This document shows, piece by piece, positions 1-64,000 of a stretch of DNA of 64,000 nucleotides. The stretch spans positions 11,475-75,474 of the forward strand of contig CAIUVD010000069.1 of NCBI GenBank assembly GCA_903902515.1. The letters run 5' to 3'. The notes under the pieces are model-generated. The model saw nothing but the letters and a program-made list of their open reading frames with translations, did no database searches and was not told where the DNA came from. The stretch comes from an uncultured Planctomycetota bacterium. GTDB taxonomy: Bacteria; Planctomycetota; UBA11346. A program made the translations under genes and the position numbers. Position 1 is the stretch's first letter. Each line of letters opens with the position of its first letter.

Positions 1-243
1 CACCCCGGGGGCCATCGCCCGTGCGCGTTGTGGCCAGCGGTATCGGCTGCAGCCCGTGTTACGGCACCGCCCGTCGCGATGCCTGCCGCAATAACCTCTG
101 CATGGGGCAGATTGGCGTCCATCAGGTCATCGCCGCCTGGCAGTCCCTGCACCACGAACCCCGCGCGGTGGCGTGACCGTTTGCGAACCGGAGCCACGTT
201 GGTCATGGGCCATGTGGCTGAGGTGGCAACGGCGTTATCGGGA

Positions 244-1086
244 TCACAACCCGCCGGCCCGCAGCACGTGGCGGTCTATCGGTAAATGATTGTCCGTCAG
301 GCGTAGGACCGCGGTCGTGGGATCCGCCGCCGCCGGGGCCAGGGCCCGACGGATGGCCGTGGCATCGCCGAGGACCTCCGGCCAGACCTCGCCTAGGTCC
401 TCGGGGGCAAAGGTCCCGCAGCGGCCCTGGAGGCTGCGCAGGGGTGCCGCGGGCAGGGCCAGGTCGCCCGCATGGAGGAGCACCACGCGCGCCGCGCAGG
501 GTAGGGATACCGGGTGGGCCAGGTCGCGGGGGGTGACGCCGCAGACCACGCCGTGCAGCACCGTGGGTTCGCGGAAGGCGGACAGGCTGTGGAGCACGAT
601 CTGCAGGTGCTCGGATCCGCCGCGGTCGTCGGTGGCGCGGACGAACAGGGATTCACCAAAGGTTTCGCAGGTCCCGGGGTAGCGCATTTGCAGCACGCCC
701 CGATCGTGGACCTGCACCAGCACGTGGTCGCCGTGGAAGCGAACCAGGAAGCGGGCCACGCCGCCGTCGTCGCGGAAGGTCCGGCAATAGCCGATCCACC
801 ACCCATCGTGGAAACCTTCGCCGCGCACGGCCGGGGCCTGTCGCAGGCGTTCGCGCACCGGGGCCGGGGCGCGATCCACCAGGGCCAGATCGCGCCAGCG
901 GGCGGCCTCGTCCGCTGACAGGCGCAGGGCCTCGGCGAGGGCTGCCAGGTGGGCCTCCGTGGGCAGGCGGCGTCCCGTACGCAGGCGGGAGAGCGTCGAC
1001 GCGGGCAGCCGCGTTTGCGCCGCCAAGTCGATCAGGGACCGGTCGGCAGAGCGTAGGGCGAGATCGAAGGCGACGGCGAAGGACAT
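244..1086 (-). CDS. XRE-family HTH transcriptional regulator with C-terminal cupin-like domain
   Basis: C-terminal ~280 aa of ORF 244..2142(-) begins MSFAVAFDLALRSADRSLIDLAAQTRLPASTLSRLRTGRRLPTEAHLAALAEAL, a classic HTH_XRE helix-turn-helix. Downstream FHDGWWIGYCRTF...FHGDHVLVQVHDRG looks cupin-like. The N-terminal 350 aa of the ORF is Arg/Gly/Pro-rich and antisense to the membrane-protein gene, so was discounted. Start ATG at ~1086. Confidence 0.6.
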   Translation of the reverse strand: MSFAVAFDLALRSADRSLIDLAAQTRLPASTLSRLRTGRRLPTEAHLAALAEALRLSADEAARWRDLALVDRAPAPVRERLRQAPAVRGEGFHDGWWIGYCRTFRDDGGVARFLVRFHGDHVLVQVHDRGVLQMRYPGTCETFGESLFVRATDDRGGSEHLQIVLHSLSAFREPTVLHGVVCGVTPRDLAHPVSLPCAARVVLLHAGDLALPAAPLRSLQGRCGTFAPEDLGEVWPEVLGDATAIRRALAPAAADPTTAVLRLTDNHLPIDRHVLRAGGL

Positions 1087-1102
1087 GGCCTCCAGGATGA
1101 TG

Positions 1103-1200
1103 ATTGCCGATTCCTGGCAATTGCCATGTGGGGATATAGAGAATTTTAGGACCTTTCTCGACATCTTGCCATCCTCGTGCCAAATTTTGGCAATGGTGCC
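1103..1200. promoter_or_regulatory. Divergent promoter/operator region with multiple TGGCAAT half-sites
   Basis: AT-rich 90-bp gap between divergent genes. Perfect palindromes TGGCAATTGCCA (1115-1126) and TGCCAAATTTTGGCA (1178-1192). Further ATTGCC/GGCAAT/GCCAAT copies at 1103-1108 and 1190-1200. Confidence 0.5.
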
Positions 1201-1236
1201 AATTCTCTTCCGGCGACGGCCTACCGCCCGTGGTCC

Positions 1237-2814
1237 ATGCTTCCGGTGTCGGAGCCCACCATGCGCCATGCCTGCCCACCACTCGCCACCCCCTGGTCCG
1301 CCTTCTTCGCCTGGCCTGGCGGGGCCAGTCTTCTCTACCTCGTCAGCGCCGCCTCCCTGTTGGGCGGCGCTGGCCTCGTCCTGGCGCCCGCCGTCGGTCT
1401 GGAGGACAGCGTCCACGAACGTCTGGCCATGGCCGGGACCGTGGCCCTCTACACCGGGGCCCTCCTGGGGGTGGCGACCCTGGTCTGCCACTGGCAGCGC
1501 GACCACGACGATGCTGTGGGGTTGAGCGTGCTGTTGGCCGTCTTCCTGGTGGCCTGCACCGCTCCCCTCAACGTCTTGGCCCTGGGCCGGCCGGTACTGG
1601 TGCCGCTCCTCGCGGGGGCCTGCGTGGTGGGAGCCTTGGGTGTGGCCCGCACCTGGACCCGGCGGGTGGGTGGCCCTCTGCCGTGGCACGTCAACTGTGG
1701 TGCCGGTCTGGTCCTGTTGGGCAGTGCCGCGGCCCCGGCCCTGCTGGCGGTGGCGGCCAGTGTTCATGGCGTGCCGGACCCGGGCCTGCTGCTGCCCTGG
1801 TGGCAGGGTGCCCTGGGGGTCGTGACCCTCGGTATCGTCGTCCTGGCCAGGGGCCTGGGCCGGCCTCTGGCCACCTCCCGGTGGCCGCGCCAGCCCACCA
1901 TCCTCCACGAGGACCTGCGCTGGATCCTGGGCCTGGTAGTCGCCATCGTGGGCACGGCCCAGGTGTGGGTGGCGAGTTACAGTGCCAGCCTGGGCCTGGG
2001 TTTCGTGGACCTGCTCCTGCCCGTGGTGCCCATGTTGGCGGCCCTGGACGGTTTGCTGGCCAACCGCTTCGCCGTCGCTCCCCTTGAGCGGGTCGTGTGT
2101 TGGGCCTGTCTGACGACGTTGCCCATCCTGTGCATCGGCCATGGTGCCCTGCCCTGGAGGGATGCGGGCCTCACCAGCCCGGCCCTGGCCTCAGCCCTGG
2201 GCGCCCTGCGCCTCGTGTGGCTGGCCTGGGAGGCTCGCCACACGGGTCTGGCGGTGATGGGGGTGCTGTGGGCTGCCCTGGCCACCGTGGGCTGGGAGGC
2301 GTCTGAGACTCACCGGGTTTTTCATCCGGTCGCGGCGGGCGGAGTACTGGTGCTGGGCCTGATGGGTGTGGCCTTGGCCCTACGTCAGGTGACCCTGGCC
2401 ATCCTGGCCGCGGCCATCGGCGTAGTGGGCCTCGGGCAGTACCTGGGGTGGTCGGGTGGCGGCGTGTTCATGGCCCTCGGCGGTCTGGTCCTGGCTACCC
2501 ACCTGGCGCTGGGACGGCGTCTTCCCACGCTCCTGTTGGTGGCCGGCAGCGGGGCCCTGGCCCTCGGCCTGCTGGGCTGGGCTAACGCACCGCACCTGAC
2601 GGGTCTGGAGGCCTCCCTGCTGGGGATGGTCGCCGGCGGAGCGGGAATGGTGCGTGATCGCCAGCGCTTGGCATCCTGGGCACCCTTGCTGGCACCGGTC
2701 GTCAAAGCCGGGGCGACCCTTGCCCTCCACCAGCCCGCCTGGGCCGCCGTGGCGGCGGCCTTCGTGCTCCTCGGGGTTGGTGCCCTGCTCAGTCGTCGCA
2801 CGGCTCAGCGGTAA
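1237..2814 (+). CDS. Polytopic integral membrane protein (~12-14 TM helices), function unknown
   Basis: ORF 1177..2814 is highly hydrophobic with regular Ala/Leu/Gly/Val helix-length segments and short charged loops. The tool start at 1177 is a GTG inside the operator palindrome. ATG at 1237 or 1261 is the more likely start. Confidence 0.6.
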   Translation: MLPVSEPTMRHACPPLATPWSAFFAWPGGASLLYLVSAASLLGGAGLVLAPAVGLEDSVHERLAMAGTVALYTGALLGVATLVCHWQRDHDDAVGLSVLLAVFLVACTAPLNVLALGRPVLVPLLAGACVVGALGVARTWTRRVGGPLPWHVNCGAGLVLLGSAAAPALLAVAASVHGVPDPGLLLPWWQGALGVVTLGIVVLARGLGRPLATSRWPRQPTILHEDLRWILGLVVAIVGTAQVWVASYSASLGLGFVDLLLPVVPMLAALDGLLANRFAVAPLERVVCWACLTTLPILCIGHGALPWRDAGLTSPALASALGALRLVWLAWEARHTGLAVMGVLWAALATVGWEASETHRVFHPVAAGGVLVLGLMGVALALRQVTLAILAAAIGVVGLGQYLGWSGGGVFMALGGLVLATHLALGRRLPTLLLVAGSGALALGLLGWANAPHLTGLEASLLGMVAGGAGMVRDRQRLASWAPLLAPVVKAGATLALHQPAWAAVAAAFVLLGVGALLSRRTAQR

Positions 2815-2864
2815 GGCCTTTCTGCTCTCATCTCCCTCTTTCATGCTGTCAGCCGAGTCACCCC

Positions 2865-3341
2865 ATGGATCAGCTTCCCTCCACACCCTGCCCTCTCACC
2901 CCCGTGGAACGCCGCAGTCCATGGTCCACTTGGTGGCAAGCACTCGTTCAAGCCCAGCATCCATCTGTGGGATGGCTCGGTCGACTCGCCCTCTTCGTGT
3001 GGGTCGCGTCCATACCGTCCTTGGCCATCCTCGCGAACCTGGTCGTCAAACAGTTCCATGAGATCGACGGTAACCATGTCGTGGCCCAGGTGCTGCACTA
3101 TGCCTGTTGTTCGGTTTTCTGGCCAACGGTCTTCTTCAGGCCCTACCGCCGTGGTCTGAGCAACGAGGCTTTCGTCGACACGCTCGTGCTTGTCCAAGTG
3201 GTGGTGGTGGTGGTGCTCGCGAGGTCCTACCTCATCAACACCCGCAACGTTCCCATTACCTTTCGGCACCTTTTGCCGACGGCCCTCGTTTTCGCGGCCA
3301 ATTCCGTCATGACCTGGACCCTGGGTATTCGCCACGCTTGA
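2865..3341 (+). CDS. Small hypothetical membrane protein
   Basis: ORF with three hydrophobic segments (LALFVWVASIPSLAILANLVV, VVVVVVLARSYLI, LLPTALVFAANSVMTW). The overlapping antisense ORF 2841..3335 is His/Arg-rich junk. No recognisable family. Confidence 0.35.
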   Translation: MDQLPSTPCPLTPVERRSPWSTWWQALVQAQHPSVGWLGRLALFVWVASIPSLAILANLVVKQFHEIDGNHVVAQVLHYACCSVFWPTVFFRPYRRGLSNEAFVDTLVLVQVVVVVVLARSYLINTRNVPITFRHLLPTALVFAANSVMTWTLGIRHA

Positions 3342-3383
3342 CCACCCGGAGGGGATTCCTGGGTGCTCTCGGGAGCCACGCGG

Positions 3384-4892
3384 TCAGCGAGTGGGCGTTG
3401 TGCGGAACGGTTCCATCAGGTGTCGGGGCGTCAGTCCCTGCCCGAGGATCCACCGGTCCCAGAAGCGATCCGCGACCTCTCCACCCAGGGTGGTCCGCAG
3501 GTGGGTTTGCCAATCTGCGGGGGTGGCCACATGCCAGCGTTGGGCCGTGGCCCAGGAGCGCAGGCAGGCGAGCCAGCGCTCGTCCCCCACCTCGCGCCGC
3601 AGGGCGGCGTAGGCCACCGCGCCACGACCGTACACCTGACCGACGTAGTCCTCCTCCGTGGGCTTCCAGGTGTCTGGGTGGAGGGCCGGGAAGGGACCCT
3701 GGGTGTGGCCATTCACCGCCATCATGACGATCTCCTGCTCCTGCATGCGTCGCAGGGCGTCGCTGCGCTGTTCCAGAAGCCACAGGGTCGTCCAATTGGT
3801 CAGGGATTCATCCAGCCAGGTGGCCCGCAGGGGATCGTTGCCGACGATCTGGTACCACCAGGCGTGGGCCGTCTCGTGGGCGGCGATCATCTCCACATAC
3901 CCCCGTTCGACCTCGGTGGCTACGCTGCAGGCGCCCGCGTCGATGAGGTACAAGCCCGTGGATTCAACACCGCCGGCGCCCTCGCCCAGGGGCGCTACCA
4001 CCACGTCCAATTCCCGGAAGGGGTAGGGGCCGAAGGCGGCGGCGCAGCGGGCCACGGCGGCCGCGGTGGCCTCCCGTAGCAATGAAGTCGCGTCGGCGGT
4101 GGCTGGCGTGGCCCACACCCGGACCTTGATGCCCGCGACCTCCTCCTCGTCGCGAACCCACGGCCCGCCCACCACTACGGTGAGGTTGCGCGTGAAGGGG
4201 CTGACGATGGTCAGGCGGCGGAAGGGCCCCGGTTCGTCCTCCACGGCGGTCACCGTGCCACCGACGGGAAAGGGCCCGCCATCGGGCACCCGCAGGCGGG
4301 CCGTGACGTGGGCCAGGACCGAGCGAGCTGGATCACAGAGGCTCGGGAGCGGATCCACCTGCCAGCGGCCATCGGCCCAGAGGGCCAGGTCCGGGTACCA
4401 GCCATGCAACACCGCGGGGCCATCGGGCTTCTGGCACGCGAGGCCGTGGTAGCCCTCATCCCGGGACAAGGTGTGCCGGAAGGTCGCCGTGCACTGGACG
4501 GAGGCCCCGGGTGCCAGGGGGCGGGCCAGGGACAGGCGCACCCCCAGGCCTTCGGCGATGACCTGGGGCGTGACCTGGCGGCCTTCTACCGAGGCGGCGA
4601 TAACCTCCATCGCCGCTCCATGGTAGGACGACTGATTGGCGTAGGTCGCCAACACCAGGTCCGTGAGGGTCGTGCCGGTGTCGTTGCGCCATACGAGGTC
4701 CATGTGCCCGACGACGGCGGTGCCGTCCCAGGTGGCGTCCACATTGATGCGCGCCGCCGTATTCCACGAATCCCGTTCCGCCGCCCCGGGGGCATGGAGG
4801 GCGGCGGCCCATGGTGGCGGTATCGGTGCGGGGCGCCCGGCGGCCAGGCTTGCTGCCAGCACAAGGACTCCGGTGGCGAGGATGGACTTCAC
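3384..4892 (-). CDS. Secreted M1-family zinc aminopeptidase
   Basis: N-terminal signal peptide MKSILATGVLVLAASLAAG. HExxH zinc motif HETAHAWWYQ followed by WLDESLT (the third zinc-ligand Glu), typical of peptidase M1. ATGA overlap with the upstream SpoU gene. Confidence 0.85.
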   Translation of the reverse strand: MKSILATGVLVLAASLAAGRPAPIPPPWAAALHAPGAAERDSWNTAARINVDATWDGTAVVGHMDLVWRNDTGTTLTDLVLATYANQSSYHGAAMEVIAASVEGRQVTPQVIAEGLGVRLSLARPLAPGASVQCTATFRHTLSRDEGYHGLACQKPDGPAVLHGWYPDLALWADGRWQVDPLPSLCDPARSVLAHVTARLRVPDGGPFPVGGTVTAVEDEPGPFRRLTIVSPFTRNLTVVVGGPWVRDEEEVAGIKVRVWATPATADATSLLREATAAAVARCAAAFGPYPFRELDVVVAPLGEGAGGVESTGLYLIDAGACSVATEVERGYVEMIAAHETAHAWWYQIVGNDPLRATWLDESLTNWTTLWLLEQRSDALRRMQEQEIVMMAVNGHTQGPFPALHPDTWKPTEEDYVGQVYGRGAVAYAALRREVGDERWLACLRSWATAQRWHVATPADWQTHLRTTLGGEVADRFWDRWILGQGLTPRHLMEPFRTTPTR

Positions 4893-5659
4893 CCCCGGTA
4901 TTCCTCGACCACCTCGCCATGGCGATCTTCGCCAAAGGTCTTGGCCACCACGTCCTCGCCCTTGTCGCGGCGGATCCAGCGGTCGTAGGTGGCGATCTGT
5001 TCCTCGGCCGACAGGTCGCCGGGCAGGTTGGCTTCCATCTCGCGCTGGCGCAGGGCATAGACCGAGGTCGCCACCGACACCGACAGATTCAGGCTCTGGG
5101 GGAAGCCGACCATCGGGATCAGGAAGGCGCCATCGGCTCCGGCCACGGCCTCGGGGGAGACGCCGTTGCCTTCGTTGCCGAACACCAGGGCCAGGGGCCG
5201 CTCATCTAGCAGGGGCTTCAACAGGCCTGGCCCGGGAACGGCCCCGGCGGCCAGGTCGCTGACCAGGATGCGGTAGCCGAGGGCCCGCAGTTCGGCATAG
5301 GCGTCGGCGATCGTCGGCTGGATGTGCAAGTCGAGGTACAGGTGGCTGCCCTGGCAGACCTTGGGGTTGAGGCGAAAAGCGTTCTTGGCGGTGGTGACCC
5401 ACACCCGATGGACGCCGAAGGCGTCGCAGGTGCGGACGATGGCGCTGGCGTTGTGGGGATCGAAGCAGTCCTCCACCACCACGGCCAAACGCCCGGTGCG
5501 CCGGGCCAGGACCTGGCGCCAGCGGGCCGCCCGGGCCGGGGTCAGGAGGGTGTCGCCGGGGTGGGGCGGCACGGGGCTTGGAATATCGTTGGGGAGGTCG
5601 GTACTGGCGGAGTGCATGGGAGGACGAAACGTGGTGTCGGATCCACCATGGTCCTCCAT
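4889..5659 (-). CDS. SpoU/TrmH-family RNA 2'-O-methyltransferase
   Basis: Motifs AIVRTCDAFGV and LVFGNEGNGVS with LIPMVGFPQSLNLSVSVA are diagnostic of SPOUT-class SpoU methylases. 4-nt overlap with the downstream M1 peptidase. Confidence 0.85.
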   Translation of the reverse strand: MEDHGGSDTTFRPPMHSASTDLPNDIPSPVPPHPGDTLLTPARAARWRQVLARRTGRLAVVVEDCFDPHNASAIVRTCDAFGVHRVWVTTAKNAFRLNPKVCQGSHLYLDLHIQPTIADAYAELRALGYRILVSDLAAGAVPGPGLLKPLLDERPLALVFGNEGNGVSPEAVAGADGAFLIPMVGFPQSLNLSVSVATSVYALRQREMEANLPGDLSAEEQIATYDRWIRRDKGEDVVAKTFGEDRHGEVVEEYRG

Positions 5660-5699
5660 CCCCCGATGCCAGGAGCAGCGTCTGGTGCGAAGAGCCGCG

Positions 5700-6494
5700 T
5701 CAAAAGGTCACTGCGCACCCCAGGCTGGTCCACACCGCATCTTCCGACGCCACCGACTCCTCCAGCGAACGCTGGCCGTAAACCCCCAGACGGGTCACGG
5801 TGGGCCCCAGGGCCAGGGGCAGGATGAGGCCGGCATCGACGTTGGACCAGCCAGGCTCCACGCCGAAGGCGCCGGTGTGGAAATCAGCCCAGGTCCGCAC
5901 GATCAGCGGTTGCAGGCCCAGGTCGCGCCAGGACTCCGGCAGGGCGATGGCGAGGGTGGCCGAGGGCTCTACCACCGACCCGGCGGCAAATACCCCCGGG
6001 GGATCCGGGGCCCAGTGGAACCAATCCACGGCCACGCCCCCGGTCACCGGACCGGCCGCCAGCAGGGACGGCAGGCCCGCCCCCAGGTTGAACTTCCACT
6101 GGCTGGTGCGGGCGAACGCGAGACCCTCGGCGGCCTGGGCGGGGGTCGCCGACGGGGTCTGGGGCTTCACCACATAGGTGCCATAGCCGTGAAGGTCGAT
6201 GGCCGTGGGGCCGTAGCCGATGATCCGGCCATAGATGGCCCGGAAGGCGATTTCGTCCTTCGACGCCTGATCGCGGTCGGCGGTCACGGACTGCCACACC
6301 AGGAAACGCAGACCGGGGAGGGCCGCATCGACGGTCACCCCGGTTTGCAGGCACGGCCCGTCGGTGACCAGGAACCCGTGGGAGACGAACCGGCTGACGG
6401 CGGTGACCTCGGCCCGGATGCCCAGGGGACGGTCTTCGGCCAGCAGGGCCGCCGCGAGCAGGAGGAGCGGCACGCTCCGGGATGCAGGGCACAT
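5700..6494 (-). CDS. Secreted hypothetical protein, possible beta-barrel (ends in Phe)
   Basis: Signal peptide MCPASRSVPLLLLAAALLA. Alternating hydrophobic/polar strands. C-terminal ...LGCAVTF. Confidence 0.5.
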   Translation of the reverse strand: MCPASRSVPLLLLAAALLAEDRPLGIRAEVTAVSRFVSHGFLVTDGPCLQTGVTVDAALPGLRFLVWQSVTADRDQASKDEIAFRAIYGRIIGYGPTAIDLHGYGTYVVKPQTPSATPAQAAEGLAFARTSQWKFNLGAGLPSLLAAGPVTGGVAVDWFHWAPDPPGVFAAGSVVEPSATLAIALPESWRDLGLQPLIVRTWADFHTGAFGVEPGWSNVDAGLILPLALGPTVTRLGVYGQRSLEESVASEDAVWTSLGCAVTF

Positions 6495-6498
6495 CGGA

Positions 6499-7329
6499 TC
6501 AGTCTTCCACAATCAGGAGATTGGTGACGGTGGCGGCGGCCCGGTGGTCTTCCCAGGACCACACCAGGCGGTTGTCGGCATCGAACTGGACGGCATGGGG
6601 GCCCTGGCCTTCGTGGCCGTGCCCACACCAATTGGCCACCACCACGTCGCCGTTGGCGAGGCGCTGGCAGCCAGAGAACCACAACAGCCGGGCCTGGGGA
6701 TGGGCCTCCTGGCCGCCGAAGCTGCGGACCACGGCCCCCTGGGCGTCCAGTTCGAGGACGCTGACGGCGGCGCCGGTCGAGGCCAGCAGATGGCCATTCG
6801 GCAGGCGCAGGCCGACGTACCCCTTCCCGGGCAGGGGAATGCGGGCCAGCACCTGGCCGTCCTCGCCCACCGACAGCAGCACCTTCGCATCTGACAGGCC
6901 GATGAGGAAACGGCCCGGGCCGTCTTCGCGAACCAGGCGGCCACCTTCCAGGCCCGCCACTGGAATCTCCTGCGGTGCCGTTGCCCCGGGCGCCAGCCGG
7001 AGCAACGCTCCGCTCCGCACGAAGAGGGTGGTGCCGTCGGTCAGGCGACGCGCGCTGCTGATGCCCGTACTGCCGGTCCAGGACCAGACAGGCTTGCCAT
7101 CGGCGAGGGCGTATTCCGTGGCCCCCGTGCCATGACTGACCAGCACCCGGTCGCCGAGGCGCTGGAGGTCGCGGCCTCCGGGGGGAAGGGCGATGCTCCA
7201 GCCCCGGTCGGGGCGGGCCTGGTCCACCAGCACTAGACGGTTGCCGCTGTTATCGAGAACGAGGAAACGGTGCTCAACGGCCAGGAGGGCCAGGGAGGTG
7301 CACCACAGGAGCAGGAGGGAACGGATCAT
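6499..7329 (-). CDS. Secreted beta-propeller repeat protein
   Basis: Signal peptide MIRSLLLLWCTSLALLA. Repeated blade-like segments (LVLVDQ..., LFVRSG..., VLLSVGEDGQVLARI, LLASTGAAVSVLELD, VVVANW, RLVWSWEDHRAAATV). 4-nt gap to the downstream gene, ATGA overlap with the upstream gene. Confidence 0.6.
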   Translation of the reverse strand: MIRSLLLLWCTSLALLAVEHRFLVLDNSGNRLVLVDQARPDRGWSIALPPGGRDLQRLGDRVLVSHGTGATEYALADGKPVWSWTGSTGISSARRLTDGTTLFVRSGALLRLAPGATAPQEIPVAGLEGGRLVREDGPGRFLIGLSDAKVLLSVGEDGQVLARIPLPGKGYVGLRLPNGHLLASTGAAVSVLELDAQGAVVRSFGGQEAHPQARLLWFSGCQRLANGDVVVANWCGHGHEGQGPHAVQFDADNRLVWSWEDHRAAATVTNLLIVED

Positions 7330-9503
7330 CGGGGTGCCTGGGGGACGTGGGGAATGGCGGGTTCGGTGTCATCGATCTGCAGCAGGTAGGCCACCAACTG
7401 GTCCCGTTCATCGGCGGTGAGCGTGCTGGTGACGCCGTGCCGGTCCTCGGGATTGCGGGAGGTCAGAACCTCATGGAGGGTCGCGGCGGACCCGTCGTGG
7501 AGGTACGGGGCGGTGTCCCACAGGCCGCGGAGGGTCGGGGTGTCCAGGCCGTCCAGGGGCTGCCCCCCCAGGCGCGTGCCGGAGGCGGCGGTGATGGTCC
7601 CCACCGCATGACGTTGGCCGAGGGCGCTGTCGGTGAAATCCGGGCCGCCGTGGCACGAGGCGCAGTCGAGGCGCTGGAAGAGGGCTCGGCCGGCCACGGC
7701 CGCCGGGGTCAGGGTTCCCTCGGCCGTGCGGGAGGGGCTGCGGCCCACGCGGTGCAGGCTGGCCAAGTAGGCGCTCAGGGCATCCAGGTCCTGACTGATG
7801 CCGGCCTTGGGTGTGCCCAGCGGCCGGTCATGGCCCTCACGGTGGAAATCGGCATCCGTCATCAGGCCGGTGCCGCCAAACGCCTGGCGGATGTCGTGCT
7901 CGAAGTCCTGGACCTCGTCGAAGTTGGCCGTCCAGTGCAGAGGCCCGTGGCCGGTGCCGCGACGACCCACCAGCGTGATGGTGTTGCGCAGGCCCTCGCC
8001 CCGGTCGCTAAAGTCCCAGGTCAGGCCGTCATGACGTCCGTCCTGATGGCAGGAGGCGCAACTGAGGTAGCCATCGAAACTGAGGGCCGGGTCCTCGGCG
8101 AGGTAGAACAAGCGTTTGCCGCGCAGGACCGCTGGCGGGAGGATTTCCGGCCCGCCGGTGCGGAGCGTGGCCAGGGTCAGGGCCTCGTTGGTGGTGCCCG
8201 CCAAGATGCCCCGCACATCGAGGACCGTCACGGTGCGCGACAGGAAACCTTGGACCCACAACTGCCCACGGTCGTCCAGCACCAGCCCCTGGGGTGCCGC
8301 CCCGACCCCCCGCAGGAGTCCCTGGCGGAGGTTCCCTTCCAGGTCCACCACCTCGACCAGATCATTGCCTTGGCAGGCCACGAAGGCGAGGTCGCCGACC
8401 GGACTGAAGGCCACGGCGCTGGCCATGGCCCGGTTGTCGAGGTCGAGACGGGAGGCGAGGTCCTCCTGAAAGGTGCCCAGGTCGAGCCGGGCCAGGATGG
8501 TGCGGACGGTGTTTTCGGGTGTGAGCGGTTGGCCGTCGCGACGCAGGCCCCGGAGGAGATTCGCCTTGGTGGCAGGGATGAGCGCCAGCCGACCATCAGG
8601 ACTGAGGGCCGGTGCGCCCAGGGCGTTGGGCAGGCCGCGACCGGAGGAGGTGGTGTCCTCCCCCGGATCCGGATCAAGGAGGGCCTCGCCCCGCACCGCC
8701 GCCGTGCGGGGATCCACCTCCACCCCCCGTCCGCCGCCGGCCCCGCTGAAAAAACACGTCACCAGGACGCGACGACCATCGGCGCTCACGGCCACGCCCC
8801 GGGGCTCCCGGCCGACCGCGCCCTCGGCGGCAATGCGGCGGAGCTGGGGATCGACCACCGCCAGCCGCCCGGTGCCCGCCAGGGTCACATACAGCCGCCC
8901 GTCGCCGAAGGCCAGACCGCAGGGCCGCGCCCCGTAGGCGAAAGCCACCGTGCCCAGACGCGCTCCGTCCCGCGCCTGATGCAGGGTCAGGGTGTCATCG
9001 TCCTCGTTGGCGACCCACACTTGGCCGTCCGGGGTCGCCACCACGCTGCGGGGATGGCGGCCCGTGGCGACGACCTGGCGCACCGTGCGGGTGGCTCCAT
9101 CGAGACAGGTCAGGGTATCCTGATCGGGATTCACGACCCACACCGCGTCCTGGGCAGGGTCGAGGGCGATGGGCGAGGACCACGAGGCTCGGCCGGGCAC
9201 GCGGGGATGGTGGATGACCTGCACCACCGTCTTGGACGCGGTCTTGCCACCGTGACGCGCCCGCACGAGCACCCCGTACCGGCCGACGGCGTCAAAGCGA
9301 TGCTCCACGGTGGTGGCCGGGCCGAAGGGCAGGACCGTGCCATCGGCGAAATCCCAAGCGATCTCCATCCCCGGGGGACCCTGGACCGTGAAGCGCGCCA
9401 CCTCCGCTACCGGCACCGGGGCCACGGGGGCCAGGGCGAGGTCGAGGGCCGGAAGGCACGGCGCCAGGACCAGCAACCACCAGCGAACCCGGCGGTGCGT
9501 CAT
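7326..9503 (-). CDS. Secreted multidomain protein: PKD-like domain + YVTN-type beta-propeller + di-heme cytochrome c peroxidase-like domain
   Basis: Signal peptide. N-terminal PKD-like fold (FTVQGPPGMEIAWDFADGTV...). Repeated propeller blades (VWVVNPDQDTLT, VWVANEDDDTLT, RLYVTLAGTGRLAVVD). Two CxxCH haem motifs, CASCHQDG and CASCHGGPDF, in the C-terminal ~300 aa, as in CCP/MauG-family di-haem enzymes. Confidence 0.8.
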   Translation of the reverse strand: MTHRRVRWWLLVLAPCLPALDLALAPVAPVPVAEVARFTVQGPPGMEIAWDFADGTVLPFGPATTVEHRFDAVGRYGVLVRARHGGKTASKTVVQVIHHPRVPGRASWSSPIALDPAQDAVWVVNPDQDTLTCLDGATRTVRQVVATGRHPRSVVATPDGQVWVANEDDDTLTLHQARDGARLGTVAFAYGARPCGLAFGDGRLYVTLAGTGRLAVVDPQLRRIAAEGAVGREPRGVAVSADGRRVLVTCFFSGAGGGRGVEVDPRTAAVRGEALLDPDPGEDTTSSGRGLPNALGAPALSPDGRLALIPATKANLLRGLRRDGQPLTPENTVRTILARLDLGTFQEDLASRLDLDNRAMASAVAFSPVGDLAFVACQGNDLVEVVDLEGNLRQGLLRGVGAAPQGLVLDDRGQLWVQGFLSRTVTVLDVRGILAGTTNEALTLATLRTGGPEILPPAVLRGKRLFYLAEDPALSFDGYLSCASCHQDGRHDGLTWDFSDRGEGLRNTITLVGRRGTGHGPLHWTANFDEVQDFEHDIRQAFGGTGLMTDADFHREGHDRPLGTPKAGISQDLDALSAYLASLHRVGRSPSRTAEGTLTPAAVAGRALFQRLDCASCHGGPDFTDSALGQRHAVGTITAASGTRLGGQPLDGLDTPTLRGLWDTAPYLHDGSAATLHEVLTSRNPEDRHGVTSTLTADERDQLVAYLLQIDDTEPAIPHVPQAPR

Positions 9504-11026
9504 GGGGCGGTCGTAAAACGGCTGGTAAACGTCGTCGCCACGGCGTTGCCGCCGAGGTCGCGCAGACCGCCGGCTGGCACCACCAGTTCATAGGTGGTCC
9601 CCGCAGCCAGGGCTTCGACCGGCGACAGGTTGATGATGCCGGTCTGGTAACTCAGGGCTGCTTCCACCGGAGCACCACCCACGGGACGCAGGAAGACCGT
9701 CGCCGAGGTGAGGCTGCGGTTGTCGAGGGCATCCGTCACCGTCAGGCCGACCCGGCTGGTGCGGGCCTGCTGGGTCGCGCCCGGAGCCGGGATCACTCGG
9801 TTGATGGCCGGGGGCGTGCGGTCCGGATCGGTCCCAGCGGGCAGGAGGTAGCTCCCGTCCCCGTGGTCGCTCGAACTGACGATGAGGTTGGCCAGGGGGG
9901 TACAGAAGTCGTAATCTGCCTTGGGATTCGGCAGCGCAGCCGTCTTCCCGGGCTTCACCTGGGTCAGCACCGGGAAGCCGTCCGGGCGGGTCAGGTCGAC
10001 GAGGGCGAAGTTGGTCGACATGCCGACGTAGGCCCGCCCGTCCTGGATGGCGACATAGCCACCCTGGCCACCGGCGGGACCGCTGTTGCCCAGGTACACA
10101 ATCTGTTCCGGATGGGTCAGATCATAGACGTGCACGGCGTTGTAGGGGGCCAGCACGTCGCGGGTCATCGCGGGCTGGGGCTCCGGGGGCTTCTCGCCTT
10201 TCGCGAGGTTCAGGGGGTTCTTGGAGGCCATGACAAACCGAGTGCCGTTGAACATCCCGGCATAGGCCTTGCCGGTCTGGGGGATCCGGTCCAGGACCAT
10301 GGGCCGCAAGGGATCGGCGATGGAGAGGGTGACCAGGCCGCGATTGCCCTCGACGGCCATCGCCACCAGGAGATTGCCGACGGCAAATAAGGTGGCCGGC
10401 AGGATCCCCCCCAGCTCCGCCGGCGGGATGCGAGCCACCACCACCGGTTTAGCGGGATCCCGCAGATCGACGATGTGCAGGCCCGTATCCAAGCCGCCGA
10501 CGTAGAGGTAGGGGAACTGGAGGGACGTCCACCACGGCGTCTGGCCGTAGTCGCCGCCTTTCATCGGCGGCAGGGGCGTATCCGACAGCAGCGCCGGCGC
10601 CCGGGGATCGCTCCAATCCCACACCTGGATGCCGGCCATGCCCTGGAGGACCGCCAGGCTGCGGCCCTTCCAGGTGGTGAAGCCGATGGTGTGGGCCTCC
10701 CGCAGGTTCCGCGTGGCGGCGTCGTACTGGTGGTGCACCAGTACGGGCTTCCGGGGATCGCTGACATCGAAGAAGCTCAGGTGGCCATCGCCCTTGCCGC
10801 CGTCCTTGGAGCCGATCACCGCCAACCAGCCGTTGTGCATCGCCACCAGACTGTGACCCGAGGGAGCACCGTTGGTCTCGTTAATCTGGCTGATGACCGT
10901 CAGGACCTCGTGGGGCGTGTAGGTTAGGTTGCCGATGCCCGGGCCCTCAGCCGCGACGCCGAGGGTCGCGAGGGCCAGTAGCAGGGTGCCGGAGCGGACG
11001 GGGGTGGGCCGGGAAGGACAGGTCAC
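9500..11026 (-). CDS. Secreted LVIVD-repeat beta-propeller protein with C-terminal Ig-like domain
   Basis: Signal peptide SGTLLLALATLGVAAEG. Repeated segments LHIVDLRDPAKPVV, VHVYDLTHPEQ, ALVDLTRPDGFPV match LVIVD repeats. C-terminal Ig/SbsA-like segment. Start is probably a GTG at ~11026 (13 nt after the upstream stop); the tool start at 11239 is inside the upstream gene. Confidence 0.7.
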   Translation of the reverse strand: MTCPSRPTPVRSGTLLLALATLGVAAEGPGIGNLTYTPHEVLTVISQINETNGAPSGHSLVAMHNGWLAVIGSKDGGKGDGHLSFFDVSDPRKPVLVHHQYDAATRNLREAHTIGFTTWKGRSLAVLQGMAGIQVWDWSDPRAPALLSDTPLPPMKGGDYGQTPWWTSLQFPYLYVGGLDTGLHIVDLRDPAKPVVVARIPPAELGGILPATLFAVGNLLVAMAVEGNRGLVTLSIADPLRPMVLDRIPQTGKAYAGMFNGTRFVMASKNPLNLAKGEKPPEPQPAMTRDVLAPYNAVHVYDLTHPEQIVYLGNSGPAGGQGGYVAIQDGRAYVGMSTNFALVDLTRPDGFPVLTQVKPGKTAALPNPKADYDFCTPLANLIVSSSDHGDGSYLLPAGTDPDRTPPAINRVIPAPGATQQARTSRVGLTVTDALDNRSLTSATVFLRPVGGAPVEAALSYQTGIINLSPVEALAAGTTYELVVPAGGLRDLGGNAVATTFTSRFTTAP

Positions 11027-11039
11027 AGGAAACTCGCGC

Positions 11040-12131
11040 TCACGGGGTTTTGGGGAGTTGGGCGATCCACGCGGCAACGGCATCCACCGCCGGCTGATCG
11101 ACCAGGGCGCGGCCGATTTGGGGCATGCGTTCCTCGGGAACGGTGGAGCGCATGCGGTAATGCACCACGGAGCGAGCGACATCGCCGGGGACGATCGGTG
11201 CGGCACCATCGATCCCCATATCGTTGCGCACCAGGCCACCGATCAGGCCAGTGGCCTCCAGGGGCGTCGTGAAGCGCAGATCCAAGTCGGAGCCGACGCC
11301 CTCCGGGCGATGGCACGACGCGCAGTTGGCATCCAGGTAGGACCGCACCCGACGGGTGAGGTCGGCCTGGGGATCGTCGATGGCGGCCATGGTCGGGGCA
11401 CTCGCCAGGTCGGCGTCCTCCACCTTCCGATTGAAGAGCCCCAGGTGGTTCCAGGTCCGCAGTTGATGGGCGGTGGTGCCATCGGGGTAGGTGAAGGTCC
11501 CGTTGAGCTGAGCCGTCTTAGGTCCCAGGACGTAAGCGGCCGCCGGCGTATGGCAGGTCAGGCAGTTCTCCCGCGAGGGATAGGACCAGGTCTGCGTCCC
11601 GGCGGCGCCACCGGCATCCCGCAGGGCCAGGACCTCTTCAGCGCCATCGGCTGCCACCAAGTCCGCGTCCTGGCCATCGGGACGCCAACGGTAGGTCACG
11701 CCATAGGTGCCGGGCCCGGCGGCATCCAGCACCAAGACTCGGGTCTCTAGCCGCTGCACCCGGTGGCTGGCGGCATCGACCTCGCGCTCGAAGTGCTTGA
11801 TGAAGAGCGTGCCCTGGGGCCACTGGTACTCGCCGGTAGGGCTGAAGCCGATGGTCGTCCCCGTGGGGAGGGCCACCCACCGACGTTTGTTCGCCCCGTC
11901 GGACCACAGGGGCGAAATCATGTCGTAGGGCACCAGGCCCGGGGCCGGGGTTAGGGTCGCCACGTCGGAAAACAGCCCGGTCTGGGAGAGGCGTTCCGGC
12001 AACGGGCCGGTCACGACCGGCGGCATGGCGCAACCGGCGAAGGGCACGCGCCCGGTCATCCCGAACGGTCCCGAGGCCGCCACCAGGGGCACCGTCAGCA
12101 ACAGGACGGGCAGCCATCGGCGCAGGCGCAT
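11040..12131 (-). CDS. PVC-type haem-binding CxxCH domain protein (cytochrome c)
   Basis: Signal peptide MRLRRWLPVLLLTVPLVAASG. CLTCH and CASCH motifs. Resembles the C-terminal haem-binding module normally fused to the GSDH domain in PVC 'haem-binding CxxCH' proteins. Start ATG overlaps the upstream TAA (TAATG). Confidence 0.75.
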   Translation of the reverse strand: MRLRRWLPVLLLTVPLVAASGPFGMTGRVPFAGCAMPPVVTGPLPERLSQTGLFSDVATLTPAPGLVPYDMISPLWSDGANKRRWVALPTGTTIGFSPTGEYQWPQGTLFIKHFEREVDAASHRVQRLETRVLVLDAAGPGTYGVTYRWRPDGQDADLVAADGAEEVLALRDAGGAAGTQTWSYPSRENCLTCHTPAAAYVLGPKTAQLNGTFTYPDGTTAHQLRTWNHLGLFNRKVEDADLASAPTMAAIDDPQADLTRRVRSYLDANCASCHRPEGVGSDLDLRFTTPLEATGLIGGLVRNDMGIDGAAPIVPGDVARSVVHYRMRSTVPEERMPQIGRALVDQPAVDAVAAWIAQLPKTP

Positions 12132-13315
12132 TAGCGCAGCCCTCCCGGGCCGGTGTAGCGGATCCGCCACAACTCGCCGGCGTTCACGGTCATGATTTTC
12201 TCGGCCGGTCCGCCCAGGGGGCCGTTGCGGGCCAGGTACCAGACGGTGCCGTCCGGGGCCACTTCCAGATCCGTGGGGGCGGCGATGCCGGCGGCGAAGG
12301 GGGTCGGCTGCTCGGGCTTGGCCGGGTCGAGGCTCTTGATCCACCCCTTGTAATCGGACCACAGGTAGCGGCCGCGGAAGGACGCCGGGAAGGCCCCCGG
12401 CCCCGGTTTGGCGGGCTCATAGAAATCACCGCCGGTGATGCACACCTTGTCCGTGCGGTAGGCCAGTTCGGCATCCCGGTAGGTTCCCAGGCCGGTCATG
12501 GTCCGGCCCTGGGACGGTCCATCGAAGCCCAGGGTGCCGCCGGGCCAACCGTAGTTGACCACGATGGGTGGAGCGGCGGTGTCGTAGCGGTTGATCTCCT
12601 CGTAGATCTGGCCGGCCTCGATGATGTAGAGCAGACCCGTCGAAGGTTGTACCGCCATGGTCCAGGCGTTGCGGAAGCCCAGACCGACGACTTGGGGCAG
12701 CAGGCTGGGTAGCGTGGGTTGGTCCTTCGGCACCGAGCCGTCGGGTCGAAGCCGCAATAGCTTGCCTTGCAACGTGGTGGGAGCCTGGGCTTGCGGACCG
12801 CGGGTGTTGTCCCCCGTCGAGACATAGAGATTCCCATCCTGTCCGAAGCGAATGCCGCCACCGATGTGGAAGGGCGCCCGCTGGCCTAACTCCGGCAAGG
12901 TGATGATCACCTCCTCTGAAGCCGGATCCGCCACCGAGCCGCGCAGGGTGAAGCGACTGACGCGGTTGTGGGGCTTCGGCTCCTTGGCGGTGTAATAGAG
13001 GTAGAGCCAGCCGTTGCGGGCAAACTGGGGGTCCAGGATCAGGGCCAGTAGCCCCCGTTCGCCCCAAGGATCCACTCGCGCCACGAGGTCCAACACCGGC
13101 GTCGTCTGGAGGGCCCCATCCTTGACCAGGCGCACCAGCCCGGTTTTTTCCAGCACGAACAGCCGCCCATCGGGGGCGAAGGTCATGGTGGTCGGATTGA
13201 GGCCGGTGGCGATGCGCTCCTCCTGGAACCCGTCGGGCAGTTGCGCCGCCGCCAGGGCCACCGGGAGCAGGAGGAGAAGGGAACGGAGACAGGCCGTGAA
13301 GGAGCGGAAAGGCAT
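12131..13315 (-). CDS. Soluble glucose/sorbosone dehydrogenase (GSDH)-family PQQ-type beta-propeller oxidoreductase
   Basis: Signal peptide. Motifs FAPDGRLFVLEKTGLVRLV, GERGLLALILDPQFARNGWLYLYYT, FHIGGGIRFGQDGNLYVSTGD, APDGTVWYL are typical of the GSDH family. Confidence 0.8.
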   Translation of the reverse strand: MPFRSFTACLRSLLLLLPVALAAAQLPDGFQEERIATGLNPTTMTFAPDGRLFVLEKTGLVRLVKDGALQTTPVLDLVARVDPWGERGLLALILDPQFARNGWLYLYYTAKEPKPHNRVSRFTLRGSVADPASEEVIITLPELGQRAPFHIGGGIRFGQDGNLYVSTGDNTRGPQAQAPTTLQGKLLRLRPDGSVPKDQPTLPSLLPQVVGLGFRNAWTMAVQPSTGLLYIIEAGQIYEEINRYDTAAPPIVVNYGWPGGTLGFDGPSQGRTMTGLGTYRDAELAYRTDKVCITGGDFYEPAKPGPGAFPASFRGRYLWSDYKGWIKSLDPAKPEQPTPFAAGIAAPTDLEVAPDGTVWYLARNGPLGGPAEKIMTVNAGELWRIRYTGPGGLR

Positions 13316-13500
13316 GTCATTCCGTCACCGGGGAGCCGGTCATCGTCACGGCGGGCTCTGGGACCGTTCCACGCGCGTGTCACACAAGCGGCCGCCCCGC
13401 GTTTTCGAGGACCGAATTTCCAGGCCGTGGTCAACGGCCTCGACCATGGCCAGTACCAATCCTTCCCTGCCACCGAGAGCAGACGAGGTTCACTGCTCAT

Positions 13501-14026
13501 GCAGGATGACAGGCATCGACCCGAGGAGACCGTCCGCATCACCGCCGTGCTAGCCGAGCAGACGGCGGACTTGCGGCGGTTTCTTGGTTTTCTGCTGCCC
13601 ACCGCCGATGCCGATGATGTCCTCCAGGACCTGACCGTGGCCGTGCTGGAGGATCCTGCCCCGGTGCTGACCGCCCTCCAACCGGGGGCCTACCTGCGGG
13701 GCATGGCCCGCAACCTCGCCCGGCAGCACCGTCGCCGCTTCCGTCGCCACGCCCTTATCGAGGACCTAGCCTGCGCCACCTGGACCCCCCTGGAGACCGA
13801 CGACGACGACCGCGAACGCACGGCCCTGGCCCGCTGCACCAGTACCATGCGTCCGGAAGTCCGGGAGATCATTGCCCTGCGCTATGGCGAAGGGCTCAGC
13901 GCCGAAGCCATCGCACCACGACTGGCCATGAGCAGCAGCGGAGTGCGGATGGCGCTGAAACGCGGCCGAGATGCTCTCCTACGCTGTGTCCAGCAACGAC
14001 TGAAAGACCTGCACCATGGCGAATGA
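13501..14026 (+). CDS. ECF-subfamily RNA polymerase sigma-70 factor
   Basis: Region-2-like LRRFLGFLLPTADADDVLQDLTVAVLE and region-4 HTH REIIALRYGEGLSAEAIAPRLAMSSSGVRMALKRGRDAL. The ATG at 13501 (MQDDRHRPE) is preferred over the tool start at 13241. Stop overlaps the next gene's start (ATGA). Confidence 0.85.
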
Positions 14027-15404
14027 TCCCTGCGCCAATCTGCGTCAACAGGTGTGGTCCGCCCTCGACGGCACCCTCAACGATGAACAGGCGGTGGCCC
14101 TTGCCCGCCATGTGGAGAGCTGCCCGGCCTGCCGGGAGCACTTCGCTGGGGCTGTTCGTCTGGAAGCCCGCCTGCGTCAGGATCCGCCACGGATGGCCAT
14201 CCGTTGGCGATGGTGGGCCTGGGTGGCGGCGGCGGCGAGTCTGCTGCTGGCCCTTGGCACCCTGGCCCTGTGGCCTGCGACCCCCCGGCCGGCCGCCGAC
14301 CAATGGGCGGTCCTAGTGGCTGGGCAGGCCCGGACAGCTGGCGGCGACCTGGGACCCGCCGATGGGCCACGCTTCCACCACAGCCTCCAGACCCTCACGG
14401 AGGTCCGTCTGGCCCTCCCCGATGGCACCCGCTGCATCCTCGCCCCCGGCAGCAGCCTGGCCGTCGATCCGGAACCGCCCCTGGGCCGGGCCCTGCGCCT
14501 GGAAGCCGGCCGCCTGACGGTGCAGGCCACCCGTCAGGATCCCACGGCACCCCGCATCTTCCGGACCCCGGCCGCCACGGTCACCGTGGTCGGGACCCGC
14601 TTCACCCTGGCCCATGCCCCCGCAACGGGCAGTTCCCTGCAGGTCGCAGAAGGCGCGGTCCGTCTGGCCGCCGTCGGTGCGCCGCCGGTCGTGGTCGAAG
14701 ACCGGGAACCGCGCACCATCCCCTGGCCCGCCCCCCAGTCCCTGGCGGCCTTCGCCGCCCCGACTCCGGAGCGCCTGGAGCGGGATACCCAGGGCCGGAT
14801 CACCGCCTGGACCAGTACAGATCCGGTGGTCCACGCCAGGATCAGCCGTGGCCGTGGGTATCCGCGACCGGTCCATGCCCTGGGCCGACCGGCCTTGCAG
14901 TTCTCGGGGCCGGCTGACCACCTCCAGGCCAACCTCCCGAGCCATGACCTTCGTCAGGGCCTGACGCTGCAGGTCGAGGCCTTGCCCGATCTGACCATCA
15001 CCAAGCCCATGACCCTGGTCTCCTACCGCATGCGGGACGGCGCCAGTCTGGACCTCGTGCTTACCCGCCAGCCGGCGGCACATCTGTTGGCTCTGATCCC
15101 GGACCAGGAACCCCTCGTCGTGCCCCTCGGCGAGCAGCCGCCGTCTCCCCTCCGGATCGTCTGCACCTGGGATGCCCATGGGCTGCTGACGCTGCGGACC
15201 CAGGCGGGCTTGGCCCAGGTGCGGACCACCATGGCGCCCACTGGCATGGGTACCGCCCAGATGGTCATCGGCGACCATGGCGGCAAGTCCCTGACCAAAG
15301 GCCAGACCGGATGGACCGGCGCCATTTTCAGCGTGTCGTTGACCGTCGGGACCATCCCCCAGCCCGTGCTGGAAACCTGGTTGGACACCGACACTGCCCC
15401 CTGA
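14016..15404 (+). CDS. Transmembrane anti-sigma factor (zinc-finger ZAS + FecR-like domain + ~250-aa C-terminal sensor domain)
   Basis: HVESCPACREHF zinc-binding anti-sigma motif. One TM helix (WWAWVAAAASLLLALGTLALW). FecR-like segment RLEAGRLTVQA...VVGTRFTL. Long periplasmic C-terminal extension. Co-transcribed with the ECF sigma gene. Confidence 0.8.
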   Translation: MANDPCANLRQQVWSALDGTLNDEQAVALARHVESCPACREHFAGAVRLEARLRQDPPRMAIRWRWWAWVAAAASLLLALGTLALWPATPRPAADQWAVLVAGQARTAGGDLGPADGPRFHHSLQTLTEVRLALPDGTRCILAPGSSLAVDPEPPLGRALRLEAGRLTVQATRQDPTAPRIFRTPAATVTVVGTRFTLAHAPATGSSLQVAEGAVRLAAVGAPPVVVEDREPRTIPWPAPQSLAAFAAPTPERLERDTQGRITAWTSTDPVVHARISRGRGYPRPVHALGRPALQFSGPADHLQANLPSHDLRQGLTLQVEALPDLTITKPMTLVSYRMRDGASLDLVLTRQPAAHLLALIPDQEPLVVPLGEQPPSPLRIVCTWDAHGLLTLRTQAGLAQVRTTMAPTGMGTAQMVIGDHGGKSLTKGQTGWTGAIFSVSLTVGTIPQPVLETWLDTDTAP

Positions 15405-15420
15405 CCCCTCGAAATGTCGC

Positions 15421-16038
15421 CTACGGCAAGACCCGGAACCCCGCCCAGCGGTAGGGGTCCGCCGCCGTGATCACCCCAGCGACCCGTTCGCGGGTGGCGA
15501 CGGTGAATGCCAGACAGGTGGCATGGTCGGCGGTGGCATCGCGCCAGCGGGCTAACCAGTCGAGGGCCGCCTGTTGGTCATCGGCACTCGGGATGACCAC
15601 CGTGAGGTGCTTGGCCAAGGCTAGACGACGGCCCCGTTCGGCGGCAAAGGCTGGATCGGTCCGGCGGGCGAGGTCCGTCAGGGCCGTAGCGACCTCGGTC
15701 GGGGTGGTGATCAGGGCTGGGCGGCGCAGGACCACGGCGGCCCACGCCCGCTGCAGACGGGGATGATCCGGATGCCCACGCCAATGGCGGGCCACCAGGG
15801 CATCGGCGGCCACGAACAGGGTTCCCGACGGCAACGGCGGCGGCTCGGGCACGAGGGTAGCCGGGCCACCATGGATGGCGGTGTCTGCCAGCCAGGGATC
15901 ATCCGTTGGATCTTCGCCCGCCACCACGGCCGCCAACTGGTCGCGGATCAATTCTGCCAGGGATTTTCCCTGGGCCTTGGCATGCCGGGCGGCGCGTTCG
16001 CGGAGGTCCGGAGGCAGGAGGATGGTGGTGCGGTCCAT
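15421..16038 (-). CDS. Single-chain RHH (VapB-like) antitoxin fused to a PIN (VapC-like) nuclease domain
   Basis: N-terminus MDRTTILLPPDLRERAARHAKAQGKSLAELIRDQL is a ribbon-helix-helix CopG/VapB signature. C-terminus ...DATADHATCLAFTVATRERVAGVITAADPYRWAGF resembles the PIN C-terminal conserved block. The ATG shares one base with the upstream Rieske gene's stop (TGATG). Confidence 0.55.
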   Translation of the reverse strand: MDRTTILLPPDLRERAARHAKAQGKSLAELIRDQLAAVVAGEDPTDDPWLADTAIHGGPATLVPEPPPLPSGTLFVAADALVARHWRGHPDHPRLQRAWAAVVLRRPALITTPTEVATALTDLARRTDPAFAAERGRRLALAKHLTVVIPSADDQQAALDWLARWRDATADHATCLAFTVATRERVAGVITAADPYRWAGFRVLP

Positions 16039-16307
16039 CACATGGGGTCCGGGGTCCGGGGTCCGGGGTCCGGGGTCGCGGGAAGTCGGGTCAGCCCTGG
16101 TTGTCCAGGGCCGGCGAGGCACTCGCCGGTGCGCGGGTCGAATACCGCACCGTGCAGGGAGCAGACCAGGTGGCCATCGAACAAACACTGGCCGTCACCG
16201 TAATCCAGGCCGATGCCGACGTGGGGGCAGGAGTTCAGCCAGCGGGCGATCTCGACCCCGTTCTCGCGGATGACGATGGCCTGGCGGCCGTCGGGCAGCG
16301 GGGCCAT
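16038..16307 (-). CDS. Small Rieske [2Fe-2S] ferredoxin-like protein (89 aa)
   Basis: CPHVGIGL...(17 residues)...CSLHGAVFDPRTGEC gives the CxH...CxxH Rieske ligand pattern. The C-terminal 13 residues (ATPDPGPRTPDPM) are encoded by the (GGGGTCC)n repeat. Confidence 0.55.
   Translation of the reverse strand: MAPLPDGRQAIVIRENGVEIARWLNSCPHVGIGLDYGDGQCLFDGHLVCSLHGAVFDPRTGECLAGPGQPGLTRLPATPDPGPRTPDPM
16044..16078. repeat. (GGGGTCC)x5 heptamer minisatellite, G-quadruplex-competent
   Basis: Direct reading GGGGTCCGGGGTCCGGGGTCCGGGGTCCGGGGTCG. Overlaps the 3' end of the Rieske ORF and abuts the PIN gene start. Confidence 0.9.
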
Positions 16308-16323
16308 GTCCTGGACCAACCCT

Positions 16324-16363
16324 TTCGGCTGGTGGACTTCCGGACTTCCGGACTTCCGGACTT
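16324..16363. repeat. (GGACTTCC)x4 octamer tandem repeat ending GGACCCTG
   Basis: GGACTTCCGGACTTCCGGACTTCCGGACTTCCGGACCCTG lies between the nadA stop (16376) and the Rieske start (16307). Its terminal GGACCCTGCCTCA matches the GGACCCTGACTCA terminus of the 28856-28955 array. Confidence 0.85.
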
Positions 16364-16375
16364 CCGGACCCTGCC

Positions 16376-17350
16376 TCATCCGACCGCCAGCATCCGTTCG
16401 ATCGGCAACCGGGCCCGCTCGATGAGGGTGGCGTCGAGGGTAATCTCGGGCCGACCCTCGGCCAGGCAGCGCCACAGCTTTTCGAGGGTGTTGAGGCGCA
16501 TGTGGGGGCAGGTGTTGCAGGACGTGCAGGAGCCGTCCTTGCTGCCCTTCACCGATGCGGGCGCTTCCAGGAACCGGGCCTTGGGCTGGGCCCGGCGCAT
16601 CTGGTGGATGATGCCGGGCTCGGTGACCACCAGATAGGTGCCATCGGCGGCGCCCTTCTTCACGGCTTCCAACAGGGCTTTGGTGCTGCCGACCACGTCC
16701 CCCAGGTCGCGCACGGTGGCGGGGCATTCGGGGTGGACGAGGGTGATGCAGCCGGGGTTGGCCTGCTTGAGGTCGATGATGGCCTGGGCCGAGAACAGCT
16801 CGTGGATTTCGCAGGAGCCTTCCCACAGCACCAGGTCGCGCCCGGTCTTCTGGCGCACGTAGTCGCCCAGGAAGCGGTCCGGGGCGAAAATGATGGGCTG
16901 GTCCTTCGGGATGCTCTCTACCACGGCCACGGCGTTGGAGGAGGTCACGCAGTAATCGGACAGGGCCTTCACCGCCGCCGAGGAATTGACGTAGGTCACG
17001 ACCACGTGCCCCGGGTGGGCGGCGACGAAGGCGGCGAACTCCTTGGCCGGGGCGGAATCCGCCAGGCTGCACCCGGCGGCCAGGTCCGGCAGCAACACCT
17101 GCCGCTGGGGCGAGAGGATCTTCGCGGTCTCTGCCATGAAGTGGACGCCGCAGAAAACGATGATGTCGGCCTTGGAATTGGCCGCCTCGCGGGCCAGTTG
17201 CAGACTATCGCCGATGAAGTCGGCCTGGTCCTGAATCTCGTCGGCCTGGTAGTAGTGGGCCAGGATGACGGCGTTCTTGGCCTTCTTGAGGCGCTGGATC
17301 TCGGCCGCCAGGTCGACGGGCGGGGTCAGGCGGGACAGGGGCAGGATCAT
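16376..17350 (-). CDS. nadA: Quinolinate synthase A
   Basis: Full-length match to the NadA fold: ...VILAHYYQADEIQDQADFIGDSL..., three repeated subdomains, and the CPHM/Cys cluster region (SCTSCNTCPHMR). Confidence 0.95.
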   Translation of the reverse strand: MILPLSRLTPPVDLAAEIQRLKKAKNAVILAHYYQADEIQDQADFIGDSLQLAREAANSKADIIVFCGVHFMAETAKILSPQRQVLLPDLAAGCSLADSAPAKEFAAFVAAHPGHVVVTYVNSSAAVKALSDYCVTSSNAVAVVESIPKDQPIIFAPDRFLGDYVRQKTGRDLVLWEGSCEIHELFSAQAIIDLKQANPGCITLVHPECPATVRDLGDVVGSTKALLEAVKKGAADGTYLVVTEPGIIHQMRRAQPKARFLEAPASVKGSKDGSCTSCNTCPHMRLNTLEKLWRCLAEGRPEITLDATLIERARLPIERMLAVG

Positions 17351-17409
17351 GGGCGGGAACGGTAGGCCCGCCCTTCCGCGCTCAATCGGCGCGCTACGGT
17401 GCCCGCCCC

Positions 17410-18207
17410 GTGGCTACCATCCTCGACCAGATCATCGACCACAAGCGCACCGAGATTGCCCGCCTGCCGGCGGTGGATCGCAAGGCCCTGTCCGAACTGC
17501 CCCCCACCCGGGGCTTCCGCGCGGCTCTTCAGCGGCCCAAGGGCGAACGCATTCGGGTGATTGCCGAGTGCAAGAAGGGCAGTCCCTCCAAGGGGATTTT
17601 CGTCGAGGACTACGACCCGGTCCTGACGGCCTATAAGTACCAGTTGGGCGGCGCGTCCTGCCTGTCGGTGCTGACGGACGAAAAGTTTTTCTTCGGCCAC
17701 GCCGACCACTTGAAGGCCGTCCACGCCCAGGTGTCCCTGCCGGCGATCCGCAAGGACTTCATCATCGACGACCGGCAGATCGCCCAGGCTCGCCAGTGGG
17801 GCGCCGACGCCGTGCTGCTGATTGCTGCCTGTCTGTCGGACGGGCAGATGGAGGACCTCCAGGGCCTGGCCTGGGACCTGGGCCTGGACGTCCTGGTCGA
17901 GGTCCACGACGCCGAGGAGGCGATGCGTGCCCTCAAGATCAAGGCCAACTTGGTGGGCGTGAACAATCGCAATCTCAAGGATTTCAGCATCAGCCTGAAG
18001 ACCACCTACGACCTGCTGCCGGCCCTCCTGGGCGGCGGGCGGGTGGTGGTATCTGAAAGCGGCATCAGCCACCGCGAGCAGTGCCATGAACTGGAGGAGG
18101 CCGGGGTGGACGCCGTGTTGGTCGGTGAGTCGCTTATCACCAGCGACGACCCCTCGGCAGCCCTCGCCAAACTGCGGGGCACCATCGTCCGTGGTACCCT
18201 CGGATAA
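17410..18207 (+). CDS. trpC: Indole-3-glycerol phosphate synthase
   Basis: ILDQIIDHKRTEIA, IAECKKGSPSKG, SVLTDEKFFFG, KDFIIDDRQI, VLLIAACL and ESGISHREQ are canonical TrpC motifs. Confidence 0.95.
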   Translation: MATILDQIIDHKRTEIARLPAVDRKALSELPPTRGFRAALQRPKGERIRVIAECKKGSPSKGIFVEDYDPVLTAYKYQLGGASCLSVLTDEKFFFGHADHLKAVHAQVSLPAIRKDFIIDDRQIAQARQWGADAVLLIAACLSDGQMEDLQGLAWDLGLDVLVEVHDAEEAMRALKIKANLVGVNNRNLKDFSISLKTTYDLLPALLGGGRVVVSESGISHREQCHELEEAGVDAVLVGESLITSDDPSAALAKLRGTIVRGTLG

Positions 18208-18219
18208 GCGGAGGTTCCC

Positions 18220-19092
18220 ATGCGCTTCACCAAGATGCACGGCTGCGGCAACGACTACGTCTACCTCGACGCCTTCGAGGAAACCCTGCCCAAGGACCTG
18301 GCGGGGCTGGCTCGGCGGATCAGCGATCGGCACACCGGCGTCGGCGGCGATGGCATGATCGTCCTCGCCCCACCGACCCCGGCGGCTCGGAAGAAGGGGG
18401 CCCAGGCCCGGATGCGGATGTTCAATGCCGACGGCAGCCAGAGCGAGATGTGCGGCAATGGCATCCGTTGCCTGGCCAAGTTGGCCCATGACCACGGGCG
18501 GATCGAGGGCCGGCAGCAGGTCATCGAAACCGGGGCCGGGTTGTTGACCGTGGATCTGGTCATTAAGCGCGGCTCGGTGGTCGGGGCCAGCGTGCTGATG
18601 GGTCGGCCCCGTCTGGAGCCCGCCGCCGTGCCGGTGAAGCACCCCGGCCCTGGGCCCCGGCTGCCCCTGACCCTGCGGGTCGGTGGCCACACCTGCAAAC
18701 TCCTGGCGGTCGGCATGGGCAATCCCCACGCCGTGTGTTTCGTCGAGGATCCGGACCACTACCCGGTGACGGAAGTGGGGCCCCTGATCGAGCACGACGA
18801 GGCCTTTCCCCGCCGGACCAATGTCGAGTTCGTGTGCCGCTTGGCCGACGAAAAGGGCCTGCCGGTCCTGCGGCAGCGGACCTGGGAACGCGGCAGCGGC
18901 GAAACCCTGGCCTGCGGCACGGGTTCCTGCGCCACCGTCGTGGCCGCGATCCTGACCAAGAAAATCGAGGGCCGCGAAGCCATCGTCCGCCTGTCCGGCG
19001 GCGACCTGCGGATCGCCTGGCCCGCCGATGACCAGTCCGTGCGTATGACCGGCCCGGCGGTCACGGTGTTTACCGGCACCTGGGACGCATGA
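18220..19092 (+). CDS. dapF: Diaminopimelate epimerase
   Basis: MRFTKMHGCGNDYVYLD, MFNADGSQSEMCGNGIRC and the second catalytic Cys region ERGSGETLACGTGSCA. Confidence 0.95.
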   Translation: MRFTKMHGCGNDYVYLDAFEETLPKDLAGLARRISDRHTGVGGDGMIVLAPPTPAARKKGAQARMRMFNADGSQSEMCGNGIRCLAKLAHDHGRIEGRQQVIETGAGLLTVDLVIKRGSVVGASVLMGRPRLEPAAVPVKHPGPGPRLPLTLRVGGHTCKLLAVGMGNPHAVCFVEDPDHYPVTEVGPLIEHDEAFPRRTNVEFVCRLADEKGLPVLRQRTWERGSGETLACGTGSCATVVAAILTKKIEGREAIVRLSGGDLRIAWPADDQSVRMTGPAVTVFTGTWDA

Positions 19093-19727
19093 CCCGGGGT
19101 GACCTGCTCAAGCGCGTGGCCCTCCTGCCCTTGATCATCGGGGCTGGGGTGGCGGGGGCCTATGTTGGTGTCCAGGGCCGCCCGGCCCCCGGGCCCCGGG
19201 TTGCCGATGCCCTGGTGCCCCTGGCCGAAGTGGCCACTGCCCGGGTGGAACTGCGCTCGATTCAGCGGGGAACCAGCGAGGAACATGGTTTGGTGTCCCG
19301 CAATCGGGACGAGGTGCTGATTGCCGTGGTGGTCGGTGGCGACCTCGGCATTCCCCTCGGTGACCTGACGCCGGATCGTTGGGAGGTCCGCGAGGGCGTC
19401 CTGCACATCCGGCTGCCCGCCCCGCGCCTGTTGGCCCCGGGCCTGGCGGTGGATCCGGTCCAGACCCGGGAACTGGAGACCCGCACCACCCGCTGGGAAT
19501 GGACCCGCCGCTTCAGCGATCCCGGCCCCGGCGAGGCGGCGGCCCGCTCCGCCGCCCTGGCCCGGGCGGTGGCCGAGGCCCCGGCGGTGTTCAAACGCTT
19601 GGGCCTGGAGGAGGACCTGCGGGAGACCACCCGCAAGGCCGTGACCAGCCTCCTGCCGCGTCTGCTAGGCCGCCCGGGTCTGCCGGTGGTGGTGGCGTTT
19701 GATGACGATCCCCGGGGGAACGGCTAA
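19089..19727 (+). CDS. DUF4230-like membrane-anchored hypothetical protein
   Basis: N-terminal TM helix. Overall pattern resembles DUF4230. ATGA overlap with dapF. Confidence 0.5.
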   Translation: MTRGDLLKRVALLPLIIGAGVAGAYVGVQGRPAPGPRVADALVPLAEVATARVELRSIQRGTSEEHGLVSRNRDEVLIAVVVGGDLGIPLGDLTPDRWEVREGVLHIRLPAPRLLAPGLAVDPVQTRELETRTTRWEWTRRFSDPGPGEAAARSAALARAVAEAPAVFKRLGLEEDLRETTRKAVTSLLPRLLGRPGLPVVVAFDDDPRGNG

Positions 19728-20278
19728 TGCGCCCCTGGCAATTCCTGGTTGCCCTGGCCCTGGCCTTCGGCGGTGGCTGGTGGCTGGTGCGACCATCGCC
19801 CACCGAGGTCACCGCCACCACCCTGTCCTGGGGCGTGCAGGATCTTCAGGCCATCGGCCACCTTCGCCTGCTGGCGGCCCGCATCAGCGTGTTTGAGAAG
19901 ACCGAGGGTCTTGACCCCCGGCGGCGCTACGCCGGAGTGATCCCCGTGTCCTTGGTCCTGGGCATCGACCTCGCTGGGGCCCGCCTGGTGGAGGAGGCTG
20001 GCCAACGTCGCCTAGTCCTGCCACCCGTGCGGGTGCTGCGGCGGGCCATCGATCCGGATCCCGCGGCCCGCTTCGACTGGGATGCGGCGGGGGACCAGCA
20101 CCTGCCGGGGGACTCCATCAGCCTGCCCCACCTGGCGGAACTTCAGGGCCTGCGGAGTGCCGAGCAGGAGGCCGAGCGCCTGGGCCTGTTCACCAAGTCC
20201 AAGGCCCGGGCCGAGACCCTGGTCAAGGCGTGGCTACGCGCCGGTGGCATGGCCGATGTGGCCGTCGCCTGGCGTTAA
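19727..20278 (+). CDS. Hypothetical membrane-anchored protein (DUF4230-like paralog)
   Basis: N-terminal TM helix MRPWQFLVALALAFGGGWWLV. TAATG overlap with the previous gene. Confidence 0.45.
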   Translation: MRPWQFLVALALAFGGGWWLVRPSPTEVTATTLSWGVQDLQAIGHLRLLAARISVFEKTEGLDPRRRYAGVIPVSLVLGIDLAGARLVEEAGQRRLVLPPVRVLRRAIDPDPAARFDWDAAGDQHLPGDSISLPHLAELQGLRSAEQEAERLGLFTKSKARAETLVKAWLRAGGMADVAVAWR

Positions 20279-20293
20279 GCCGGTGAACCCTCC

Positions 20294-22099
20294 ATGACGG
20301 ATCTTCCGCCCCTTCTGACCCCCATTTCCGACCGCTTGCGAGCCACCAGCCGGGGGGTGGCGCCCCTGCGGCGGCTACTGGCCTTGGTCCGCGTCGAACG
20401 TCGGCGGTTCGCCGTCGCCACGGCGTGGCAGGTTGCCCAATCCCTGGCGGCTCTGCCCTTCGCGGCTTCGGTGCAGTTCCTGTTCGACCACCTGATCCCC
20501 ATGGCCCAGCAGGACCGGGTGTGGTGGCCCCTGGCGGCCTACGCCGTGGCCTTGCTGGTGCTGTGGCCCTGCCAGGGCTGGGTGGCGGTGCGGGCCTATG
20601 CGGCGGCTGGTCTCCTCAACCGCGTCACCGTGGCCCGCCTGCGGCGCATCGTGGTCGATCAGCTGCAGCGGTTGTCGTTGTCCTATTACGCGCGACGCGG
20701 CGCGGGGACGGTGGCCAATCAACTGACCGTCGACATGGGCCGGGTTGAGGGCTTCCTCGGCACGGTTGGCAATGGCTTCGTGCCCAACCTGACCCTCGGC
20801 CTCGGGGCCACGGCGTGGCTGCTGTACACCAACCCGGTGCTGGCGGCGGTGGCCTTCCTCGGGGTGCCAGCCCAGGCGTGGATCCTCCGCCGCATGCAGG
20901 ACCGCCTGGCGGCCCACCAACGCAACGTCCAGCAGGCCGGCGAAGACTTCGCCAGCCGGATCGTCGAGTTCATCAGCGGCATGCGGGTGGCGAAGGGCCT
21001 GGGTACCGAAGACCTGGCGGCCGCTGACCTGGGCCGCTCCATCGAGCGGATCCGCGATGTCGGGATGGAAGCGGCCCTCACTAGCCGCTGGATGAGTCTG
21101 TGGGTCCAGTACGCGTGGTTCGCCAGCAGCACCCTCATCTACACCGTCGGAGCCCTGGGCATCGCCGGGTTCCTCGGGGTCGAGTTTACCGTCGGTCAGG
21201 TGGTGGCCTTCGTCGCCCTGTTCGGCTACGTCCAGGCCGGGGCCGGGGCCGTGACCGGGTTTGTCGATTCCTGGAATGCGGCCCGCCCAGCGATGCTCAA
21301 ATTGGTGGAGGTTCTCGACAGCGACGAGCTGGAGGACTACCTCAGCCCCAAGGCCCCGGTGCGCCTGGAGGGCGGGCTGTCCTTCCGCGCCGTGTCCTTC
21401 CGCTATCCGGGGACCGGCGTCGACGCCCTCACGGACCTGACCCTCGACATTCCCCCGGGCCAGACCATCGGCCTGGTGGGGGAGACCGGGGCCGGCAAAA
21501 GCACCTTCCTCGACCTCGTGCTGGGTTTTCACAAGCCGACCGCCGGGGTCATGACCTATGACGGCAAATCCCTGGCCGACATCGGTCAGCGGCAGTTGCG
21601 CCGCCAATCGGCGGTCATGACGCAGGAGGCCTTCCTGTGGAACACGACCATCAACGAGAACATCCGCCTCGGCCGCCCCGGCGCGAGCGATGCCGAGGTC
21701 ATCGCCGCCGCCGTGAAGGCCCAGGCCCACGACTTCATCAGCCGCTCTGAGCACGGCTACCACACCTCCTGCGGCGAGCGCGGCGGCAAACTCTCGGGCG
21801 GTCAGCGCCAGCGCATCGCCCTGGCTCGGGTCTTCCTGCGCGACCCCCGGCTGGTGGTCCTGGATGAGCCGACCAGCGCCCTGGACCTCGAAACTGAAGC
21901 CAAATTGCAGGAGAAACTCGAAGAACTGTGCGCCGGTCGCACAACCTTCATCGTCGCCCACCGCCTCTCGACCCTCCGCCACGTCGACCGCATCCTGGTC
22001 TTCCGCCAGGGTCGGATCGCCGAGGACGGGGCCCCGGCGGACCTGTTACAACGGGAGGACGGGCTGTTTCGCCGGCTCCACGACCTCCAGGGGTCGTGA
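20294..22099 (+). CDS. ABC exporter, fused permease/ATPase (MsbA-like lipid/multidrug exporter family)
   Basis: Six-TM N-terminal domain. Walker A GETGAGKST, signature LSGGQRQRIALARVF, Walker B LVVLDEPTSALD. Confidence 0.9.
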   Translation: MTDLPPLLTPISDRLRATSRGVAPLRRLLALVRVERRRFAVATAWQVAQSLAALPFAASVQFLFDHLIPMAQQDRVWWPLAAYAVALLVLWPCQGWVAVRAYAAAGLLNRVTVARLRRIVVDQLQRLSLSYYARRGAGTVANQLTVDMGRVEGFLGTVGNGFVPNLTLGLGATAWLLYTNPVLAAVAFLGVPAQAWILRRMQDRLAAHQRNVQQAGEDFASRIVEFISGMRVAKGLGTEDLAAADLGRSIERIRDVGMEAALTSRWMSLWVQYAWFASSTLIYTVGALGIAGFLGVEFTVGQVVAFVALFGYVQAGAGAVTGFVDSWNAARPAMLKLVEVLDSDELEDYLSPKAPVRLEGGLSFRAVSFRYPGTGVDALTDLTLDIPPGQTIGLVGETGAGKSTFLDLVLGFHKPTAGVMTYDGKSLADIGQRQLRRQSAVMTQEAFLWNTTINENIRLGRPGASDAEVIAAAVKAQAHDFISRSEHGYHTSCGERGGKLSGGQRQRIALARVFLRDPRLVVLDEPTSALDLETEAKLQEKLEELCAGRTTFIVAHRLSTLRHVDRILVFRQGRIAEDGAPADLLQREDGLFRRLHDLQGS

Positions 22100-22134
22100 T
22101 GGAGCAACAGGGGTCGCCCGTGCCACGGGGGTCC

Positions 22135-22917
22135 TCAGTCGTAGAACTCCGGATACCGCCGCAGGCGGGCGAAGGCCGTGGGGTCGTGGCCGGTGATGAC
22201 TTTAACGCCCTGATCCCGCAGGTGGCGCATCAGGTTGATGGAGTCGATGGCTTGGGAGGGGTTCTGAACCAGGCCGGGGAGGAGGTCTTCGTCGAGGATT
22301 TCCTCGGTGTAGGCCCCGTCGCCCGTTAGCAGGAAGCGGCCGTGATTCGGCAGGTCCACCAGCAGGGACTGGTGGCCGGGGGTGTGGCCGGGGGTCGGGA
22401 GGATCACCACTCGGCCGTCGCCGAAGAGGTCGCCGCGCGGGTCCTGGGGGCCGTTGAGGAGCACCCAGTCGAGGTCCGGTTTGTCGAAGTCGGCCCGGAT
22501 GTAGGCGCCCTTTTGGAAGAAGTCGGGGACGTAGGCGTAGCGCATCTCCTCCTTCTGGACGATGTAGCGGGCTTTGGGGAAATGGCCGACACCGCCGGCA
22601 TGGTCGAGGTGGAGGTGGGAGAGGATCACATGGGTGATGCGCTCGGCAGCGATCCCCGCCCAGGCCAACTGGCGGACCACGAAATCGTCCTCGGTCATCA
22701 GCGGATCATAGGCCCCGACGACCCCGGCGCCCCAGTGTTTCACCTTGTCCTGGGCGACTTCCAGGGCGTTGCCCGTGTCGTACAGGATCAGGCCCCGGGG
22801 ATGCTCGATGAGGAAGAACGGCACTGGGACCGTGAAATCCACGCCGACGTCCTTGCCCATGGTGAAGAGGTGTTTTTTGCTCTTGAGGGATCCGCATTGG
22901 AAGATCGTCAGTTTCAT
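22135..22917 (-). CDS. Metallo-beta-lactamase-fold lactonase (AHL-lactonase-like)
   Basis: HLHLDHAGG (HxHxDH) motif, GHTPGHQSL and the TGD/H downstream ligands. 260 aa starting MKLTIFQCG. The N-terminal 375 aa of tool ORF 22135..24042 is Arg/Pro-rich junk antisense to the alcohol dehydrogenase gene. Confidence 0.8.
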   Translation of the reverse strand: MKLTIFQCGSLKSKKHLFTMGKDVGVDFTVPVPFFLIEHPRGLILYDTGNALEVAQDKVKHWGAGVVGAYDPLMTEDDFVVRQLAWAGIAAERITHVILSHLHLDHAGGVGHFPKARYIVQKEEMRYAYVPDFFQKGAYIRADFDKPDLDWVLLNGPQDPRGDLFGDGRVVILPTPGHTPGHQSLLVDLPNHGRFLLTGDGAYTEEILDEDLLPGLVQNPSQAIDSINLMRHLRDQGVKVITGHDPTAFARLRRYPEFYD

Positions 22918-22973
22918 GCCGGCTCCGGTCCGGGACGGCGGGGCCGCCCGGTTGAAGTGATGGGTGAGGGGGG

Positions 22974-24095
22974 TCAGAGGATCGCGGCGTAGATGGCGGC
23001 GATCTGGTCGTGGTCGAGGGGCACGTAGTTGTTGCCGAGGAGCCGTTGCTGGGTGTTGATGACGGTTTTGGCGAACTCCGGGATCTGATCGCGGCGCATG
23101 CCGTAGTCGGTCAGGGATTTCTTCGGCAACAGGGCGTCGATCAGGTGTTCGAGGGTCAGCAGGGCGTCGAGGGGTGGGTTCCGGCCCAAGGATTTGGCGA
23201 TCAGTTTTTCGATGTGCCGGATCTTGCCGTCGGGCTTGATGCGTTTGTAGGCCCGCAGGACCGCGCACAGGCAGCGGGAATTGGCCTCGCCGTGGGGGAT
23301 ATGGAAGGTGCCGCTCAAGGGGTAGGAGATGGCGTGGACGGCCCCGACCCCGGTGTTGCCGAAGGCGATGCCGGCGTAATTGCTGCCCAGCAGCATCTCC
23401 CGGGCGATGGTCGGGATGGCGGCGGTCCGGCCGTTGTTGACGAAGTGCAGGAGGTTGTTGAGCAGCAGTTCGATGGCCCGGGTGCTGTACAGTTCTGGGT
23501 ACTCGTGGGAGCGCGGTGCCAGGTAGGATTCGATGGCATGGACGAGGGCGTCGATGCCGCTGGTGACGAAGGCGAACTCGGGCAGGCCGTGGAGGAGTTC
23601 GGGACAGACCACGGCCTCGTTGGCCAGCAGTTCCGGCACCGCGAGACCGATCTTGGTACCGAGGGACGGCACGGCGACGATGGAGATGTTGGTGACCTCG
23701 GAGCCGGTACCGCAGGTGGTGGGGATCAGGACCAGGGATTTCTCGCGGATTGCTGGCGCGGTTTTTTGGAAGATCGCCAGGGTCCGGCCGGATCGCTTGA
23801 GGGTCAGGATTTTGGCGATGTCGAGGACCGAACCGCCGCCAAGGCCGACCACCCGGTCGAAGTCCTGGCGGGCGGCGGCGTCCCACACGGCGTCGATCAT
23901 TTCGTCGGTCGGCTCCCCGGCCCCGAAGTCGTCGATGCAGATGACCCGGGTGGTGTCCGGGATTGCCCCCAGGCGGGCGGCCTGGAGGGCTTTGGCGGTG
24001 AGGATCACGTCCCGTGGTCCCAGGTCGGCCCCGGCCAGCCACTCCTGCCAGCGGTCATAGACGGTGATTTTCGGGGTGAGGGCGAAGGTCTTCAT
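22974..24095 (-). CDS. Iron-containing alcohol dehydrogenase (4-hydroxybutyrate dehydrogenase-like)
   Basis: GGGSVLDIAK glycine-rich NAD motif. Fe-ADH His cluster (AIESY...H, HAISYPLSGTFHIPHGEAN). Start at MKTFALT. Confidence 0.85.
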   Translation of the reverse strand: MKTFALTPKITVYDRWQEWLAGADLGPRDVILTAKALQAARLGAIPDTTRVICIDDFGAGEPTDEMIDAVWDAAARQDFDRVVGLGGGSVLDIAKILTLKRSGRTLAIFQKTAPAIREKSLVLIPTTCGTGSEVTNISIVAVPSLGTKIGLAVPELLANEAVVCPELLHGLPEFAFVTSGIDALVHAIESYLAPRSHEYPELYSTRAIELLLNNLLHFVNNGRTAAIPTIAREMLLGSNYAGIAFGNTGVGAVHAISYPLSGTFHIPHGEANSRCLCAVLRAYKRIKPDGKIRHIEKLIAKSLGRNPPLDALLTLEHLIDALLPKKSLTDYGMRRDQIPEFAKTVINTQQRLLGNNYVPLDHDQIAAIYAAIL

Positions 24096-24099
24096 GGCG

Positions 24100-25485
24100 T
24101 CAGCTCCAGATCTCAAGGTCGGAGGCGGCGGGCTTGTTGATGATGCCCGCGACCCGGGACACATTCATCAGGTGCTTGAAGTCGAGGTTCTCGGAAATCG
24201 AGTTATTGCCCCACGAGCCGCAGCCGAGGGTGGTGGTCGGAGCCAAGCCGTTGGTCAGGGAGCCGCCGGCGGTGGTCGCGCAGGGCTGGTTGACCACCAG
24301 GCGGCTGACCGGCAGTTCGACCCCGGCGTAGGCGATGTGGACTTGGTTCTGGCTGTGGATGCCGGCGGTGTGGCCCGCGCCCTCCATCACCAAGTTTTCC
24401 TTCGCCTTCTCGACGGCGTCCTCGAAGGAGCCGTAGGCCATGATGGCGATCACCGGGCAGAGTTTCTCCTTGGCCAAAACATCCTGGTGGCCGGCACCCC
24501 GGGCCTGGAGGACCACCAGCCGGGTGGTCTCGGGAATGTCGAGCCCGACCAGGGCCCCGATGTGGCGGCACGACTTGCCGACCACGTCCTTGTTGAGGGC
24601 GCCGTTGGGGAACAGCAGGGAACGGAAGACCTCGGTGGTCTCGCCGTCCTCGGTATACCACACCCGGGGCATGGCCTTGAGGATGGCGACGGCCTCGGCC
24701 ATTTTTTCCTCGGGGATGAGGATGAACTGCTCGTGGGAGCAGATGATGCCGTTGTCGAAGGAGGCGCCGATCTCGATTTTGCGCAGGGCATCGGCGAGGT
24801 CCGCGTCGCGGTCGATGATCACCGGCACATTGCCGGCTCCGACTCCGAGGGACGGCCGACCGCTGGAGTAGGCCGACTTGACCATCGCCCCGCCCCCCGT
24901 GGCCACCACCACGTCCACCTGCTTCATCAGGTCCTGGGTGGTGGCGAGGGTGCCGTTGGTCACCACCTGCACGAGGTGTCGGGGCCCGCCATGGCGGACG
25001 ATGATCTCCTGGAAGGCGGCCGTCAGGTGCTCGGCGCACTTCTGGGCCTTGGGGTGGGAGGCGAAAATAATCGCGTTGCCCGCCTTGATGGCGAACATCG
25101 CGTTGCACATCGGGGTGACGATGGGATTCGTGATCGGGGTCACGGCGCCGACCACCCCCATCGGTTTGGCGATGTAGACCAGGGCCTTCTTCGGATCCTC
25201 GTCGATCACCCCCCGGGACTTCTTGCCCTTGAGGCTGTTCCAAATGGCCCGGGACTTACCGATTTTCTTGAGGACCTTGTCCTCGACGTTCCCGAGGCCG
25301 GTTTCCTGGCAGGCCATCTCAGACAGGGGTCGGGCGTGGTCATAGACGTACTTGCCGATGTCGCGGACGATGGCGTCCACCACCTCTTGCGAAGCACTCT
25401 CGAATTCGGCCTGGGCATACCTCGCCTTTGCCACCAGGGAGGAAACGAGGTCGTGGTGATGGGGGGGTGCAGGGGTGTGGGTCAT
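24100..25485 (-). CDS. CoA-acylating aldehyde dehydrogenase (succinate-semialdehyde dehydrogenase SucD / PduP / EutE family)
   Basis: ALDH fold with catalytic Cys region (FDNGIICSHEQ). Lacks the classic ALDH Glu motif, as in CoA-acylating ALDHs. Length ~460 aa. Adjacent to an Fe-ADH, as in sucD-4hbD gene pairs. Confidence 0.8.
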   Translation of the reverse strand: MTHTPAPPHHHDLVSSLVAKARYAQAEFESASQEVVDAIVRDIGKYVYDHARPLSEMACQETGLGNVEDKVLKKIGKSRAIWNSLKGKKSRGVIDEDPKKALVYIAKPMGVVGAVTPITNPIVTPMCNAMFAIKAGNAIIFASHPKAQKCAEHLTAAFQEIIVRHGGPRHLVQVVTNGTLATTQDLMKQVDVVVATGGGAMVKSAYSSGRPSLGVGAGNVPVIIDRDADLADALRKIEIGASFDNGIICSHEQFILIPEEKMAEAVAILKAMPRVWYTEDGETTEVFRSLLFPNGALNKDVVGKSCRHIGALVGLDIPETTRLVVLQARGAGHQDVLAKEKLCPVIAIMAYGSFEDAVEKAKENLVMEGAGHTAGIHSQNQVHIAYAGVELPVSRLVVNQPCATTAGGSLTNGLAPTTTLGCGSWGNNSISENLDFKHLMNVSRVAGIINKPAASDLEIWS

Positions 25486-25789
25486 GATTTTGGGGAGTTT
25501 TGCCACCAACGCCGACTCTCTACAAGATAACAAGATAAGAATGCCCGATTAATGAAAGTGCATGTTCACCATCCCGATTGAACATGGAAAATAGTGCAGA
25601 AACATTCAGGAAACACGCATGAGTGGCCCGTGGCGTGATCGCTTTTGATGGGCGGCGTTGGGCTCCTACCGGCCTGGAATCCATGAAAACCCGGGAGCTA
25701 TACCCGTTGTAATCCCTTGTCTTATCAAGATTATTCTGTAAAAGTATGCTGCGTTGCAGTCCTCGACTTGTCCCCCCAAAGGCGTCCTC
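25486..25789. promoter_or_regulatory. AT-rich divergent control region between the aldehyde dehydrogenase operon and LacI
   Basis: Markedly lower GC than flanks. Inverted repeat CATGTTCA-N10-TGAACATG (~25552-25577). Repeated CAAGATAA / CTTATCAAGATTA elements near both ends. Confidence 0.5.
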
Positions 25790-26842
25790 ATGACCTCGAT
25801 TACTGTGGTTGCCAAGGCGGCTGGCGTGTCCATCGCCACCGTGTCTCGGGTTATCAACCACCTGCCCCAGGTGGCTCCAGATACCGCCGCGGCGGTCCAC
25901 CGGGCCATGGAAGAGGTTGGCTACCGGCCTAATCGGATGTCCCATCGTCGGGCCCGGGATGCGGCGCCCCAGTCTTGGCCAGCGGGGGTGCGTCACGGCA
26001 GCGTCGCCATCCTGTTTCCCGACACCCGGGAGGAGGCCCTGCGGACCGCCCTCAGCGGCCGGTTGGTCCATGGGGTGAATACCGCCCTGTCCCCGGTCGG
26101 CATGACCATCGTCAGCACCCCCCTGACCTATGATGGCGGACTGCCGTCGATGGTCGCCAGCGGGGCGGTGGATGGTCTAATTGTGCGGACGACGGTCCCC
26201 GTGGCCCACTTGGTCGCGGCCATTCCCCCGATGCCCATCGTGTGGCTCCTGGAACTTACCGAATCCTACCTGCCTCGGGGCGATCAGGTGTTAGAGGATA
26301 CCGCCGCCATCGGGCGTCTGGCGGCCCGACAGTTGCTGGCCCGGGGTCACCGCCGCCTGGCGATCCTCAATCACGAGCCCGCCCATCCCAGCTACCAACG
26401 TCGCACGCGGGCGTTCCTTGCCGAGGCCCAGGCCGCCGGAGCCCAGGTCGACGTCCTGGAACCCCCTTCGGCTATCAGCCCCGAGGAGATACCGACCCTG
26501 GTTCAGCGGTTCCGCGATCTGCCGGATCGGCCCACGGGCATGTTGCTGCCGGTCAGTGACGCCGGATTGGTGATCTTCCACCGGGCGCTCATCGACCTTG
26601 GCCTGCGCTCGGGCACGGATCTGGAGATCGTGGCCTGTGCCAATGACCTGTTCTTGCCCGAGGCCCTGGGCCACGGCCTGTTCAACATCAATATCCATCC
26701 CGAAGCCATCGCCCAGGCCGCCGGCGACCTGTTGCTGTGGCGCCTTGCCAACCTCGACGCTCCCCGGCGCCGGGTGCTGATCGAGCCGTCCCTCGACCTG
26801 ACGGCGGCCGGGGACGCCCGCAAGAAGCCCTGGGCGACGTAA
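25790..26842 (+). CDS. LacI-family transcriptional regulator
   Basis: N-terminal HTH MTSITVVAKAAGVSIATVSRVINH. Periplasmic-binding-fold effector domain. Divergent from the catabolic cassette. Confidence 0.9.
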   Translation: MTSITVVAKAAGVSIATVSRVINHLPQVAPDTAAAVHRAMEEVGYRPNRMSHRRARDAAPQSWPAGVRHGSVAILFPDTREEALRTALSGRLVHGVNTALSPVGMTIVSTPLTYDGGLPSMVASGAVDGLIVRTTVPVAHLVAAIPPMPIVWLLELTESYLPRGDQVLEDTAAIGRLAARQLLARGHRRLAILNHEPAHPSYQRRTRAFLAEAQAAGAQVDVLEPPSAISPEEIPTLVQRFRDLPDRPTGMLLPVSDAGLVIFHRALIDLGLRSGTDLEIVACANDLFLPEALGHGLFNINIHPEAIAQAAGDLLLWRLANLDAPRRRVLIEPSLDLTAAGDARKKPWAT

Positions 26843-26893
26843 CCCCGTCGCCCCCCCCTTGCGGCGGCTGGCAGCCGCCATCATCCCCAGCCC

Positions 26894-28756
26894 ATGGCAG
26901 GCTTCCTCGGCGATGATCAGGTGCGGCGCGTCAAGGACGCCATCGACATCGTGCAGTTGATGGGCGAGTACGCGGCCCTGCGCAAATCCGGCAAAACCTT
27001 CGCCTGCTGCTGCCCGTTCCATCAGGAGCGGTCCCCCAGTTGCTACGTCTACCCGGATACCCAGTCCTACTACTGCTTCGGCTGCCAGGCCCACGGTGAC
27101 GCCATCAGCCTGATCCGGGCCAAGGAGAACGTCAGTTTTACGGACGCCCTGGAGTTGCTGGCCCGCCGGGCCGGCATCACCCTGGTCTACGAGAACAGCC
27201 GGGGCAACGACCGGGGCGAGCGCGATACGTTGATCGCCGCCTGCAACTTCGCGACCCAGTTCTACGAGAAATGCCTGTGGGAGGACGACGGTGCCGCTGC
27301 CGCCCGGGCCTACCTGCTGGAACGCCGCCAACTGGCCAAAACCACCTGTGAACGGTTCCGCCTCGGCTGGTCCCCGGGCCGAGGGGCCCTGGTGGATGCG
27401 GCCAAGCGCAAGGGCCTCGACCCCCAGATTCTGGCTCGCCTGGATCTCGCGGTCGAGCGGGATGGCCGCCTGGTGGACCGCTTCTATGAACGGGTGATGT
27501 TCCCGATTTGCGACCGTTTTGGGAATCCCCTGGCCTTCAGTGCGCGCCTGCTGCCGGAGGCGGAAAAAGCCGCCAAGGAAGCCGGTCGTGGCGTCGGCAA
27601 ATACGTCAACAACACCGACACGCCGCTTTACCACAAGGGCAGCACGGTGTTCAACCTCCACCGTGCCCGGACCGTCGCCCGGGATGCCGGTCGATTAATC
27701 GTCATGGAGGGCCCGACGGATGTCATGGCCGCCGACCAGGCGGGCATCGGCGAATGCGTGGCCGTCCTTGGCACCGCCCTGACCCCCGAGCATGCCAAGC
27801 AGCTCGGTGCCCTGGTCGGCGACAAGGGGCGCCTGTTGCTGCTCCTCGACGGCGACCGGGCTGGTCAGACCAATGCCCTCAAAGGCATCCGCACCTGCCT
27901 CGCGGTGGGCGTCCCCGTGCGGGTGGCGATCCTGCCGGATGAGCTCGATCCGTCGGAACTCCTGGCCGAGGGCCCCGGCGGCGTCGCCTCGCCTGAGGCC
28001 AAGGCGACCTTTGAAAAAGTCCTGGCCAGCGCCCGGGCCGACCTCGACCACCTCCTGCGGGCCACGGCCCCCCGGCCCTACGATCTGGCCCGGGACGATC
28101 TGGTGCGGGCGGTGGACGAAATCCTGGCGGTGGTTCGGCCCATGCCCGACGCCGAACAGCGGACCCTGGCCCTGGGCGAGGTCGCCGAGTGGTTCAACCT
28201 CCCCAAGGACCGCCTGGCCAAACGCTTGGCGGAGGGGGCCCCAACGGCCACCGCCGCCGCCTCGCCCGAAGCCGCCGCCCCGCCCATCGAACCTCCGACC
28301 ACCGCCGGCGAAGTGGTCCTCCATCTGCTCGTTGCCCACCCGTCCCTGCGGGCCGTAGCCGCCGACGACCTGGGCCTAGAGCCCAGCCATCTGCCGACTC
28401 CGTGGTCCGACCTCCTCGGTGCCCTCCTGACCCTGCCGGACGCCGACCCCGACGCCCTGTGCGCTGCGGAGGGCGTCGCCACCCACGAGGGCCTCCAGGC
28501 CGCCGTCCGCCGCTGGGCCGCGACGCCCATCGACGCCCGCCTACGGGGCAACACCGCCCCCCGGCCCGAAGGCGACGACCTCCGCCCGGAACTGGAAAGC
28601 CGCATCCGCCAACTGCGCCGGGCGGCCATCGAGCACGACATCCACCGCCTGGGTGCCGAGATCAAGGACGCCGAACGGGCTCGGGATTTTGCGCGCATCA
28701 AGGCGCTGATGGTCGAACGTTCAGAGTACCAGCGGCAGGCGCGGGATTTGGCGTGA
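26894..28756 (+). CDS. dnaG: DNA primase
   Basis: CHC2 zinc finger (CCCPFHQERSPSCYV...CFGCQAHGD). TOPRIM domain (VMEGPTDVMA...LLLDGDRAGQ). Confidence 0.95.
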   Translation: MAGFLGDDQVRRVKDAIDIVQLMGEYAALRKSGKTFACCCPFHQERSPSCYVYPDTQSYYCFGCQAHGDAISLIRAKENVSFTDALELLARRAGITLVYENSRGNDRGERDTLIAACNFATQFYEKCLWEDDGAAAARAYLLERRQLAKTTCERFRLGWSPGRGALVDAAKRKGLDPQILARLDLAVERDGRLVDRFYERVMFPICDRFGNPLAFSARLLPEAEKAAKEAGRGVGKYVNNTDTPLYHKGSTVFNLHRARTVARDAGRLIVMEGPTDVMAADQAGIGECVAVLGTALTPEHAKQLGALVGDKGRLLLLLDGDRAGQTNALKGIRTCLAVGVPVRVAILPDELDPSELLAEGPGGVASPEAKATFEKVLASARADLDHLLRATAPRPYDLARDDLVRAVDEILAVVRPMPDAEQRTLALGEVAEWFNLPKDRLAKRLAEGAPTATAAASPEAAAPPIEPPTTAGEVVLHLLVAHPSLRAVAADDLGLEPSHLPTPWSDLLGALLTLPDADPDALCAAEGVATHEGLQAAVRRWAATPIDARLRGNTAPRPEGDDLRPELESRIRQLRRAAIEHDIHRLGAEIKDAERARDFARIKALMVERSEYQRQARDLA

Positions 28757-28855
28757 GGGGCTTTCGACCTTATTGAAGTCCGGGGTCCGTGGTCAAAGAC
28801 AGGATCACTGCGGTGTTTCCAACGCCGGGGCTATTCCCACGCCGGGGGCCTCGCG

Positions 28856-28955
28856 GGACCCCGGACCCCGGACCCCGGACCCCGGACCTGAAGTGACCCC
28901 GGACCCCGGACCCCGGACCCCGGACCTGAAGTGACCCCGGACCCCGGACCCTGAC
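28856..28955. repeat. Higher-order minisatellite: [(CCCCGGA)x4-CC-TGAAGTGA]x2 + truncated third copy; G-rich (G4-competent) on the minus strand
   Basis: Two identical 38-bp super-units plus CCCCGGACCCCGGACCCTGAC. Ends 1 nt before the ATPase stop codon at 28956-28958. Confidence 0.9.
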
Positions 28956-30140
28956 TCACCGATCCGAACTCGGCATCACCCGCCGCATGAACTGATCGAA
29001 CAACGGCACGGTGAACGCCAGGTCGCCGTGGGCCGGGCTGTAAATCATGCCCTTGGCGATCAGCTTGGCCCGCACGGGACCGACGCTGTTGACCTTCACC
29101 CCCATACGATCGGCGATGACCCCCACCCGCTGAGGTTCCGGCCCCAAGTCAGCCATGGCCCGCAGGAATCGTTTTTCGCTGGGGGTCAGGCGATCAAAGC
29201 GGACGCGGAAGAAGTTCTGGTCGAGGCGCTGTACGGCCACCGGAGTGGCCGCACGGACGACCTCGACCGTGATGTTCGGGGTCGGCGCACTGTTCCAGGC
29301 CTGGTACCCCCATTCCTGGACAAAATAGGGGTAGCCGGTGGTGAAGCGGAAGATCTCCGCCAGGGCTTCGGTGGTGAACGCGGCGTTGGCCGCCCGGGCG
29401 GGATCCTGAAGGGCCCGGGCGGAGTCGGACTGGGACAGGGCCCCGATGTCCGGGAAGGCGAACAGCCGTTCGGCGTAGGATTTCGATTCGCCGGCCAGGC
29501 CCGGCAGGATCGGCAAACCGGCCCCGATCAGCACCAGCGGAAGTTGCCGCTGCTGCATCTTGTGCATGGCCATGATGAGGGCGCCGAGCTCCTTGGCGGT
29601 GAAATACTGGACCTCGTCGATCAGCAGGGCGACGGCGACGCCCCGATCCTGGGCGGCCTCGGCCACCGCCACGAACAGGTGGGGGAGGTCGATTTCGATG
29701 TCGCCACTGTCGGCGGACCCGGTTTCAGGATCCACGTCAAGGGACAGGGACAGGTCCTGGAATTCGACCTTGATGGTGCCAATGAAACTCCGCAGGACCG
29801 ACAGGGCCCGGCGGACCCGATGCCCGGTCCCCGCGAGGCGACTGAGGTCGTAGAGCAGGGACCGGAGGTGGGGGGCCAGGAACGGTCCCAGGGGTTTGCC
29901 TTCGTGGGCTTCAATCAGGATGGCGCGGTAGTCAGCGGACTCTGCCAGACGATGGATCTCATTGAGCAGCACCGTCTTGCCGGTTCCCCGCAGGCCGGTC
30001 AGCAAGAGGCTTTTCTCGGCCTTTCCGGCCTTGATGCGGTGCAGCAGCACATGGGCCTGTTCCAGCACCGGCTGGCGACCGACGAGTTCGGGTGGCGGGG
30101 CGCCGGCACCGGGGGAAAACGGGTTAGCGATGGCATCCAT
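28956..30140 (-). CDS. Orphan AAA+ ATPase (Arch_ATPase/DUF234-like) with C-terminal winged-helix-like region
   Basis: Walker A LLTGLRGTGKTVLL. Walker B ALLIDEVQ. ~150-aa C-terminal domain with helix-rich DNA-binding character. Confidence 0.75.
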   Translation of the reverse strand: MDAIANPFSPGAGAPPPELVGRQPVLEQAHVLLHRIKAGKAEKSLLLTGLRGTGKTVLLNEIHRLAESADYRAILIEAHEGKPLGPFLAPHLRSLLYDLSRLAGTGHRVRRALSVLRSFIGTIKVEFQDLSLSLDVDPETGSADSGDIEIDLPHLFVAVAEAAQDRGVAVALLIDEVQYFTAKELGALIMAMHKMQQRQLPLVLIGAGLPILPGLAGESKSYAERLFAFPDIGALSQSDSARALQDPARAANAAFTTEALAEIFRFTTGYPYFVQEWGYQAWNSAPTPNITVEVVRAATPVAVQRLDQNFFRVRFDRLTPSEKRFLRAMADLGPEPQRVGVIADRMGVKVNSVGPVRAKLIAKGMIYSPAHGDLAFTVPLFDQFMRRVMPSSDR

Positions 30141-30145
30141 AGGGA

Positions 30146-30179
30146 TTGCTACCTGATACTACCTCATTTCAGGTAGCAA
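30146..30179. promoter_or_regulatory. Perfect 11-bp inverted repeat TTGCTACCTGA-N12-TCAGGTAGCAA
   Basis: Seen directly. Lies 6 nt upstream of the ATPase ATG (30140, minus) and ~70 nt upstream of the DUF309 gene (plus). Confidence 0.7.
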
Positions 30180-30247
30180 CGTGTAGCATTGGTTAGGAGT
30201 CCATCGGGCGGAGGGGGTCCGTGGCCTCTCCATCCCCATTCCTGAGC

Positions 30248-30661
30248 ATGCCCAGGGCGATGTCAGTACTCCCTCCCGAGGATCCCTTCCGCCCCGCCCG
30301 CGTCCTCCCGCGCGATGCCGGGTACCCGTCGTCAGACCTCCCACGCCTCCACCACGGGGCCCAATTGTTTGACGCCGGTCAGCCCTGGCATGCCCATGAG
30401 GTCTGGGAGGAGGCGTGGAAGGAGGACCGCAGCGCCCAGCGGGACGCCTGGAAGGGTCTGATCCAGGTGGCGGCGGCTGTCTATCACCTCCAACGGGGGA
30501 ATCCGGGGCCGGTTCCGGCCCTGCTGGTCCGGGCGAGGATCCACCTGGAGGGTCATGGCCACCACCTCAGCCCTGACCCCCAGGCGCTGATTCAGGCCTG
30601 TCGGCGGCTGGAAGCGACCGGCGAGGTTCCGGTCCTGGGGCCCCTGGTGCACCGGGTCTGA
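30248..30661 (+). CDS. DUF309 domain protein
   Basis: HEVWEEAWKE...GLIQVAAAVYHLQRGN matches the DUF309 core. Confidence 0.6.
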   Translation: MPRAMSVLPPEDPFRPARVLPRDAGYPSSDLPRLHHGAQLFDAGQPWHAHEVWEEAWKEDRSAQRDAWKGLIQVAAAVYHLQRGNPGPVPALLVRARIHLEGHGHHLSPDPQALIQACRRLEATGEVPVLGPLVHRV

Positions 30662-30695
30662 CGGGGAAGCCCATTGTCCGCCGCCCCAGCGGCCG

Positions 30696-31055
30696 ATGGT
30701 CGCGGATGTGATCAACAACATCATTTGCCAGGAAGTCTCCGAAAAGCCCCTCGACGGCCTCTTCGAGATGAACATCTACAACGATGACGGCTTCCACGAC
30801 CACCCGCCCTACCGGGCGATCCTGACCTGGCTGGCGGACCACCTCAACGCCATCGGCCATCCCACCGTCCTGACGTTGCCCAAGGTCAAAGAGGACGAGG
30901 ACGAGGTCGATGCTTCCATCACCGTCGATAAAATGACCTTCCCGGTCTATTTCGAAAATTCCCTGGGCTACATCGCCTGGTACTCGTCCCAGCGTGGCAA
31001 CCTGTTGAAAATCGCCCGGCTGATCCACAACGTTCGGCCGCAGATTCCGACCTAG
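30696..31055 (+). CDS. Hypothetical protein
   Basis: 119-aa ORF with good GC3 codon bias. No recognisable motif. Confidence 0.45.
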   Translation: MVADVINNIICQEVSEKPLDGLFEMNIYNDDGFHDHPPYRAILTWLADHLNAIGHPTVLTLPKVKEDEDEVDASITVDKMTFPVYFENSLGYIAWYSSQRGNLLKIARLIHNVRPQIPT

Positions 31056-31186
31056 GGACCCGGCGGGATGCGCGCCCTACGGCAGGATGGTGGGGCATCG
31101 CCGGGGTCGCCTCACGGAACCAGAGGGGGTCGTGCTTGCGGAATTGTGACCTCGTGATCCCGATGTCCTGCGCTCCAATCGCCGGC

Positions 31187-32713
31187 ATGGATACTTTACC
31201 GAGCATGACCGTCCCGTTACTCCCCGGCGAGCGTTGGTGGGGAGGGTGCGTCGACGATGGGTACCAGATGCCATTTGCCTCGGGGTTCCAGCGGGATTTG
31301 CGTTCCCAACAGAATAACCAGGTGATGCCCCTGCTGGTGTCGAGCCATGGCCGTCACCTCTGGAGCGAGACCATCTTCGCGGTCGCCGTCGATGACCAGG
31401 CCCTGACCATCACCGGCGGCGCCCCCGTGCTGGCGGAGCCGGGGGGTGGTCTGCGGGGCGCCGTCCTCGGGGCCGCCCAGGCCTATTTCCCGCCGTCGGG
31501 CATGGTGCCCCATCCCCTGCTGTTCACCCATCCCCAGTACAACACCTGGATTGAGCTGCAGTACGAACAGTCCCAGGAGGGTGTTCTGGCCTATGCCGAA
31601 CGGATCATCGCGGAGGGCTATCCCCCCGGTGTTTTGATGATCGACGACACCTGGCAGCGGGACTACGGCGATTGGCGCTTCGACCACGCGCGCTTCCCGG
31701 ATCCCAAGGCCATGGTGGATCGCCTCCATGCCCTCGGCTTCCTGGTCATGCTGTGGGTCAGCCCCCAGATTTCCCCGAATGGCCGCCTGTACCTTGACCT
31801 GCGGGACCAGGGATTGTTGGTTCGTGACGCGACCGGCGAGCCGGCCATCCGTGCCTGGTGGAACGGCCACAGCGCGATCCTCGACATGACCAATCCGGCC
31901 GCCATCGCCTGGCTGGAGGGGCGTCTGCGGGCCCTGGAAACCGCCACGGGCGTGGAGGGCTGGAAGTTCGATGCCGGGGATTTCAGCCATTACCGTGACG
32001 ATGATCGCATCCATGTGCCGGGACCGGCCGCCAGCCAGACCCAGGCCTGGGCTGCCTTCGCGGAACGCTGGCCCCTCAATGAATTGCGGGCCTGCTGGAA
32101 GATGGGCAACCGTCCCCTGGTCCAGCGTCTGTGCGACAAGTTGCATGTGTGGGAGCCCCTGGGCGGGATCGCCGGATGCGTCCCCAACGTCCTCGCCCTT
32201 GGCCTGCTGGGTCACCCGTTCTCGTGCCCGGATCTCATTGGCGGTGGTGAATACCGCAGTTTCAACGAGCACCGCGATCAATTGGACCAGGAGCTGTTCG
32301 TCCGTCATGCCCAGTTGAGCGCCTTGTTGCCGATGCAGCAATTCAGCGCCGCGCCGTGGCGCTTCCTCGATGCGGCCCACGCCGACCTCTGCCGTCAGGC
32401 GGCCGTGCTGCACACCGCCTTCGGTGAACGGATCGCGGCCCTGGCCAAGGACGCGGCCCGGACGGGCATCCCCATCGTCCGTCCCCTAGCCTGGGTCTGG
32501 GCAGACCCCCGCGCCCTGGCCGTGAACGATCAGTTCCTCCTGGGGGATGACGTGCTGGTGGCGCCGGTGGTGACCAAGGGCGCACGCGCCCGCAAGGTCC
32601 TGGTGCCACCGGGCCGGTGGCGGGAAGCCCGGGGCCAGGAGGTGGACGGACCTGTCGAGGTGGTGGTGGACGCTCCCCTGGACCACCTGCCCCGCTTCAC
32701 CCGGGTCGGGTGA
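31187..32713 (+). CDS. Glycoside hydrolase family 31 (YicI-like alpha-xylosidase/alpha-glucosidase)
   Basis: GVLMIDDTWQ (substrate-binding hIDD.W block) and GWKFDAGD (VKTDFGE-like acid/base block), with the GH31 size and layout. Start is uncertain (MDTLPSM at ~31187 or MTVPLL). Confidence 0.7.
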   Translation: MDTLPSMTVPLLPGERWWGGCVDDGYQMPFASGFQRDLRSQQNNQVMPLLVSSHGRHLWSETIFAVAVDDQALTITGGAPVLAEPGGGLRGAVLGAAQAYFPPSGMVPHPLLFTHPQYNTWIELQYEQSQEGVLAYAERIIAEGYPPGVLMIDDTWQRDYGDWRFDHARFPDPKAMVDRLHALGFLVMLWVSPQISPNGRLYLDLRDQGLLVRDATGEPAIRAWWNGHSAILDMTNPAAIAWLEGRLRALETATGVEGWKFDAGDFSHYRDDDRIHVPGPAASQTQAWAAFAERWPLNELRACWKMGNRPLVQRLCDKLHVWEPLGGIAGCVPNVLALGLLGHPFSCPDLIGGGEYRSFNEHRDQLDQELFVRHAQLSALLPMQQFSAAPWRFLDAAHADLCRQAAVLHTAFGERIAALAKDAARTGIPIVRPLAWVWADPRALAVNDQFLLGDDVLVAPVVTKGARARKVLVPPGRWREARGQEVDGPVEVVVDAPLDHLPRFTRVG

Positions 32714-33544
32714 TCAGGCCCGACGGACGGTGCCCGGGGTATGGCCATACCGCGCGGTGAACGCGCGCAGGAACTGGGAGACCGAACGGTAGCCGACATG
32801 GGTCGCCACCTCCTGAACCAGGGCATTGGGGGCCATCAGCAGCTGCCGGGCTAACTCCAGGCGCCGTTGCCGCAGCCAGGTCGCCGGTGGGATTCCGAGG
32901 GCCTCGCGGAAGGACCGGCTGAGCTGCTCGCGGCTGACGCCCAGATCGCCGGCCACCTCTTCCAGGGTGCTGCTGGTGGTTAGCCGTTTCTCGAAGAGGG
33001 CAATTGCCCGGCGGGCCAAACGGTCCTCCTTGGCGGTGCGGGCGTGGGCGACCGAGGCCAGGATGGTGCTGGCCGCCCGGGCCGAGGCACTGACGTCCCA
33101 CACCACATGGTGATCCCCCGGCCGGTCGGCCAGGTTGGTCAGGATTTCCTCCAAGTCGGTCCCGGCGGGTTCATAGACATGACCGTGACGCTGGATCAGG
33201 TGACCGAGGGCATCCAAGGCCAGATCCCCGGCGATTTCCGCGTAGGCGCAGTGCCACGGAGGGTCGCCCTCCTGGAGGCCATACTCCAGGGAATCCAGCC
33301 CGGTGCGCATGATCATCACCTTGCCCGGCGTGACGAGGTGCTCGGTACCATCGACCATCACCCGGCCCGTCCCCCGCAGGCCGATCTTCACGACCGCCAG
33401 CCGTTCGGTCCGCAGGCGGGGCACGCACCAGTAGGCCCCGGTACGCCCAACCCCGACCGAAGCCTGGCACAGCCGAGGCCAGCCCGGCAGGGGATCCAGG
33501 GTGTCTATCATGAGACTATTGATCTCGTTATGATCGGTGACCAT
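32714..33544 (-). CDS. AraC-family transcriptional regulator (cupin sensor + HTH_AraC)
   Basis: C-terminal AraC HTH (LEEVAGDLGVSREQLSRSFREALGIPPATWLRQRRLELARQLL...VGYRSVSQFLRAFTARYGHTPG). Confidence 0.85.
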   Translation of the reverse strand: MVTDHNEINSLMIDTLDPLPGWPRLCQASVGVGRTGAYWCVPRLRTERLAVVKIGLRGTGRVMVDGTEHLVTPGKVMIMRTGLDSLEYGLQEGDPPWHCAYAEIAGDLALDALGHLIQRHGHVYEPAGTDLEEILTNLADRPGDHHVVWDVSASARAASTILASVAHARTAKEDRLARRAIALFEKRLTTSSTLEEVAGDLGVSREQLSRSFREALGIPPATWLRQRRLELARQLLMAPNALVQEVATHVGYRSVSQFLRAFTARYGHTPGTVRRA

Positions 33545-33630
33545 AACGGGCGATACTTGCGATGGGGGCGAGCGGAGAACAGGCTCCCGAGCTCTTTTGG
33601 CGGCGGTGCATCATCCATGCGCGCGGGCAC

Positions 33631-33646
33631 TTGCGGATCTGCGACC
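33631..33646 (+). promoter_or_regulatory. Conserved motif TTGCGGATCTGCGACC (instance 1 of 7)
   Basis: One of seven copies of consensus TTGCGGATCTGTGAYC. Lies between the AraC gene and the CBM-like gene. Confidence 0.6.
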
Positions 33647-33959
33647 TGACCGGTGTGGGTGGACGCGTGACCTGGATCGAAAACTTCCTCCGGGCGCACC
33701 AACGCCGGGGCGCATGCATCGGGTCACCTTGCCCATGGCGGTGGACGCCGACGGGAAGCCGGAGGACACCGTGGAACTGACCGCAGCCGATCGCTTCAAC
33801 GGCAAGGGTGGTCCGATCCGCAGAAGCGAGGCGGGATCCGCGGGAGGCAGCACCGTTCTTCGCGTGGGTGATGTGGCCAAGCCCTGGCAGGGATTTTGAG
33901 GTGCCCCGTTGCTGAAATGTGATGTGCCCAGGGCGGTAGAGTGGTGTCATCATGATGGT

Positions 33960-34466
33960 ATGCGCACTCTCCTCGCCTCGATCGCTTCCCTCACCCTGAT
34001 CGCTGCCCTGCCGGCCGCCGATGGTCTCCTACCGGACGCCACCACGGTGTTGGCCACGGGTACCGTCGCGAACTGCCAGGTCAGCCTGGTGGATGTCGAA
34101 GGGCGCCAGGGCAAAGTCCTCCGATTCCAGGTCGCGGAGGTGCCGAAGGAAGGCTGGATGTCCCATGCCTACGCCTATGGCATCGAGATCCCGGTAAAGA
34201 CCGGTGAAACCGTGGAGATCACCGGTTGGTCACGCCTGGTCGATGGCCCCGAGGGCGCGATCAAGGTGGATTTGAGCGGGTCTGAACGGCCCTATGACGT
34301 GGCGGTGACGGGGTGGATCACCCCGGTGGCGGAATGGCGCCGGTTCACCATCAAGGGCGTGGCCAGCAAGGACCTGTCTCAAGTTCGCTTCGGTCTCTGC
34401 GTAGGATATCGGAAGCAGACGGTGGAGGTCGCCGAGATCGCCATTCGCAAGGTGGGATCGCCTTGA
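33960..34466 (+). CDS. Secreted carbohydrate-binding-module-like protein (CBM4/9/22-like beta-sandwich)
   Basis: Signal peptide MRTLLASIASLTLIAALPAADG. ~150-aa beta-rich domain with the ...EGWMSHAYAYGIEIPVKTGETVEITGW... pattern typical of CBM_4_9. Confidence 0.5.
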   Translation: MRTLLASIASLTLIAALPAADGLLPDATTVLATGTVANCQVSLVDVEGRQGKVLRFQVAEVPKEGWMSHAYAYGIEIPVKTGETVEITGWSRLVDGPEGAIKVDLSGSERPYDVAVTGWITPVAEWRRFTIKGVASKDLSQVRFGLCVGYRKQTVEVAEIAIRKVGSP

Positions 34467-34523
34467 TCCCCTTGCGCGAGTCACGCTTGATGAGGTAGAC
34501 TCGAACTCTGGTGGGGAGGCGCC

Positions 34524-35261
34524 ATGGACCGCTATGAAAACCCTAAGATCCGCGGGTTCACCCTGATCGAGCTGCTGGTGGTCATCTCGATCATCGCGGT
34601 CCTGGCGGGCATGCTGCTTCCCGCAGTGGGCATGGTCAGGAATTCGGCCAATGCCTCCCGCTGCCTCAACAGTCAGAAGCAGGTGGCCTTGGGTTGCCTG
34701 GGCTATGCCAATGACCAGGAGGGAGTGCTTCCAGCCCTGCGGATGCCCACCACACCGATCGTGACCTTCTGGACCCAGTTGGTGCTTCGGGACTACCTGG
34801 ATGCCGGGATGATCGATGCCAACCGGACCAACTTCGACCGTACCAGCCTCCAGGGCTGTTCCGAATGGAATCGTGCCACGTCTTCCTCCGCGAACCGGGC
34901 CTGGCAGGGTGCCTACGGCTTCAACTCTTCGCCCCTGAGTGAAAACGGGGTCATCAACCTGGCCAACAACGACTACGGACGCAGTGATTTGGCCAATGCC
35001 AAAGCCATCGCCCTGAGCCAAATCACCAAGCAGTCTTCCCGAGTGATGCTGGGCGATGTGCTCAACACCGATGGCACCTCAACCTACCGGATCAATGCCG
35101 TCATCGGTACGGTGACCGAGGCCAGCAACGCGGTGAACGCCACCAGCACCCTGCTCAAGAGTTGGCACACGGAGGGGCGCCAGGTCACCATCACCATGTT
35201 CGATGGTCATGGCGAGAAACGGTCGATCACCCTCGCCGCCGCCGCCATCGTCAATCCCTAG
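34524..35261 (+). CDS. Prepilin-type N-terminal cleavage/methylation domain protein (DUF1559 family)
   Basis: GFTLIELLVVISIIAVLAGMLLPAV class-III signal. C-terminal WHTEGRQVTITMFDGHGEKRS (H-X9-DG-like) typical of DUF1559. Confidence 0.85.
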   Translation: MDRYENPKIRGFTLIELLVVISIIAVLAGMLLPAVGMVRNSANASRCLNSQKQVALGCLGYANDQEGVLPALRMPTTPIVTFWTQLVLRDYLDAGMIDANRTNFDRTSLQGCSEWNRATSSSANRAWQGAYGFNSSPLSENGVINLANNDYGRSDLANAKAIALSQITKQSSRVMLGDVLNTDGTSTYRINAVIGTVTEASNAVNATSTLLKSWHTEGRQVTITMFDGHGEKRSITLAAAAIVNP

Positions 35262-35362
35262 CGCAGGTCCCATGGGTGCCGCGTTCCGGCAGGGTTTGGT
35301 TCCCCACCGGATCGGTTCCTGCACGTAGCGGCAGTTGCCGACATGTCCGCCGGGGCGGGGAC

Positions 35363-35378
35363 TTGCGGATCTGTGATC
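35363..35378 (+). promoter_or_regulatory. Conserved motif TTGCGGATCTGTGATC (instance 2)
   Basis: 92 nt upstream of the second DUF1559 gene. Confidence 0.6.
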
Positions 35379-35469
35379 TGCTGGGGGAACGGGCCAGGTC
35401 CTAGGGTTACCGGTAGCGCCCTCCAGAGGGGCCACGGTTCTCCCATCCCTGTCCTGGAATTGTTCCGCC

Positions 35470-36204
35470 ATGTACTCCGTCAATCCGTCCAAGGGTTTCA
35501 CCCTCATCGAACTGCTGGTGGTCATCTCAATCATCGCCGTGCTGGCGGGATTGCTGATCCCAGCGGTGAATCTGGTGCGGGAGAGCGCCAACGGCATCCG
35601 GTGCATGAGCAGTCAACGCCAGGTGGCGATGGCGATTGTTGGGTATGCCAATGACCAGGACGGGGAACTGCCCGCCTTGTACCTGACCGATACGCCCATC
35701 GCGACCTTTTGGTCCCATCTGATCCTGCAGGATTACCTGGAAGCCGGAAAATCGAATGCCGTGCACACCAATTTTGCCCGCACGCCCATGCAGGGCTGTC
35801 CATCGTGGATGCGGGCGACCCGTCAGGTCCCGTTTCAGGAACGGGCGGGGGCCTATGGCATGAATTCCAACCCCATGTCAGACAACGGTGTCATCAATCC
35901 GATCCACAGCGATTACAAGGTGGGCGGACCCAATGCCCGTCGGATCACCCTCAGTCAGATCACGAAAGCCTCTTCCCGCCTGCTCATCGCCGATGCGATC
36001 AATGCGGATAATACCCCGACCCATCGGCTGAATCCGGTCACGGGGACGGTCACGGAGGCCAGCAATGCGGCCTTGGGGCAGAACTTCGAAACCAAACTCA
36101 GGAGCTGGCATGCGACGGGGCGTCTCATCGCCGTGACCATGTTTGACGGTCACAGCGAGAAACGGAGCATGACGGCGGCTGCGGCCGCCATGACCAACCC
36201 CTGA
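35470..36204 (+). CDS. Prepilin-type N-terminal cleavage/methylation domain protein (DUF1559 family), paralog
   Basis: KGFTLIELLVVISIIAVLAGLLIPAV. C-terminal SWHATGRLIAVTMFDGHSEKRS. Confidence 0.85.
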   Translation: MYSVNPSKGFTLIELLVVISIIAVLAGLLIPAVNLVRESANGIRCMSSQRQVAMAIVGYANDQDGELPALYLTDTPIATFWSHLILQDYLEAGKSNAVHTNFARTPMQGCPSWMRATRQVPFQERAGAYGMNSNPMSDNGVINPIHSDYKVGGPNARRITLSQITKASSRLLIADAINADNTPTHRLNPVTGTVTEASNAALGQNFETKLRSWHATGRLIAVTMFDGHSEKRSMTAAAAAMTNP

Positions 36205-36210
36205 GCGAGG

Positions 36211-37140
36211 ATGTCGATGATCCATACCGGCCAACTTGAGGGCTTCCCCGCCGTGACCCTCAGCAACGGCGAGGTGGAGGCGGTGTTTGTGCCGATGCTC
36301 GGTGGGCGCCTCGCGTCCTTGAAGGCGGTGGGGGGGCGCTCCTGGTGCTTTTCCCCCGGTGACCGGCTCCAGCTTTGGGCCAACCGACCGGGGGATCCAT
36401 TCACCACCGGGACCTTCGTCGGCTTGGATGAATGCCTGCCCACCATCACCGCCTGTCGGGTGGATGGACGTGACCTCCCGGACCATGGTAGTTGCTGGAA
36501 CCATCCCTGGGAGCTTCTGCCGGGCGATGGGGTCGGTCTCGGCCTGGACCTGCCCGATTTGCCCCTGCGCCTGGAGCGCCGGGCGACCCTCCGCGGGACC
36601 ACCCTTCGTCTGGACTATGCGCTGACGAACCGCGGTGATCGGCCCGAGCGCTGGGGCTGGGCCTTCCATGGTCTTTTGGCTTTGGCCCCCGGGGATCGTA
36701 TCGAACTGCCCGGGGTGGAGAGCGTCCGGGTGGCGGCCCAGCGCCTGGCCGAACCCCTGTCCCTCCCGACCTGGGCCTGGCCCTCCCCCCGGCCCGACCT
36801 GCACCTGGATACCCTGGACCTGGGCCCCGGCCCGACCTTCCTCAAGGCCTTCGCCGGCCCCCTGGACGATGGCCATGCCGCCGTGTGGGCCCGGGATGGC
36901 CAGGGACTCGCATTGCGGTGGCCCGCCCAGACCAACCCCTGGTGTGGGCTGTGGCTGTCCCGGGGCGGCTACCTGAATCAGCACACCCTCGCCCTGGAAC
37001 CGACCAACCTGCCCTGCGATAGCCTTGAGATGGCCGGTGACCGGGCGGCGGTGCTGGACCCGGGCGCCACGGCCACCTGGTGGGTGGAGATGTGCCTTAC
37101 CCCTCCACGGAACGACCGCCACCGGTCAGTCGGCGGATGA
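36211..37140 (+). CDS. Aldose-1-epimerase (galactose mutarotase)-like / DUF4432-like protein
   Basis: Beta-sandwich-type sequence with conserved His/Asp/Glu positions. Weak family call. Confidence 0.4.
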   Translation: MSMIHTGQLEGFPAVTLSNGEVEAVFVPMLGGRLASLKAVGGRSWCFSPGDRLQLWANRPGDPFTTGTFVGLDECLPTITACRVDGRDLPDHGSCWNHPWELLPGDGVGLGLDLPDLPLRLERRATLRGTTLRLDYALTNRGDRPERWGWAFHGLLALAPGDRIELPGVESVRVAAQRLAEPLSLPTWAWPSPRPDLHLDTLDLGPGPTFLKAFAGPLDDGHAAVWARDGQGLALRWPAQTNPWCGLWLSRGGYLNQHTLALEPTNLPCDSLEMAGDRAAVLDPGATATWWVEMCLTPPRNDRHRSVGG

Positions 37141-38185
37141 GGGCGGTCTCCTGCGCATCGTAGGGCTGGCCATCCGGATGGAGGATCTCGTGGAACCACG
37201 GCGAGGGAGGGGTGGTCATGGGCGTGATCCAGGTCGTCCATGGATACTCGGTTTGGCAGCGGCCGGCCACCAAACCCCAGTTCCAGGCCGCCACCCGATG
37301 GCGGTGCAGCACCGGTAGGCTGCTGGCAAAGGTCGAACCGGCCCCCCGGGCCATGTACTCGCTGCACCACACGGGACGGCCATGAACCGCCAGGTTGGCG
37401 ATGCAGGCCTCCAGCACCTCGGGGGCCCCGTAGTTATGGAAGCTGAGCACATCACTGGCCTCCACCTGGAGGCGCTGGAGGGGGGACAGGTGGTCGGCGG
37501 CGAAGTCCCCCTGCCAAATGCCAGAGGTCAGGGGTTGGCTGGGGGCGACCTCGCGGGCCCAGGCGAAGACCTGCGCCAGCCGCTCCGTCACCAGGTCGGT
37601 CTTCTCGGCGACGGGGAGGTCGAGGTGCTCGTAGGGTTTGCCGGTGCTGTGGTTTTCCGGCTCGTTCCACAGGTCCCAACCGTGGATGCGGCGGTCCTGG
37701 GCAAAACGGGTCAGAACGCCTTGCACATAGGGCTGCAGGCGGGCGAAGCGCGCCGCGTTCCTTACCACTGCGGCGCCGGGGCTCTGCACCCAGCGGGAAT
37801 TGTGCACCCGGGGGATGGGTTCGGGTTGCGGGCCCGGTTGGGGATCCGGATACCAGCAGGAATCGAAGAAGACGAGGAGGGCACCAATGCCGAGCTCCTC
37901 AGCGATGGTCAGGACCCGGTCGATGCGCTCCAGGAATCCGGCGGGGTCTTGCTCCCAGCACAGGTCGTGGAGGAAGATGCGCATGCTGGTCATGCCCAGG
38001 TCGGCGGCCCAGCCCAGCTCGCGGGCGATGGTGGCCGGATCGAAGGTGGCAGCCTGCCAGAATTCCAGCTGGTTGCTGGCGGTGGAGGGCGTGAAGTTGG
38101 CGCCCACCAGCCAAGGCAGGGACGAGCACCAGGCCTGGGCGCGTTCCGGGGACCAGCGGGTGGCGGAGAGGTGGGGGTGGTTCAT
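37097..38185 (-). CDS. Glycoside hydrolase family 5-like (beta-mannanase/cellulase superfamily)
   Basis: (beta/alpha)8 pattern. WDLWNEPEN (catalytic acid/base NEP). VWCSEYM region as candidate nucleophile Glu. Confidence 0.65.
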   Translation of the reverse strand: MNHPHLSATRWSPERAQAWCSSLPWLVGANFTPSTASNQLEFWQAATFDPATIARELGWAADLGMTSMRIFLHDLCWEQDPAGFLERIDRVLTIAEELGIGALLVFFDSCWYPDPQPGPQPEPIPRVHNSRWVQSPGAAVVRNAARFARLQPYVQGVLTRFAQDRRIHGWDLWNEPENHSTGKPYEHLDLPVAEKTDLVTERLAQVFAWAREVAPSQPLTSGIWQGDFAADHLSPLQRLQVEASDVLSFHNYGAPEVLEACIANLAVHGRPVWCSEYMARGAGSTFASSLPVLHRHRVAAWNWGLVAGRCQTEYPWTTWITPMTTPPSPWFHEILHPDGQPYDAQETALIRRLTGGGRSVEG

Positions 38186-38376
38186 GGCCGTGAACGTGCC
38201 TACCGGGGGGCTGGAATGCCATCGGCACGATCCACCGTTTCCTTCGCCAAATCCACCGCCAAATCCACTCAGAGGTAGGAGAGGACGGTTGTGCTTCCTT
38301 TATCGCAGGCCCTCAGGGCGCAGCATGACTGAGGCTCGCAGTCCATTACGAAGCATCCATCGGGATCCTCCATGCC

Positions 38377-39210
38377 ATGCCTGTCACCGCTGCTGACCTT
38401 CGCGAAATCCATGACATCGGGAGCAAGACCCGGGAATGGCTGGTGGCCGGGGAGTCCATCCCCGCCCTGGCCCGGGCACGGATCGTCATGTGTGGAGTGT
38501 CCCGCTGCCGGTCTGGGTTTCATTTCGTGCGTCATGCCTGGGAGCACAGCCAGTTGCTGCTGGCGCTGGGGCCCGGCGGCGCCTGCCTGATCGACGATGA
38601 TTGGCGAGCCCTGGCCCCGGGAGAGGGCTACCTGACTCCCGCTGGGGTCACCCACGCCTATCGCTGCCTGCCGGATCGGACCTGGTGGCACGTCTGGGCC
38701 ATCCTCCAGGAGCCGGAGGACTGTGATCGTCGGATCACCGCCGAGCGCCCCGTCATCATTCCAGGGGATGGGCGGCCCTTGCACGATGCCGTCCTCAACC
38801 TCCACCGGGAGACCATGGGTGCGGGGGATCCCACCCTGGTGCGGCAGTGGTCGGATCTCGTGGTGGCCTTGCTAAGCCGGCACCTGGCCCCGGTTCAGAC
38901 CGACCAGCGCCTGTGGCGCCTGTGGGAGGAGATCGATGCCGATCTGAGCCAACCCTGGACTCTCGGTGACTTGGCGAGACGGGCAGATCTTGGCCAGGAG
39001 CAGTTGCGTCGGCTGTGCCGGCGTCAACTCGATGCCAGCCCGATGCAGCACCTGACGCGTCTACGAATGCGTCGGGCCGCCGCCCTCCTCGCCAGCGGCG
39101 ACCGCTCGATTGGACAGGTGGCGGAGGCCGTCGGCTATGCCAATGCCTTCGCCTTCTCCACCGCCTTCCGGCGGCACCACGGCGTACCGCCATCCTACCG
39201 GCGAACCTGA
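38377..39210 (+). CDS. AraC-family transcriptional regulator
   Basis: Cupin-like N-terminal domain. C-terminal HTH_AraC (WTLGDLARRADLGQEQLRRLCRRQL...VGYANAFAFSTAFRRHHGVPPS). Confidence 0.85.
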   Translation: MPVTAADLREIHDIGSKTREWLVAGESIPALARARIVMCGVSRCRSGFHFVRHAWEHSQLLLALGPGGACLIDDDWRALAPGEGYLTPAGVTHAYRCLPDRTWWHVWAILQEPEDCDRRITAERPVIIPGDGRPLHDAVLNLHRETMGAGDPTLVRQWSDLVVALLSRHLAPVQTDQRLWRLWEEIDADLSQPWTLGDLARRADLGQEQLRRLCRRQLDASPMQHLTRLRMRRAAALLASGDRSIGQVAEAVGYANAFAFSTAFRRHHGVPPSYRRT

Positions 39211-39231
39211 GTCAGGGACGGGATCCGAGGA

Positions 39232-39247
39232 TTGCGGATCTGTGATC
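39232..39247 (+). promoter_or_regulatory. Conserved motif TTGCGGATCTGTGATC (instance 3)
   Basis: 129 nt upstream of heparinase paralog 1. Confidence 0.6.
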
Positions 39248-39375
39248 CTGCCCTCACCTTGGAGTTGGTGACCCTGGGAGATGTTCCCATTCCGTGTTCT
39301 CCCGGCCTGGTCCTGTCCCCCGGCCGCCATGCCAGCCCCATACCCTTCCCGCGTCATCCCCGACGGAGGCATCCC

Positions 39376-41352
39376 ATGGCCCTGAATTCCCTACGGTCCC
39401 CCCACTTTGCGACGGGGTTCCTCGGTCTCGCCGTGCTCAGCATCGTGGGCTGCGGGACCTCGGGCCCATCGAACACGCGCCCCGCCGCTACGCCACCGTC
39501 GTCCTCGACCGCCGCCGCCCCGGCCACAGCCCCGGTCACCACGGCCGTCGGTAAGGTCGACCCGGCTCAAGCTGCCGACCCCTTGGCCAGTGCCGTGCGG
39601 GGCCACCCCCGCCTGTTCGCGGATCGCCCCACCTTCGAACGCATCGCCCGGAGCACCACGCCCGTGGTCCAGGAATCCCTCCGCATCCTGGCGGCCGAAG
39701 CGGCGTTCCACCGCGACCGGCCCCTGCTTGAGCACCGGGTCGACGGCTTCCGCCTGCTGGCGGTCAGCCGCACCGCCGTGCAGCGCATCGGCAGCCTAGC
39801 GGGTGCCTACCGGCTGTTGGGGGATCAGGCCGCTGGTGAAGCCGCCCGTCGCAACCTGATGGCGATTGTCCGTTTCCAGGACTGGAACCCCCGTCACTAC
39901 CTGGATGTCGGGGAAATGACCCTGGCCGCCGCCCTGGGCTACGACTGGTGCCACGACCTGCTGACGCCCGAGGAACGGCAAGAGGTCCGTGCAGCCATCG
40001 CCACCAAGGGCATTCAACCGTCCTTTGTCGAGCCCCGTCCGGGGAATCTCCATTGGGTCGAGGGACACACCAATTGGACCCAGGTGTGCCATGCCGGTCT
40101 GGTGGCGGGGGCCCTGGTGATCCACGAAGAGGAACCGGACCTGGCCCGGCGGACCATCCAGCGAGCCCTCACGTACCTCCCGAAGGCAGCCGATGGCATC
40201 TATGACCCCACGGGGAACTACCCGGAAGGGACCATGTACTGGGGGTACGGAACCATGTACCACCTCATCGCCGTCGAGGCCCTCCGTTCGGTCCTGGGTG
40301 CGGACGGTGGGCTGGGGCGTCATCCCGGCCTTCTGGCCAGTGGCGAGTTTTTTGCCCATGGTCATGGCCCCACGGGCCAGCCGTTTTGTTACGGCGACAG
40401 TTCCGCCGCCACACCGGGATGGCTCGTCAATGCCGCCTCTCTGGCCTGGTTTGCGCGCGAGAACAGCCGCGCGGCCTTGCTGCCACCGCCGCCCAAGACC
40501 CCCCACAAACCCTCGGACAATGCCGCCCATCGCTTCGCGGCCTTCCTGCCGCTGTGGCTCCAGGACCCGCCCTCTCAGGGTGAGGCCCTGCCCCTGGAGT
40601 GGGTCGGCGGCGGTATTCGCCGGGTGTGGTTCTGTCGGAATGCCTGGAACGATCCCAAGGCCTCCTTTGTTGGGGTCACGGCGGGTTCGCCCGGCGATCA
40701 CCATGGGCACATGGACACGGGCAGCTTCATCTTCGAACAGGGTGGCGTGCGCTGGGCCCACGACCTGGGCATGCATCCCTACGAACCGCTCGAGAAAGCT
40801 GGCCTGAAACTGTGGAGCCTGTCTCAGGACAGCCAACGTTGGACGGTTTTCCGGCTGGGTGCCGAAGCCCACAACATCCTCCGTCTGCCGGGCATCACCC
40901 AAAACGTCACCGGTCGCGCGACCCTGGTCCACCGTTCGGAGGATCCCGCCAATCCCGGGTGTGATCTGGACCTGACCTCGCTCTACACCCCCCAGGCTAC
41001 CCGCGTGTTCCGTCAGGTCCGGTTCCCGGGACGCACCGCCCTGGAGGTGACCGACGAGATCGAGGGGCTGGCCATCACCGGCACCCTGCGCTGGCAGATG
41101 ATGACCCGAGCCAAGGTGGACGTGGCGGCGGACGGCCGGGGGGCGATCCTGACCCAGGACGGTCGGTCCCTGCCCTTGTCGGTCACCGAGCCCGCCCAGG
41201 CCCGGGTGACCATCACCCCGGCCGGTCCCACCCTGCCGTTCGAACGCCAGAACCCGGAGTTCACCCGGGTGGTGGTCGAGGTACCCGCTGAACAGGGCTC
41301 CTCGACGCGGATTCGGGTCCACCTGGGTTCCCTCACCACCGCCAAGGAGTGA
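39376..41352 (+). CDS. Heparinase II/III-family polysaccharide lyase (lipoprotein), paralog 1
   Basis: Lipoprotein signal (LAVLSIVGCGTSG). Hepar_II_III_N pattern DWNPRHYLDVGEMTLAAALGYDWCHDLLTPEE. Alpha/alpha toroid followed by a beta-sandwich C-terminus. Confidence 0.85.
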   Translation: MALNSLRSPHFATGFLGLAVLSIVGCGTSGPSNTRPAATPPSSSTAAAPATAPVTTAVGKVDPAQAADPLASAVRGHPRLFADRPTFERIARSTTPVVQESLRILAAEAAFHRDRPLLEHRVDGFRLLAVSRTAVQRIGSLAGAYRLLGDQAAGEAARRNLMAIVRFQDWNPRHYLDVGEMTLAAALGYDWCHDLLTPEERQEVRAAIATKGIQPSFVEPRPGNLHWVEGHTNWTQVCHAGLVAGALVIHEEEPDLARRTIQRALTYLPKAADGIYDPTGNYPEGTMYWGYGTMYHLIAVEALRSVLGADGGLGRHPGLLASGEFFAHGHGPTGQPFCYGDSSAATPGWLVNAASLAWFARENSRAALLPPPPKTPHKPSDNAAHRFAAFLPLWLQDPPSQGEALPLEWVGGGIRRVWFCRNAWNDPKASFVGVTAGSPGDHHGHMDTGSFIFEQGGVRWAHDLGMHPYEPLEKAGLKLWSLSQDSQRWTVFRLGAEAHNILRLPGITQNVTGRATLVHRSEDPANPGCDLDLTSLYTPQATRVFRQVRFPGRTALEVTDEIEGLAITGTLRWQMMTRAKVDVAADGRGAILTQDGRSLPLSVTEPAQARVTITPAGPTLPFERQNPEFTRVVVEVPAEQGSSTRIRVHLGSLTTAKE

Positions 41353-41371
41353 CGAGGCCGGAGGAGGCTGG

Positions 41372-41387
41372 TTGCGTTTTTGTGACG
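41372..41387 (+). promoter_or_regulatory. Degenerate motif copy TTGCGTTTTTGTGACG (instance 4)
   Basis: 35 nt upstream of paralog 2. Matches the consensus at 11/16 positions. Confidence 0.4.
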
Positions 41388-41421
41388 CTGATCCCTTCGC
41401 GCTTCCTGCAGGCTTGGTGCT

Positions 41422-43866
41422 ATGCCCCACTCCCTGCCGCCCCGTCGTCCCCACCGCGATGACCGCCATCCCGGGGGACGGGGAACCCGTACCGGACTCC
41501 GACGGAGGGCGCCTGCACGGTCCTCCGCCGGAGTCCTGGTCCTGGTCGTCCTGGGGTTGGTGGCCGCCGGGGGCTTGGCCTGGTACCACGCCGGGATGCC
41601 GACCACGATTCCCGAGACCGTGGCCAGGGGGCCCACCGCTCCTGCCGTTCCATCGCCCCCAACTCCGGCTCCAGCCCCACCCTCCGCACCCCGGGCTCCG
41701 GAGCACTCCTCACGTAACGAGCCATCCCTCACCGGGGATGTCGTGGCGCGTCAGGGCGCGGCCCCGGCCAAACCACCGCACGACCCGGAACCACCGTTTC
41801 CGACGCCCGCCTTCGCTCGGGGTCTTCCGCCTCCGGGCACGGTGATGCTCGCGGTCTCGCCGCCTCCCGAATCGCCGGAGGTGCCCATGCCCCCCAGTGA
41901 CGCGACGTCATCGACACCGGCTCCGCCAGCGAGCGAGCGCGCGGAACCGGCAGCATCGGAATCGGGCCCGGTTGCCGCTTCGCCACCGTCGTCCAAGACC
42001 CCGGCAAGCCGGTCGAAAACCCCGGCCTCGGGTGCCGCGTCCGCCGCCAAAGGCCGACGTCTTCAACCGGCCACGCTCTTAGCTAGTGCCGTGCGTGGCC
42101 ACCCCCGCCTTTTCGCGGATCGCGCCACTTTTGACCGCATCGCCCGCAGCACCACGCCCATGGTCCAGGAATCCCTCCGCATCCTGGCGGCCGAGGCGGC
42201 GTATCACCGTGCCCGGCCCCTGCTTGAGTATCGGGTTGATGGCTTCCGCCTCCTGGCGGTCAGCCGCTCCGCCGTGCAACGCATCAGCGGCCTGGCAGGC
42301 GCCTACCGGATGCTGGGGGATCGGGACGCCGGTGATGCCGCCTGTCGCAACCTGATGGCGATCGTTCGCTTCCAGGACTGGAACCCCCGTCACTACCTGG
42401 ATGTCGGGGAAATGACCCTGGCCGCCGCCCTGGGCTATGACTGGTGCTACGACTTACTGACGCCCGAGGAACGGCAGGAGGTTCGCGCGGCCATCGCCAC
42501 CAAGGGCATCGAGCCATCCTTCGTCGAACCGCAACTCTTCTGGGTGGCTGGACACACCAACTGGACCCAGGTGTGCCATGCCGGTCTGGTGGCGGGGGCC
42601 CTGGCGATCTACGAAGAGGAACCGGATCTGGCGCGGCGGACCATCCTGCGGGCGCTCACGTATTTGCCGAAGGCTGCCGATACCATCTATGATCCGTCCG
42701 GAAATTATCCGGAAGGGACCATGTACTGGGGCTACGGGACCATGTACCACCTCATCGCCATCGAGGCCCTCCGTTCGGTCCTGGGGTCGGATGGTGGGCT
42801 CGGGAGTCATCCCGGCCTCCTGGCCAGTGGCGAGTTCTTTTCCCATGGTCATGGACCCACGGGCCAGCCGTTCTGTTATGGCGACAGTTCCCCTGCTACG
42901 CCGGGATGGTTGGTCAATGCCGCCTCGCTGGCCTGGTTTGCACGAGAGAACGGCCGCGCGGCCTTGCTGCCGCCGTCCCCCATGACGCCCCATCGATCTT
43001 CGGAGAATGCCGCCCATCGCTTCGCGGCCTTCCTGCCGCTGTGGCTCCAGGATTCGCCTTCCCAGGGTGCGCCTTTGCCCCTGGAGTGGGTCGGCGGCGG
43101 TATTCGCCGCGTGTGGATGGCCCGCAGCGCCTGGAATGATCCCGAGGCCTCCTTCGTCGGGGTCACGGCGGGTTCCCCCGGCGATCACCATGGCCACATG
43201 GACACGGGCAGTTTCATTTTCGAACAGGGTGGCGTGCGCTGGGCCCACGACCTGGGGATGCATCCCTACGAGCCGTTGGAGAAAGCCGGCCTGAAATTGT
43301 GGGACTTGTCCCAGGACAGCCAACGGTGGACGGTCTTCCGTCTGGGTGCTGAGGCCCACAACATCCTTCGTCTTCCGGGCATCACCCAAAATGTCACCGG
43401 CCGCGCGACCCTGGTCCAACGCTCCGAGCATCCTGCCAGACCCGGATGCGATCTGGACCTGACCTCGCTCTACGCCCCCCAGGCTACGCGCGTGGTCCGC
43501 CAGGTCCGGTTCCCGGGGCGCAGCGCCCTGGAGGTGACGGACGAAATCGAAGGCCTGGCCATCACCGGCACCCTGCGCTGGCAGATGATGACCCAGGCCC
43601 AGGTGGAGGTCGCGCCCGACGGTCGGGGGGCGATCCTGACCCAGGACGGCCGGTCTTTGCCCTTGTCGGTTACGGAGCCCGCCCGGGCCCGGGTCACCGT
43701 CACCCCCGCCGGTCCCACCCTGCCGTTCGAACGGGAGAACCCGGAGTTCACGCGGGTGGTGATCGAGGTTCCCGCCGACCAGGGGTCCTCAACCCGGATC
43801 CGGGTCCTCCTGGGTTCCTCCCCGGCCCCTGGCAGACCAGGGAATAGCGAGCGACGCCCACGCTGA
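41422..43866 (+). CDS. Heparinase II/III-family lyase, paralog 2, with N-terminal TM anchor and ~200-aa Pro/Ala/Ser-rich linker
   Basis: TM segment AGVLVLVVLGLVAAGGLAWY, then a low-complexity PTPAPAPPSAP...linker, then a heparinase core ~80% identical to paralog 1. Confidence 0.8.
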   Translation: MPHSLPPRRPHRDDRHPGGRGTRTGLRRRAPARSSAGVLVLVVLGLVAAGGLAWYHAGMPTTIPETVARGPTAPAVPSPPTPAPAPPSAPRAPEHSSRNEPSLTGDVVARQGAAPAKPPHDPEPPFPTPAFARGLPPPGTVMLAVSPPPESPEVPMPPSDATSSTPAPPASERAEPAASESGPVAASPPSSKTPASRSKTPASGAASAAKGRRLQPATLLASAVRGHPRLFADRATFDRIARSTTPMVQESLRILAAEAAYHRARPLLEYRVDGFRLLAVSRSAVQRISGLAGAYRMLGDRDAGDAACRNLMAIVRFQDWNPRHYLDVGEMTLAAALGYDWCYDLLTPEERQEVRAAIATKGIEPSFVEPQLFWVAGHTNWTQVCHAGLVAGALAIYEEEPDLARRTILRALTYLPKAADTIYDPSGNYPEGTMYWGYGTMYHLIAIEALRSVLGSDGGLGSHPGLLASGEFFSHGHGPTGQPFCYGDSSPATPGWLVNAASLAWFARENGRAALLPPSPMTPHRSSENAAHRFAAFLPLWLQDSPSQGAPLPLEWVGGGIRRVWMARSAWNDPEASFVGVTAGSPGDHHGHMDTGSFIFEQGGVRWAHDLGMHPYEPLEKAGLKLWDLSQDSQRWTVFRLGAEAHNILRLPGITQNVTGRATLVQRSEHPARPGCDLDLTSLYAPQATRVVRQVRFPGRSALEVTDEIEGLAITGTLRWQMMTQAQVEVAPDGRGAILTQDGRSLPLSVTEPARARVTVTPAGPTLPFERENPEFTRVVIEVPADQGSSTRIRVLLGSSPAPGRPGNSERRPR

Positions 43867-43998
43867 GACGCCGCTTGATGAGGACGGTGATGGTGCGCCT
43901 GGGTCGGCCCTTCTCAGGCTTCAGGAAGGGTCAGCTGGGGATGGCATCTCGGCGCATCGGCAGCCTGGCCCCGAGCAAATGCGGAGGAGCCTCGAACC

Positions 43999-44014
43999 TT
44001 GCGGATATGTGACG
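43999..44014 (+). promoter_or_regulatory. Conserved motif TTGCGGATATGTGACG (instance 5)
   Basis: 78 nt upstream of the outer-membrane beta-barrel gene. Confidence 0.55.
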
Positions 44015-44091
44015 CTGCGACGGTGACGTCCCCGGTCACGATGGCGATATCAGCCGCCTCATCCCGAGGTGGCCTCTGCTAGGAAACTTCC

Positions 44092-44802
44092 ATGGGTCGT
44101 ATCTTCACCGTCCTTTGCTCCTCCTGCCTTGCCACTCTCGCCATCGGCGCTGAGGGCATGGCCGCGAACAACCTGCGCCTCAGCGTGGGCGTCGCTCGGG
44201 GCTTCGACATCCCGCAGGAAGAGTTGGACAAGACCACCAACAGTTTAATGGAGGAGTTCGATATCGCGGTCGGGGCCTATGAAACCAACGCCGCCACGAC
44301 GCTGGAGGTCCCGATGCTGTTCGAGCTTCCAGCCCAGGGCCGTTTCCGATTCCTGGCTGGACCGGCGGCATTTTACTCGCGCAATACCAACGACATTCAT
44401 CTGTTCGCCACGGACCTCCTGGGTCCCGATTCCCTCACCGCCAACGGCAGCGATACGATTACCGTCGTGGGTCTCAAGCTGTATGGCGGCGGCCGCTACA
44501 TGGTGCAGGACCAGTTCGCCCTCGAGTTCCTCCCCTACCTGGGGTATGGTCGTACGCGGGTCCAGTCGGAGGGGTCTATTCGCGGCGAGCTGGGTGGGAT
44601 CTCCATCGATGAAAACATGCGGGAGACTTACTCCGGGAATGCCCTCCTGTACGGGGCCACCATGGGCGCGTACTACCTGTCGCCTTCGGGATTCCAGATT
44701 GGCTCACGTCTTGGCTATGCGGGCGGAACGTCCACCGTTGATGACGTCAAATACACGCAAAATGGCGCCTCCCTGTCCCTCGATGTCGGCTGGGGCTGGT
44801 AA
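44092..44802 (+). CDS. Outer-membrane beta-barrel protein (porin-like), C-terminal ...GWGW
   Basis: Signal peptide. Alternating amphipathic strands. Aromatic C-terminal residue typical of an OMP beta-signal. Confidence 0.6.
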   Translation: MGRIFTVLCSSCLATLAIGAEGMAANNLRLSVGVARGFDIPQEELDKTTNSLMEEFDIAVGAYETNAATTLEVPMLFELPAQGRFRFLAGPAAFYSRNTNDIHLFATDLLGPDSLTANGSDTITVVGLKLYGGGRYMVQDQFALEFLPYLGYGRTRVQSEGSIRGELGGISIDENMRETYSGNALLYGATMGAYYLSPSGFQIGSRLGYAGGTSTVDDVKYTQNGASLSLDVGWGW

Positions 44803-44860
44803 GATCAGGACCCTCCTGTACGGGGCGGGCCTCTGATCCGCGCCCGATGAAGACCATCTC

Positions 44861-44901
44861 CTGCCCCAACCATCCGCTCTCGTGGCGGATGGTTGGGGCA
44901 G
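44861..44901 (+). terminator. 17-bp perfect stem-loop CTGCCCCAACCATCCGC-tctcgtg-GCGGATGGTTGGGGCAG
   Basis: Seen directly, ~60 nt after the OMP stop codon. No U-tract, as is common in high-GC genomes. Confidence 0.5.
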
Positions 44902-44976
44902 CAGGGGTCCGCGACCACGTGGCTCAACGGCGGGTCCGGTGCATGGCGCTTGCGTCCGATTTGGCGCGTTCTCCGA

Positions 44977-44992
44977 TTGCGGATCTGTGATC
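44977..44992 (+). promoter_or_regulatory. Conserved motif TTGCGGATCTGTGATC (instance 6)
   Basis: 34 nt upstream of ATG 45026 and 127 nt upstream of ATG 45119 of heparinase paralog 3. Confidence 0.6.
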
Positions 44993-45118
44993 TTGGGCCA
45001 GATCTCCCCGAGCGAAAAGGACACGATGTTACGCCCTCCTGCCCCTGTCCGTAGTTCGTCACCGGGACGTCGCCGTGGTCCCGGATCGCCATCACGCCGA
45101 CGTATTCAGAGGCCCACC

Positions 45119-47077
45119 ATGACCGAGCGATTCCTCCGAGCCTGGCCCTTGGCGTTGGTGGCCGTTGGCCTTGGCACCGTCGGGCTTGTGATCTGGCGCT
45201 CACCGGAAGCGTCGTCCCCGGGCGCGTCTTCGGCTCCGGCCGTCGTCTCGGCTCCGGCCGCAGTTTCAGCCCCAGAGCCCACGTCCCGCGCCGTGGCCAC
45301 CTCCCAGGTGCCCCTCGACACCAACGATCCCCTCGCTCGCGCCGTCCGTGGTCATCCACGGCTCTTTGCGGGGGCCGGGGAGTTTACCCGCCTGGCGGCC
45401 AGCACCGATCCGGCGGTGCAAGAATCCCTGCGGGCTATCGCCGCCGAGGCAGCCTTTCTGCGTCAGCGTCCCCTGCTGGAGCGCAAGGTGGATGGCTTCC
45501 GCCTGCTGGCCGTCAGCCGTGCGGCGGTCCTGCGCGTTGGCACCCTGGCAGCGGCCTACCGCATGCTGGGTGACGGGGCCGCGGGCCAGGCGGCGCGGGA
45601 GAACCTTTTAGCCATCGCCCGTTTCAGCGATTGGAATCCGCAGCATTACTTGGACGTCGGCGAGATGACCCTTGCCGCCGCCCTGGGTTATGACTGGTGT
45701 CATGACCTGCTGACGGCGGAGGAGCGGGCCGAGGTTCGTGCCGCCATTGCCACCAAGGGCATCATGCCCTCGTTCGTGGAACCGGCCCCGTTCTGGGTTG
45801 CCGGTGTGACGAACTGGACCCAGGTGTGCCACGCCGGCCTGGTGGCCGGCGCCTTGGCCATCCACGAGGACGAGCCGGAGCTGGCCCGCCGTACGGTTTT
45901 GCGGGCCCTCCAGTACTTGCCGAAGGCCCAAGACGCCATCTATGACCCCACGGGGAATTATCCCGAGGGCCCCATGTACTGGGGATATGGCACCATCTAC
46001 AGCATCATCGCCAACGAGGCCCTGCGCTCCGTGGTGGGGGATGATGGCGGCCTAGGGCGGCATGCCGGCCTGTTGGCCAGCGGTCAATTCTTCGCCCACG
46101 GCCACGGCGTCACCGGACAGCCCTTCTGCTACGGGGACTGCTCCGCCTCGGCGCCAGCCTGGATGTACAATGCCGCGGGCCTGTCGTGGTTGGCCCGGGA
46201 GAATCGACAGGCGGCCCTCCTGCCGACCCCGCCCCGGCCGATGCTCAAGCCATCGGATGATGTCAATTTGCGCTTCCTGCCCTTCCTGCCCCTGTGGCTT
46301 TTGGATGGACCAGCGCCCGGGGAACCTCTCCCGCTCACCTATGTCGGTGGCGGGCTGCGCCAGGTGTGGATCAGTCGTCAGGCGTGGGGGAATCCTCACG
46401 CCGCCTACGTGGGGGTCACGGCGGGTTCTCCGGGGGATCACCATGGCCACATGGACACGGGCAGTTTCGTTTTCGAGCGGGACGGCGTCCGCTGGGCCCA
46501 TGACCTGGGCATGCACCCCTACGAGCCCCTCGAGAAAGGCGGGGTGAAGTTGTGGGACCTGTCCCAGGACAGCCCGCGGTGGACGGTCTTCCGCCTGGGA
46601 GCCGATGCCCACAACATCCTCCGCCTGCCCGGCGTCACCCAGCGGGTTCAGGGCCGTGCCACGTTGGTCCCGCGCCTGGAAGACCCCGCCTCCCCCGGCT
46701 GCGACCTCGATCTCACCTCCATCTATGCCCCCCAGGCGACCCGCGTACAGCGTCAGGTGCGCTTCCCCGAGCGCACCGCCCTGGAGGTCACGGACCGCGT
46801 TGAGGGCCTAGCGGTGACCGGCACCCTCCGCTGGCAGTTGCTGACCCGTGCTACGGTAACCGTGGATCCCGGTGGTCGGGTGGTGCATCTGCAGGAAGCC
46901 GGCAAGTCCCTCGACCTGACGGTGCTGGAACCGGCGACCGTGCGCCTGACCACGGCCCCGGCGGATCCCTACCTGCCCAGCGAACGCCCCAACCCCGGGT
47001 TCACCCGGGTCGCGGTGGAGGTGGATGGGGTCCAGGGAACGTCGGTGCAGGTGCGAGTCCGCCTCGCCCGGCCGTAA
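45119..47077 (+). CDS. Heparinase II/III-family lyase, paralog 3
   Basis: TM/signal anchor MTERFLRAWPLALVAVGLGTVGLVIW. Same domain order as paralogs 1 and 2. An alternative start at 45026 would add a basic N-terminal tail. Confidence 0.8.
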   Translation: MTERFLRAWPLALVAVGLGTVGLVIWRSPEASSPGASSAPAVVSAPAAVSAPEPTSRAVATSQVPLDTNDPLARAVRGHPRLFAGAGEFTRLAASTDPAVQESLRAIAAEAAFLRQRPLLERKVDGFRLLAVSRAAVLRVGTLAAAYRMLGDGAAGQAARENLLAIARFSDWNPQHYLDVGEMTLAAALGYDWCHDLLTAEERAEVRAAIATKGIMPSFVEPAPFWVAGVTNWTQVCHAGLVAGALAIHEDEPELARRTVLRALQYLPKAQDAIYDPTGNYPEGPMYWGYGTIYSIIANEALRSVVGDDGGLGRHAGLLASGQFFAHGHGVTGQPFCYGDCSASAPAWMYNAAGLSWLARENRQAALLPTPPRPMLKPSDDVNLRFLPFLPLWLLDGPAPGEPLPLTYVGGGLRQVWISRQAWGNPHAAYVGVTAGSPGDHHGHMDTGSFVFERDGVRWAHDLGMHPYEPLEKGGVKLWDLSQDSPRWTVFRLGADAHNILRLPGVTQRVQGRATLVPRLEDPASPGCDLDLTSIYAPQATRVQRQVRFPERTALEVTDRVEGLAVTGTLRWQLLTRATVTVDPGGRVVHLQEAGKSLDLTVLEPATVRLTTAPADPYLPSERPNPGFTRVAVEVDGVQGTSVQVRVRLARP

Positions 47078-47099
47078 GCTCACCAAGCGTGGGGAATCG

Positions 47100-47657
47100 A
47101 TGATACGTCAGATGGCCCACCTGCAGTTGATCACGGACCAGCCCGCAGCGCTGGTGGCGTTCTACACCGGGATCCTGGGTCTTTCCTTGGCCTTTACCGT
47201 GGATGATGACGCTATGCGGTCCTGCACGATGCCTTCAGCCCCACGGGTGGTCGGGAATTGACGGGTCTCCAGGTCGTGACGGGCTCGGATGAGCCTGGGG
47301 TCCATGGGGAGGCTCCCCCATTTCGGGAGGGATGGGATCCTGTGGCAGAGCCGCAGGCATGGCGCCTATCCCACGGTGCGTTTCCACCCCGTTACCACGG
47401 ATGGTATGAGCGGTGTTCAACGTGCGCCCGCCGGCCCTGGGTTCGCCGCCGCCATCGAAGCTCCGGAGAACCTCGAGTACCGGTGCGAGTATCTGCGACT
47501 TGTCGAGGGGCAGGTGCTCTTCTTTCCTATCGCAGGCAACATGCCCTACGGCCAATCCCTCGGCTACGGCAAGAGCTTGATGGACGACATCACGATGGAC
47601 CCGCCTCCGGGCATTCCGATTGACGGCCCAACGCCGTTCCCACGCGCCACCAATTAG
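47100..47657 (+). pseudogene. Frameshifted VOC (glyoxalase/bleomycin-resistance/dioxygenase) family gene remnant
   Basis: MIRQMAHLQLITDQPAALVAFYTGILGLSLAFTVDDDA is a good VOC N-terminus (ORF 47025..47261). The reading frame then breaks. Plausible continuations (GGRELTGLQVV..., ...EAPENLEYRCEYLRLVEGQVLFF...) lie in the other two frames (47258..47623, 47289..47657). Confidence 0.4.
47536..47657 (+). repeat. ~90-120-bp direct repeat, copy A (3' end of the VOC remnant)
   Basis: GGCAACATGCCCTACGGCCAATCCCTCGGCTACGGCAAGAGCTTGATGGACGACATCACGATGGACCCGCCTCCGGGCATTCCGATTGACGG... is ~85% identical to 49466-49585. Both copies are followed by TAGGACACG. Confidence 0.8.
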
Positions 47658-47941
47658 GACACGGCGTCATGCACGCCCGGGAGGCTTGCTAAGGCAGTCG
47701 GGCCACTCCAGGCTTGGTGCCAGAGGGGTCCTGGGGGAACGCCTCGGTGGGCATTGGCGCCCGCAACGGGCGCAGCGACGAACCCCATGCAAGGCCGGTG
47801 TGGTCCTGTTCCTCGGTGATGGGCGGCCGTGATCACGTCGGGTGGATCGTGTCCCTGTGCTGGGATCCTTCGGAAGAGGATTCCATGAACCATGGCGGGA
47901 TCTTCGCGTTTATCTGGAAGTCGACTTTCAGAGGACCGCAC

Positions 47942-48586
47942 ATGATCCGTACCATCGCCATCGCCATCGCCATGCTCCTCCTCCCCGTGCTGGAAGCTGT
48001 CGAGGAATCTGCCCCAAAGATATTCACGATTCACGATGGCCTGGAGAAAGCTTCGCAGCCTCTGCCCACCGTCCCGGCGGAAACCATCCTCCGTGATGTG
48101 GGGGGTGATCGCTTCGAATCCGCCTCTGATGGGACGGGACAGGCCTGGCTCCGGATGCCGCGCGATATCCACCCCGTGGTTCGGGCGGCTCATCTCGCCT
48201 TCGCCGACCATCGACCCCTGGCCCTCAGCCCCGATATCGTGTGGTTGCTAATGACCCAGATGGTGGCGCGCGAGGTCGTGGCCGATCCCGAACGGTTTCG
48301 GGGTATCCTTGTCTCCCATCAGGCAGGCCAGGAGGTGTTGGAAGTCAGGCGCGATGAATTTGTCCTGGGTGCTGCCACCAATGATTGGCCTGGGGTTTTC
48401 GCCGAATTCGAGGAACAGATCGTGGCCCGGGCGCATGATGGCGTGGCGTCCATTTTTTCTCACGCCTTCGCTTCAAGCCAGGCGACCGAGGTGGCGACGC
48501 GTCGGGTAACCCTCATGAAGACGGTCTCGCCCTTCTATCGCTATGAGGTGTACACCGAGTGTGGAATTCCTGAAATTCACCTCTAG
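47942..48586 (+). CDS. Secreted hypothetical protein, probable N-terminal half of a DUF4419-like gene
   Basis: Signal peptide MIRTIAIAIAMLLLPVLEA. Ends ...YTECGIPEIHL then TAG. GC ~55-58%, well below the window average. Confidence 0.5.
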   Translation: MIRTIAIAIAMLLLPVLEAVEESAPKIFTIHDGLEKASQPLPTVPAETILRDVGGDRFESASDGTGQAWLRMPRDIHPVVRAAHLAFADHRPLALSPDIVWLLMTQMVAREVVADPERFRGILVSHQAGQEVLEVRRDEFVLGAATNDWPGVFAEFEEQIVARAHDGVASIFSHAFASSQATEVATRRVTLMKTVSPFYRYEVYTECGIPEIHL

Positions 48587-48622
48587 GAAAGCCCACAGGA
48601 CTGGACCTGGATTCGGACGCAC

Positions 48623-49447
48623 ATGGGTCAGTTCGGAAAGCTTGGATTGGCAAAACGCATGCAGGCTCTCGAACCCGTGATCGACCAATGCGTGCTGGCG
48701 GCCGAAGGTGAGGGAAACCCATATTTTTGGCGGAATTTTTATAAGTATGAGTCCATGTCCGGGCATGACACCACTTCCGGCTGGATCAATCTCTTCTTCC
48801 TCAAGCACGAGGGCGACGTGGTGCCCTTCGACTGGGGGCAGAAACGCAATGAGGCTCCCCAAGAACTTGGCTTCCCGACGCAGGATGGCTTGCCCTACGA
48901 TTTGAACGAGGTGCCCCCGGCGTCGGTGGCGCAGGATTTCCTGTGGTTCTACCTGGGTCAGCGCTTGCCCATGATGTTGCGGGCGGGTTTTCTGGGCATT
49001 GAGCAGGATCCCCAGACGCTGGCCCTGCGCCCCCGTCTGGGATGGCAGGTGTTTGGTGTCCAGGACACGCCAGACCAACGATCCCTCCGGTCGTTTCTTG
49101 GGGATATACGGAGTCTGTGGGAGGTACTCCAGGGCCTCACCTACGACGCGGGCTCGAAATCCTTGCGGCGCGTTGCTCCGGGAGAGGCCTCGTATCTACC
49201 CCGGGAAGCTTGGCTGCTGATGCTGCCCATGATGACGGGTTTGGAGATCGCCGATTTGCCATTTCTCCATGATCATTACGCGGGTAAGAATTTTGATCCG
49301 TTGTCCGACCAGGCATTTTGTCGTGCCCTGGTGGCACTGCCCTCGGTCCGGCGGGTGGTGGCCACCCCGAACCTCTGCACCCCGGAATGTTGGGCCATTC
49401 TGCGCCAGCGTCAGGACTGGAAGCTGGCAGCCCCCGGGGAACCATGA
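48623..49447 (+). CDS. Hypothetical protein, probable C-terminal half of the same DUF4419-like gene (same frame, separated by a single TAG)
   Basis: Both tool ORFs are in the same reading frame (offset 1 mod 3). The 36-nt gap reads ESPQDWTWIRTH in that frame. GC ~52%. Confidence 0.5.
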   Translation: MGQFGKLGLAKRMQALEPVIDQCVLAAEGEGNPYFWRNFYKYESMSGHDTTSGWINLFFLKHEGDVVPFDWGQKRNEAPQELGFPTQDGLPYDLNEVPPASVAQDFLWFYLGQRLPMMLRAGFLGIEQDPQTLALRPRLGWQVFGVQDTPDQRSLRSFLGDIRSLWEVLQGLTYDAGSKSLRRVAPGEASYLPREAWLLMLPMMTGLEIADLPFLHDHYAGKNFDPLSDQAFCRALVALPSVRRVVATPNLCTPECWAILRQRQDWKLAAPGEP

Positions 49448-49465
49448 CCCTTGAGGGACCGTATC

Positions 49466-49585
49466 CCCGGGCAACGGGCCCTACAGCCAATCCCTGGGCT
49501 ACGGCAAGATACTCATGGAGGACATCACGATGGACCCGCCTCCGGGCATTCCGGTCGATGGGCCCCAATTCCTGCCACGGAGTAT
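49466..49585 (+). repeat. Direct repeat copy B
   Basis: GGCAACGGGCCCTACAGCCAATCCCTGGGCTACGGCAAGATACTCATGGAGGACATCACGATGGACCCGCCTCCGGGCATTCCGGTCGATGGG... Translates in-frame to ...GYGKILMEDITMDPPPGIPVDGPQF, versus ...GYGKSLMDDITMDPPPGIPIDGPTPF in copy A. Confidence 0.8.
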
Positions 49586-49805
49586 CAAGCTGGAACACGC
49601 AATTAGCCGATAGAGACCCATAGGACACGTCGGCTTTTGTCGTCCTGGCACCATCTTTCCCAGGGCACCCATCTGATGATGCAAAAACCGCAGGTGTGGT
49701 CCAGCTCCAAGGCGCGTGATGTGACGGCATGGCAGCGCCATGTCGAGTGTCGCGCAACGATGGAGATGGGCCGCAACAGCGGTTTTGGGGATCAACTGAA
49801 GTTGA

Positions 49806-50390
49806 TCAGACGGTAATCCCGGACCCCTTTCGCCGTGCCAGCAGCGCCTGACGCTGGCGGGCCACCGCACCATCTAGGTGGGCCGCCAGATCGTGCAGAC
49901 CCCGGCATACGGGGGGATCCGGTTCGACCCGCTGTCCGTGATGGTGCGGCTCGTCGCCAGCCAGCAGCAGGGATGACACTTGATGGAGGATGGGGAGGGC
50001 CTCACGGCAGCGGTCCCACAGGAGTTTCTGGGCCAGGGCATCCCGCAGGGTAGCCACCAAGTCCGTATCTGAGCACGGCTTCAGCAACAGACGAAACACG
50101 CGCCCTTGATTGATGGCCTTGCTCAGGTTGTGGATGGTGGTGCCACCCGTCAGCATGACGATGACGACTTCGGGATACATGGTATGCAGAATGCCGACCA
50201 AGTCGCTGCCCATCATCTCCGGCATCTGGTCATCCGTTAGTACGACATCGACAGGTTCGACCGCCAGTAACTCCAGGGCCGCCGCCGGAGATTCGGCGAC
50301 CAGGAGGCGAAAATCTGCCTGATCCAGCACGTGGGCCAGCCAGGCACGCACAGCGGCATCATCATCAACGATCAAGACGGTCTGGTACAT
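49806..50390 (-). CDS. Response regulator with CheY-like receiver domain and uncharacterised C-terminal domain
   Basis: MYQTVLIVDDDAAVRAWL...DVVLTDDQMPEMMGSDL...LKPC gives the receiver Asp pocket (DDD...D...K). No DNA-binding domain recognised. Confidence 0.75.
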   Translation of the reverse strand: MYQTVLIVDDDAAVRAWLAHVLDQADFRLLVAESPAAALELLAVEPVDVVLTDDQMPEMMGSDLVGILHTMYPEVVIVMLTGGTTIHNLSKAINQGRVFRLLLKPCSDTDLVATLRDALAQKLLWDRCREALPILHQVSSLLLAGDEPHHHGQRVEPDPPVCRGLHDLAAHLDGAVARQRQALLARRKGSGITV

Positions 50391-50530
50391 AGCATCCTGA
50401 GAGGAGATGGGCGTGTGCGGTGCATGCCCACGCGGTGGGCGGCATGGTGGAGGGAGCATACCTCAGGAAGCCGCCGTGCGGAAGACCACCTCCCTGGGCA
50501 GTGCGCCCACCCCATCTACCATGGCCCGTC

Positions 50531-51394
50531 ATGGTGAACGCCCTCCCCGTGCAGCCTCTCGGCGGACATTGGCGGCCCCAGCGGGCCCGGCGTGAGCTGA
50601 CGCCCCATTGGAACCACGGTCTTGAGGTTGTCGTCATCCGCGCCGGCCGTTTGTGTTGGATGGTGGACGGCGTGCCCGAGGACGTCGCCCCCGGGGATGC
50701 CTTCTTCACGTTGCCGTGGCAACGGCACGGCGGGGTCCAGCCCCTGCAGCCCAACAACGACCTGAGCTTCATCATCCTGCCCCTGGCCGCCGGGCACGGC
50801 CGACAGACGCCGCCGACCGATCTGCGCCTGCACCCGACCCTGGCGGGCGGACTGGCCCCCGCGGCTCAGGGCGAGGCCCTGGCCGTCCTCGCCGGCGCCA
50901 CGCGTCACGCCCTGCCGGCCCCGGCCCTGTTGACGCCCCTCGTGGAGCGTCTGGTGGACGCCGTGGCGGCAGGAACGTCGGCCGTGGTTCCCTCCCTGGC
51001 GGCCTTGGTCCTGTTGGAGATCGCCGCCGCCGTCCGTATCTCCGCCCAGGAACCGGGGCAGGACAGCACCCGGCGTCGGGTGCGGAGCTTCCTGATGACC
51101 TTGCCGGACCGTTGCCACGAACCCTGGACCCTGGCCACCATGGCAGGCCACTGCGGCCTGGCCCGTACGCGCTTTGCGGAATTGGTGGAGGAGGAGACCG
51201 GCGATCCGCCCCGTCGTCTGCTGCTACGCCTGCGGGCGGCACGCTTGGCGGACTTGCTGTCGACCTCCACGCGCTCGGTGTTGGAGCTGTCCCTGGACTG
51301 CGGCTTCAGTTCCGGTGCCCACGCCGCCCGTGTACTACGTCAGTTCCACGGTTGCCCACCGGCGACGTGGCGTCGTCGCGCCACGGGCGGATAG
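50531..51394 (+). CDS. AraC-family transcriptional regulator (cupin + HTH_AraC)
   Basis: Cupin-like N-terminus (GDAFFTLPWQRHGG). C-terminal AraC HTH (WTLATMAGHCGLARTRFAELVEEETGDPPRRLLLRLRAARLADLL...CGFSSGAHAARVLRQFHGCPPATW). Confidence 0.8.
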   Translation: MVNALPVQPLGGHWRPQRARRELTPHWNHGLEVVVIRAGRLCWMVDGVPEDVAPGDAFFTLPWQRHGGVQPLQPNNDLSFIILPLAAGHGRQTPPTDLRLHPTLAGGLAPAAQGEALAVLAGATRHALPAPALLTPLVERLVDAVAAGTSAVVPSLAALVLLEIAAAVRISAQEPGQDSTRRRVRSFLMTLPDRCHEPWTLATMAGHCGLARTRFAELVEEETGDPPRRLLLRLRAARLADLLSTSTRSVLELSLDCGFSSGAHAARVLRQFHGCPPATWRRRATGG

Positions 51395-51443
51395 CATTTA
51401 CCGCCGGCACCCCGGCGGCGACGGTCGTCCGTGACCTGGCATC

Positions 51444-53093
51444 GTGGGGGCCATGACCACCTCCCCCGCACCTGCTCCCCTCACCATCGCCATTCTGGGC
51501 TGCGGCCGACGTACGGGCGCCAAGGAAGGCTGGGCCATTGGCTACGCCCACGCCGATGGCTGGCGCGCCTGCGGCCGCCCGGTCCGGCTGTTGGCGGTCG
51601 ATCCCGATGCCGTGAATCGTGCGGCCTTCGCCCAGCATTTTGCGATTCCGGATGAGGATACCTATACCGATCTCGCCGCCGTGCTGGCGGCGGGGGTGCC
51701 TGATGGCGTCAGCGTGTGTACGTGGCCGGGCCTGCATGTGCCCCTGGCCCTCCAGGCCCTGGAGGCCGGGGTCCGTCGGGTGGTGATCGAAAAACCCGTG
51801 GCCCTCGATCTGGGCCAGGTGCGGCGGCTGACCGAGGTGGCCGATGCCGCCGGGGCCATCGTGGCGGTGGCCCATCAGCGGCGATACGAGGGGAATGTCG
51901 CCGTCCTGCGGGAATTGCTGGGGACCGGGGCCCTCGGGAAGGACCTGCGCCTGACGGCCCGGGTCGGCGATGGGTGGGATATCCTCTCCTGGACCAGTCA
52001 CTGGTTTGATCTTGCGGCGGACCTTTTGGGCGGAGCCCCGGAACGGGTCCTGGCGGGCCTGGCATGGTCCGGCCAACGCCGGTACGGCCATGCGGTCGAA
52101 GACGCCTCGGTGGTGCTGGCCACCTGGAAGGACGGCGCGACGGCGACCTTCCTCACCGGCCCCGGGATGCAGTTCGACGTGGAAGTCGCCGGCACCGAGG
52201 GAATCGCGCGCCTCGTCGGGGGCCACCTGGAACTTTGGGGTCGCCAGGGTAGCCGGGTCCTGCCCACCCCCGCAACCAAGCCCTTCGATCTTCTGATGAG
52301 TGAAGTCGTGGCCGCCGCCGAAGGTGGTCCCGAGCCCCGCTGCAGTTTGCGCCGCAGCGGTATCGGCACCGAACTGTGCTTCGCCGCCCAGGAATCCGCC
52401 CGGCGGCGGGCTTGGGTGGAGTTGCCCCTGCAGGTCCAATTCGCGCCGTTGGAAATCCTGGCTCATCCCACCGTCGGACCCGCCCAGGGGCGGCGAGTCC
52501 TGCTGCTGGCCGATGAGCACTTCGGCAGTGGCGGACGTGCGGGTTTGGCGGCGGCCCTCCAGCGGGTTACGGGACTGGTTCCGCAAGTCATCCACGCCGA
52601 GGAGCGCGGCCTGACCGCCGCCGACCTCGACCACGTCGACGCCGTGGTGATCTACCATACCCAGGAGCATGCCGATGCCGCCACTCAGGCGGCCCTGACG
52701 ACGTGGGTCGAGGGCGGTGGCCGCTTGGCCATCGTGCATGCCGGCCTGGGGGCCTGGCGTCACTGGGACACCTACCGGCAGTGGTGCGGCTGGGTCTGGG
52801 CCTGGGGTCGCTCGACCCATCCCATCGACGCCATGGTCCTCACCACGACCGCAACGGATCCCTTGTCCCTCGGCTTTCGCGAAGCCTGGCTACCTGCGGA
52901 TGAAGCCTTCATCCACCTGGAAGCGACGGCCCCGGTCGAGGTGGGCCTCACCGTCACCATTCCTGCGGGCACCTTCCCGGCAGCCTGGCGCTCCCAGGCC
53001 TGGCCCCAGGTGCGGGCCTGGATGCCGGGTCACCGGGGCGACCTGTGGTCCCTGCCCGTCCAGGAGGCGGGGTTGGCAGCCTTGGTGGGATGA
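51444..53093 (+). CDS. Fusion protein: Gfo/Idh/MocA-family NAD(P) oxidoreductase + ThuA-like (class-I glutamine-amidotransferase-like) domain
   Basis: N-terminal Rossmann fold LTIAILGCGRRTG...EKPVAL. C-terminal LLLADEHFGSGG...VVIYHTQE...GGGRLAIVHAG resembles ThuA/trehalose-utilisation proteins. Confidence 0.65.
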   Translation: MGAMTTSPAPAPLTIAILGCGRRTGAKEGWAIGYAHADGWRACGRPVRLLAVDPDAVNRAAFAQHFAIPDEDTYTDLAAVLAAGVPDGVSVCTWPGLHVPLALQALEAGVRRVVIEKPVALDLGQVRRLTEVADAAGAIVAVAHQRRYEGNVAVLRELLGTGALGKDLRLTARVGDGWDILSWTSHWFDLAADLLGGAPERVLAGLAWSGQRRYGHAVEDASVVLATWKDGATATFLTGPGMQFDVEVAGTEGIARLVGGHLELWGRQGSRVLPTPATKPFDLLMSEVVAAAEGGPEPRCSLRRSGIGTELCFAAQESARRRAWVELPLQVQFAPLEILAHPTVGPAQGRRVLLLADEHFGSGGRAGLAAALQRVTGLVPQVIHAEERGLTAADLDHVDAVVIYHTQEHADAATQAALTTWVEGGGRLAIVHAGLGAWRHWDTYRQWCGWVWAWGRSTHPIDAMVLTTTATDPLSLGFREAWLPADEAFIHLEATAPVEVGLTVTIPAGTFPAAWRSQAWPQVRAWMPGHRGDLWSLPVQEAGLAALVG

Positions 53094-53113
53094 CACCGTG
53101 CGGGTGGTGCTGC

Positions 53114-55105
53114 TCAGGGGCGCAGCACCACCCGCTGGGGTCCTGTCCCCGGCACGGACAGCAGGAACCGGCCACCGTCCGGCGACCAGTGCAGGTCTTC
53201 GGCGCGGGCACCGCCCACTATCGTCGGCGCCCTGGCCGCCCACCCCACGAGCTGGCCGCCATCGGCGAGGTCGATGGCGCAGAGCCCGTCGTGGTGGGTT
53301 ACGGCCTCGATGGCGCCGCCGGAATTCAGCAGGTTCGCCAGCCCGAAAATCGCCAGGCCGTTCTGCACGGGACTGAGGGTCACCACCTCCCATTCCTGGG
53401 GCGCGAGGGTCACGACGAGGCCGCCCAGGGCCACGGTTTTGGTCCGATGGGCGTAGGCCGCCATCGTTCCCTCCCGGGGGGTGGGCAGTTCCGTGGGGCC
53501 CACCGTCAGGGCGGCGGTGGCGCCATCCTGCTGGCGATGGAACACCCCCACCACGGCCCCGTGGCGGTTGCGGTTGACGACCGTCAGCAGGGGGGTGTCG
53601 CCGTACAGGGTGCTGCGCCCCGGGCGACCCGGATCCAGGGCCCGGGGGATGCGCCCGTTCGACATGGCCACGGCCCGCAGGACTGCGGGGTCATGGGCCC
53701 CGGGCTTGTCGGACACGTACACCGGCCCGCCGGACACGGCGCGGGCGGCGGCGTGGTACCACCCCTGGGGATGGCGGGAGTGGAACATGTCCCAGTCGAT
53801 CTGCTGGAAGTGGCCGAACCACAGACCCACGGCGGCATTGGTCCACAGGTGCTGCCCGTGGGAGGCGGGATCGTTGGGCCAGAAATCGTTGGAGCCCCGA
53901 TTGAGATTGGAGTCGCCGGGCAGGTACCAGGTCTCGGTGCCGTGGGACATGCAATTGATGAGGCGGCCCTGGAAGTGCCGGTGGACCGAGTCCTCCAGCG
54001 CGCCGCGGTAGGCGGCGGTGAGCACGACTCGGCCGCCGGTGCCATTGGCGAGGCCCTCGAGCACGGCCTGGGAATCCACCTTCACCCCGTCGACGCCCTC
54101 GTCGGCGAGATGGCGGTGGTAGTCGTCGTAGAAGCGGCGGATCCCGCCCGCATCGGGGCGGGTCACCGCCTGTCCCCACCACTGGTGGTTGGCCAAGGGC
54201 TGGACCTGCAACAAGCCTTGACCGAAACTCCGCGCCACGGCCTGGGCCCCGTAGCCCGGCAGATCGCCGGGATCGATGCCGCCCCAATAGCCCGTGATGT
54301 TGTGCCACACCAGCACGCGATCGACCCCGAACTCGTGCTTGGCCATGCCCACGGTCGGCGTCAGGGAATGGCCGAACTTGGCGTTGGCGCGAAAGGAGGT
54401 CAGACGTTCTTCGCCGCTGGACTGCACTGCCGTGGACTGCCAGCCGTCATCAATGATGAGGAACCGTACGCTCGCGCCGGCCTCCCGCAGGCTGGTAAGA
54501 CCCGCGCGGATCCCCGCCGGGTCTACGGCGTGGTAAAAGGCGTCCCACGTGCACCACCCGAAGCCGTCGATCAGATCCGGAAGGGTCTTGTCGAGGCGCA
54601 GGCGGCACCCTGGCAGCCGTGCGGCCACGGCCTTGGCGCCGTGTTCCAGCAGGTCGTAGGGATCCGTGCCTCGCCCCACGTAGGCCGCCAGGCCACCCTG
54701 GGCACCCTGGAAGGCGTCGCCGGTTTCACCGACCAGCACCAGACCGTTGGCCGAACCCTCCAGCGTGAAGCGCATGCCCCTCTCCAGCAGGGGGACGATC
54801 AGCACCTGCTCACCGTCCTCCAGGTCGAGGAGCAGGAACTGGGTCTCGACGGGCACCTGGGACACGGCGGTGCCCGTGCGCGGGACCATCCACCAAGCGC
54901 CGTCCCGAGCACAGGCCAGGAAGCGCCGTACACCCGGGATGGTGCCGAGACGCCACGTCAGGCGGGTGCCCGGACGAGGGGCCTGGGCCACCAGGAAGGC
55001 GCCGGCACCCGTGGCATCCGTGATGACGGCCAAGCCGGGATCGGGGTTCTCCAGCAAGGGACGACCATCAAGGGACAGGGAAACCGGGGGGCGTTGGATG
55101 GGCAT
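53114..55105 (-). CDS. Glycoside hydrolase family 36-like (raffinose synthase / Sip1 alpha-galactosidase family)
   Basis: GFGWCTWDAFY, FLIIDDGWQ, GVKVDSQ and the overall ~660 aa size match the Raffinose_syn/GH36 signature. Confidence 0.75.
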   Translation of the reverse strand: MPIQRPPVSLSLDGRPLLENPDPGLAVITDATGAGAFLVAQAPRPGTRLTWRLGTIPGVRRFLACARDGAWWMVPRTGTAVSQVPVETQFLLLDLEDGEQVLIVPLLERGMRFTLEGSANGLVLVGETGDAFQGAQGGLAAYVGRGTDPYDLLEHGAKAVAARLPGCRLRLDKTLPDLIDGFGWCTWDAFYHAVDPAGIRAGLTSLREAGASVRFLIIDDGWQSTAVQSSGEERLTSFRANAKFGHSLTPTVGMAKHEFGVDRVLVWHNITGYWGGIDPGDLPGYGAQAVARSFGQGLLQVQPLANHQWWGQAVTRPDAGGIRRFYDDYHRHLADEGVDGVKVDSQAVLEGLANGTGGRVVLTAAYRGALEDSVHRHFQGRLINCMSHGTETWYLPGDSNLNRGSNDFWPNDPASHGQHLWTNAAVGLWFGHFQQIDWDMFHSRHPQGWYHAAARAVSGGPVYVSDKPGAHDPAVLRAVAMSNGRIPRALDPGRPGRSTLYGDTPLLTVVNRNRHGAVVGVFHRQQDGATAALTVGPTELPTPREGTMAAYAHRTKTVALGGLVVTLAPQEWEVVTLSPVQNGLAIFGLANLLNSGGAIEAVTHHDGLCAIDLADGGQLVGWAARAPTIVGGARAEDLHWSPDGGRFLLSVPGTGPQRVVLRP

Positions 55106-55161
55106 GGCGTAGGGGCGGGAGGCGGTGGTGGAGGGGCAGAAGCGGAACCACGAGCGAGGAC

Positions 55162-56427
55162 TCACTCCATGGGCAGGGGCTTCCCATCCCGGGCGGCCAG
55201 GAACCAGGCGTTCCGCACGGGCTGGAAGGGTTCGCGGCCCTTCACGTGTTCTGCCGTGGGCATGATCACCAGGCGTTTCGGTCCGCCCAACTGGTTGAAC
55301 ATGGCGATAACCCCTGCCGGGGGACAGGTGGTATCGATCAGCCCCACCCCCACCAGGACCGGCACCTTCACCCGGGGAGCGAAGTTGACCACATCGTAGT
55401 AGGCGGCGGCCTTCAGGCGGGCCTCCGCCTCAGCCCCAGTCGCTCCGGCGACCCAGTTGGGCCACCCGGGTGCGCGTCCCACGGATGCCCCCGCGTGATC
55501 GCAGCCCGCGGGCACGTCCCCCGTGGCGACGGTGACCGCCGGGTGCAGGGCGGCGGTGACGATGGCCTGCAGGGCGCCCTGACTCCCCCCCGACACCAGG
55601 AAGGTCGCCCGATTCCAATCGGCCCGCGTCGTCAGGTAGTCGGCGGCCCGGTAGCAGGACAGGTACATGCGCAGGAAGTAGCTGGCGTTTCGATCGTTGG
55701 CTCCGATGTGGGAGTAATCTTTCAGGGCGCCCGCCTTCAGGCTGTCATAGAAGGCCTTCTCGCGATCGACCGGCAGGTCGTGGGCCAGGATGTTGAGGGT
55801 CAGCCAGCCGTTCCGTGCTTGGCTCACGGACCAGGCCTTGTCGAGGGGGTACACCCCGGCCCATTGGACCACGAGCTGGGCCGGGCAGGACGCCTCACCT
55901 TTGGGCCGGGCCAGGTAGCCGTTGATGCGGCTGCCGTTGATATTGGCCATGGAGATCTTCCACAAGTCGACCCGGGGGTCATCGCTCGGAACCGACTCCA
56001 GAACCGGATCTGCGGGGATGGTCTGCAGGGTCGCGATCTTGGCCTTCCAGAAGGCATCAAAGTCGGCGGGGGCTGGCGCCGCCGGGGCGATGCGGGGCCA
56101 GTCGACCACCGCTCCTCCCCAGGCGTTGGTCTTTTCGCCCGTGGGAATGGTCAGCAGCAAGGTGCCTGGGCCGGGAAGGCTGGTCTGCACCGTGGCCGTG
56201 CCCTCGACGGGTTGGAGGGTCCCCTGGGCGGCCACCGTGCGGCCGCCGATTTTCACGGTGTAGGTGGGCGCGGCATCAGCCGGGAGACCGGTGATGGTCC
56301 ACGTGACGGTCTCGCCGGCAGCGTAGATGCCGTCGCGGTGATCGGCGGTGATGGTGAGGTCGGCGGCCGCGATGGCGGCGACGAGACTGAGGAGGAAGAA
56401 GGGGCGCATGGTGGTCCTGGGGATCAT
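55162..56427 (-). CDS. Carbohydrate esterase family 7 (acetyl xylan esterase / cephalosporin-C deacetylase-like)
   Basis: Signal peptide MRPFFLLSLVAAIAAA. GGSQGA nucleophile motif, plus Asp/His downstream. N-terminal Ig-like domain. ATGA overlap with the upstream GH27 gene. Confidence 0.75.
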   Translation of the reverse strand: MIPRTTMRPFFLLSLVAAIAAADLTITADHRDGIYAAGETVTWTITGLPADAAPTYTVKIGGRTVAAQGTLQPVEGTATVQTSLPGPGTLLLTIPTGEKTNAWGGAVVDWPRIAPAAPAPADFDAFWKAKIATLQTIPADPVLESVPSDDPRVDLWKISMANINGSRINGYLARPKGEASCPAQLVVQWAGVYPLDKAWSVSQARNGWLTLNILAHDLPVDREKAFYDSLKAGALKDYSHIGANDRNASYFLRMYLSCYRAADYLTTRADWNRATFLVSGGSQGALQAIVTAALHPAVTVATGDVPAGCDHAGASVGRAPGWPNWVAGATGAEAEARLKAAAYYDVVNFAPRVKVPVLVGVGLIDTTCPPAGVIAMFNQLGGPKRLVIMPTAEHVKGREPFQPVRNAWFLAARDGKPLPME

Positions 56428-58079
56428 GGGCGGGGAAGGGCGATGAGGGCGGCCCCGTGGGCCTCGACGGACACGGCGAGGGTCTCGGCGATGGGGCCGA
56501 GATCCCGCTGCCGCCACAGGTCCCGGGCGTGGGATGCCCCACCCGTGGCCAGGGGCAGGGCCTGGCGATGGTCCGCCAGGTTGAACAGACCGAAGACGAG
56601 ACTGCCGTCCGCCAGTTCCTTGCGCCAGATTTCGTACGACCCCGGGGAGGAGGCCACCCGACGGGCGGGTTTCACCGCGGCATCCTGGTTGATGGCCAGG
56701 ACGTCGTCGTTGGTAATGAGGCCCCGGGTGAAGTCGTCCAGTTGGCCCAGATCGCAGGACAGCAGCAGGGGCTGCTGCAGCAGGCACCACAGGCTGACCT
56801 GGAAGTACTGCTCAGCCGGAGTCAGGGGGCTGGGTTTGAAAATGGTGTTGGTGCTATTGGGCACCCCGATGCTGCCGATCTGCAGCATGTCCAGGTCGCC
56901 AAAATGGCCGGGTCCGCTTAACGCATGGCGGCTGACCATGTCCTCGCCAAAGGGCGCCGTGAGGCAGGCCCAGGTCGGTTGAATGTCCTCCGTCAGGCGC
57001 CACAGGTTGGCGTAGCGGACGGCGATGGGATCCTCCGCCGTGGAGTGGCGGGGGGAGAGGCTGAGGACGATGTCCCGGTCCACGGCGCGGAAATCGTCGT
57101 GGAACCGGCGGGTGATGGCCTCGGTCTTGTCGTGGTTGGCCTTCTCGTCCGGGGCGAAGGTGCCATCCGCCCCGCGTACCAGGGGCCATTCCTTCCAGTC
57201 GTACTTCACGAAATCCACGCCCCAGGCGGCGAATTGGCGGGCGTCCCGGTCGATCAGCCACACCGGGCCGATGGCGCACAGGCCCTGGCGGATTCCGCCC
57301 GGATAGCGGCCGAAGTACTGGCCTGGACCTTCACGCTGGTCCACGGGACGGTAATGGGCCGAATAGTCGGCCGCTGCGTTCGGGGCCGAGCCACCGATGT
57401 AACCGGCGTAGGTGCTCATCCAGGGGGTGCTGTACAGGCCCAGCTTCATGCCCTGTCCATGGACGTAGGCCGACAGGGCCGGCATGTCTGGGAACTTCCG
57501 ATTGCCACGGATGGCCAAGGACACGGGGTCACGCTCCCCGGTCCAGCAGTCGTCGATGTTGATGTAGGACCAGCCGTGGGCCACCAGGCCCGCGTCGCGC
57601 ATGGCATCGGCCATCCGGCGGATGCCCGTGTCGCTCACGGACTCGCTGTACACGTACCAGCTGTTCCACCCCATGGGAGGCGTCAGGCAGATGGTGTCGC
57701 CGACGACCATCGCCAGGTCGGCTTCCGCCGTGCCCAGGTGATTGGTGACCTGGAGACGCACGGGCCAGGTTCCGGCTTGGGCTGGGGCCATCCCGGTGAT
57801 GAGGCCCGTGTTTCCGTCGATGGCCATGCCGGCTGGCAAGCCCTGGGCGGCGTAGGTCAGGGCTCCACGGCCCGTGGCCGGGACGGCATAGAGCATCGGT
57901 TTCCCTGGCCGTACGCCGAAGGTCCGTGGGCCGTTGATCCGGGGCTGGGGGCCGGGGACGGGGGTCAGCACGGGCCGGGGATCCCCGGCCGGGAAGGCGG
58001 CGTCATAGGCCGTGAGGATCTCAGCGGCGGGGGCGGCGGTCCAGGCCGCCAAGGTCATGAGCAGGAGGGAACGGATCAT
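56424..58079 (-). CDS. Glycoside hydrolase family 27 alpha-galactosidase
   Basis: Signal peptide MIRSLLLMTLAAWTAAPAA. PPMGWNSWYVY, YINIDDCW and GVDFVKYD are GH27 hallmarks. ATGA overlaps at both ends. Confidence 0.85.
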   Translation of the reverse strand: MIRSLLLMTLAAWTAAPAAEILTAYDAAFPAGDPRPVLTPVPGPQPRINGPRTFGVRPGKPMLYAVPATGRGALTYAAQGLPAGMAIDGNTGLITGMAPAQAGTWPVRLQVTNHLGTAEADLAMVVGDTICLTPPMGWNSWYVYSESVSDTGIRRMADAMRDAGLVAHGWSYINIDDCWTGERDPVSLAIRGNRKFPDMPALSAYVHGQGMKLGLYSTPWMSTYAGYIGGSAPNAAADYSAHYRPVDQREGPGQYFGRYPGGIRQGLCAIGPVWLIDRDARQFAAWGVDFVKYDWKEWPLVRGADGTFAPDEKANHDKTEAITRRFHDDFRAVDRDIVLSLSPRHSTAEDPIAVRYANLWRLTEDIQPTWACLTAPFGEDMVSRHALSGPGHFGDLDMLQIGSIGVPNSTNTIFKPSPLTPAEQYFQVSLWCLLQQPLLLSCDLGQLDDFTRGLITNDDVLAINQDAAVKPARRVASSPGSYEIWRKELADGSLVFGLFNLADHRQALPLATGGASHARDLWRQRDLGPIAETLAVSVEAHGAALIALPRP

Positions 58080-60211
58080 GGGGTGTTTCCAGGGGAGGCG
58101 GAGGGTGCGGGGTGGATCCACAGGCCGAAGCAGCCCCCCGCGACCCACAGGTCGCGGGTCTGCGGATGGACCCGTAGGCAGAAGGCTTCGCGCCCGCCAT
58201 CGCGTTGGCCGTCCGTCAGCGGCTTGGTCACCGACAAGGAGGCCCAGGTATCCCCGCCATCGGTGGAACGCTGCACCGAGACACTGCTGGTGTACCGGTT
58301 GCGGCAGCGTCCGACGTAGACCACCTGCGGATCCAAGGGGTCGATGGCGACGGAGTTGACCCGGGGCACCGTGGGCTCCTGATCTGGAACGAGGTTGGTG
58401 ACCCGTGTCCAGCCGCCCGCGGACCAGCGCCGGAGTTCGCGCTGATCGACCACCACCCACACCTGATCGCCCGCCGGGGTCACCGCCAGATCCTCGATGG
58501 TGCCGGTGATCGGTGCCACCAGACGCCACGAGGCCCCGTGATCCCCGCTCATCACGACGCCCTCGGGGCCGCGACCGTAGAGGTTGCCGACAGCGTCATG
58601 GGCGAAGACCCCGGAACATCCGGCCATCCGTTGCCAGGTCATGCCGCGATCGGTGGTGCGCAGGCTTCCAGCGAAGGCGACCGAGGGCTCCCGGGGGTCG
58701 CCGGTTGCTACTTTGACGCCGTCGTAGGCCTGCCCCGTGCTTGACCAGGTGACCCCGCCGTCGCGGCTGACGCTCAAGATGGGGGAGGAACCCCAGGATT
58801 CCTGTACACCGACGACCATCACCTGGGCATCGATGGCATATCCGCCATAGGTAAAGCCGCCCCAACGGTGGCCCGAAACCGGGGCATAGGTCCAGGTGCG
58901 GCCCCCGTCCCGGGTGACGGCACCGTTGTAATCCTGGCTGCCGATCATCAGCAGATGGGGATCGCGCACGTTGAAGGCCAGTTTTCCGCCAACCAGGAGA
59001 CAGTTGAAGCCGCCGCTGCTGGGGACGAAGGTCCGGCCCCCATCCCGGCTGATGGTCGGGAAATCCCCGCCGCTGGACCAGCACACCTGGGCATCGATGG
59101 GGCTCCAGGTGGGGACGTGCTGTCGCGCATTGGTGGGCAGGAAACTGCTGCGCCCGTCCACGGATGCCGGAAGGACGTTCCGACCTCCGTCATGGCTGAC
59201 GAAGCGGGGCCACTCGTAGTCGTCCGCTTGGTAGTCCCCCTGACGCCAGAAGGCCAGGCGACGGTCATCGACCGGACTCACCCGCACATCCCGCAAGGAG
59301 CCTTTCCCGGGCAGGGAGGACGCCGTGAACAGCATGGTCCACGTGGCTCCGGCATCGTCACTGCGCAGGGCCGCTTCGGGCGTGGTGGCCCAGACCGAGG
59401 TCGGTAGGCGGGGATGCACATCCACCGCCGTGCAGGGGCCGGCGAGGATCCGGGTGAAGGTGGTGCCACCATCCCGGCTCAGCCACAGTCCGGTCGGATG
59501 GGTGGCATAGAGGAGTCCGCCGGCCGGGGCGACGGCGATTTCGCCGCCGGCGAGGTGGGCGGTCCCCGGTAGCACCTGCCAAGTCCGACCACCGTCGTCG
59601 GAACGCCACAGAGCCGGATCCGCCGGAATGGCCTCGGTCCGCCCGGGCCCCGGGGCATCGGTGGCGATGCGGGACCAATAGACCCGTCCGGTCCGGGCCT
59701 GGGCCGCATCCCACGTGGTCGGATCGAACGCCAGTTGGCGACGGAAATCCATGGCTCCGCAGATAGTGGCTGACAGCACCTGACGCCAGGACGCAGCCCC
59801 ATCTTCGCTGAGCCACAGGCCATGCCGGGGCGAGGCCATGGAATTGGCGCCCACCGCCAAGCACCGCTGCGGGTTTCCGGGATCGATGGCCAGGCCCGAG
59901 GTTCCGCGCGGATCGAAACCGACATTGCAGGGTTCCCAGGTCGACCCAGCATCCCGCGACCGCCATAGTCCTCCCACATCGGTGCCATAGAGCAGGAACC
60001 GACCGTTCGTGCTCACGGCGATGGCCCGGTGCCATTGGCCGCCTTCGCCCCCCGGGATCCCGGCCGCCCGCTGCTCGGCGCTCTGCAAAGGTACGGCTCG
60101 CCAGCCCGGTTCGGCGGCGGCGACGTGGACGGTCAGTCCCGTCAGCAGGACCAGGAGCACACCGTGGTGGAGGAGGGACAAGACCCGGGGAAGGTGGCGC
60201 ATGGTCGCCAT
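58076..60211 (-). CDS. BNR/Asp-box repeat glycoside hydrolase (GH74 xyloglucanase-like double beta-propeller)
   Basis: At least 12 Asp-box repeats (SRDAGSTW, SDDGGRTW, SRDGGTTF, SDDAGATW, TRDGGRTW, SRDGGVTW, STDGGDTW...) spread over ~700 aa. Signal peptide. Confidence 0.75.
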   Translation of the reverse strand: MATMRHLPRVLSLLHHGVLLVLLTGLTVHVAAAEPGWRAVPLQSAEQRAAGIPGGEGGQWHRAIAVSTNGRFLLYGTDVGGLWRSRDAGSTWEPCNVGFDPRGTSGLAIDPGNPQRCLAVGANSMASPRHGLWLSEDGAASWRQVLSATICGAMDFRRQLAFDPTTWDAAQARTGRVYWSRIATDAPGPGRTEAIPADPALWRSDDGGRTWQVLPGTAHLAGGEIAVAPAGGLLYATHPTGLWLSRDGGTTFTRILAGPCTAVDVHPRLPTSVWATTPEAALRSDDAGATWTMLFTASSLPGKGSLRDVRVSPVDDRRLAFWRQGDYQADDYEWPRFVSHDGGRNVLPASVDGRSSFLPTNARQHVPTWSPIDAQVCWSSGGDFPTISRDGGRTFVPSSGGFNCLLVGGKLAFNVRDPHLLMIGSQDYNGAVTRDGGRTWTYAPVSGHRWGGFTYGGYAIDAQVMVVGVQESWGSSPILSVSRDGGVTWSSTGQAYDGVKVATGDPREPSVAFAGSLRTTDRGMTWQRMAGCSGVFAHDAVGNLYGRGPEGVVMSGDHGASWRLVAPITGTIEDLAVTPAGDQVWVVVDQRELRRWSAGGWTRVTNLVPDQEPTVPRVNSVAIDPLDPQVVYVGRCRNRYTSSVSVQRSTDGGDTWASLSVTKPLTDGQRDGGREAFCLRVHPQTRDLWVAGGCFGLWIHPAPSASPGNTP

Positions 60212-60248
60212 CTTGGGGCACCACCATCAGCAAAATCCAGGGGCCTGA

Positions 60249-60264
60249 TTGCGGATCTGTGACA
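60249..60264 (+). promoter_or_regulatory. Conserved motif TTGCGGATCTGTGACA (instance 7)
   Basis: In the 87-nt gap between the divergent GH operon (minus) and the beta-helix gene (plus). 35 nt upstream of ATG 60299. Confidence 0.6.
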
Positions 60265-60298
60265 TTACCGATGAGGACCCCGGCCGCAGCATATCGGT

Positions 60299-61945
60299 AT
60301 GCGCCAGCCTCTCCTGCCGAGTGTGGTGATCCTCCTCCTCCTGGTCCTGGGAAGCGGCCTGCTGACAGCCCAGGAATGGTTTGTGGATCCTGGGGGGCGA
60401 GCTCCGGGCAAAGGTTCCTCCCAGGAGCCGTGGGTTTCCTTGGCCGCCGCCGTCGGGCATAAGAACGTTAGCGCAGGAGACACCATCAACCTGCGACCGG
60501 GGATCTACCAGAGCCAGGCCAGGGACGAAATTTACCTCACGAAAGCGCGCCTGACCCTGCGTCCGGATCCATCTCGGTCTGGTCGGGTCATCATTGATGG
60601 GGGGGTACTGTCCCAAGACCTGAGGAACCGTGATGCCGAAGGCAAGCAGAAGCGCATAGCCAACTACGGCCAAACCAAAAGGGTGCTACAAATCACTGCC
60701 AATGACGTGACCATCATGGGTTTGGAGGTCCGAAATGGCTATGTGGGCATTTACAGCAATGCCGCCAACACGCGGATTCTGAAATGTCATGTGCACAATA
60801 TGGCCCAGTCCGCCATCTCCTTGAGCGGAGAAGGGGCGGAGATTGCCTCCTGCATCGTTCACGATGTCGCTTTGTACAACATCGACGGGCAATGCCTGGC
60901 CAAGGACGACCCCACGGACCGAGATAAACGGAAAAAGGTCTATCGCGACGATGGAAGTATGATGACGAATTCGGATGGATCGCCGAAAAACATGGACTGG
61001 CCGGTCGCCATCCGTGTGAACGGTACGTATCCCCAAGATACCAGTAAGCCTCTCGCCCAACTCAACATCAGTAGGAAAGCCCGGGTCCACGACAACCTGC
61101 TATGGAACGCCTGGTGTGAGGGCTTTGGCTCTTATTTCTCAGAAGATGCTCTCTTCGTCAACAACACCGCCTTCAATATTTGGCGGATCGGCTACTACCC
61201 GCAGAACGCCGATCGGGCGGTGCTGGACGGCAATCTTATTTTCTATCGCAATCATGGATTCGATGAGTGGGCGAACCGGGACGGCATCATCTTTAACAAC
61301 GAGCGTCCTCGAGACTACCTCGTTAGCCGACATGGAGCAAAAAATGAGCTTCCAGACACGTCGGGTCTCGTTCTTCGCGGTAACATGGTCCTTGGGGCGA
61401 AATCGGGTCTCAGTTCCCCGACGTGGAAGGATCCGAAGCAACTCAATACCCAGTCCAACACCACCGTCACCATCCGGGGCAACCTGATCGGATTCATTGA
61501 GGACTCAGCCTCGGGTGCCCCTACCTCGGGTATCCATATCGGTACCCATGTTCGTGGAATCACCCGCGTGGAGTGGAACCTGCTGGTGAGTAGTCGAACT
61601 ATGGTCTCGGACTGGAGGTCGATCTTCGCCGCTGCCGATACGACCCGTACGGTGAGGGTCGAGGACAACAATCGGACCGTCTCCCATACGACGGAACCCG
61701 CGTTGGCCGATCTCGCCTCGTTGCAGGACGCCGTGCTGACGAAGGCCACGGCGGTGGCAAACCTTGCTCGAGATGGTTCGGGGCCACGGGATACCGGAAG
61801 TGCCCTGCGCGAGCTCCAAGACGCCGTTGGCAATCTTCGTGCCCCCCTGGTCGGCCTCCTCCGGGATCGGCAGACAACACCTCCCAATTCGGCACCGAGC
61901 ATCCAGTCGACCGCCGCCAATCCACCCGTTGTCACCCTGCCCTGA
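60299..61945 (+). CDS. Secreted right-handed parallel beta-helix repeat protein (pectate-lyase-like polysaccharide lyase/hydrolase fold)
   Basis: Signal peptide. Repeated beta-helix rungs (ITANDVTIMGLEVRNG, NTRILKCHVHNM, EIASCIVHDV, AVLDGNLIF, VLRGNMVLG, TIRGNLIGF). GC ~52-55%, versus ~68% in the flanks. Confidence 0.7.
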   Translation: MRQPLLPSVVILLLLVLGSGLLTAQEWFVDPGGRAPGKGSSQEPWVSLAAAVGHKNVSAGDTINLRPGIYQSQARDEIYLTKARLTLRPDPSRSGRVIIDGGVLSQDLRNRDAEGKQKRIANYGQTKRVLQITANDVTIMGLEVRNGYVGIYSNAANTRILKCHVHNMAQSAISLSGEGAEIASCIVHDVALYNIDGQCLAKDDPTDRDKRKKVYRDDGSMMTNSDGSPKNMDWPVAIRVNGTYPQDTSKPLAQLNISRKARVHDNLLWNAWCEGFGSYFSEDALFVNNTAFNIWRIGYYPQNADRAVLDGNLIFYRNHGFDEWANRDGIIFNNERPRDYLVSRHGAKNELPDTSGLVLRGNMVLGAKSGLSSPTWKDPKQLNTQSNTTVTIRGNLIGFIEDSASGAPTSGIHIGTHVRGITRVEWNLLVSSRTMVSDWRSIFAAADTTRTVRVEDNNRTVSHTTEPALADLASLQDAVLTKATAVANLARDGSGPRDTGSALRELQDAVGNLRAPLVGLLRDRQTTPPNSAPSIQSTAANPPVVTLP

Positions 61946-61955
61946 GGATCCACCC

Positions 61956-62648
61956 ATGCCATGCTTCCTGCGCCTGCTCGCCCTGACCTGCGCCCTGATC
62001 GGCTCTGCTGCCGCTGTCGAAACCCAGCTGCAGGTCACCGCCACGGACGATAATCTTCCACGGGGAAACTTGACCTATACGTGGTCGGTGAGCGCCTTTC
62101 CGGCGGATGCCACCGGTTCGAATCAGGCCCAGATCAGCTCGGCACCCAATGCCGCCTTTCCGACCGCCAATCAGCAGAATCCTCGAGTCGTGCTCCGGGT
62201 CGCGGGAACCTATAAGTTTCGGGTGGAGGTGTACGACGGACACCTGACCACATCGAGTTCTGCGGCCCAAGAAGTCACGGTGGTCGTGAATCCTCCGCCC
62301 AACACGGCGCCCACCCTCACCGCGATCCAAGACCAGTTGATCGCCCGGAATGGCGCCACGGGCGCGCTCCAATTCACGGTCACTGACAACGCCGCCAATC
62401 TCAAGGTGGAATGGGAAACCACCAATGCGACCCTGGTGCCGACATCGGCGGTCGAACTGGCAGGGACTGGCGCCAGCCGGACGATCAAGGTCACTCCCGC
62501 CCGCGACCAAAGCGGTACGGCCACGATCACGGTGAAAGTTACGGATGCGGGAGGACTGACGTCCTCCATCCGGTTCACCTTGACGGTGAATGCTCCGCCG
62601 ACCATCACCCGGACCAGTGCCGCTCAAACCACCCTGACGTTGCCGTGA
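61956..62648 (+). CDS. Secreted tandem Ig-like/PKD-like domain protein
   Basis: Signal peptide MPCFLRLLALTCALIGSAAA. Two ~95-aa beta-sandwich repeats (..TYTWSV..., ..LQFTVTD...). Confidence 0.6.
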   Translation: MPCFLRLLALTCALIGSAAAVETQLQVTATDDNLPRGNLTYTWSVSAFPADATGSNQAQISSAPNAAFPTANQQNPRVVLRVAGTYKFRVEVYDGHLTTSSSAAQEVTVVVNPPPNTAPTLTAIQDQLIARNGATGALQFTVTDNAANLKVEWETTNATLVPTSAVELAGTGASRTIKVTPARDQSGTATITVKVTDAGGLTSSIRFTLTVNAPPTITRTSAAQTTLTLP

Positions 62649-62672
62649 TCACCACTCCCCTGGAGGGTTCCC

Positions 62673-63146
62673 ATGCGTGTGACCCTGTTCTTGATCGGGA
62701 TGGCCCTGCTGGCTCCGATGCCGGTGTCGGCCGAGGTCACCACCACCCTCCAACTTGAGGCTCACGACGACGGTCTTCCGTCGGCTGGGCTCCAGTACCG
62801 CTGGTCGGTACTGGCGGCCCCGTCGGGTGGCCAGGTTCGCTTTACCCCCTCGGCCGAGGACCCGCAGCCCCAGGTGGCTTTCGACCTACCCGGGACCTAT
62901 CGCCTGGGGGTCGACGTCGGTGACGGTCATCTGACCACCCGCGCGTCGATGGAGATCGTGGTGCAGGCTTCATCGACGGTCACGACGCCGGAGGCCACCC
63001 AGGACACCTCCACCACGACGGATGCCGGTGGCGGATGTGGTGGCGGAAGTTCTCTGGCCATTCTGCTCGGGGCCTTGGGTCTGATCGGTTGCCTTAGCCG
63101 CCGCGCTTCGGCAGTTCCCTACCGAGGAACTTCACCACGGCCTTGA
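62673..63146 (+). CDS. Ig-like domain protein with Gly-rich linker and C-terminal TM anchor (PEP-CTERM-like but lacking PEP)
   Basis: Domain paralogous to the N-terminus of the previous gene (DDGLPSAGLQYRWSV...GTYRLGVDVGDGHLTT versus DDNLPRGNLTYTWSV...GTYKFRVEVYDGHLTT). C-terminus GGGCGGGSSLAILLGALGLIGCLSRRAS. Confidence 0.55.
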   Translation: MRVTLFLIGMALLAPMPVSAEVTTTLQLEAHDDGLPSAGLQYRWSVLAAPSGGQVRFTPSAEDPQPQVAFDLPGTYRLGVDVGDGHLTTRASMEIVVQASSTVTTPEATQDTSTTTDAGGGCGGGSSLAILLGALGLIGCLSRRASAVPYRGTSPRP

Positions 63147-63981
63147 GGTCTTCCCAGCAGGGCTTCTTGGCCGGGGGGTTTCGCAGCAAATAGGCGGGAT
63201 GGAAGGTCGGTAGCAGGGGGATGCCCCGCCAGTCCAGCATCTTGCCCCGCTGGGCGGTGATGCCGAGTTTGTCGTCGCCGGTCAGGGCCCGCAGGGGCGT
63301 GTTGCCGAGGGCCACGATGATCTTCGGTCGGATGGCCAGCAACTGCCGGTTCAGGTAGGGCAGGCAGGCGGCGACCTCGCCGGATTCCGGGGTGCGGTTG
63401 CCGGGCGGTCGGCATTTGACGACATTGGCGATGTACACGTCCTCGCGCCGGAACCCCATGGCCTGGATCATGGCCGTCAGCAGTTCCCCTGCCGCTCCAA
63501 CAAACGGCCGACCCTGGACGTCTTCATCGGCCCCCGGACCTTCGCCCACGAACACCAGTTCAGCGGCGGGATTGCCCTCGCCGGGCACGGTGTTGGTGCG
63601 GGTTTGGCACAGCCCGCAGGCCCGGCAGGCGGCGACCTGGGCGGCGATGGAGGTTAGTTCGGAGGCGGGTAATGGGGAGGGGGGAGGGTCGCCCCCGGTC
63701 CGGGGTCCGGGGTCCGGGGTCCGGGGTCTGGCGGGAACGATGATCGGTGGTGGTTCCGGCGTCGGTTCTGGGCTGTGGCTTCGCCCACGAGAGGTCGGGA
63801 GCACCGCTTGAGGATCCAGGAACTCCAGGCCAAAATCCTGGTCCAGGAGCAACTGTTCCCGCAAATCGGCCAACACCGATTCCCGATTATCGGGACCCCG
63901 GACCCCGGACCCCGGACCCCGGACATCATTACCCACCCTGCACCTCCATCCGCCCGCGAGCCGCCCGCCACAGCAGCACAT
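63094..63981 (-). CDS. Family-4 uracil-DNA glycosylase with N-terminal extension containing two (GGGGTCC)n-encoded tracts
   Basis: GEGPGADEDVQGRPFVGAAG and HPAYLLRNP motifs, plus the Cys cluster (CRACGLC...C), are UDG family 4. The N-terminal ~110 aa include VRGPGSGVRGPD and PRTPDPGPRTGG, which are encoded by the repeats. The true start is at or beyond 63981. Confidence 0.75.
   Translation of the reverse strand: MCCCGGRLAGGWRCRVGNDVRGPGSGVRGPDNRESVLADLREQLLLDQDFGLEFLDPQAVLPTSRGRSHSPEPTPEPPPIIVPARPRTPDPGPRTGGDPPPSPLPASELTSIAAQVAACRACGLCQTRTNTVPGEGNPAAELVFVGEGPGADEDVQGRPFVGAAGELLTAMIQAMGFRREDVYIANVVKCRPPGNRTPESGEVAACLPYLNRQLLAIRPKIIVALGNTPLRALTGDDKLGITAQRGKMLDWRGIPLLPTFHPAYLLRNPPAKKPCWEDLKAVVKFLGRELPKRGG
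63691..63722. repeat. (GGGGTCC)x4 heptamer repeat
   Basis: CCGGTCCGGGGTCCGGGGTCCGGGGTCCGGGGTCTGG. Lies inside the UDG N-terminal extension. Confidence 0.9.
63895..63925. repeat. (CCCCGGA)x4 heptamer repeat (opposite orientation)
   Basis: GGGACCCCGGACCCCGGACCCCGGACCCCGGACATC. Inverted relative to the 63691 copy 170 nt away. Confidence 0.9.
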
Positions 63982-64000
63982 TCGCCCCGCGCAGGGCGGC

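What the first reader, a model, noticed from the sequence alone, without database searches (positions are those of the whole stretch)
47100..49800. Low-GC insertion: DUF4419-like gene split by a single in-frame TAG, bounded by ~90-bp direct repeats and a frameshifted VOC gene
ORFs 47942-48586 and 48623-49447 are in the same frame. They are separated only by TAG at 48584-48586 and 36 nt that translate cleanly (ESPQDWTWIRTH). The junction ...ECGIPEIHL*ESPQDWTWI resembles the conserved mid-protein CGIP...DW block I recall for DUF4419, so this is most likely one ~500-aa gene with a nonsense codon (pseudogene, sequencing error, or programmed readthrough). GC is 52-58% versus ~68% in the flanks. The segment is bracketed by ~90-120-bp direct repeats (47536-47657 and 49466-49585, ~85% identical, both followed by TAGGACACG). 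Copy A forms the 3' end of a VOC-family gene whose reading frame is broken twice. Copy B still encodes the homologous peptide (GYGKILMEDITMDPPPGIPVDGPQF) but has no start codon. Together this looks like a horizontally acquired cassette inserted into, or duplicating, the VOC gene.
Basis: partly seen in the sequence, partly recalled or inferred. Interest (0 to 1): 0.68.

Follow-up and report, generated by a model that had tools for sequence, protein, structure and literature searches.

The report
Recently broken DUF4419 gene beside deletion scar
This is an ordinary case of gene decay in an uncultured freshwater bacterium: a gene of unknown function (DUF4419) was recently knocked out by a stop codon, and it sits next to the scar of a 1.6-kb deletion, not inside a mobile cassette that split a VOC gene.

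Summary
The sequence observations mostly hold. ORFs 47942-48586 and 48623-49447 are one DUF4419 gene interrupted by TAG at 48584-48586. Pfam PF14388 matches across the junction (E 1.7e-49), and a 95-nt direct repeat (86% identical) flanks the gene.

The TAG is not a one-off error, because the region is 99.97-100% identical in the four other assemblies whose DNA I could read. Intact relatives (92% and 78% aa identity) read TAC GGA (Tyr-Gly) where the window has TAG GAA. The second change replaces a Gly conserved in all 20 more distant homologs, so I read this as a recent loss-of-function lesion.

The "frameshifted VOC gene" is misread. Only codons 1-38 are VOC. Positions 47210-47657 are the 3' end of an ECF-sigma/transmembrane fusion gene that is intact in relatives. 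A ~1.6-kb deletion joined the two at a CGC microhomology.

Repeat copy A is that sigma gene's 3' end. Copy B is another such fragment, at the edge of a 1.08-kb segment that carries a response regulator and is missing in sister lineages. DUF4419 occupies the same site in relatives with intact VOC and sigma genes, so insertion into VOC is refuted. An older insertion next to the cupin/AraC gene is possible. A sister lineage carries an independent Tyr-to-TAG stop. Overall this is ordinary decay and rearrangement, of low interest.

The parts
47100..47212 (+). 5' fragment (codons 1-38) of a VOC/glyoxalase-family gene; the rest of the gene is deleted
   Evidence: tblastn with the intact 154-aa VOC of L006 matches residues 1-38 only, at 87%. 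Pfam PF00903 matches profile positions 2-51 of 121 only.
47210..47212 (+). Junction of a ~1.6-kb deletion (CGC microhomology) that fuses VOC codon 38 to sigma-like codon ~383, out of frame
   Evidence: Window ...GATGACGCTATGCGGTC... compares with L006 VOC ...GATGACGCGGCGGGC... and L006 sigma gene ...GGCATCGCTATGCCGTC.... L006 positions 1834 and 3426 are adjacent in the window. L005 shares the junction.
47210..47657 (+). 3' remnant (residues ~383-542) of an ECF-sigma/TM/extracytoplasmic-domain fusion gene. It carries a window-specific 1-nt insertion (T at 47285) and a 36-nt deletion between TGGCAGA repeats (at 47342/47343). Its stop is TAG 47655-47657.
   Evidence: tblastn with the L006 542-aa protein gives residues 377-424 in frame 2 and 409-542 in frame 3, 69% identity, E 1e-35. 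The three-way DNA alignment shows the indels. The L006 protein passes NCBIfam TIGR02937 sigma70-ECF (54.9 bits against a 42.9 cutoff), and a hydrophobic TM-like stretch is visible in its translation.
47535..47654 (+). Direct repeat copy A: the last ~40 codons of the sigma-like gene
47738..47785 (+). Remnant copy of the 5' end (start-codon region plus ~13-16 codons) of the cupin/AraC gene. It contains the hairpin GCGCCCGCAACGGGCGC (47757-47773).
   Evidence: It matches the AraC 5' end at 41/45 in L008, 38/48 in L006 and 28/35 in the window. There are only two copies per locus.
47786..47941 (+). Upstream region of DUF4419 with blocks that are 100% conserved across lineages (palindrome CGTGATCACG at 47828-47837; AAC-N16-CGT at 47888-47909). 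These are candidate regulatory sites.
   Evidence: Five-lineage alignment. Function was not tested.
47942..48583 (+). DUF4419 gene, N-terminal part (signal-peptide-like N-terminus, residues 1-214)
48584..48589 (+). The lesion: TAG GAA where intact relatives have TAC GGA (Tyr-Gly). This is a nonsense change plus Gly216Glu at a Gly conserved in all 20 more distant homologs.
   Evidence: Codon alignment with L005 and L006; L089 also has YG; family conservation.
48590..49447 (+). DUF4419 gene, C-terminal part, still in frame with no further lesion. It contains a mosaic block (48690-49290) that is ~13% diverged from L005, against a ~2.5% background.
49470..49588 (+). Direct repeat copy B: start-less remnant of the last ~35 codons of a sigma-like gene
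   Evidence: tblastn to sigma residues ~507-540; translation; alignment of A and B copies from three lineages.
49474..50548 (.). 1.08-kb segment (copy B, spacer, response regulator and its upstream region) present in the window and L005 lineages but absent in L006, L008 and L090, where DUF4419 is followed directly by the cupin/AraC gene. The left junction lies at a GGGCAA microhomology.
49806..50390 (-). Orphan response regulator (receiver domain, 194 aa)
   Evidence: Pfam PF00072, E 6e-20; NCBIfam receiver-domain hits.
50531..51394 (+). Cupin/AraC-family regulator. Its 5' end (50553-50598) is the full-length counterpart of the remnant at 47738-47785.

Best explanation
The region is a decaying, recombining accessory locus, not a cassette insertion. 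The ancestral order, still seen in sister lineages, is heparinase, VOC (154 aa), ECF-sigma fusion gene (542 aa), DUF4419 (499 aa), cupin/AraC. Three things then happened in the window's lineage.

(1) A ~1.6-kb deletion at a 3-nt microhomology removed VOC codons 39-154 and sigma codons 1-~382. It left an out-of-frame VOC-5'/sigma-3' chimera, which later picked up a 1-nt insertion and a 36-nt slippage deletion.

(2) A 1.08-kb segment carrying a sigma-gene 3' fragment (copy B) and a response regulator lies between DUF4419 and AraC. The two 'direct repeats' are therefore two sigma-gene 3' ends and not insertion scars.

(3) Most recently, a clustered change TACGGA to TAGGAA put an amber stop at Tyr215 and replaced the family-invariant Gly216, inside the family's most conserved motif (CGIPxIxL-x-G-xxxDW). 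This inactivated DUF4419.

Shown: the anatomy, the homologies, the junctions, and that the sequence recurs in several assemblies. Inferred: that the TAG terminates translation and that the product is non-functional.
For: - One PF14388 match spans the TAG.
- Intact relatives at 92% (P0001/L005) and 78% (P0002/L006) aa identity, plus L089, read Tyr-Gly at the lesion, and the codon change is TAC GGA to TAG GAA.
- Gly216 is conserved in all 20 more distant homologs, and the other 11 window-specific substitutions fall at variable columns.
- The next ATG (48623) would drop the invariant D220, W221 and W223.
- The window sequence is 100% identical in L001, L002 and L004 and 99.97% in L003, which come from different assemblies, samples and assemblers.
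- Deletion chimera: VOC residues 1-38 plus sigma residues ~383-542. L006 coordinates 1834 and 3426 are adjacent in the window. The junction has CGC microhomology and is shared with L005.
- Intact VOC, sigma and DUF4419 sit in the same order in L006 and L009; L090 has the sigma-like 3' region and DUF4419 in the same order.
- Copy B matches sigma residues ~507-540. The 1.08-kb segment is absent in L006, L008 and L090.
- Independent decay in a sister lineage: L008 has TAT to TAG at Tyr259 and a 78-aa internally deleted VOC.
- TAG is used as a normal stop elsewhere. The prepilin-type gene 34494-35261 ends in TAG, and the sigma remnant's TAG aligns with TAA in L006.
- There is no Rfam element and no other TAG-interrupted coding pair in the window.
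Against: - Apart from the lesion the gene is clean: no frameshifts and no other hits at conserved sites. Inactivation therefore rests on a single lesion and must be very recent.
- The crude branch-wise dN/dS on the window branch is ~0.22. This is confounded by a recombination tract. Outside that tract the counts (S7/N5 or S2/N8, depending on outgroup) are too small to decide.
- Both independent stops in the clade are Tyr to TAG. The per-path chance is ~0.05 each, judged post hoc, which leaves a little room for tolerated readthrough.
- No expression or read-level data were available.
Confidence: 0.8

Rival explanations
1. One reading: DUF4419 is a horizontally acquired low-GC cassette that inserted into (or duplicated) a VOC gene, with the ~95-nt direct repeats as insertion scars.
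For: The direct repeats are real. DUF4419 has lower GC and GC3 than its neighbours, 0.60/0.70 against ~0.70/0.82.
Against: The repeats are not VOC sequence. They match the 3' end of an ECF-sigma fusion gene. Relatives have an intact VOC and an intact sigma gene with DUF4419 at the same site. DUF4419 occurs without copy B in L006, L008 and L090. The low GC is shared by all lineages of the clade, so any acquisition predates them. No VOC-only empty site was found.
Confidence: 0.03
2. An older insertion. DUF4419 plus ~160 nt of upstream DNA (about 47786-49460) was inserted into the 5' end of the cupin/AraC gene, downstream of the sigma gene, before the clade diversified. This duplicated ~48 nt of the AraC 5' end. 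The idea complements the main explanation and does not compete with it.
For: A copy of the AraC start region (47738-47785) lies upstream of DUF4419 in every lineage, at 41/45, 38/48 and 28/35 matches, with just two copies per locus. DUF4419 has consistently lower GC3 than its neighbours in all lineages. Sigma, VOC or RR neighbours are not conserved around DUF4419 in 79 more distant loci.
Against: No relative with an empty sigma-AraC site was found. The repeated block is 100% conserved across lineages in the spacer, which could mean it is a shared operator or hairpin kept by selection and not an insertion scar. DUF4419 genes also run somewhat below local GC in other phyla.
Confidence: 0.4
3. 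The TAG is tolerated. Low-level near-cognate or suppressor-tRNA readthrough inserts Tyr, or the two halves work as separate polypeptides, so the gene is still functional.
For: Both independent stops in the clade replace Tyr with TAG. The downstream half is still in frame and undamaged. The regulatory-looking upstream blocks are unchanged.
Against: Gly216Glu at a family-invariant Gly accompanies the stop. A restart at M228 would lose invariant D220, W221 and W223. In the model of P0002, the equivalent position lies between a strand and a helix of one continuous domain. TAG ends other genes. No tRNA gene, no other in-frame TAG and no recoding RNA element was found in the window. Relatives do not conserve a stop at this position.
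Confidence: 0.05
4. A sequencing or assembly artefact creates the stop and the frame breaks.
For: MAG-derived sequence; the lesion is only two bases.
Against: The sequence is identical (100%, or 99.97% for L003) in contigs from ERZ18634931, GCA_903882295.1, ERZ27313215 and ERZ18634615, made with different assemblers. The same split gene calls appear in two more assemblies listed without DNA. The 274-aa product is recorded on at least 9 contigs.
Confidence: 0.02

Closest known systems
Pfam PF14388 (DUF4419), long ~500-aa secreted form found in Planctomycetota and Verrucomicrobiota MAGs
   Same: Full-length profile match (1-302 of 303), a signal-peptide-like N-terminus, and the ~130-aa C-terminal extension shared with P0001-P0021. 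The closest hits outside the clade are a Planctomycetota MAG (55%) and Verrucomicrobiota MAGs (~40%).
   Different: It is interrupted by an amber codon and the invariant Gly216 is replaced. The family has no known function. A full-text search found two papers that mention the name once each; I did not open them. There is no significant PDB fold match for the core, only weak LRR-like hits to the C-terminal extension.
Ordinary bacterial pseudogenes and deletion scars (nonsense mutation; microhomology-mediated deletion that fuses neighbouring genes)
   Same: A single nonsense lesion in an otherwise intact ORF; a deletion junction at a 3-nt microhomology; secondary indels accumulating in the remnant; independent lesions in sister lineages.
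   Different: Nothing fundamental. The only curiosity is that both independent stops are Tyr to TAG.
ECF sigma factors fused through a transmembrane helix to an extracytoplasmic C-terminal domain (from my own knowledge, comparable to the ECF groups with C-terminal extensions)
   Same: The L006, L008 and L009 orthologue has sigma-70 regions 2 and 4 (Pfam hits; NCBIfam TIGR02937 passed), one hydrophobic TM-like stretch visible in its translation, and a ~300-aa C-terminal part.
   Different: In the window only the last ~160 codons survive, in two frames. The C-terminal domain was found only in this clade, as 3 clusters in a 5.8-billion-protein search.
VOC / glyoxalase-bleomycin resistance superfamily (PF00903)
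   Same: The first 38 codons are 87% identical to an intact 154-aa VOC protein in relatives.
   Different: 116 of 154 codons are deleted, so it is not a frameshifted full-length VOC gene.

Membership tests
DUF4419 (PF14388) | Profile match above Pfam's gathering score, covering the whole domain | tested here: met
   169.4 bits against a cutoff of 25; profile positions 1-302 of 303 in one stretch across the TAG.
DUF4419 (PF14388) | Uninterrupted ORF with the conserved CGIP-x-I-x-L-x-G-xxx-DW motif intact | tested here: not met
   TAG at codon 215 and Gly216Glu. Gly216 is conserved in all 20 more distant homologs.
VOC / glyoxalase (PF00903) | Complete ~120-residue beta-alpha-beta-beta-beta paired-module domain | tested here: not met
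   Only profile positions 2-51 of 121 are matched. tblastn with the intact orthologue matches residues 1-38 only, and the following DNA is homologous to a different gene.
ECF sigma factor (TIGR02937 / PF04542 + PF08281) | Sigma regions 2 and 4 present | tested here: not met
   Met in the L006 orthologue. In the window these regions are deleted and only residues ~383-542 remain.
Inserted mobile cassette or genomic islet bounded by direct repeats | Relatives show an empty site with one repeat copy and an intact target gene, and the repeats flank exactly the unit that is present or absent | tested here: not met
   DUF4419 is present with an intact VOC and sigma gene and without copy B in L006 and L009, and without copy B in L090. 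Copy B co-varies with the response-regulator segment, not with DUF4419.
Inserted mobile cassette or genomic islet bounded by direct repeats | Integrase, transposase or recombinase gene associated with the unit | tested here: not met
   Genes from 44.0 to 53.1 kb are a 236-aa ORF with no Pfam family on record, a heparinase, the VOC fragment, the sigma remnant, DUF4419, the RR, AraC and a GFO/ThuA gene. None has a recombinase domain.
Programmed stop-codon recoding (readthrough, pyrrolysine or suppressor decoding) | The in-frame stop is conserved among orthologues | tested here: not met
   All 22 aligned homologues have a sense codon here (Tyr, His, Glu or Ser). The closest have TAC.
Programmed stop-codon recoding (readthrough, pyrrolysine or suppressor decoding) | Recoding machinery or signal (CUA-anticodon tRNA, pyl genes, RNA element), or genome-wide in-frame TAGs | tested here: inconclusive
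   There is no tRNA in the 64-kb window, no Rfam hit and no other TAG-interrupted gene, and TAG ends a real gene. The rest of the genome was not available.

The most novel reading that the evidence does not exclude
Amber codons that replace Tyr are tolerated in this clade because UAG is partly decoded as Tyr, either by a suppressor tRNA-Tyr(CUA) or by efficient near-cognate reading. On this view the two independent Tyr-to-TAG alleles (window codon 215, L008 codon 259) are leaky, down-tuned but functional versions of a dispensable secreted protein and not dead genes.
Probability: 0.04. Interest if true: 0.55.

Novelty: already known. Interest (0 to 1): 0.15.

Why it matters
It matters mainly as a correction. 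The locus should be annotated as a DUF4419 pseudogene (amber at codon 215 plus G216E) next to a VOC-5'/ECF-sigma-3' deletion chimera, and not as a cassette inserted in a frameshifted VOC gene.

It also gives a small, well-resolved example of how accessory glycan-utilisation islands in uncultured PVC-type freshwater bacteria turn over: microhomology deletion, short indels, recombination tracts, and repeated independent knock-outs of the same VOC / sigma / DUF4419 module.

If DUF4419 is ever characterised, the recurrent loss seen here indicates that it is dispensable in these populations.

Tried and rejected
- Rfam scan of 46500-50600 at E<=1 found nothing.
- tRNA scan of the whole window found none.
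- The sigma-70 promoter scan found none. The terminator-like hits did not exceed the shuffled expectation convincingly: 5 found against 2.7 +/- 1.8 expected.
- I could not find a donor for copy B or the response-regulator segment. The JGI metagenome DNA scan for the shared ITMDPPPGIP-coding core gave 0 hits. A protein search with the sigma C-terminal domain returned only 3 clusters, all orthologues in this clade. Another member of the RR's own 90%-identity cluster (L092) has unrelated low-GC DNA left of window 49591, with no informative Pfam hit.
- I tested whether an ECF-sigma, VOC or RR gene is a conserved neighbour of DUF4419 in 79 genome loci. It is not.
- I looked for the AAC-N16-CGT motif upstream of the sigma gene itself, as a sign of autoregulation. 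It is not there, so the ECF-promoter idea for DUF4419 stays a conjecture.
- Branch-wise dN/dS to date the stop first gave omega ~0.22 on the window branch. I then found it was confounded by a 600-nt recombination tract, and outside the tract the counts are too few. I withdraw it as evidence.
- Taxonomy: the window's species was not hit among the GTDB representatives, and cluster names gave no organism. I can only say PVC-like (Planctomycetota or Verrucomicrobiota), based on the nearest DUF4419 homologues, a below-cutoff hit of the L006 orthologue's sigma factor to the Rhodopirellula/Verrucomicrobium ECF subfamily, and a prepilin-type N_methyl gene.
Full report
**Observation.** The sequence features are largely as described. 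ORFs 47942-48586 and 48623-49447 are in one frame, separated by TAG (48584-48586) and 36 sense nucleotides. With the stop masked, the concatenated 501-aa product gives a single Pfam PF14388 (DUF4419) match covering profile positions 1-302 of 303 (residues 77-369, 169 bits, E 1.7e-49), straight across the junction. A direct repeat of 95 nt at 86% identity lies at 47535-47629 and 49470-49564. Copy B translates to ...GYGKILMEDITMDPPPGIPVDGPQF... without a start codon. The GC claim is overstated: the gene is 0.60 GC (GC3 0.70) against a window mean of 0.674 and neighbours at 0.69-0.72 (GC3 0.81-0.84), and only a few 300-nt windows reach 0.54-0.58.

**The stop codon is real, recent and probably inactivating.** The 274-aa downstream product is recorded on about 10 contigs. 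The window's 46-51 kb region is 100% identical in L001, L002 and L004 and 99.97% in L003, from different ENA and NCBI assemblies and assemblers, and all four carry the same split gene. Intact relatives exist: P0001 (92% aa, locus L005), P0002 (78%, L006), and further intact alleles in L009, L090 and L089. At the lesion the window reads CTC TAG GAA AGC where L005 and L006 read CTC TAC GGA AGC, so two changes lie within three nucleotides. The first turns Tyr215 into amber. The second replaces Gly216, which is conserved in all 20 more distant homologues. The other 11 window-specific substitutions all fall at variable columns.

The lesion sits inside the family's most conserved block (C207, G208, I209, P210, L214, G216, D220, W221, W223). 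A restart at the next ATG (48623) would lose D220, W221 and W223. In an AlphaFold model of the intact relative P0002 (mean pLDDT 77), the equivalent position lies between strand 197-203 and helix 216-232 of one continuous domain, not at a domain boundary.

TAG is an ordinary, rare stop here. Stop usage among coding-like ORFs is TGA 24, TAA 10, TAG 2. The prepilin-type gene 34494-35261 ends in TAG, and the sigma remnant's TAG aligns with TAA in L006. There is no Rfam element, no tRNA and no other TAG-interrupted coding pair in the window. I conclude that this is a very recent loss-of-function lesion fixed in this population.

**Dating attempt, withdrawn.** A parsimony split of substitutions with L006 as outgroup gave S26/N18 on the window branch, omega ~0.22. 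Window-L005 divergence is ~2.5% everywhere except a 600-nt block (48690-49290) at ~13%, which is a recombination tract. Outside it the window branch has only S7/N5 or S2/N8, depending on the outgroup. The test therefore says nothing about constraint after the stop arose.

**The 'frameshifted VOC gene' is a deletion chimera.** In L006 and L009 the order is heparinase, VOC (154 aa, full PF00903 domain), a 542-aa gene, DUF4419; L090 retains the sigma-like 3' region followed by DUF4419. The 542-aa protein has sigma-70 regions 2 and 4 and passes NCBIfam TIGR02937 sigma70-ECF. A hydrophobic stretch (LVITALVAGLVVLVGILGW) follows, and then a ~300-aa C-terminal part ending ...GYGKIWIESITMDPPPGIPIDGPTPFPRSAN.

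In the window, tblastn finds VOC residues 1-38 only (47100-47213) and sigma residues ~377-424 and 409-542 (47186-47654) in two frames. L006 positions 1834 and 3426 are adjacent in the window. The junction reads GATGA-CGC-TATGCGG, with CGC common to both parental sequences. L005 shares this deletion. The window then added a 1-nt insertion (T at 47285) and a 36-nt deletion between TGGCAGA repeats, while L005 lost the remnant's stop codon, which explains its artefactual 688-aa gene call. So the frame is indeed broken twice, but by a ~1.6-kb deletion junction plus one indel in a dead remnant. Copy A is the sigma gene's 3' end, not VOC.

**Copy B and the response regulator.** Copy B (49470-49588) matches sigma residues ~507-540. 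It forms the left edge of a 1.08-kb segment (about 49474-50548) that also holds an orphan response regulator on the minus strand (49806-50390). This segment is present in the window and L005 lineages. It is absent in L006, L008 and L090, where DUF4419 is followed within ~40 nt by the cupin/AraC gene. The left junction lies at a GGGCAA microhomology, and the window's AraC has a different N-terminus as a result.

I could not find the source of this segment. The sigma C-terminal domain occurs only in three orthologous clusters. The JGI DNA scan was empty. Contig L092, 97.8% identical to the window from the response regulator into the cupin/AraC gene (49591-50969), has unrelated low-GC DNA to the left of 49591. 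Whether the segment was gained or lost is unresolved. Either way, the two repeats do not bound a DUF4419 cassette.

**An older insertion is possible.** In every lineage a ~45-48-nt copy of the AraC gene's 5' end, including the start-codon region, lies in the spacer upstream of DUF4419 (window 47738-47785; 41/45 in L008, 38/48 in L006, 28/35 in the window). There are only two copies per locus. DUF4419 has a lower GC3 than its neighbours in all lineages, and the sigma, VOC and RR neighbours are not conserved around DUF4419 in 79 more distant loci. This fits an ancient insertion of DUF4419 plus ~160 nt of upstream DNA into the AraC 5' region. No empty site was found, however, and the block is 100% conserved, so it could instead be a shared regulatory element.

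**Recurrent decay.** L008 is 98.4% identical to intact L009 within DUF4419 and ~96% identical to the window upstream. It carries an independent TAT-to-TAG stop at Tyr259 and a VOC reduced to 78 aa by an internal deletion, with its sigma gene intact. L089 has the same 78-aa VOC but a DUF4419 that is intact through at least 447 aa. The VOC / sigma / DUF4419 module is therefore being lost piecemeal and independently, in a clade whose alleles are mosaics. That both stops are Tyr to TAG is a post hoc curiosity (chance ~0.05 per event). It is the only hint of tolerated readthrough, to which I give ~4-5%.

**Comparison and verdict.** The gene is a member of PF14388 by sequence but fails the 'intact' criteria. 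The VOC and ECF-sigma pieces fail their domain criteria. The cassette model fails the empty-site test, and recoding fails the conserved-stop test. DUF4419 itself remains of unknown function: a full-text search found two papers that mention it once each, which I did not open, and there is no significant PDB fold match. This is ordinary pseudogenisation and rearrangement in an accessory glycan-utilisation island of an uncultured PVC-type freshwater bacterium. It is already known in kind and of low interest, and it is useful mainly as a corrected annotation.

Noticed in passing
window 47786-47941 (also 47757-47773): The spacer upstream of DUF4419 has blocks that are 100% identical across five lineages whose coding DNA is only ~79-88% identical. 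They are the hairpin GCGCCCGCAACGGGCGC (47757-47773), CGGTGATGGGCGGCCGTGATCACGTCGGGTGGA with the perfect palindrome CGTGATCACG (47828-47837), and GAACC-N15-CGTTTA (AAC-N16-CGT, 47888-47909), which resembles an ECF-type promoter. A terminator-like hairpin at 47895-47907 lies inside the last block.
   Followed up: partly
L008 6637-8136 and 4415-4651: A sister lineage has an independent amber stop in DUF4419 (TAT to TAG at Tyr259) and a VOC gene cut to 78 aa by an internal deletion of about 230 nt, while its ECF-sigma gene is intact. L089 shares the 78-aa VOC but has an intact DUF4419.
   Followed up: yes
window 48690-49290: This ~600-nt block inside DUF4419 is ~13% diverged from L005, against ~2.5% on either side. 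Both synonymous and non-synonymous changes are elevated, so it is a homologous-recombination tract. L008 is likewise a mosaic: window-like upstream and L009-like in the gene body.
   Followed up: partly
L092 1380-1875 (left of window position 49591): Contig L092 is 97.8% identical to the window from the response regulator into the cupin/AraC gene (49591-50969). Where the window has copy B and DUF4419, it carries ~500 nt of unrelated low-GC DNA (read from the printed sequence; GC not computed). It is either a third structural variant or a chimeric contig. There are no informative Pfam hits.
   Followed up: partly
window 47951-47968: The hexanucleotide ATCGCC occurs three times in the DUF4419 signal-peptide region (MIRTIAIAIAM...) and twice in L005 (MIRTIAIAM...). 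This is a small slippage polymorphism.
   Followed up: no
window 59900-61000 (ORF 60299-61945): This is the lowest-GC stretch of the window (0.57 in 1500-nt windows). It overlaps a 548-aa ORF with weak right-handed beta-helix / NosD-like matches and may be a more recent acquisition than DUF4419.
   Followed up: no
window 38329-47077 (L001 754-8455): There are three tandem heparinase II/III-like paralogues. The 3' ~1 kb of the third copy (46005-47022) is ~71% nt identical to the other two. They sit in a glycan-utilisation island that also has GH31, melibiase, raffinose-synthase-like, AXE1, BNR/sortilin and GFO/ThuA genes. Gene content upstream differs between lineages: the L005 lineage has a Pel9A-like gene and an AraC gene in place of the heparinases.
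   Followed up: partly
window 47886-47941: Gene callers start DUF4419 at the upstream in-frame ATG 47886 (MNHGGIFAFIWKSTFRGPH-MIRT...), giving a 233-aa product, or at an in-frame start about 120 nt upstream of 47942, giving 255 aa. Family alignment favours the start at 47942. The upstream extension overlaps the fully conserved spacer block, so it is unclear whether that conservation is coding or regulatory.
   Followed up: no
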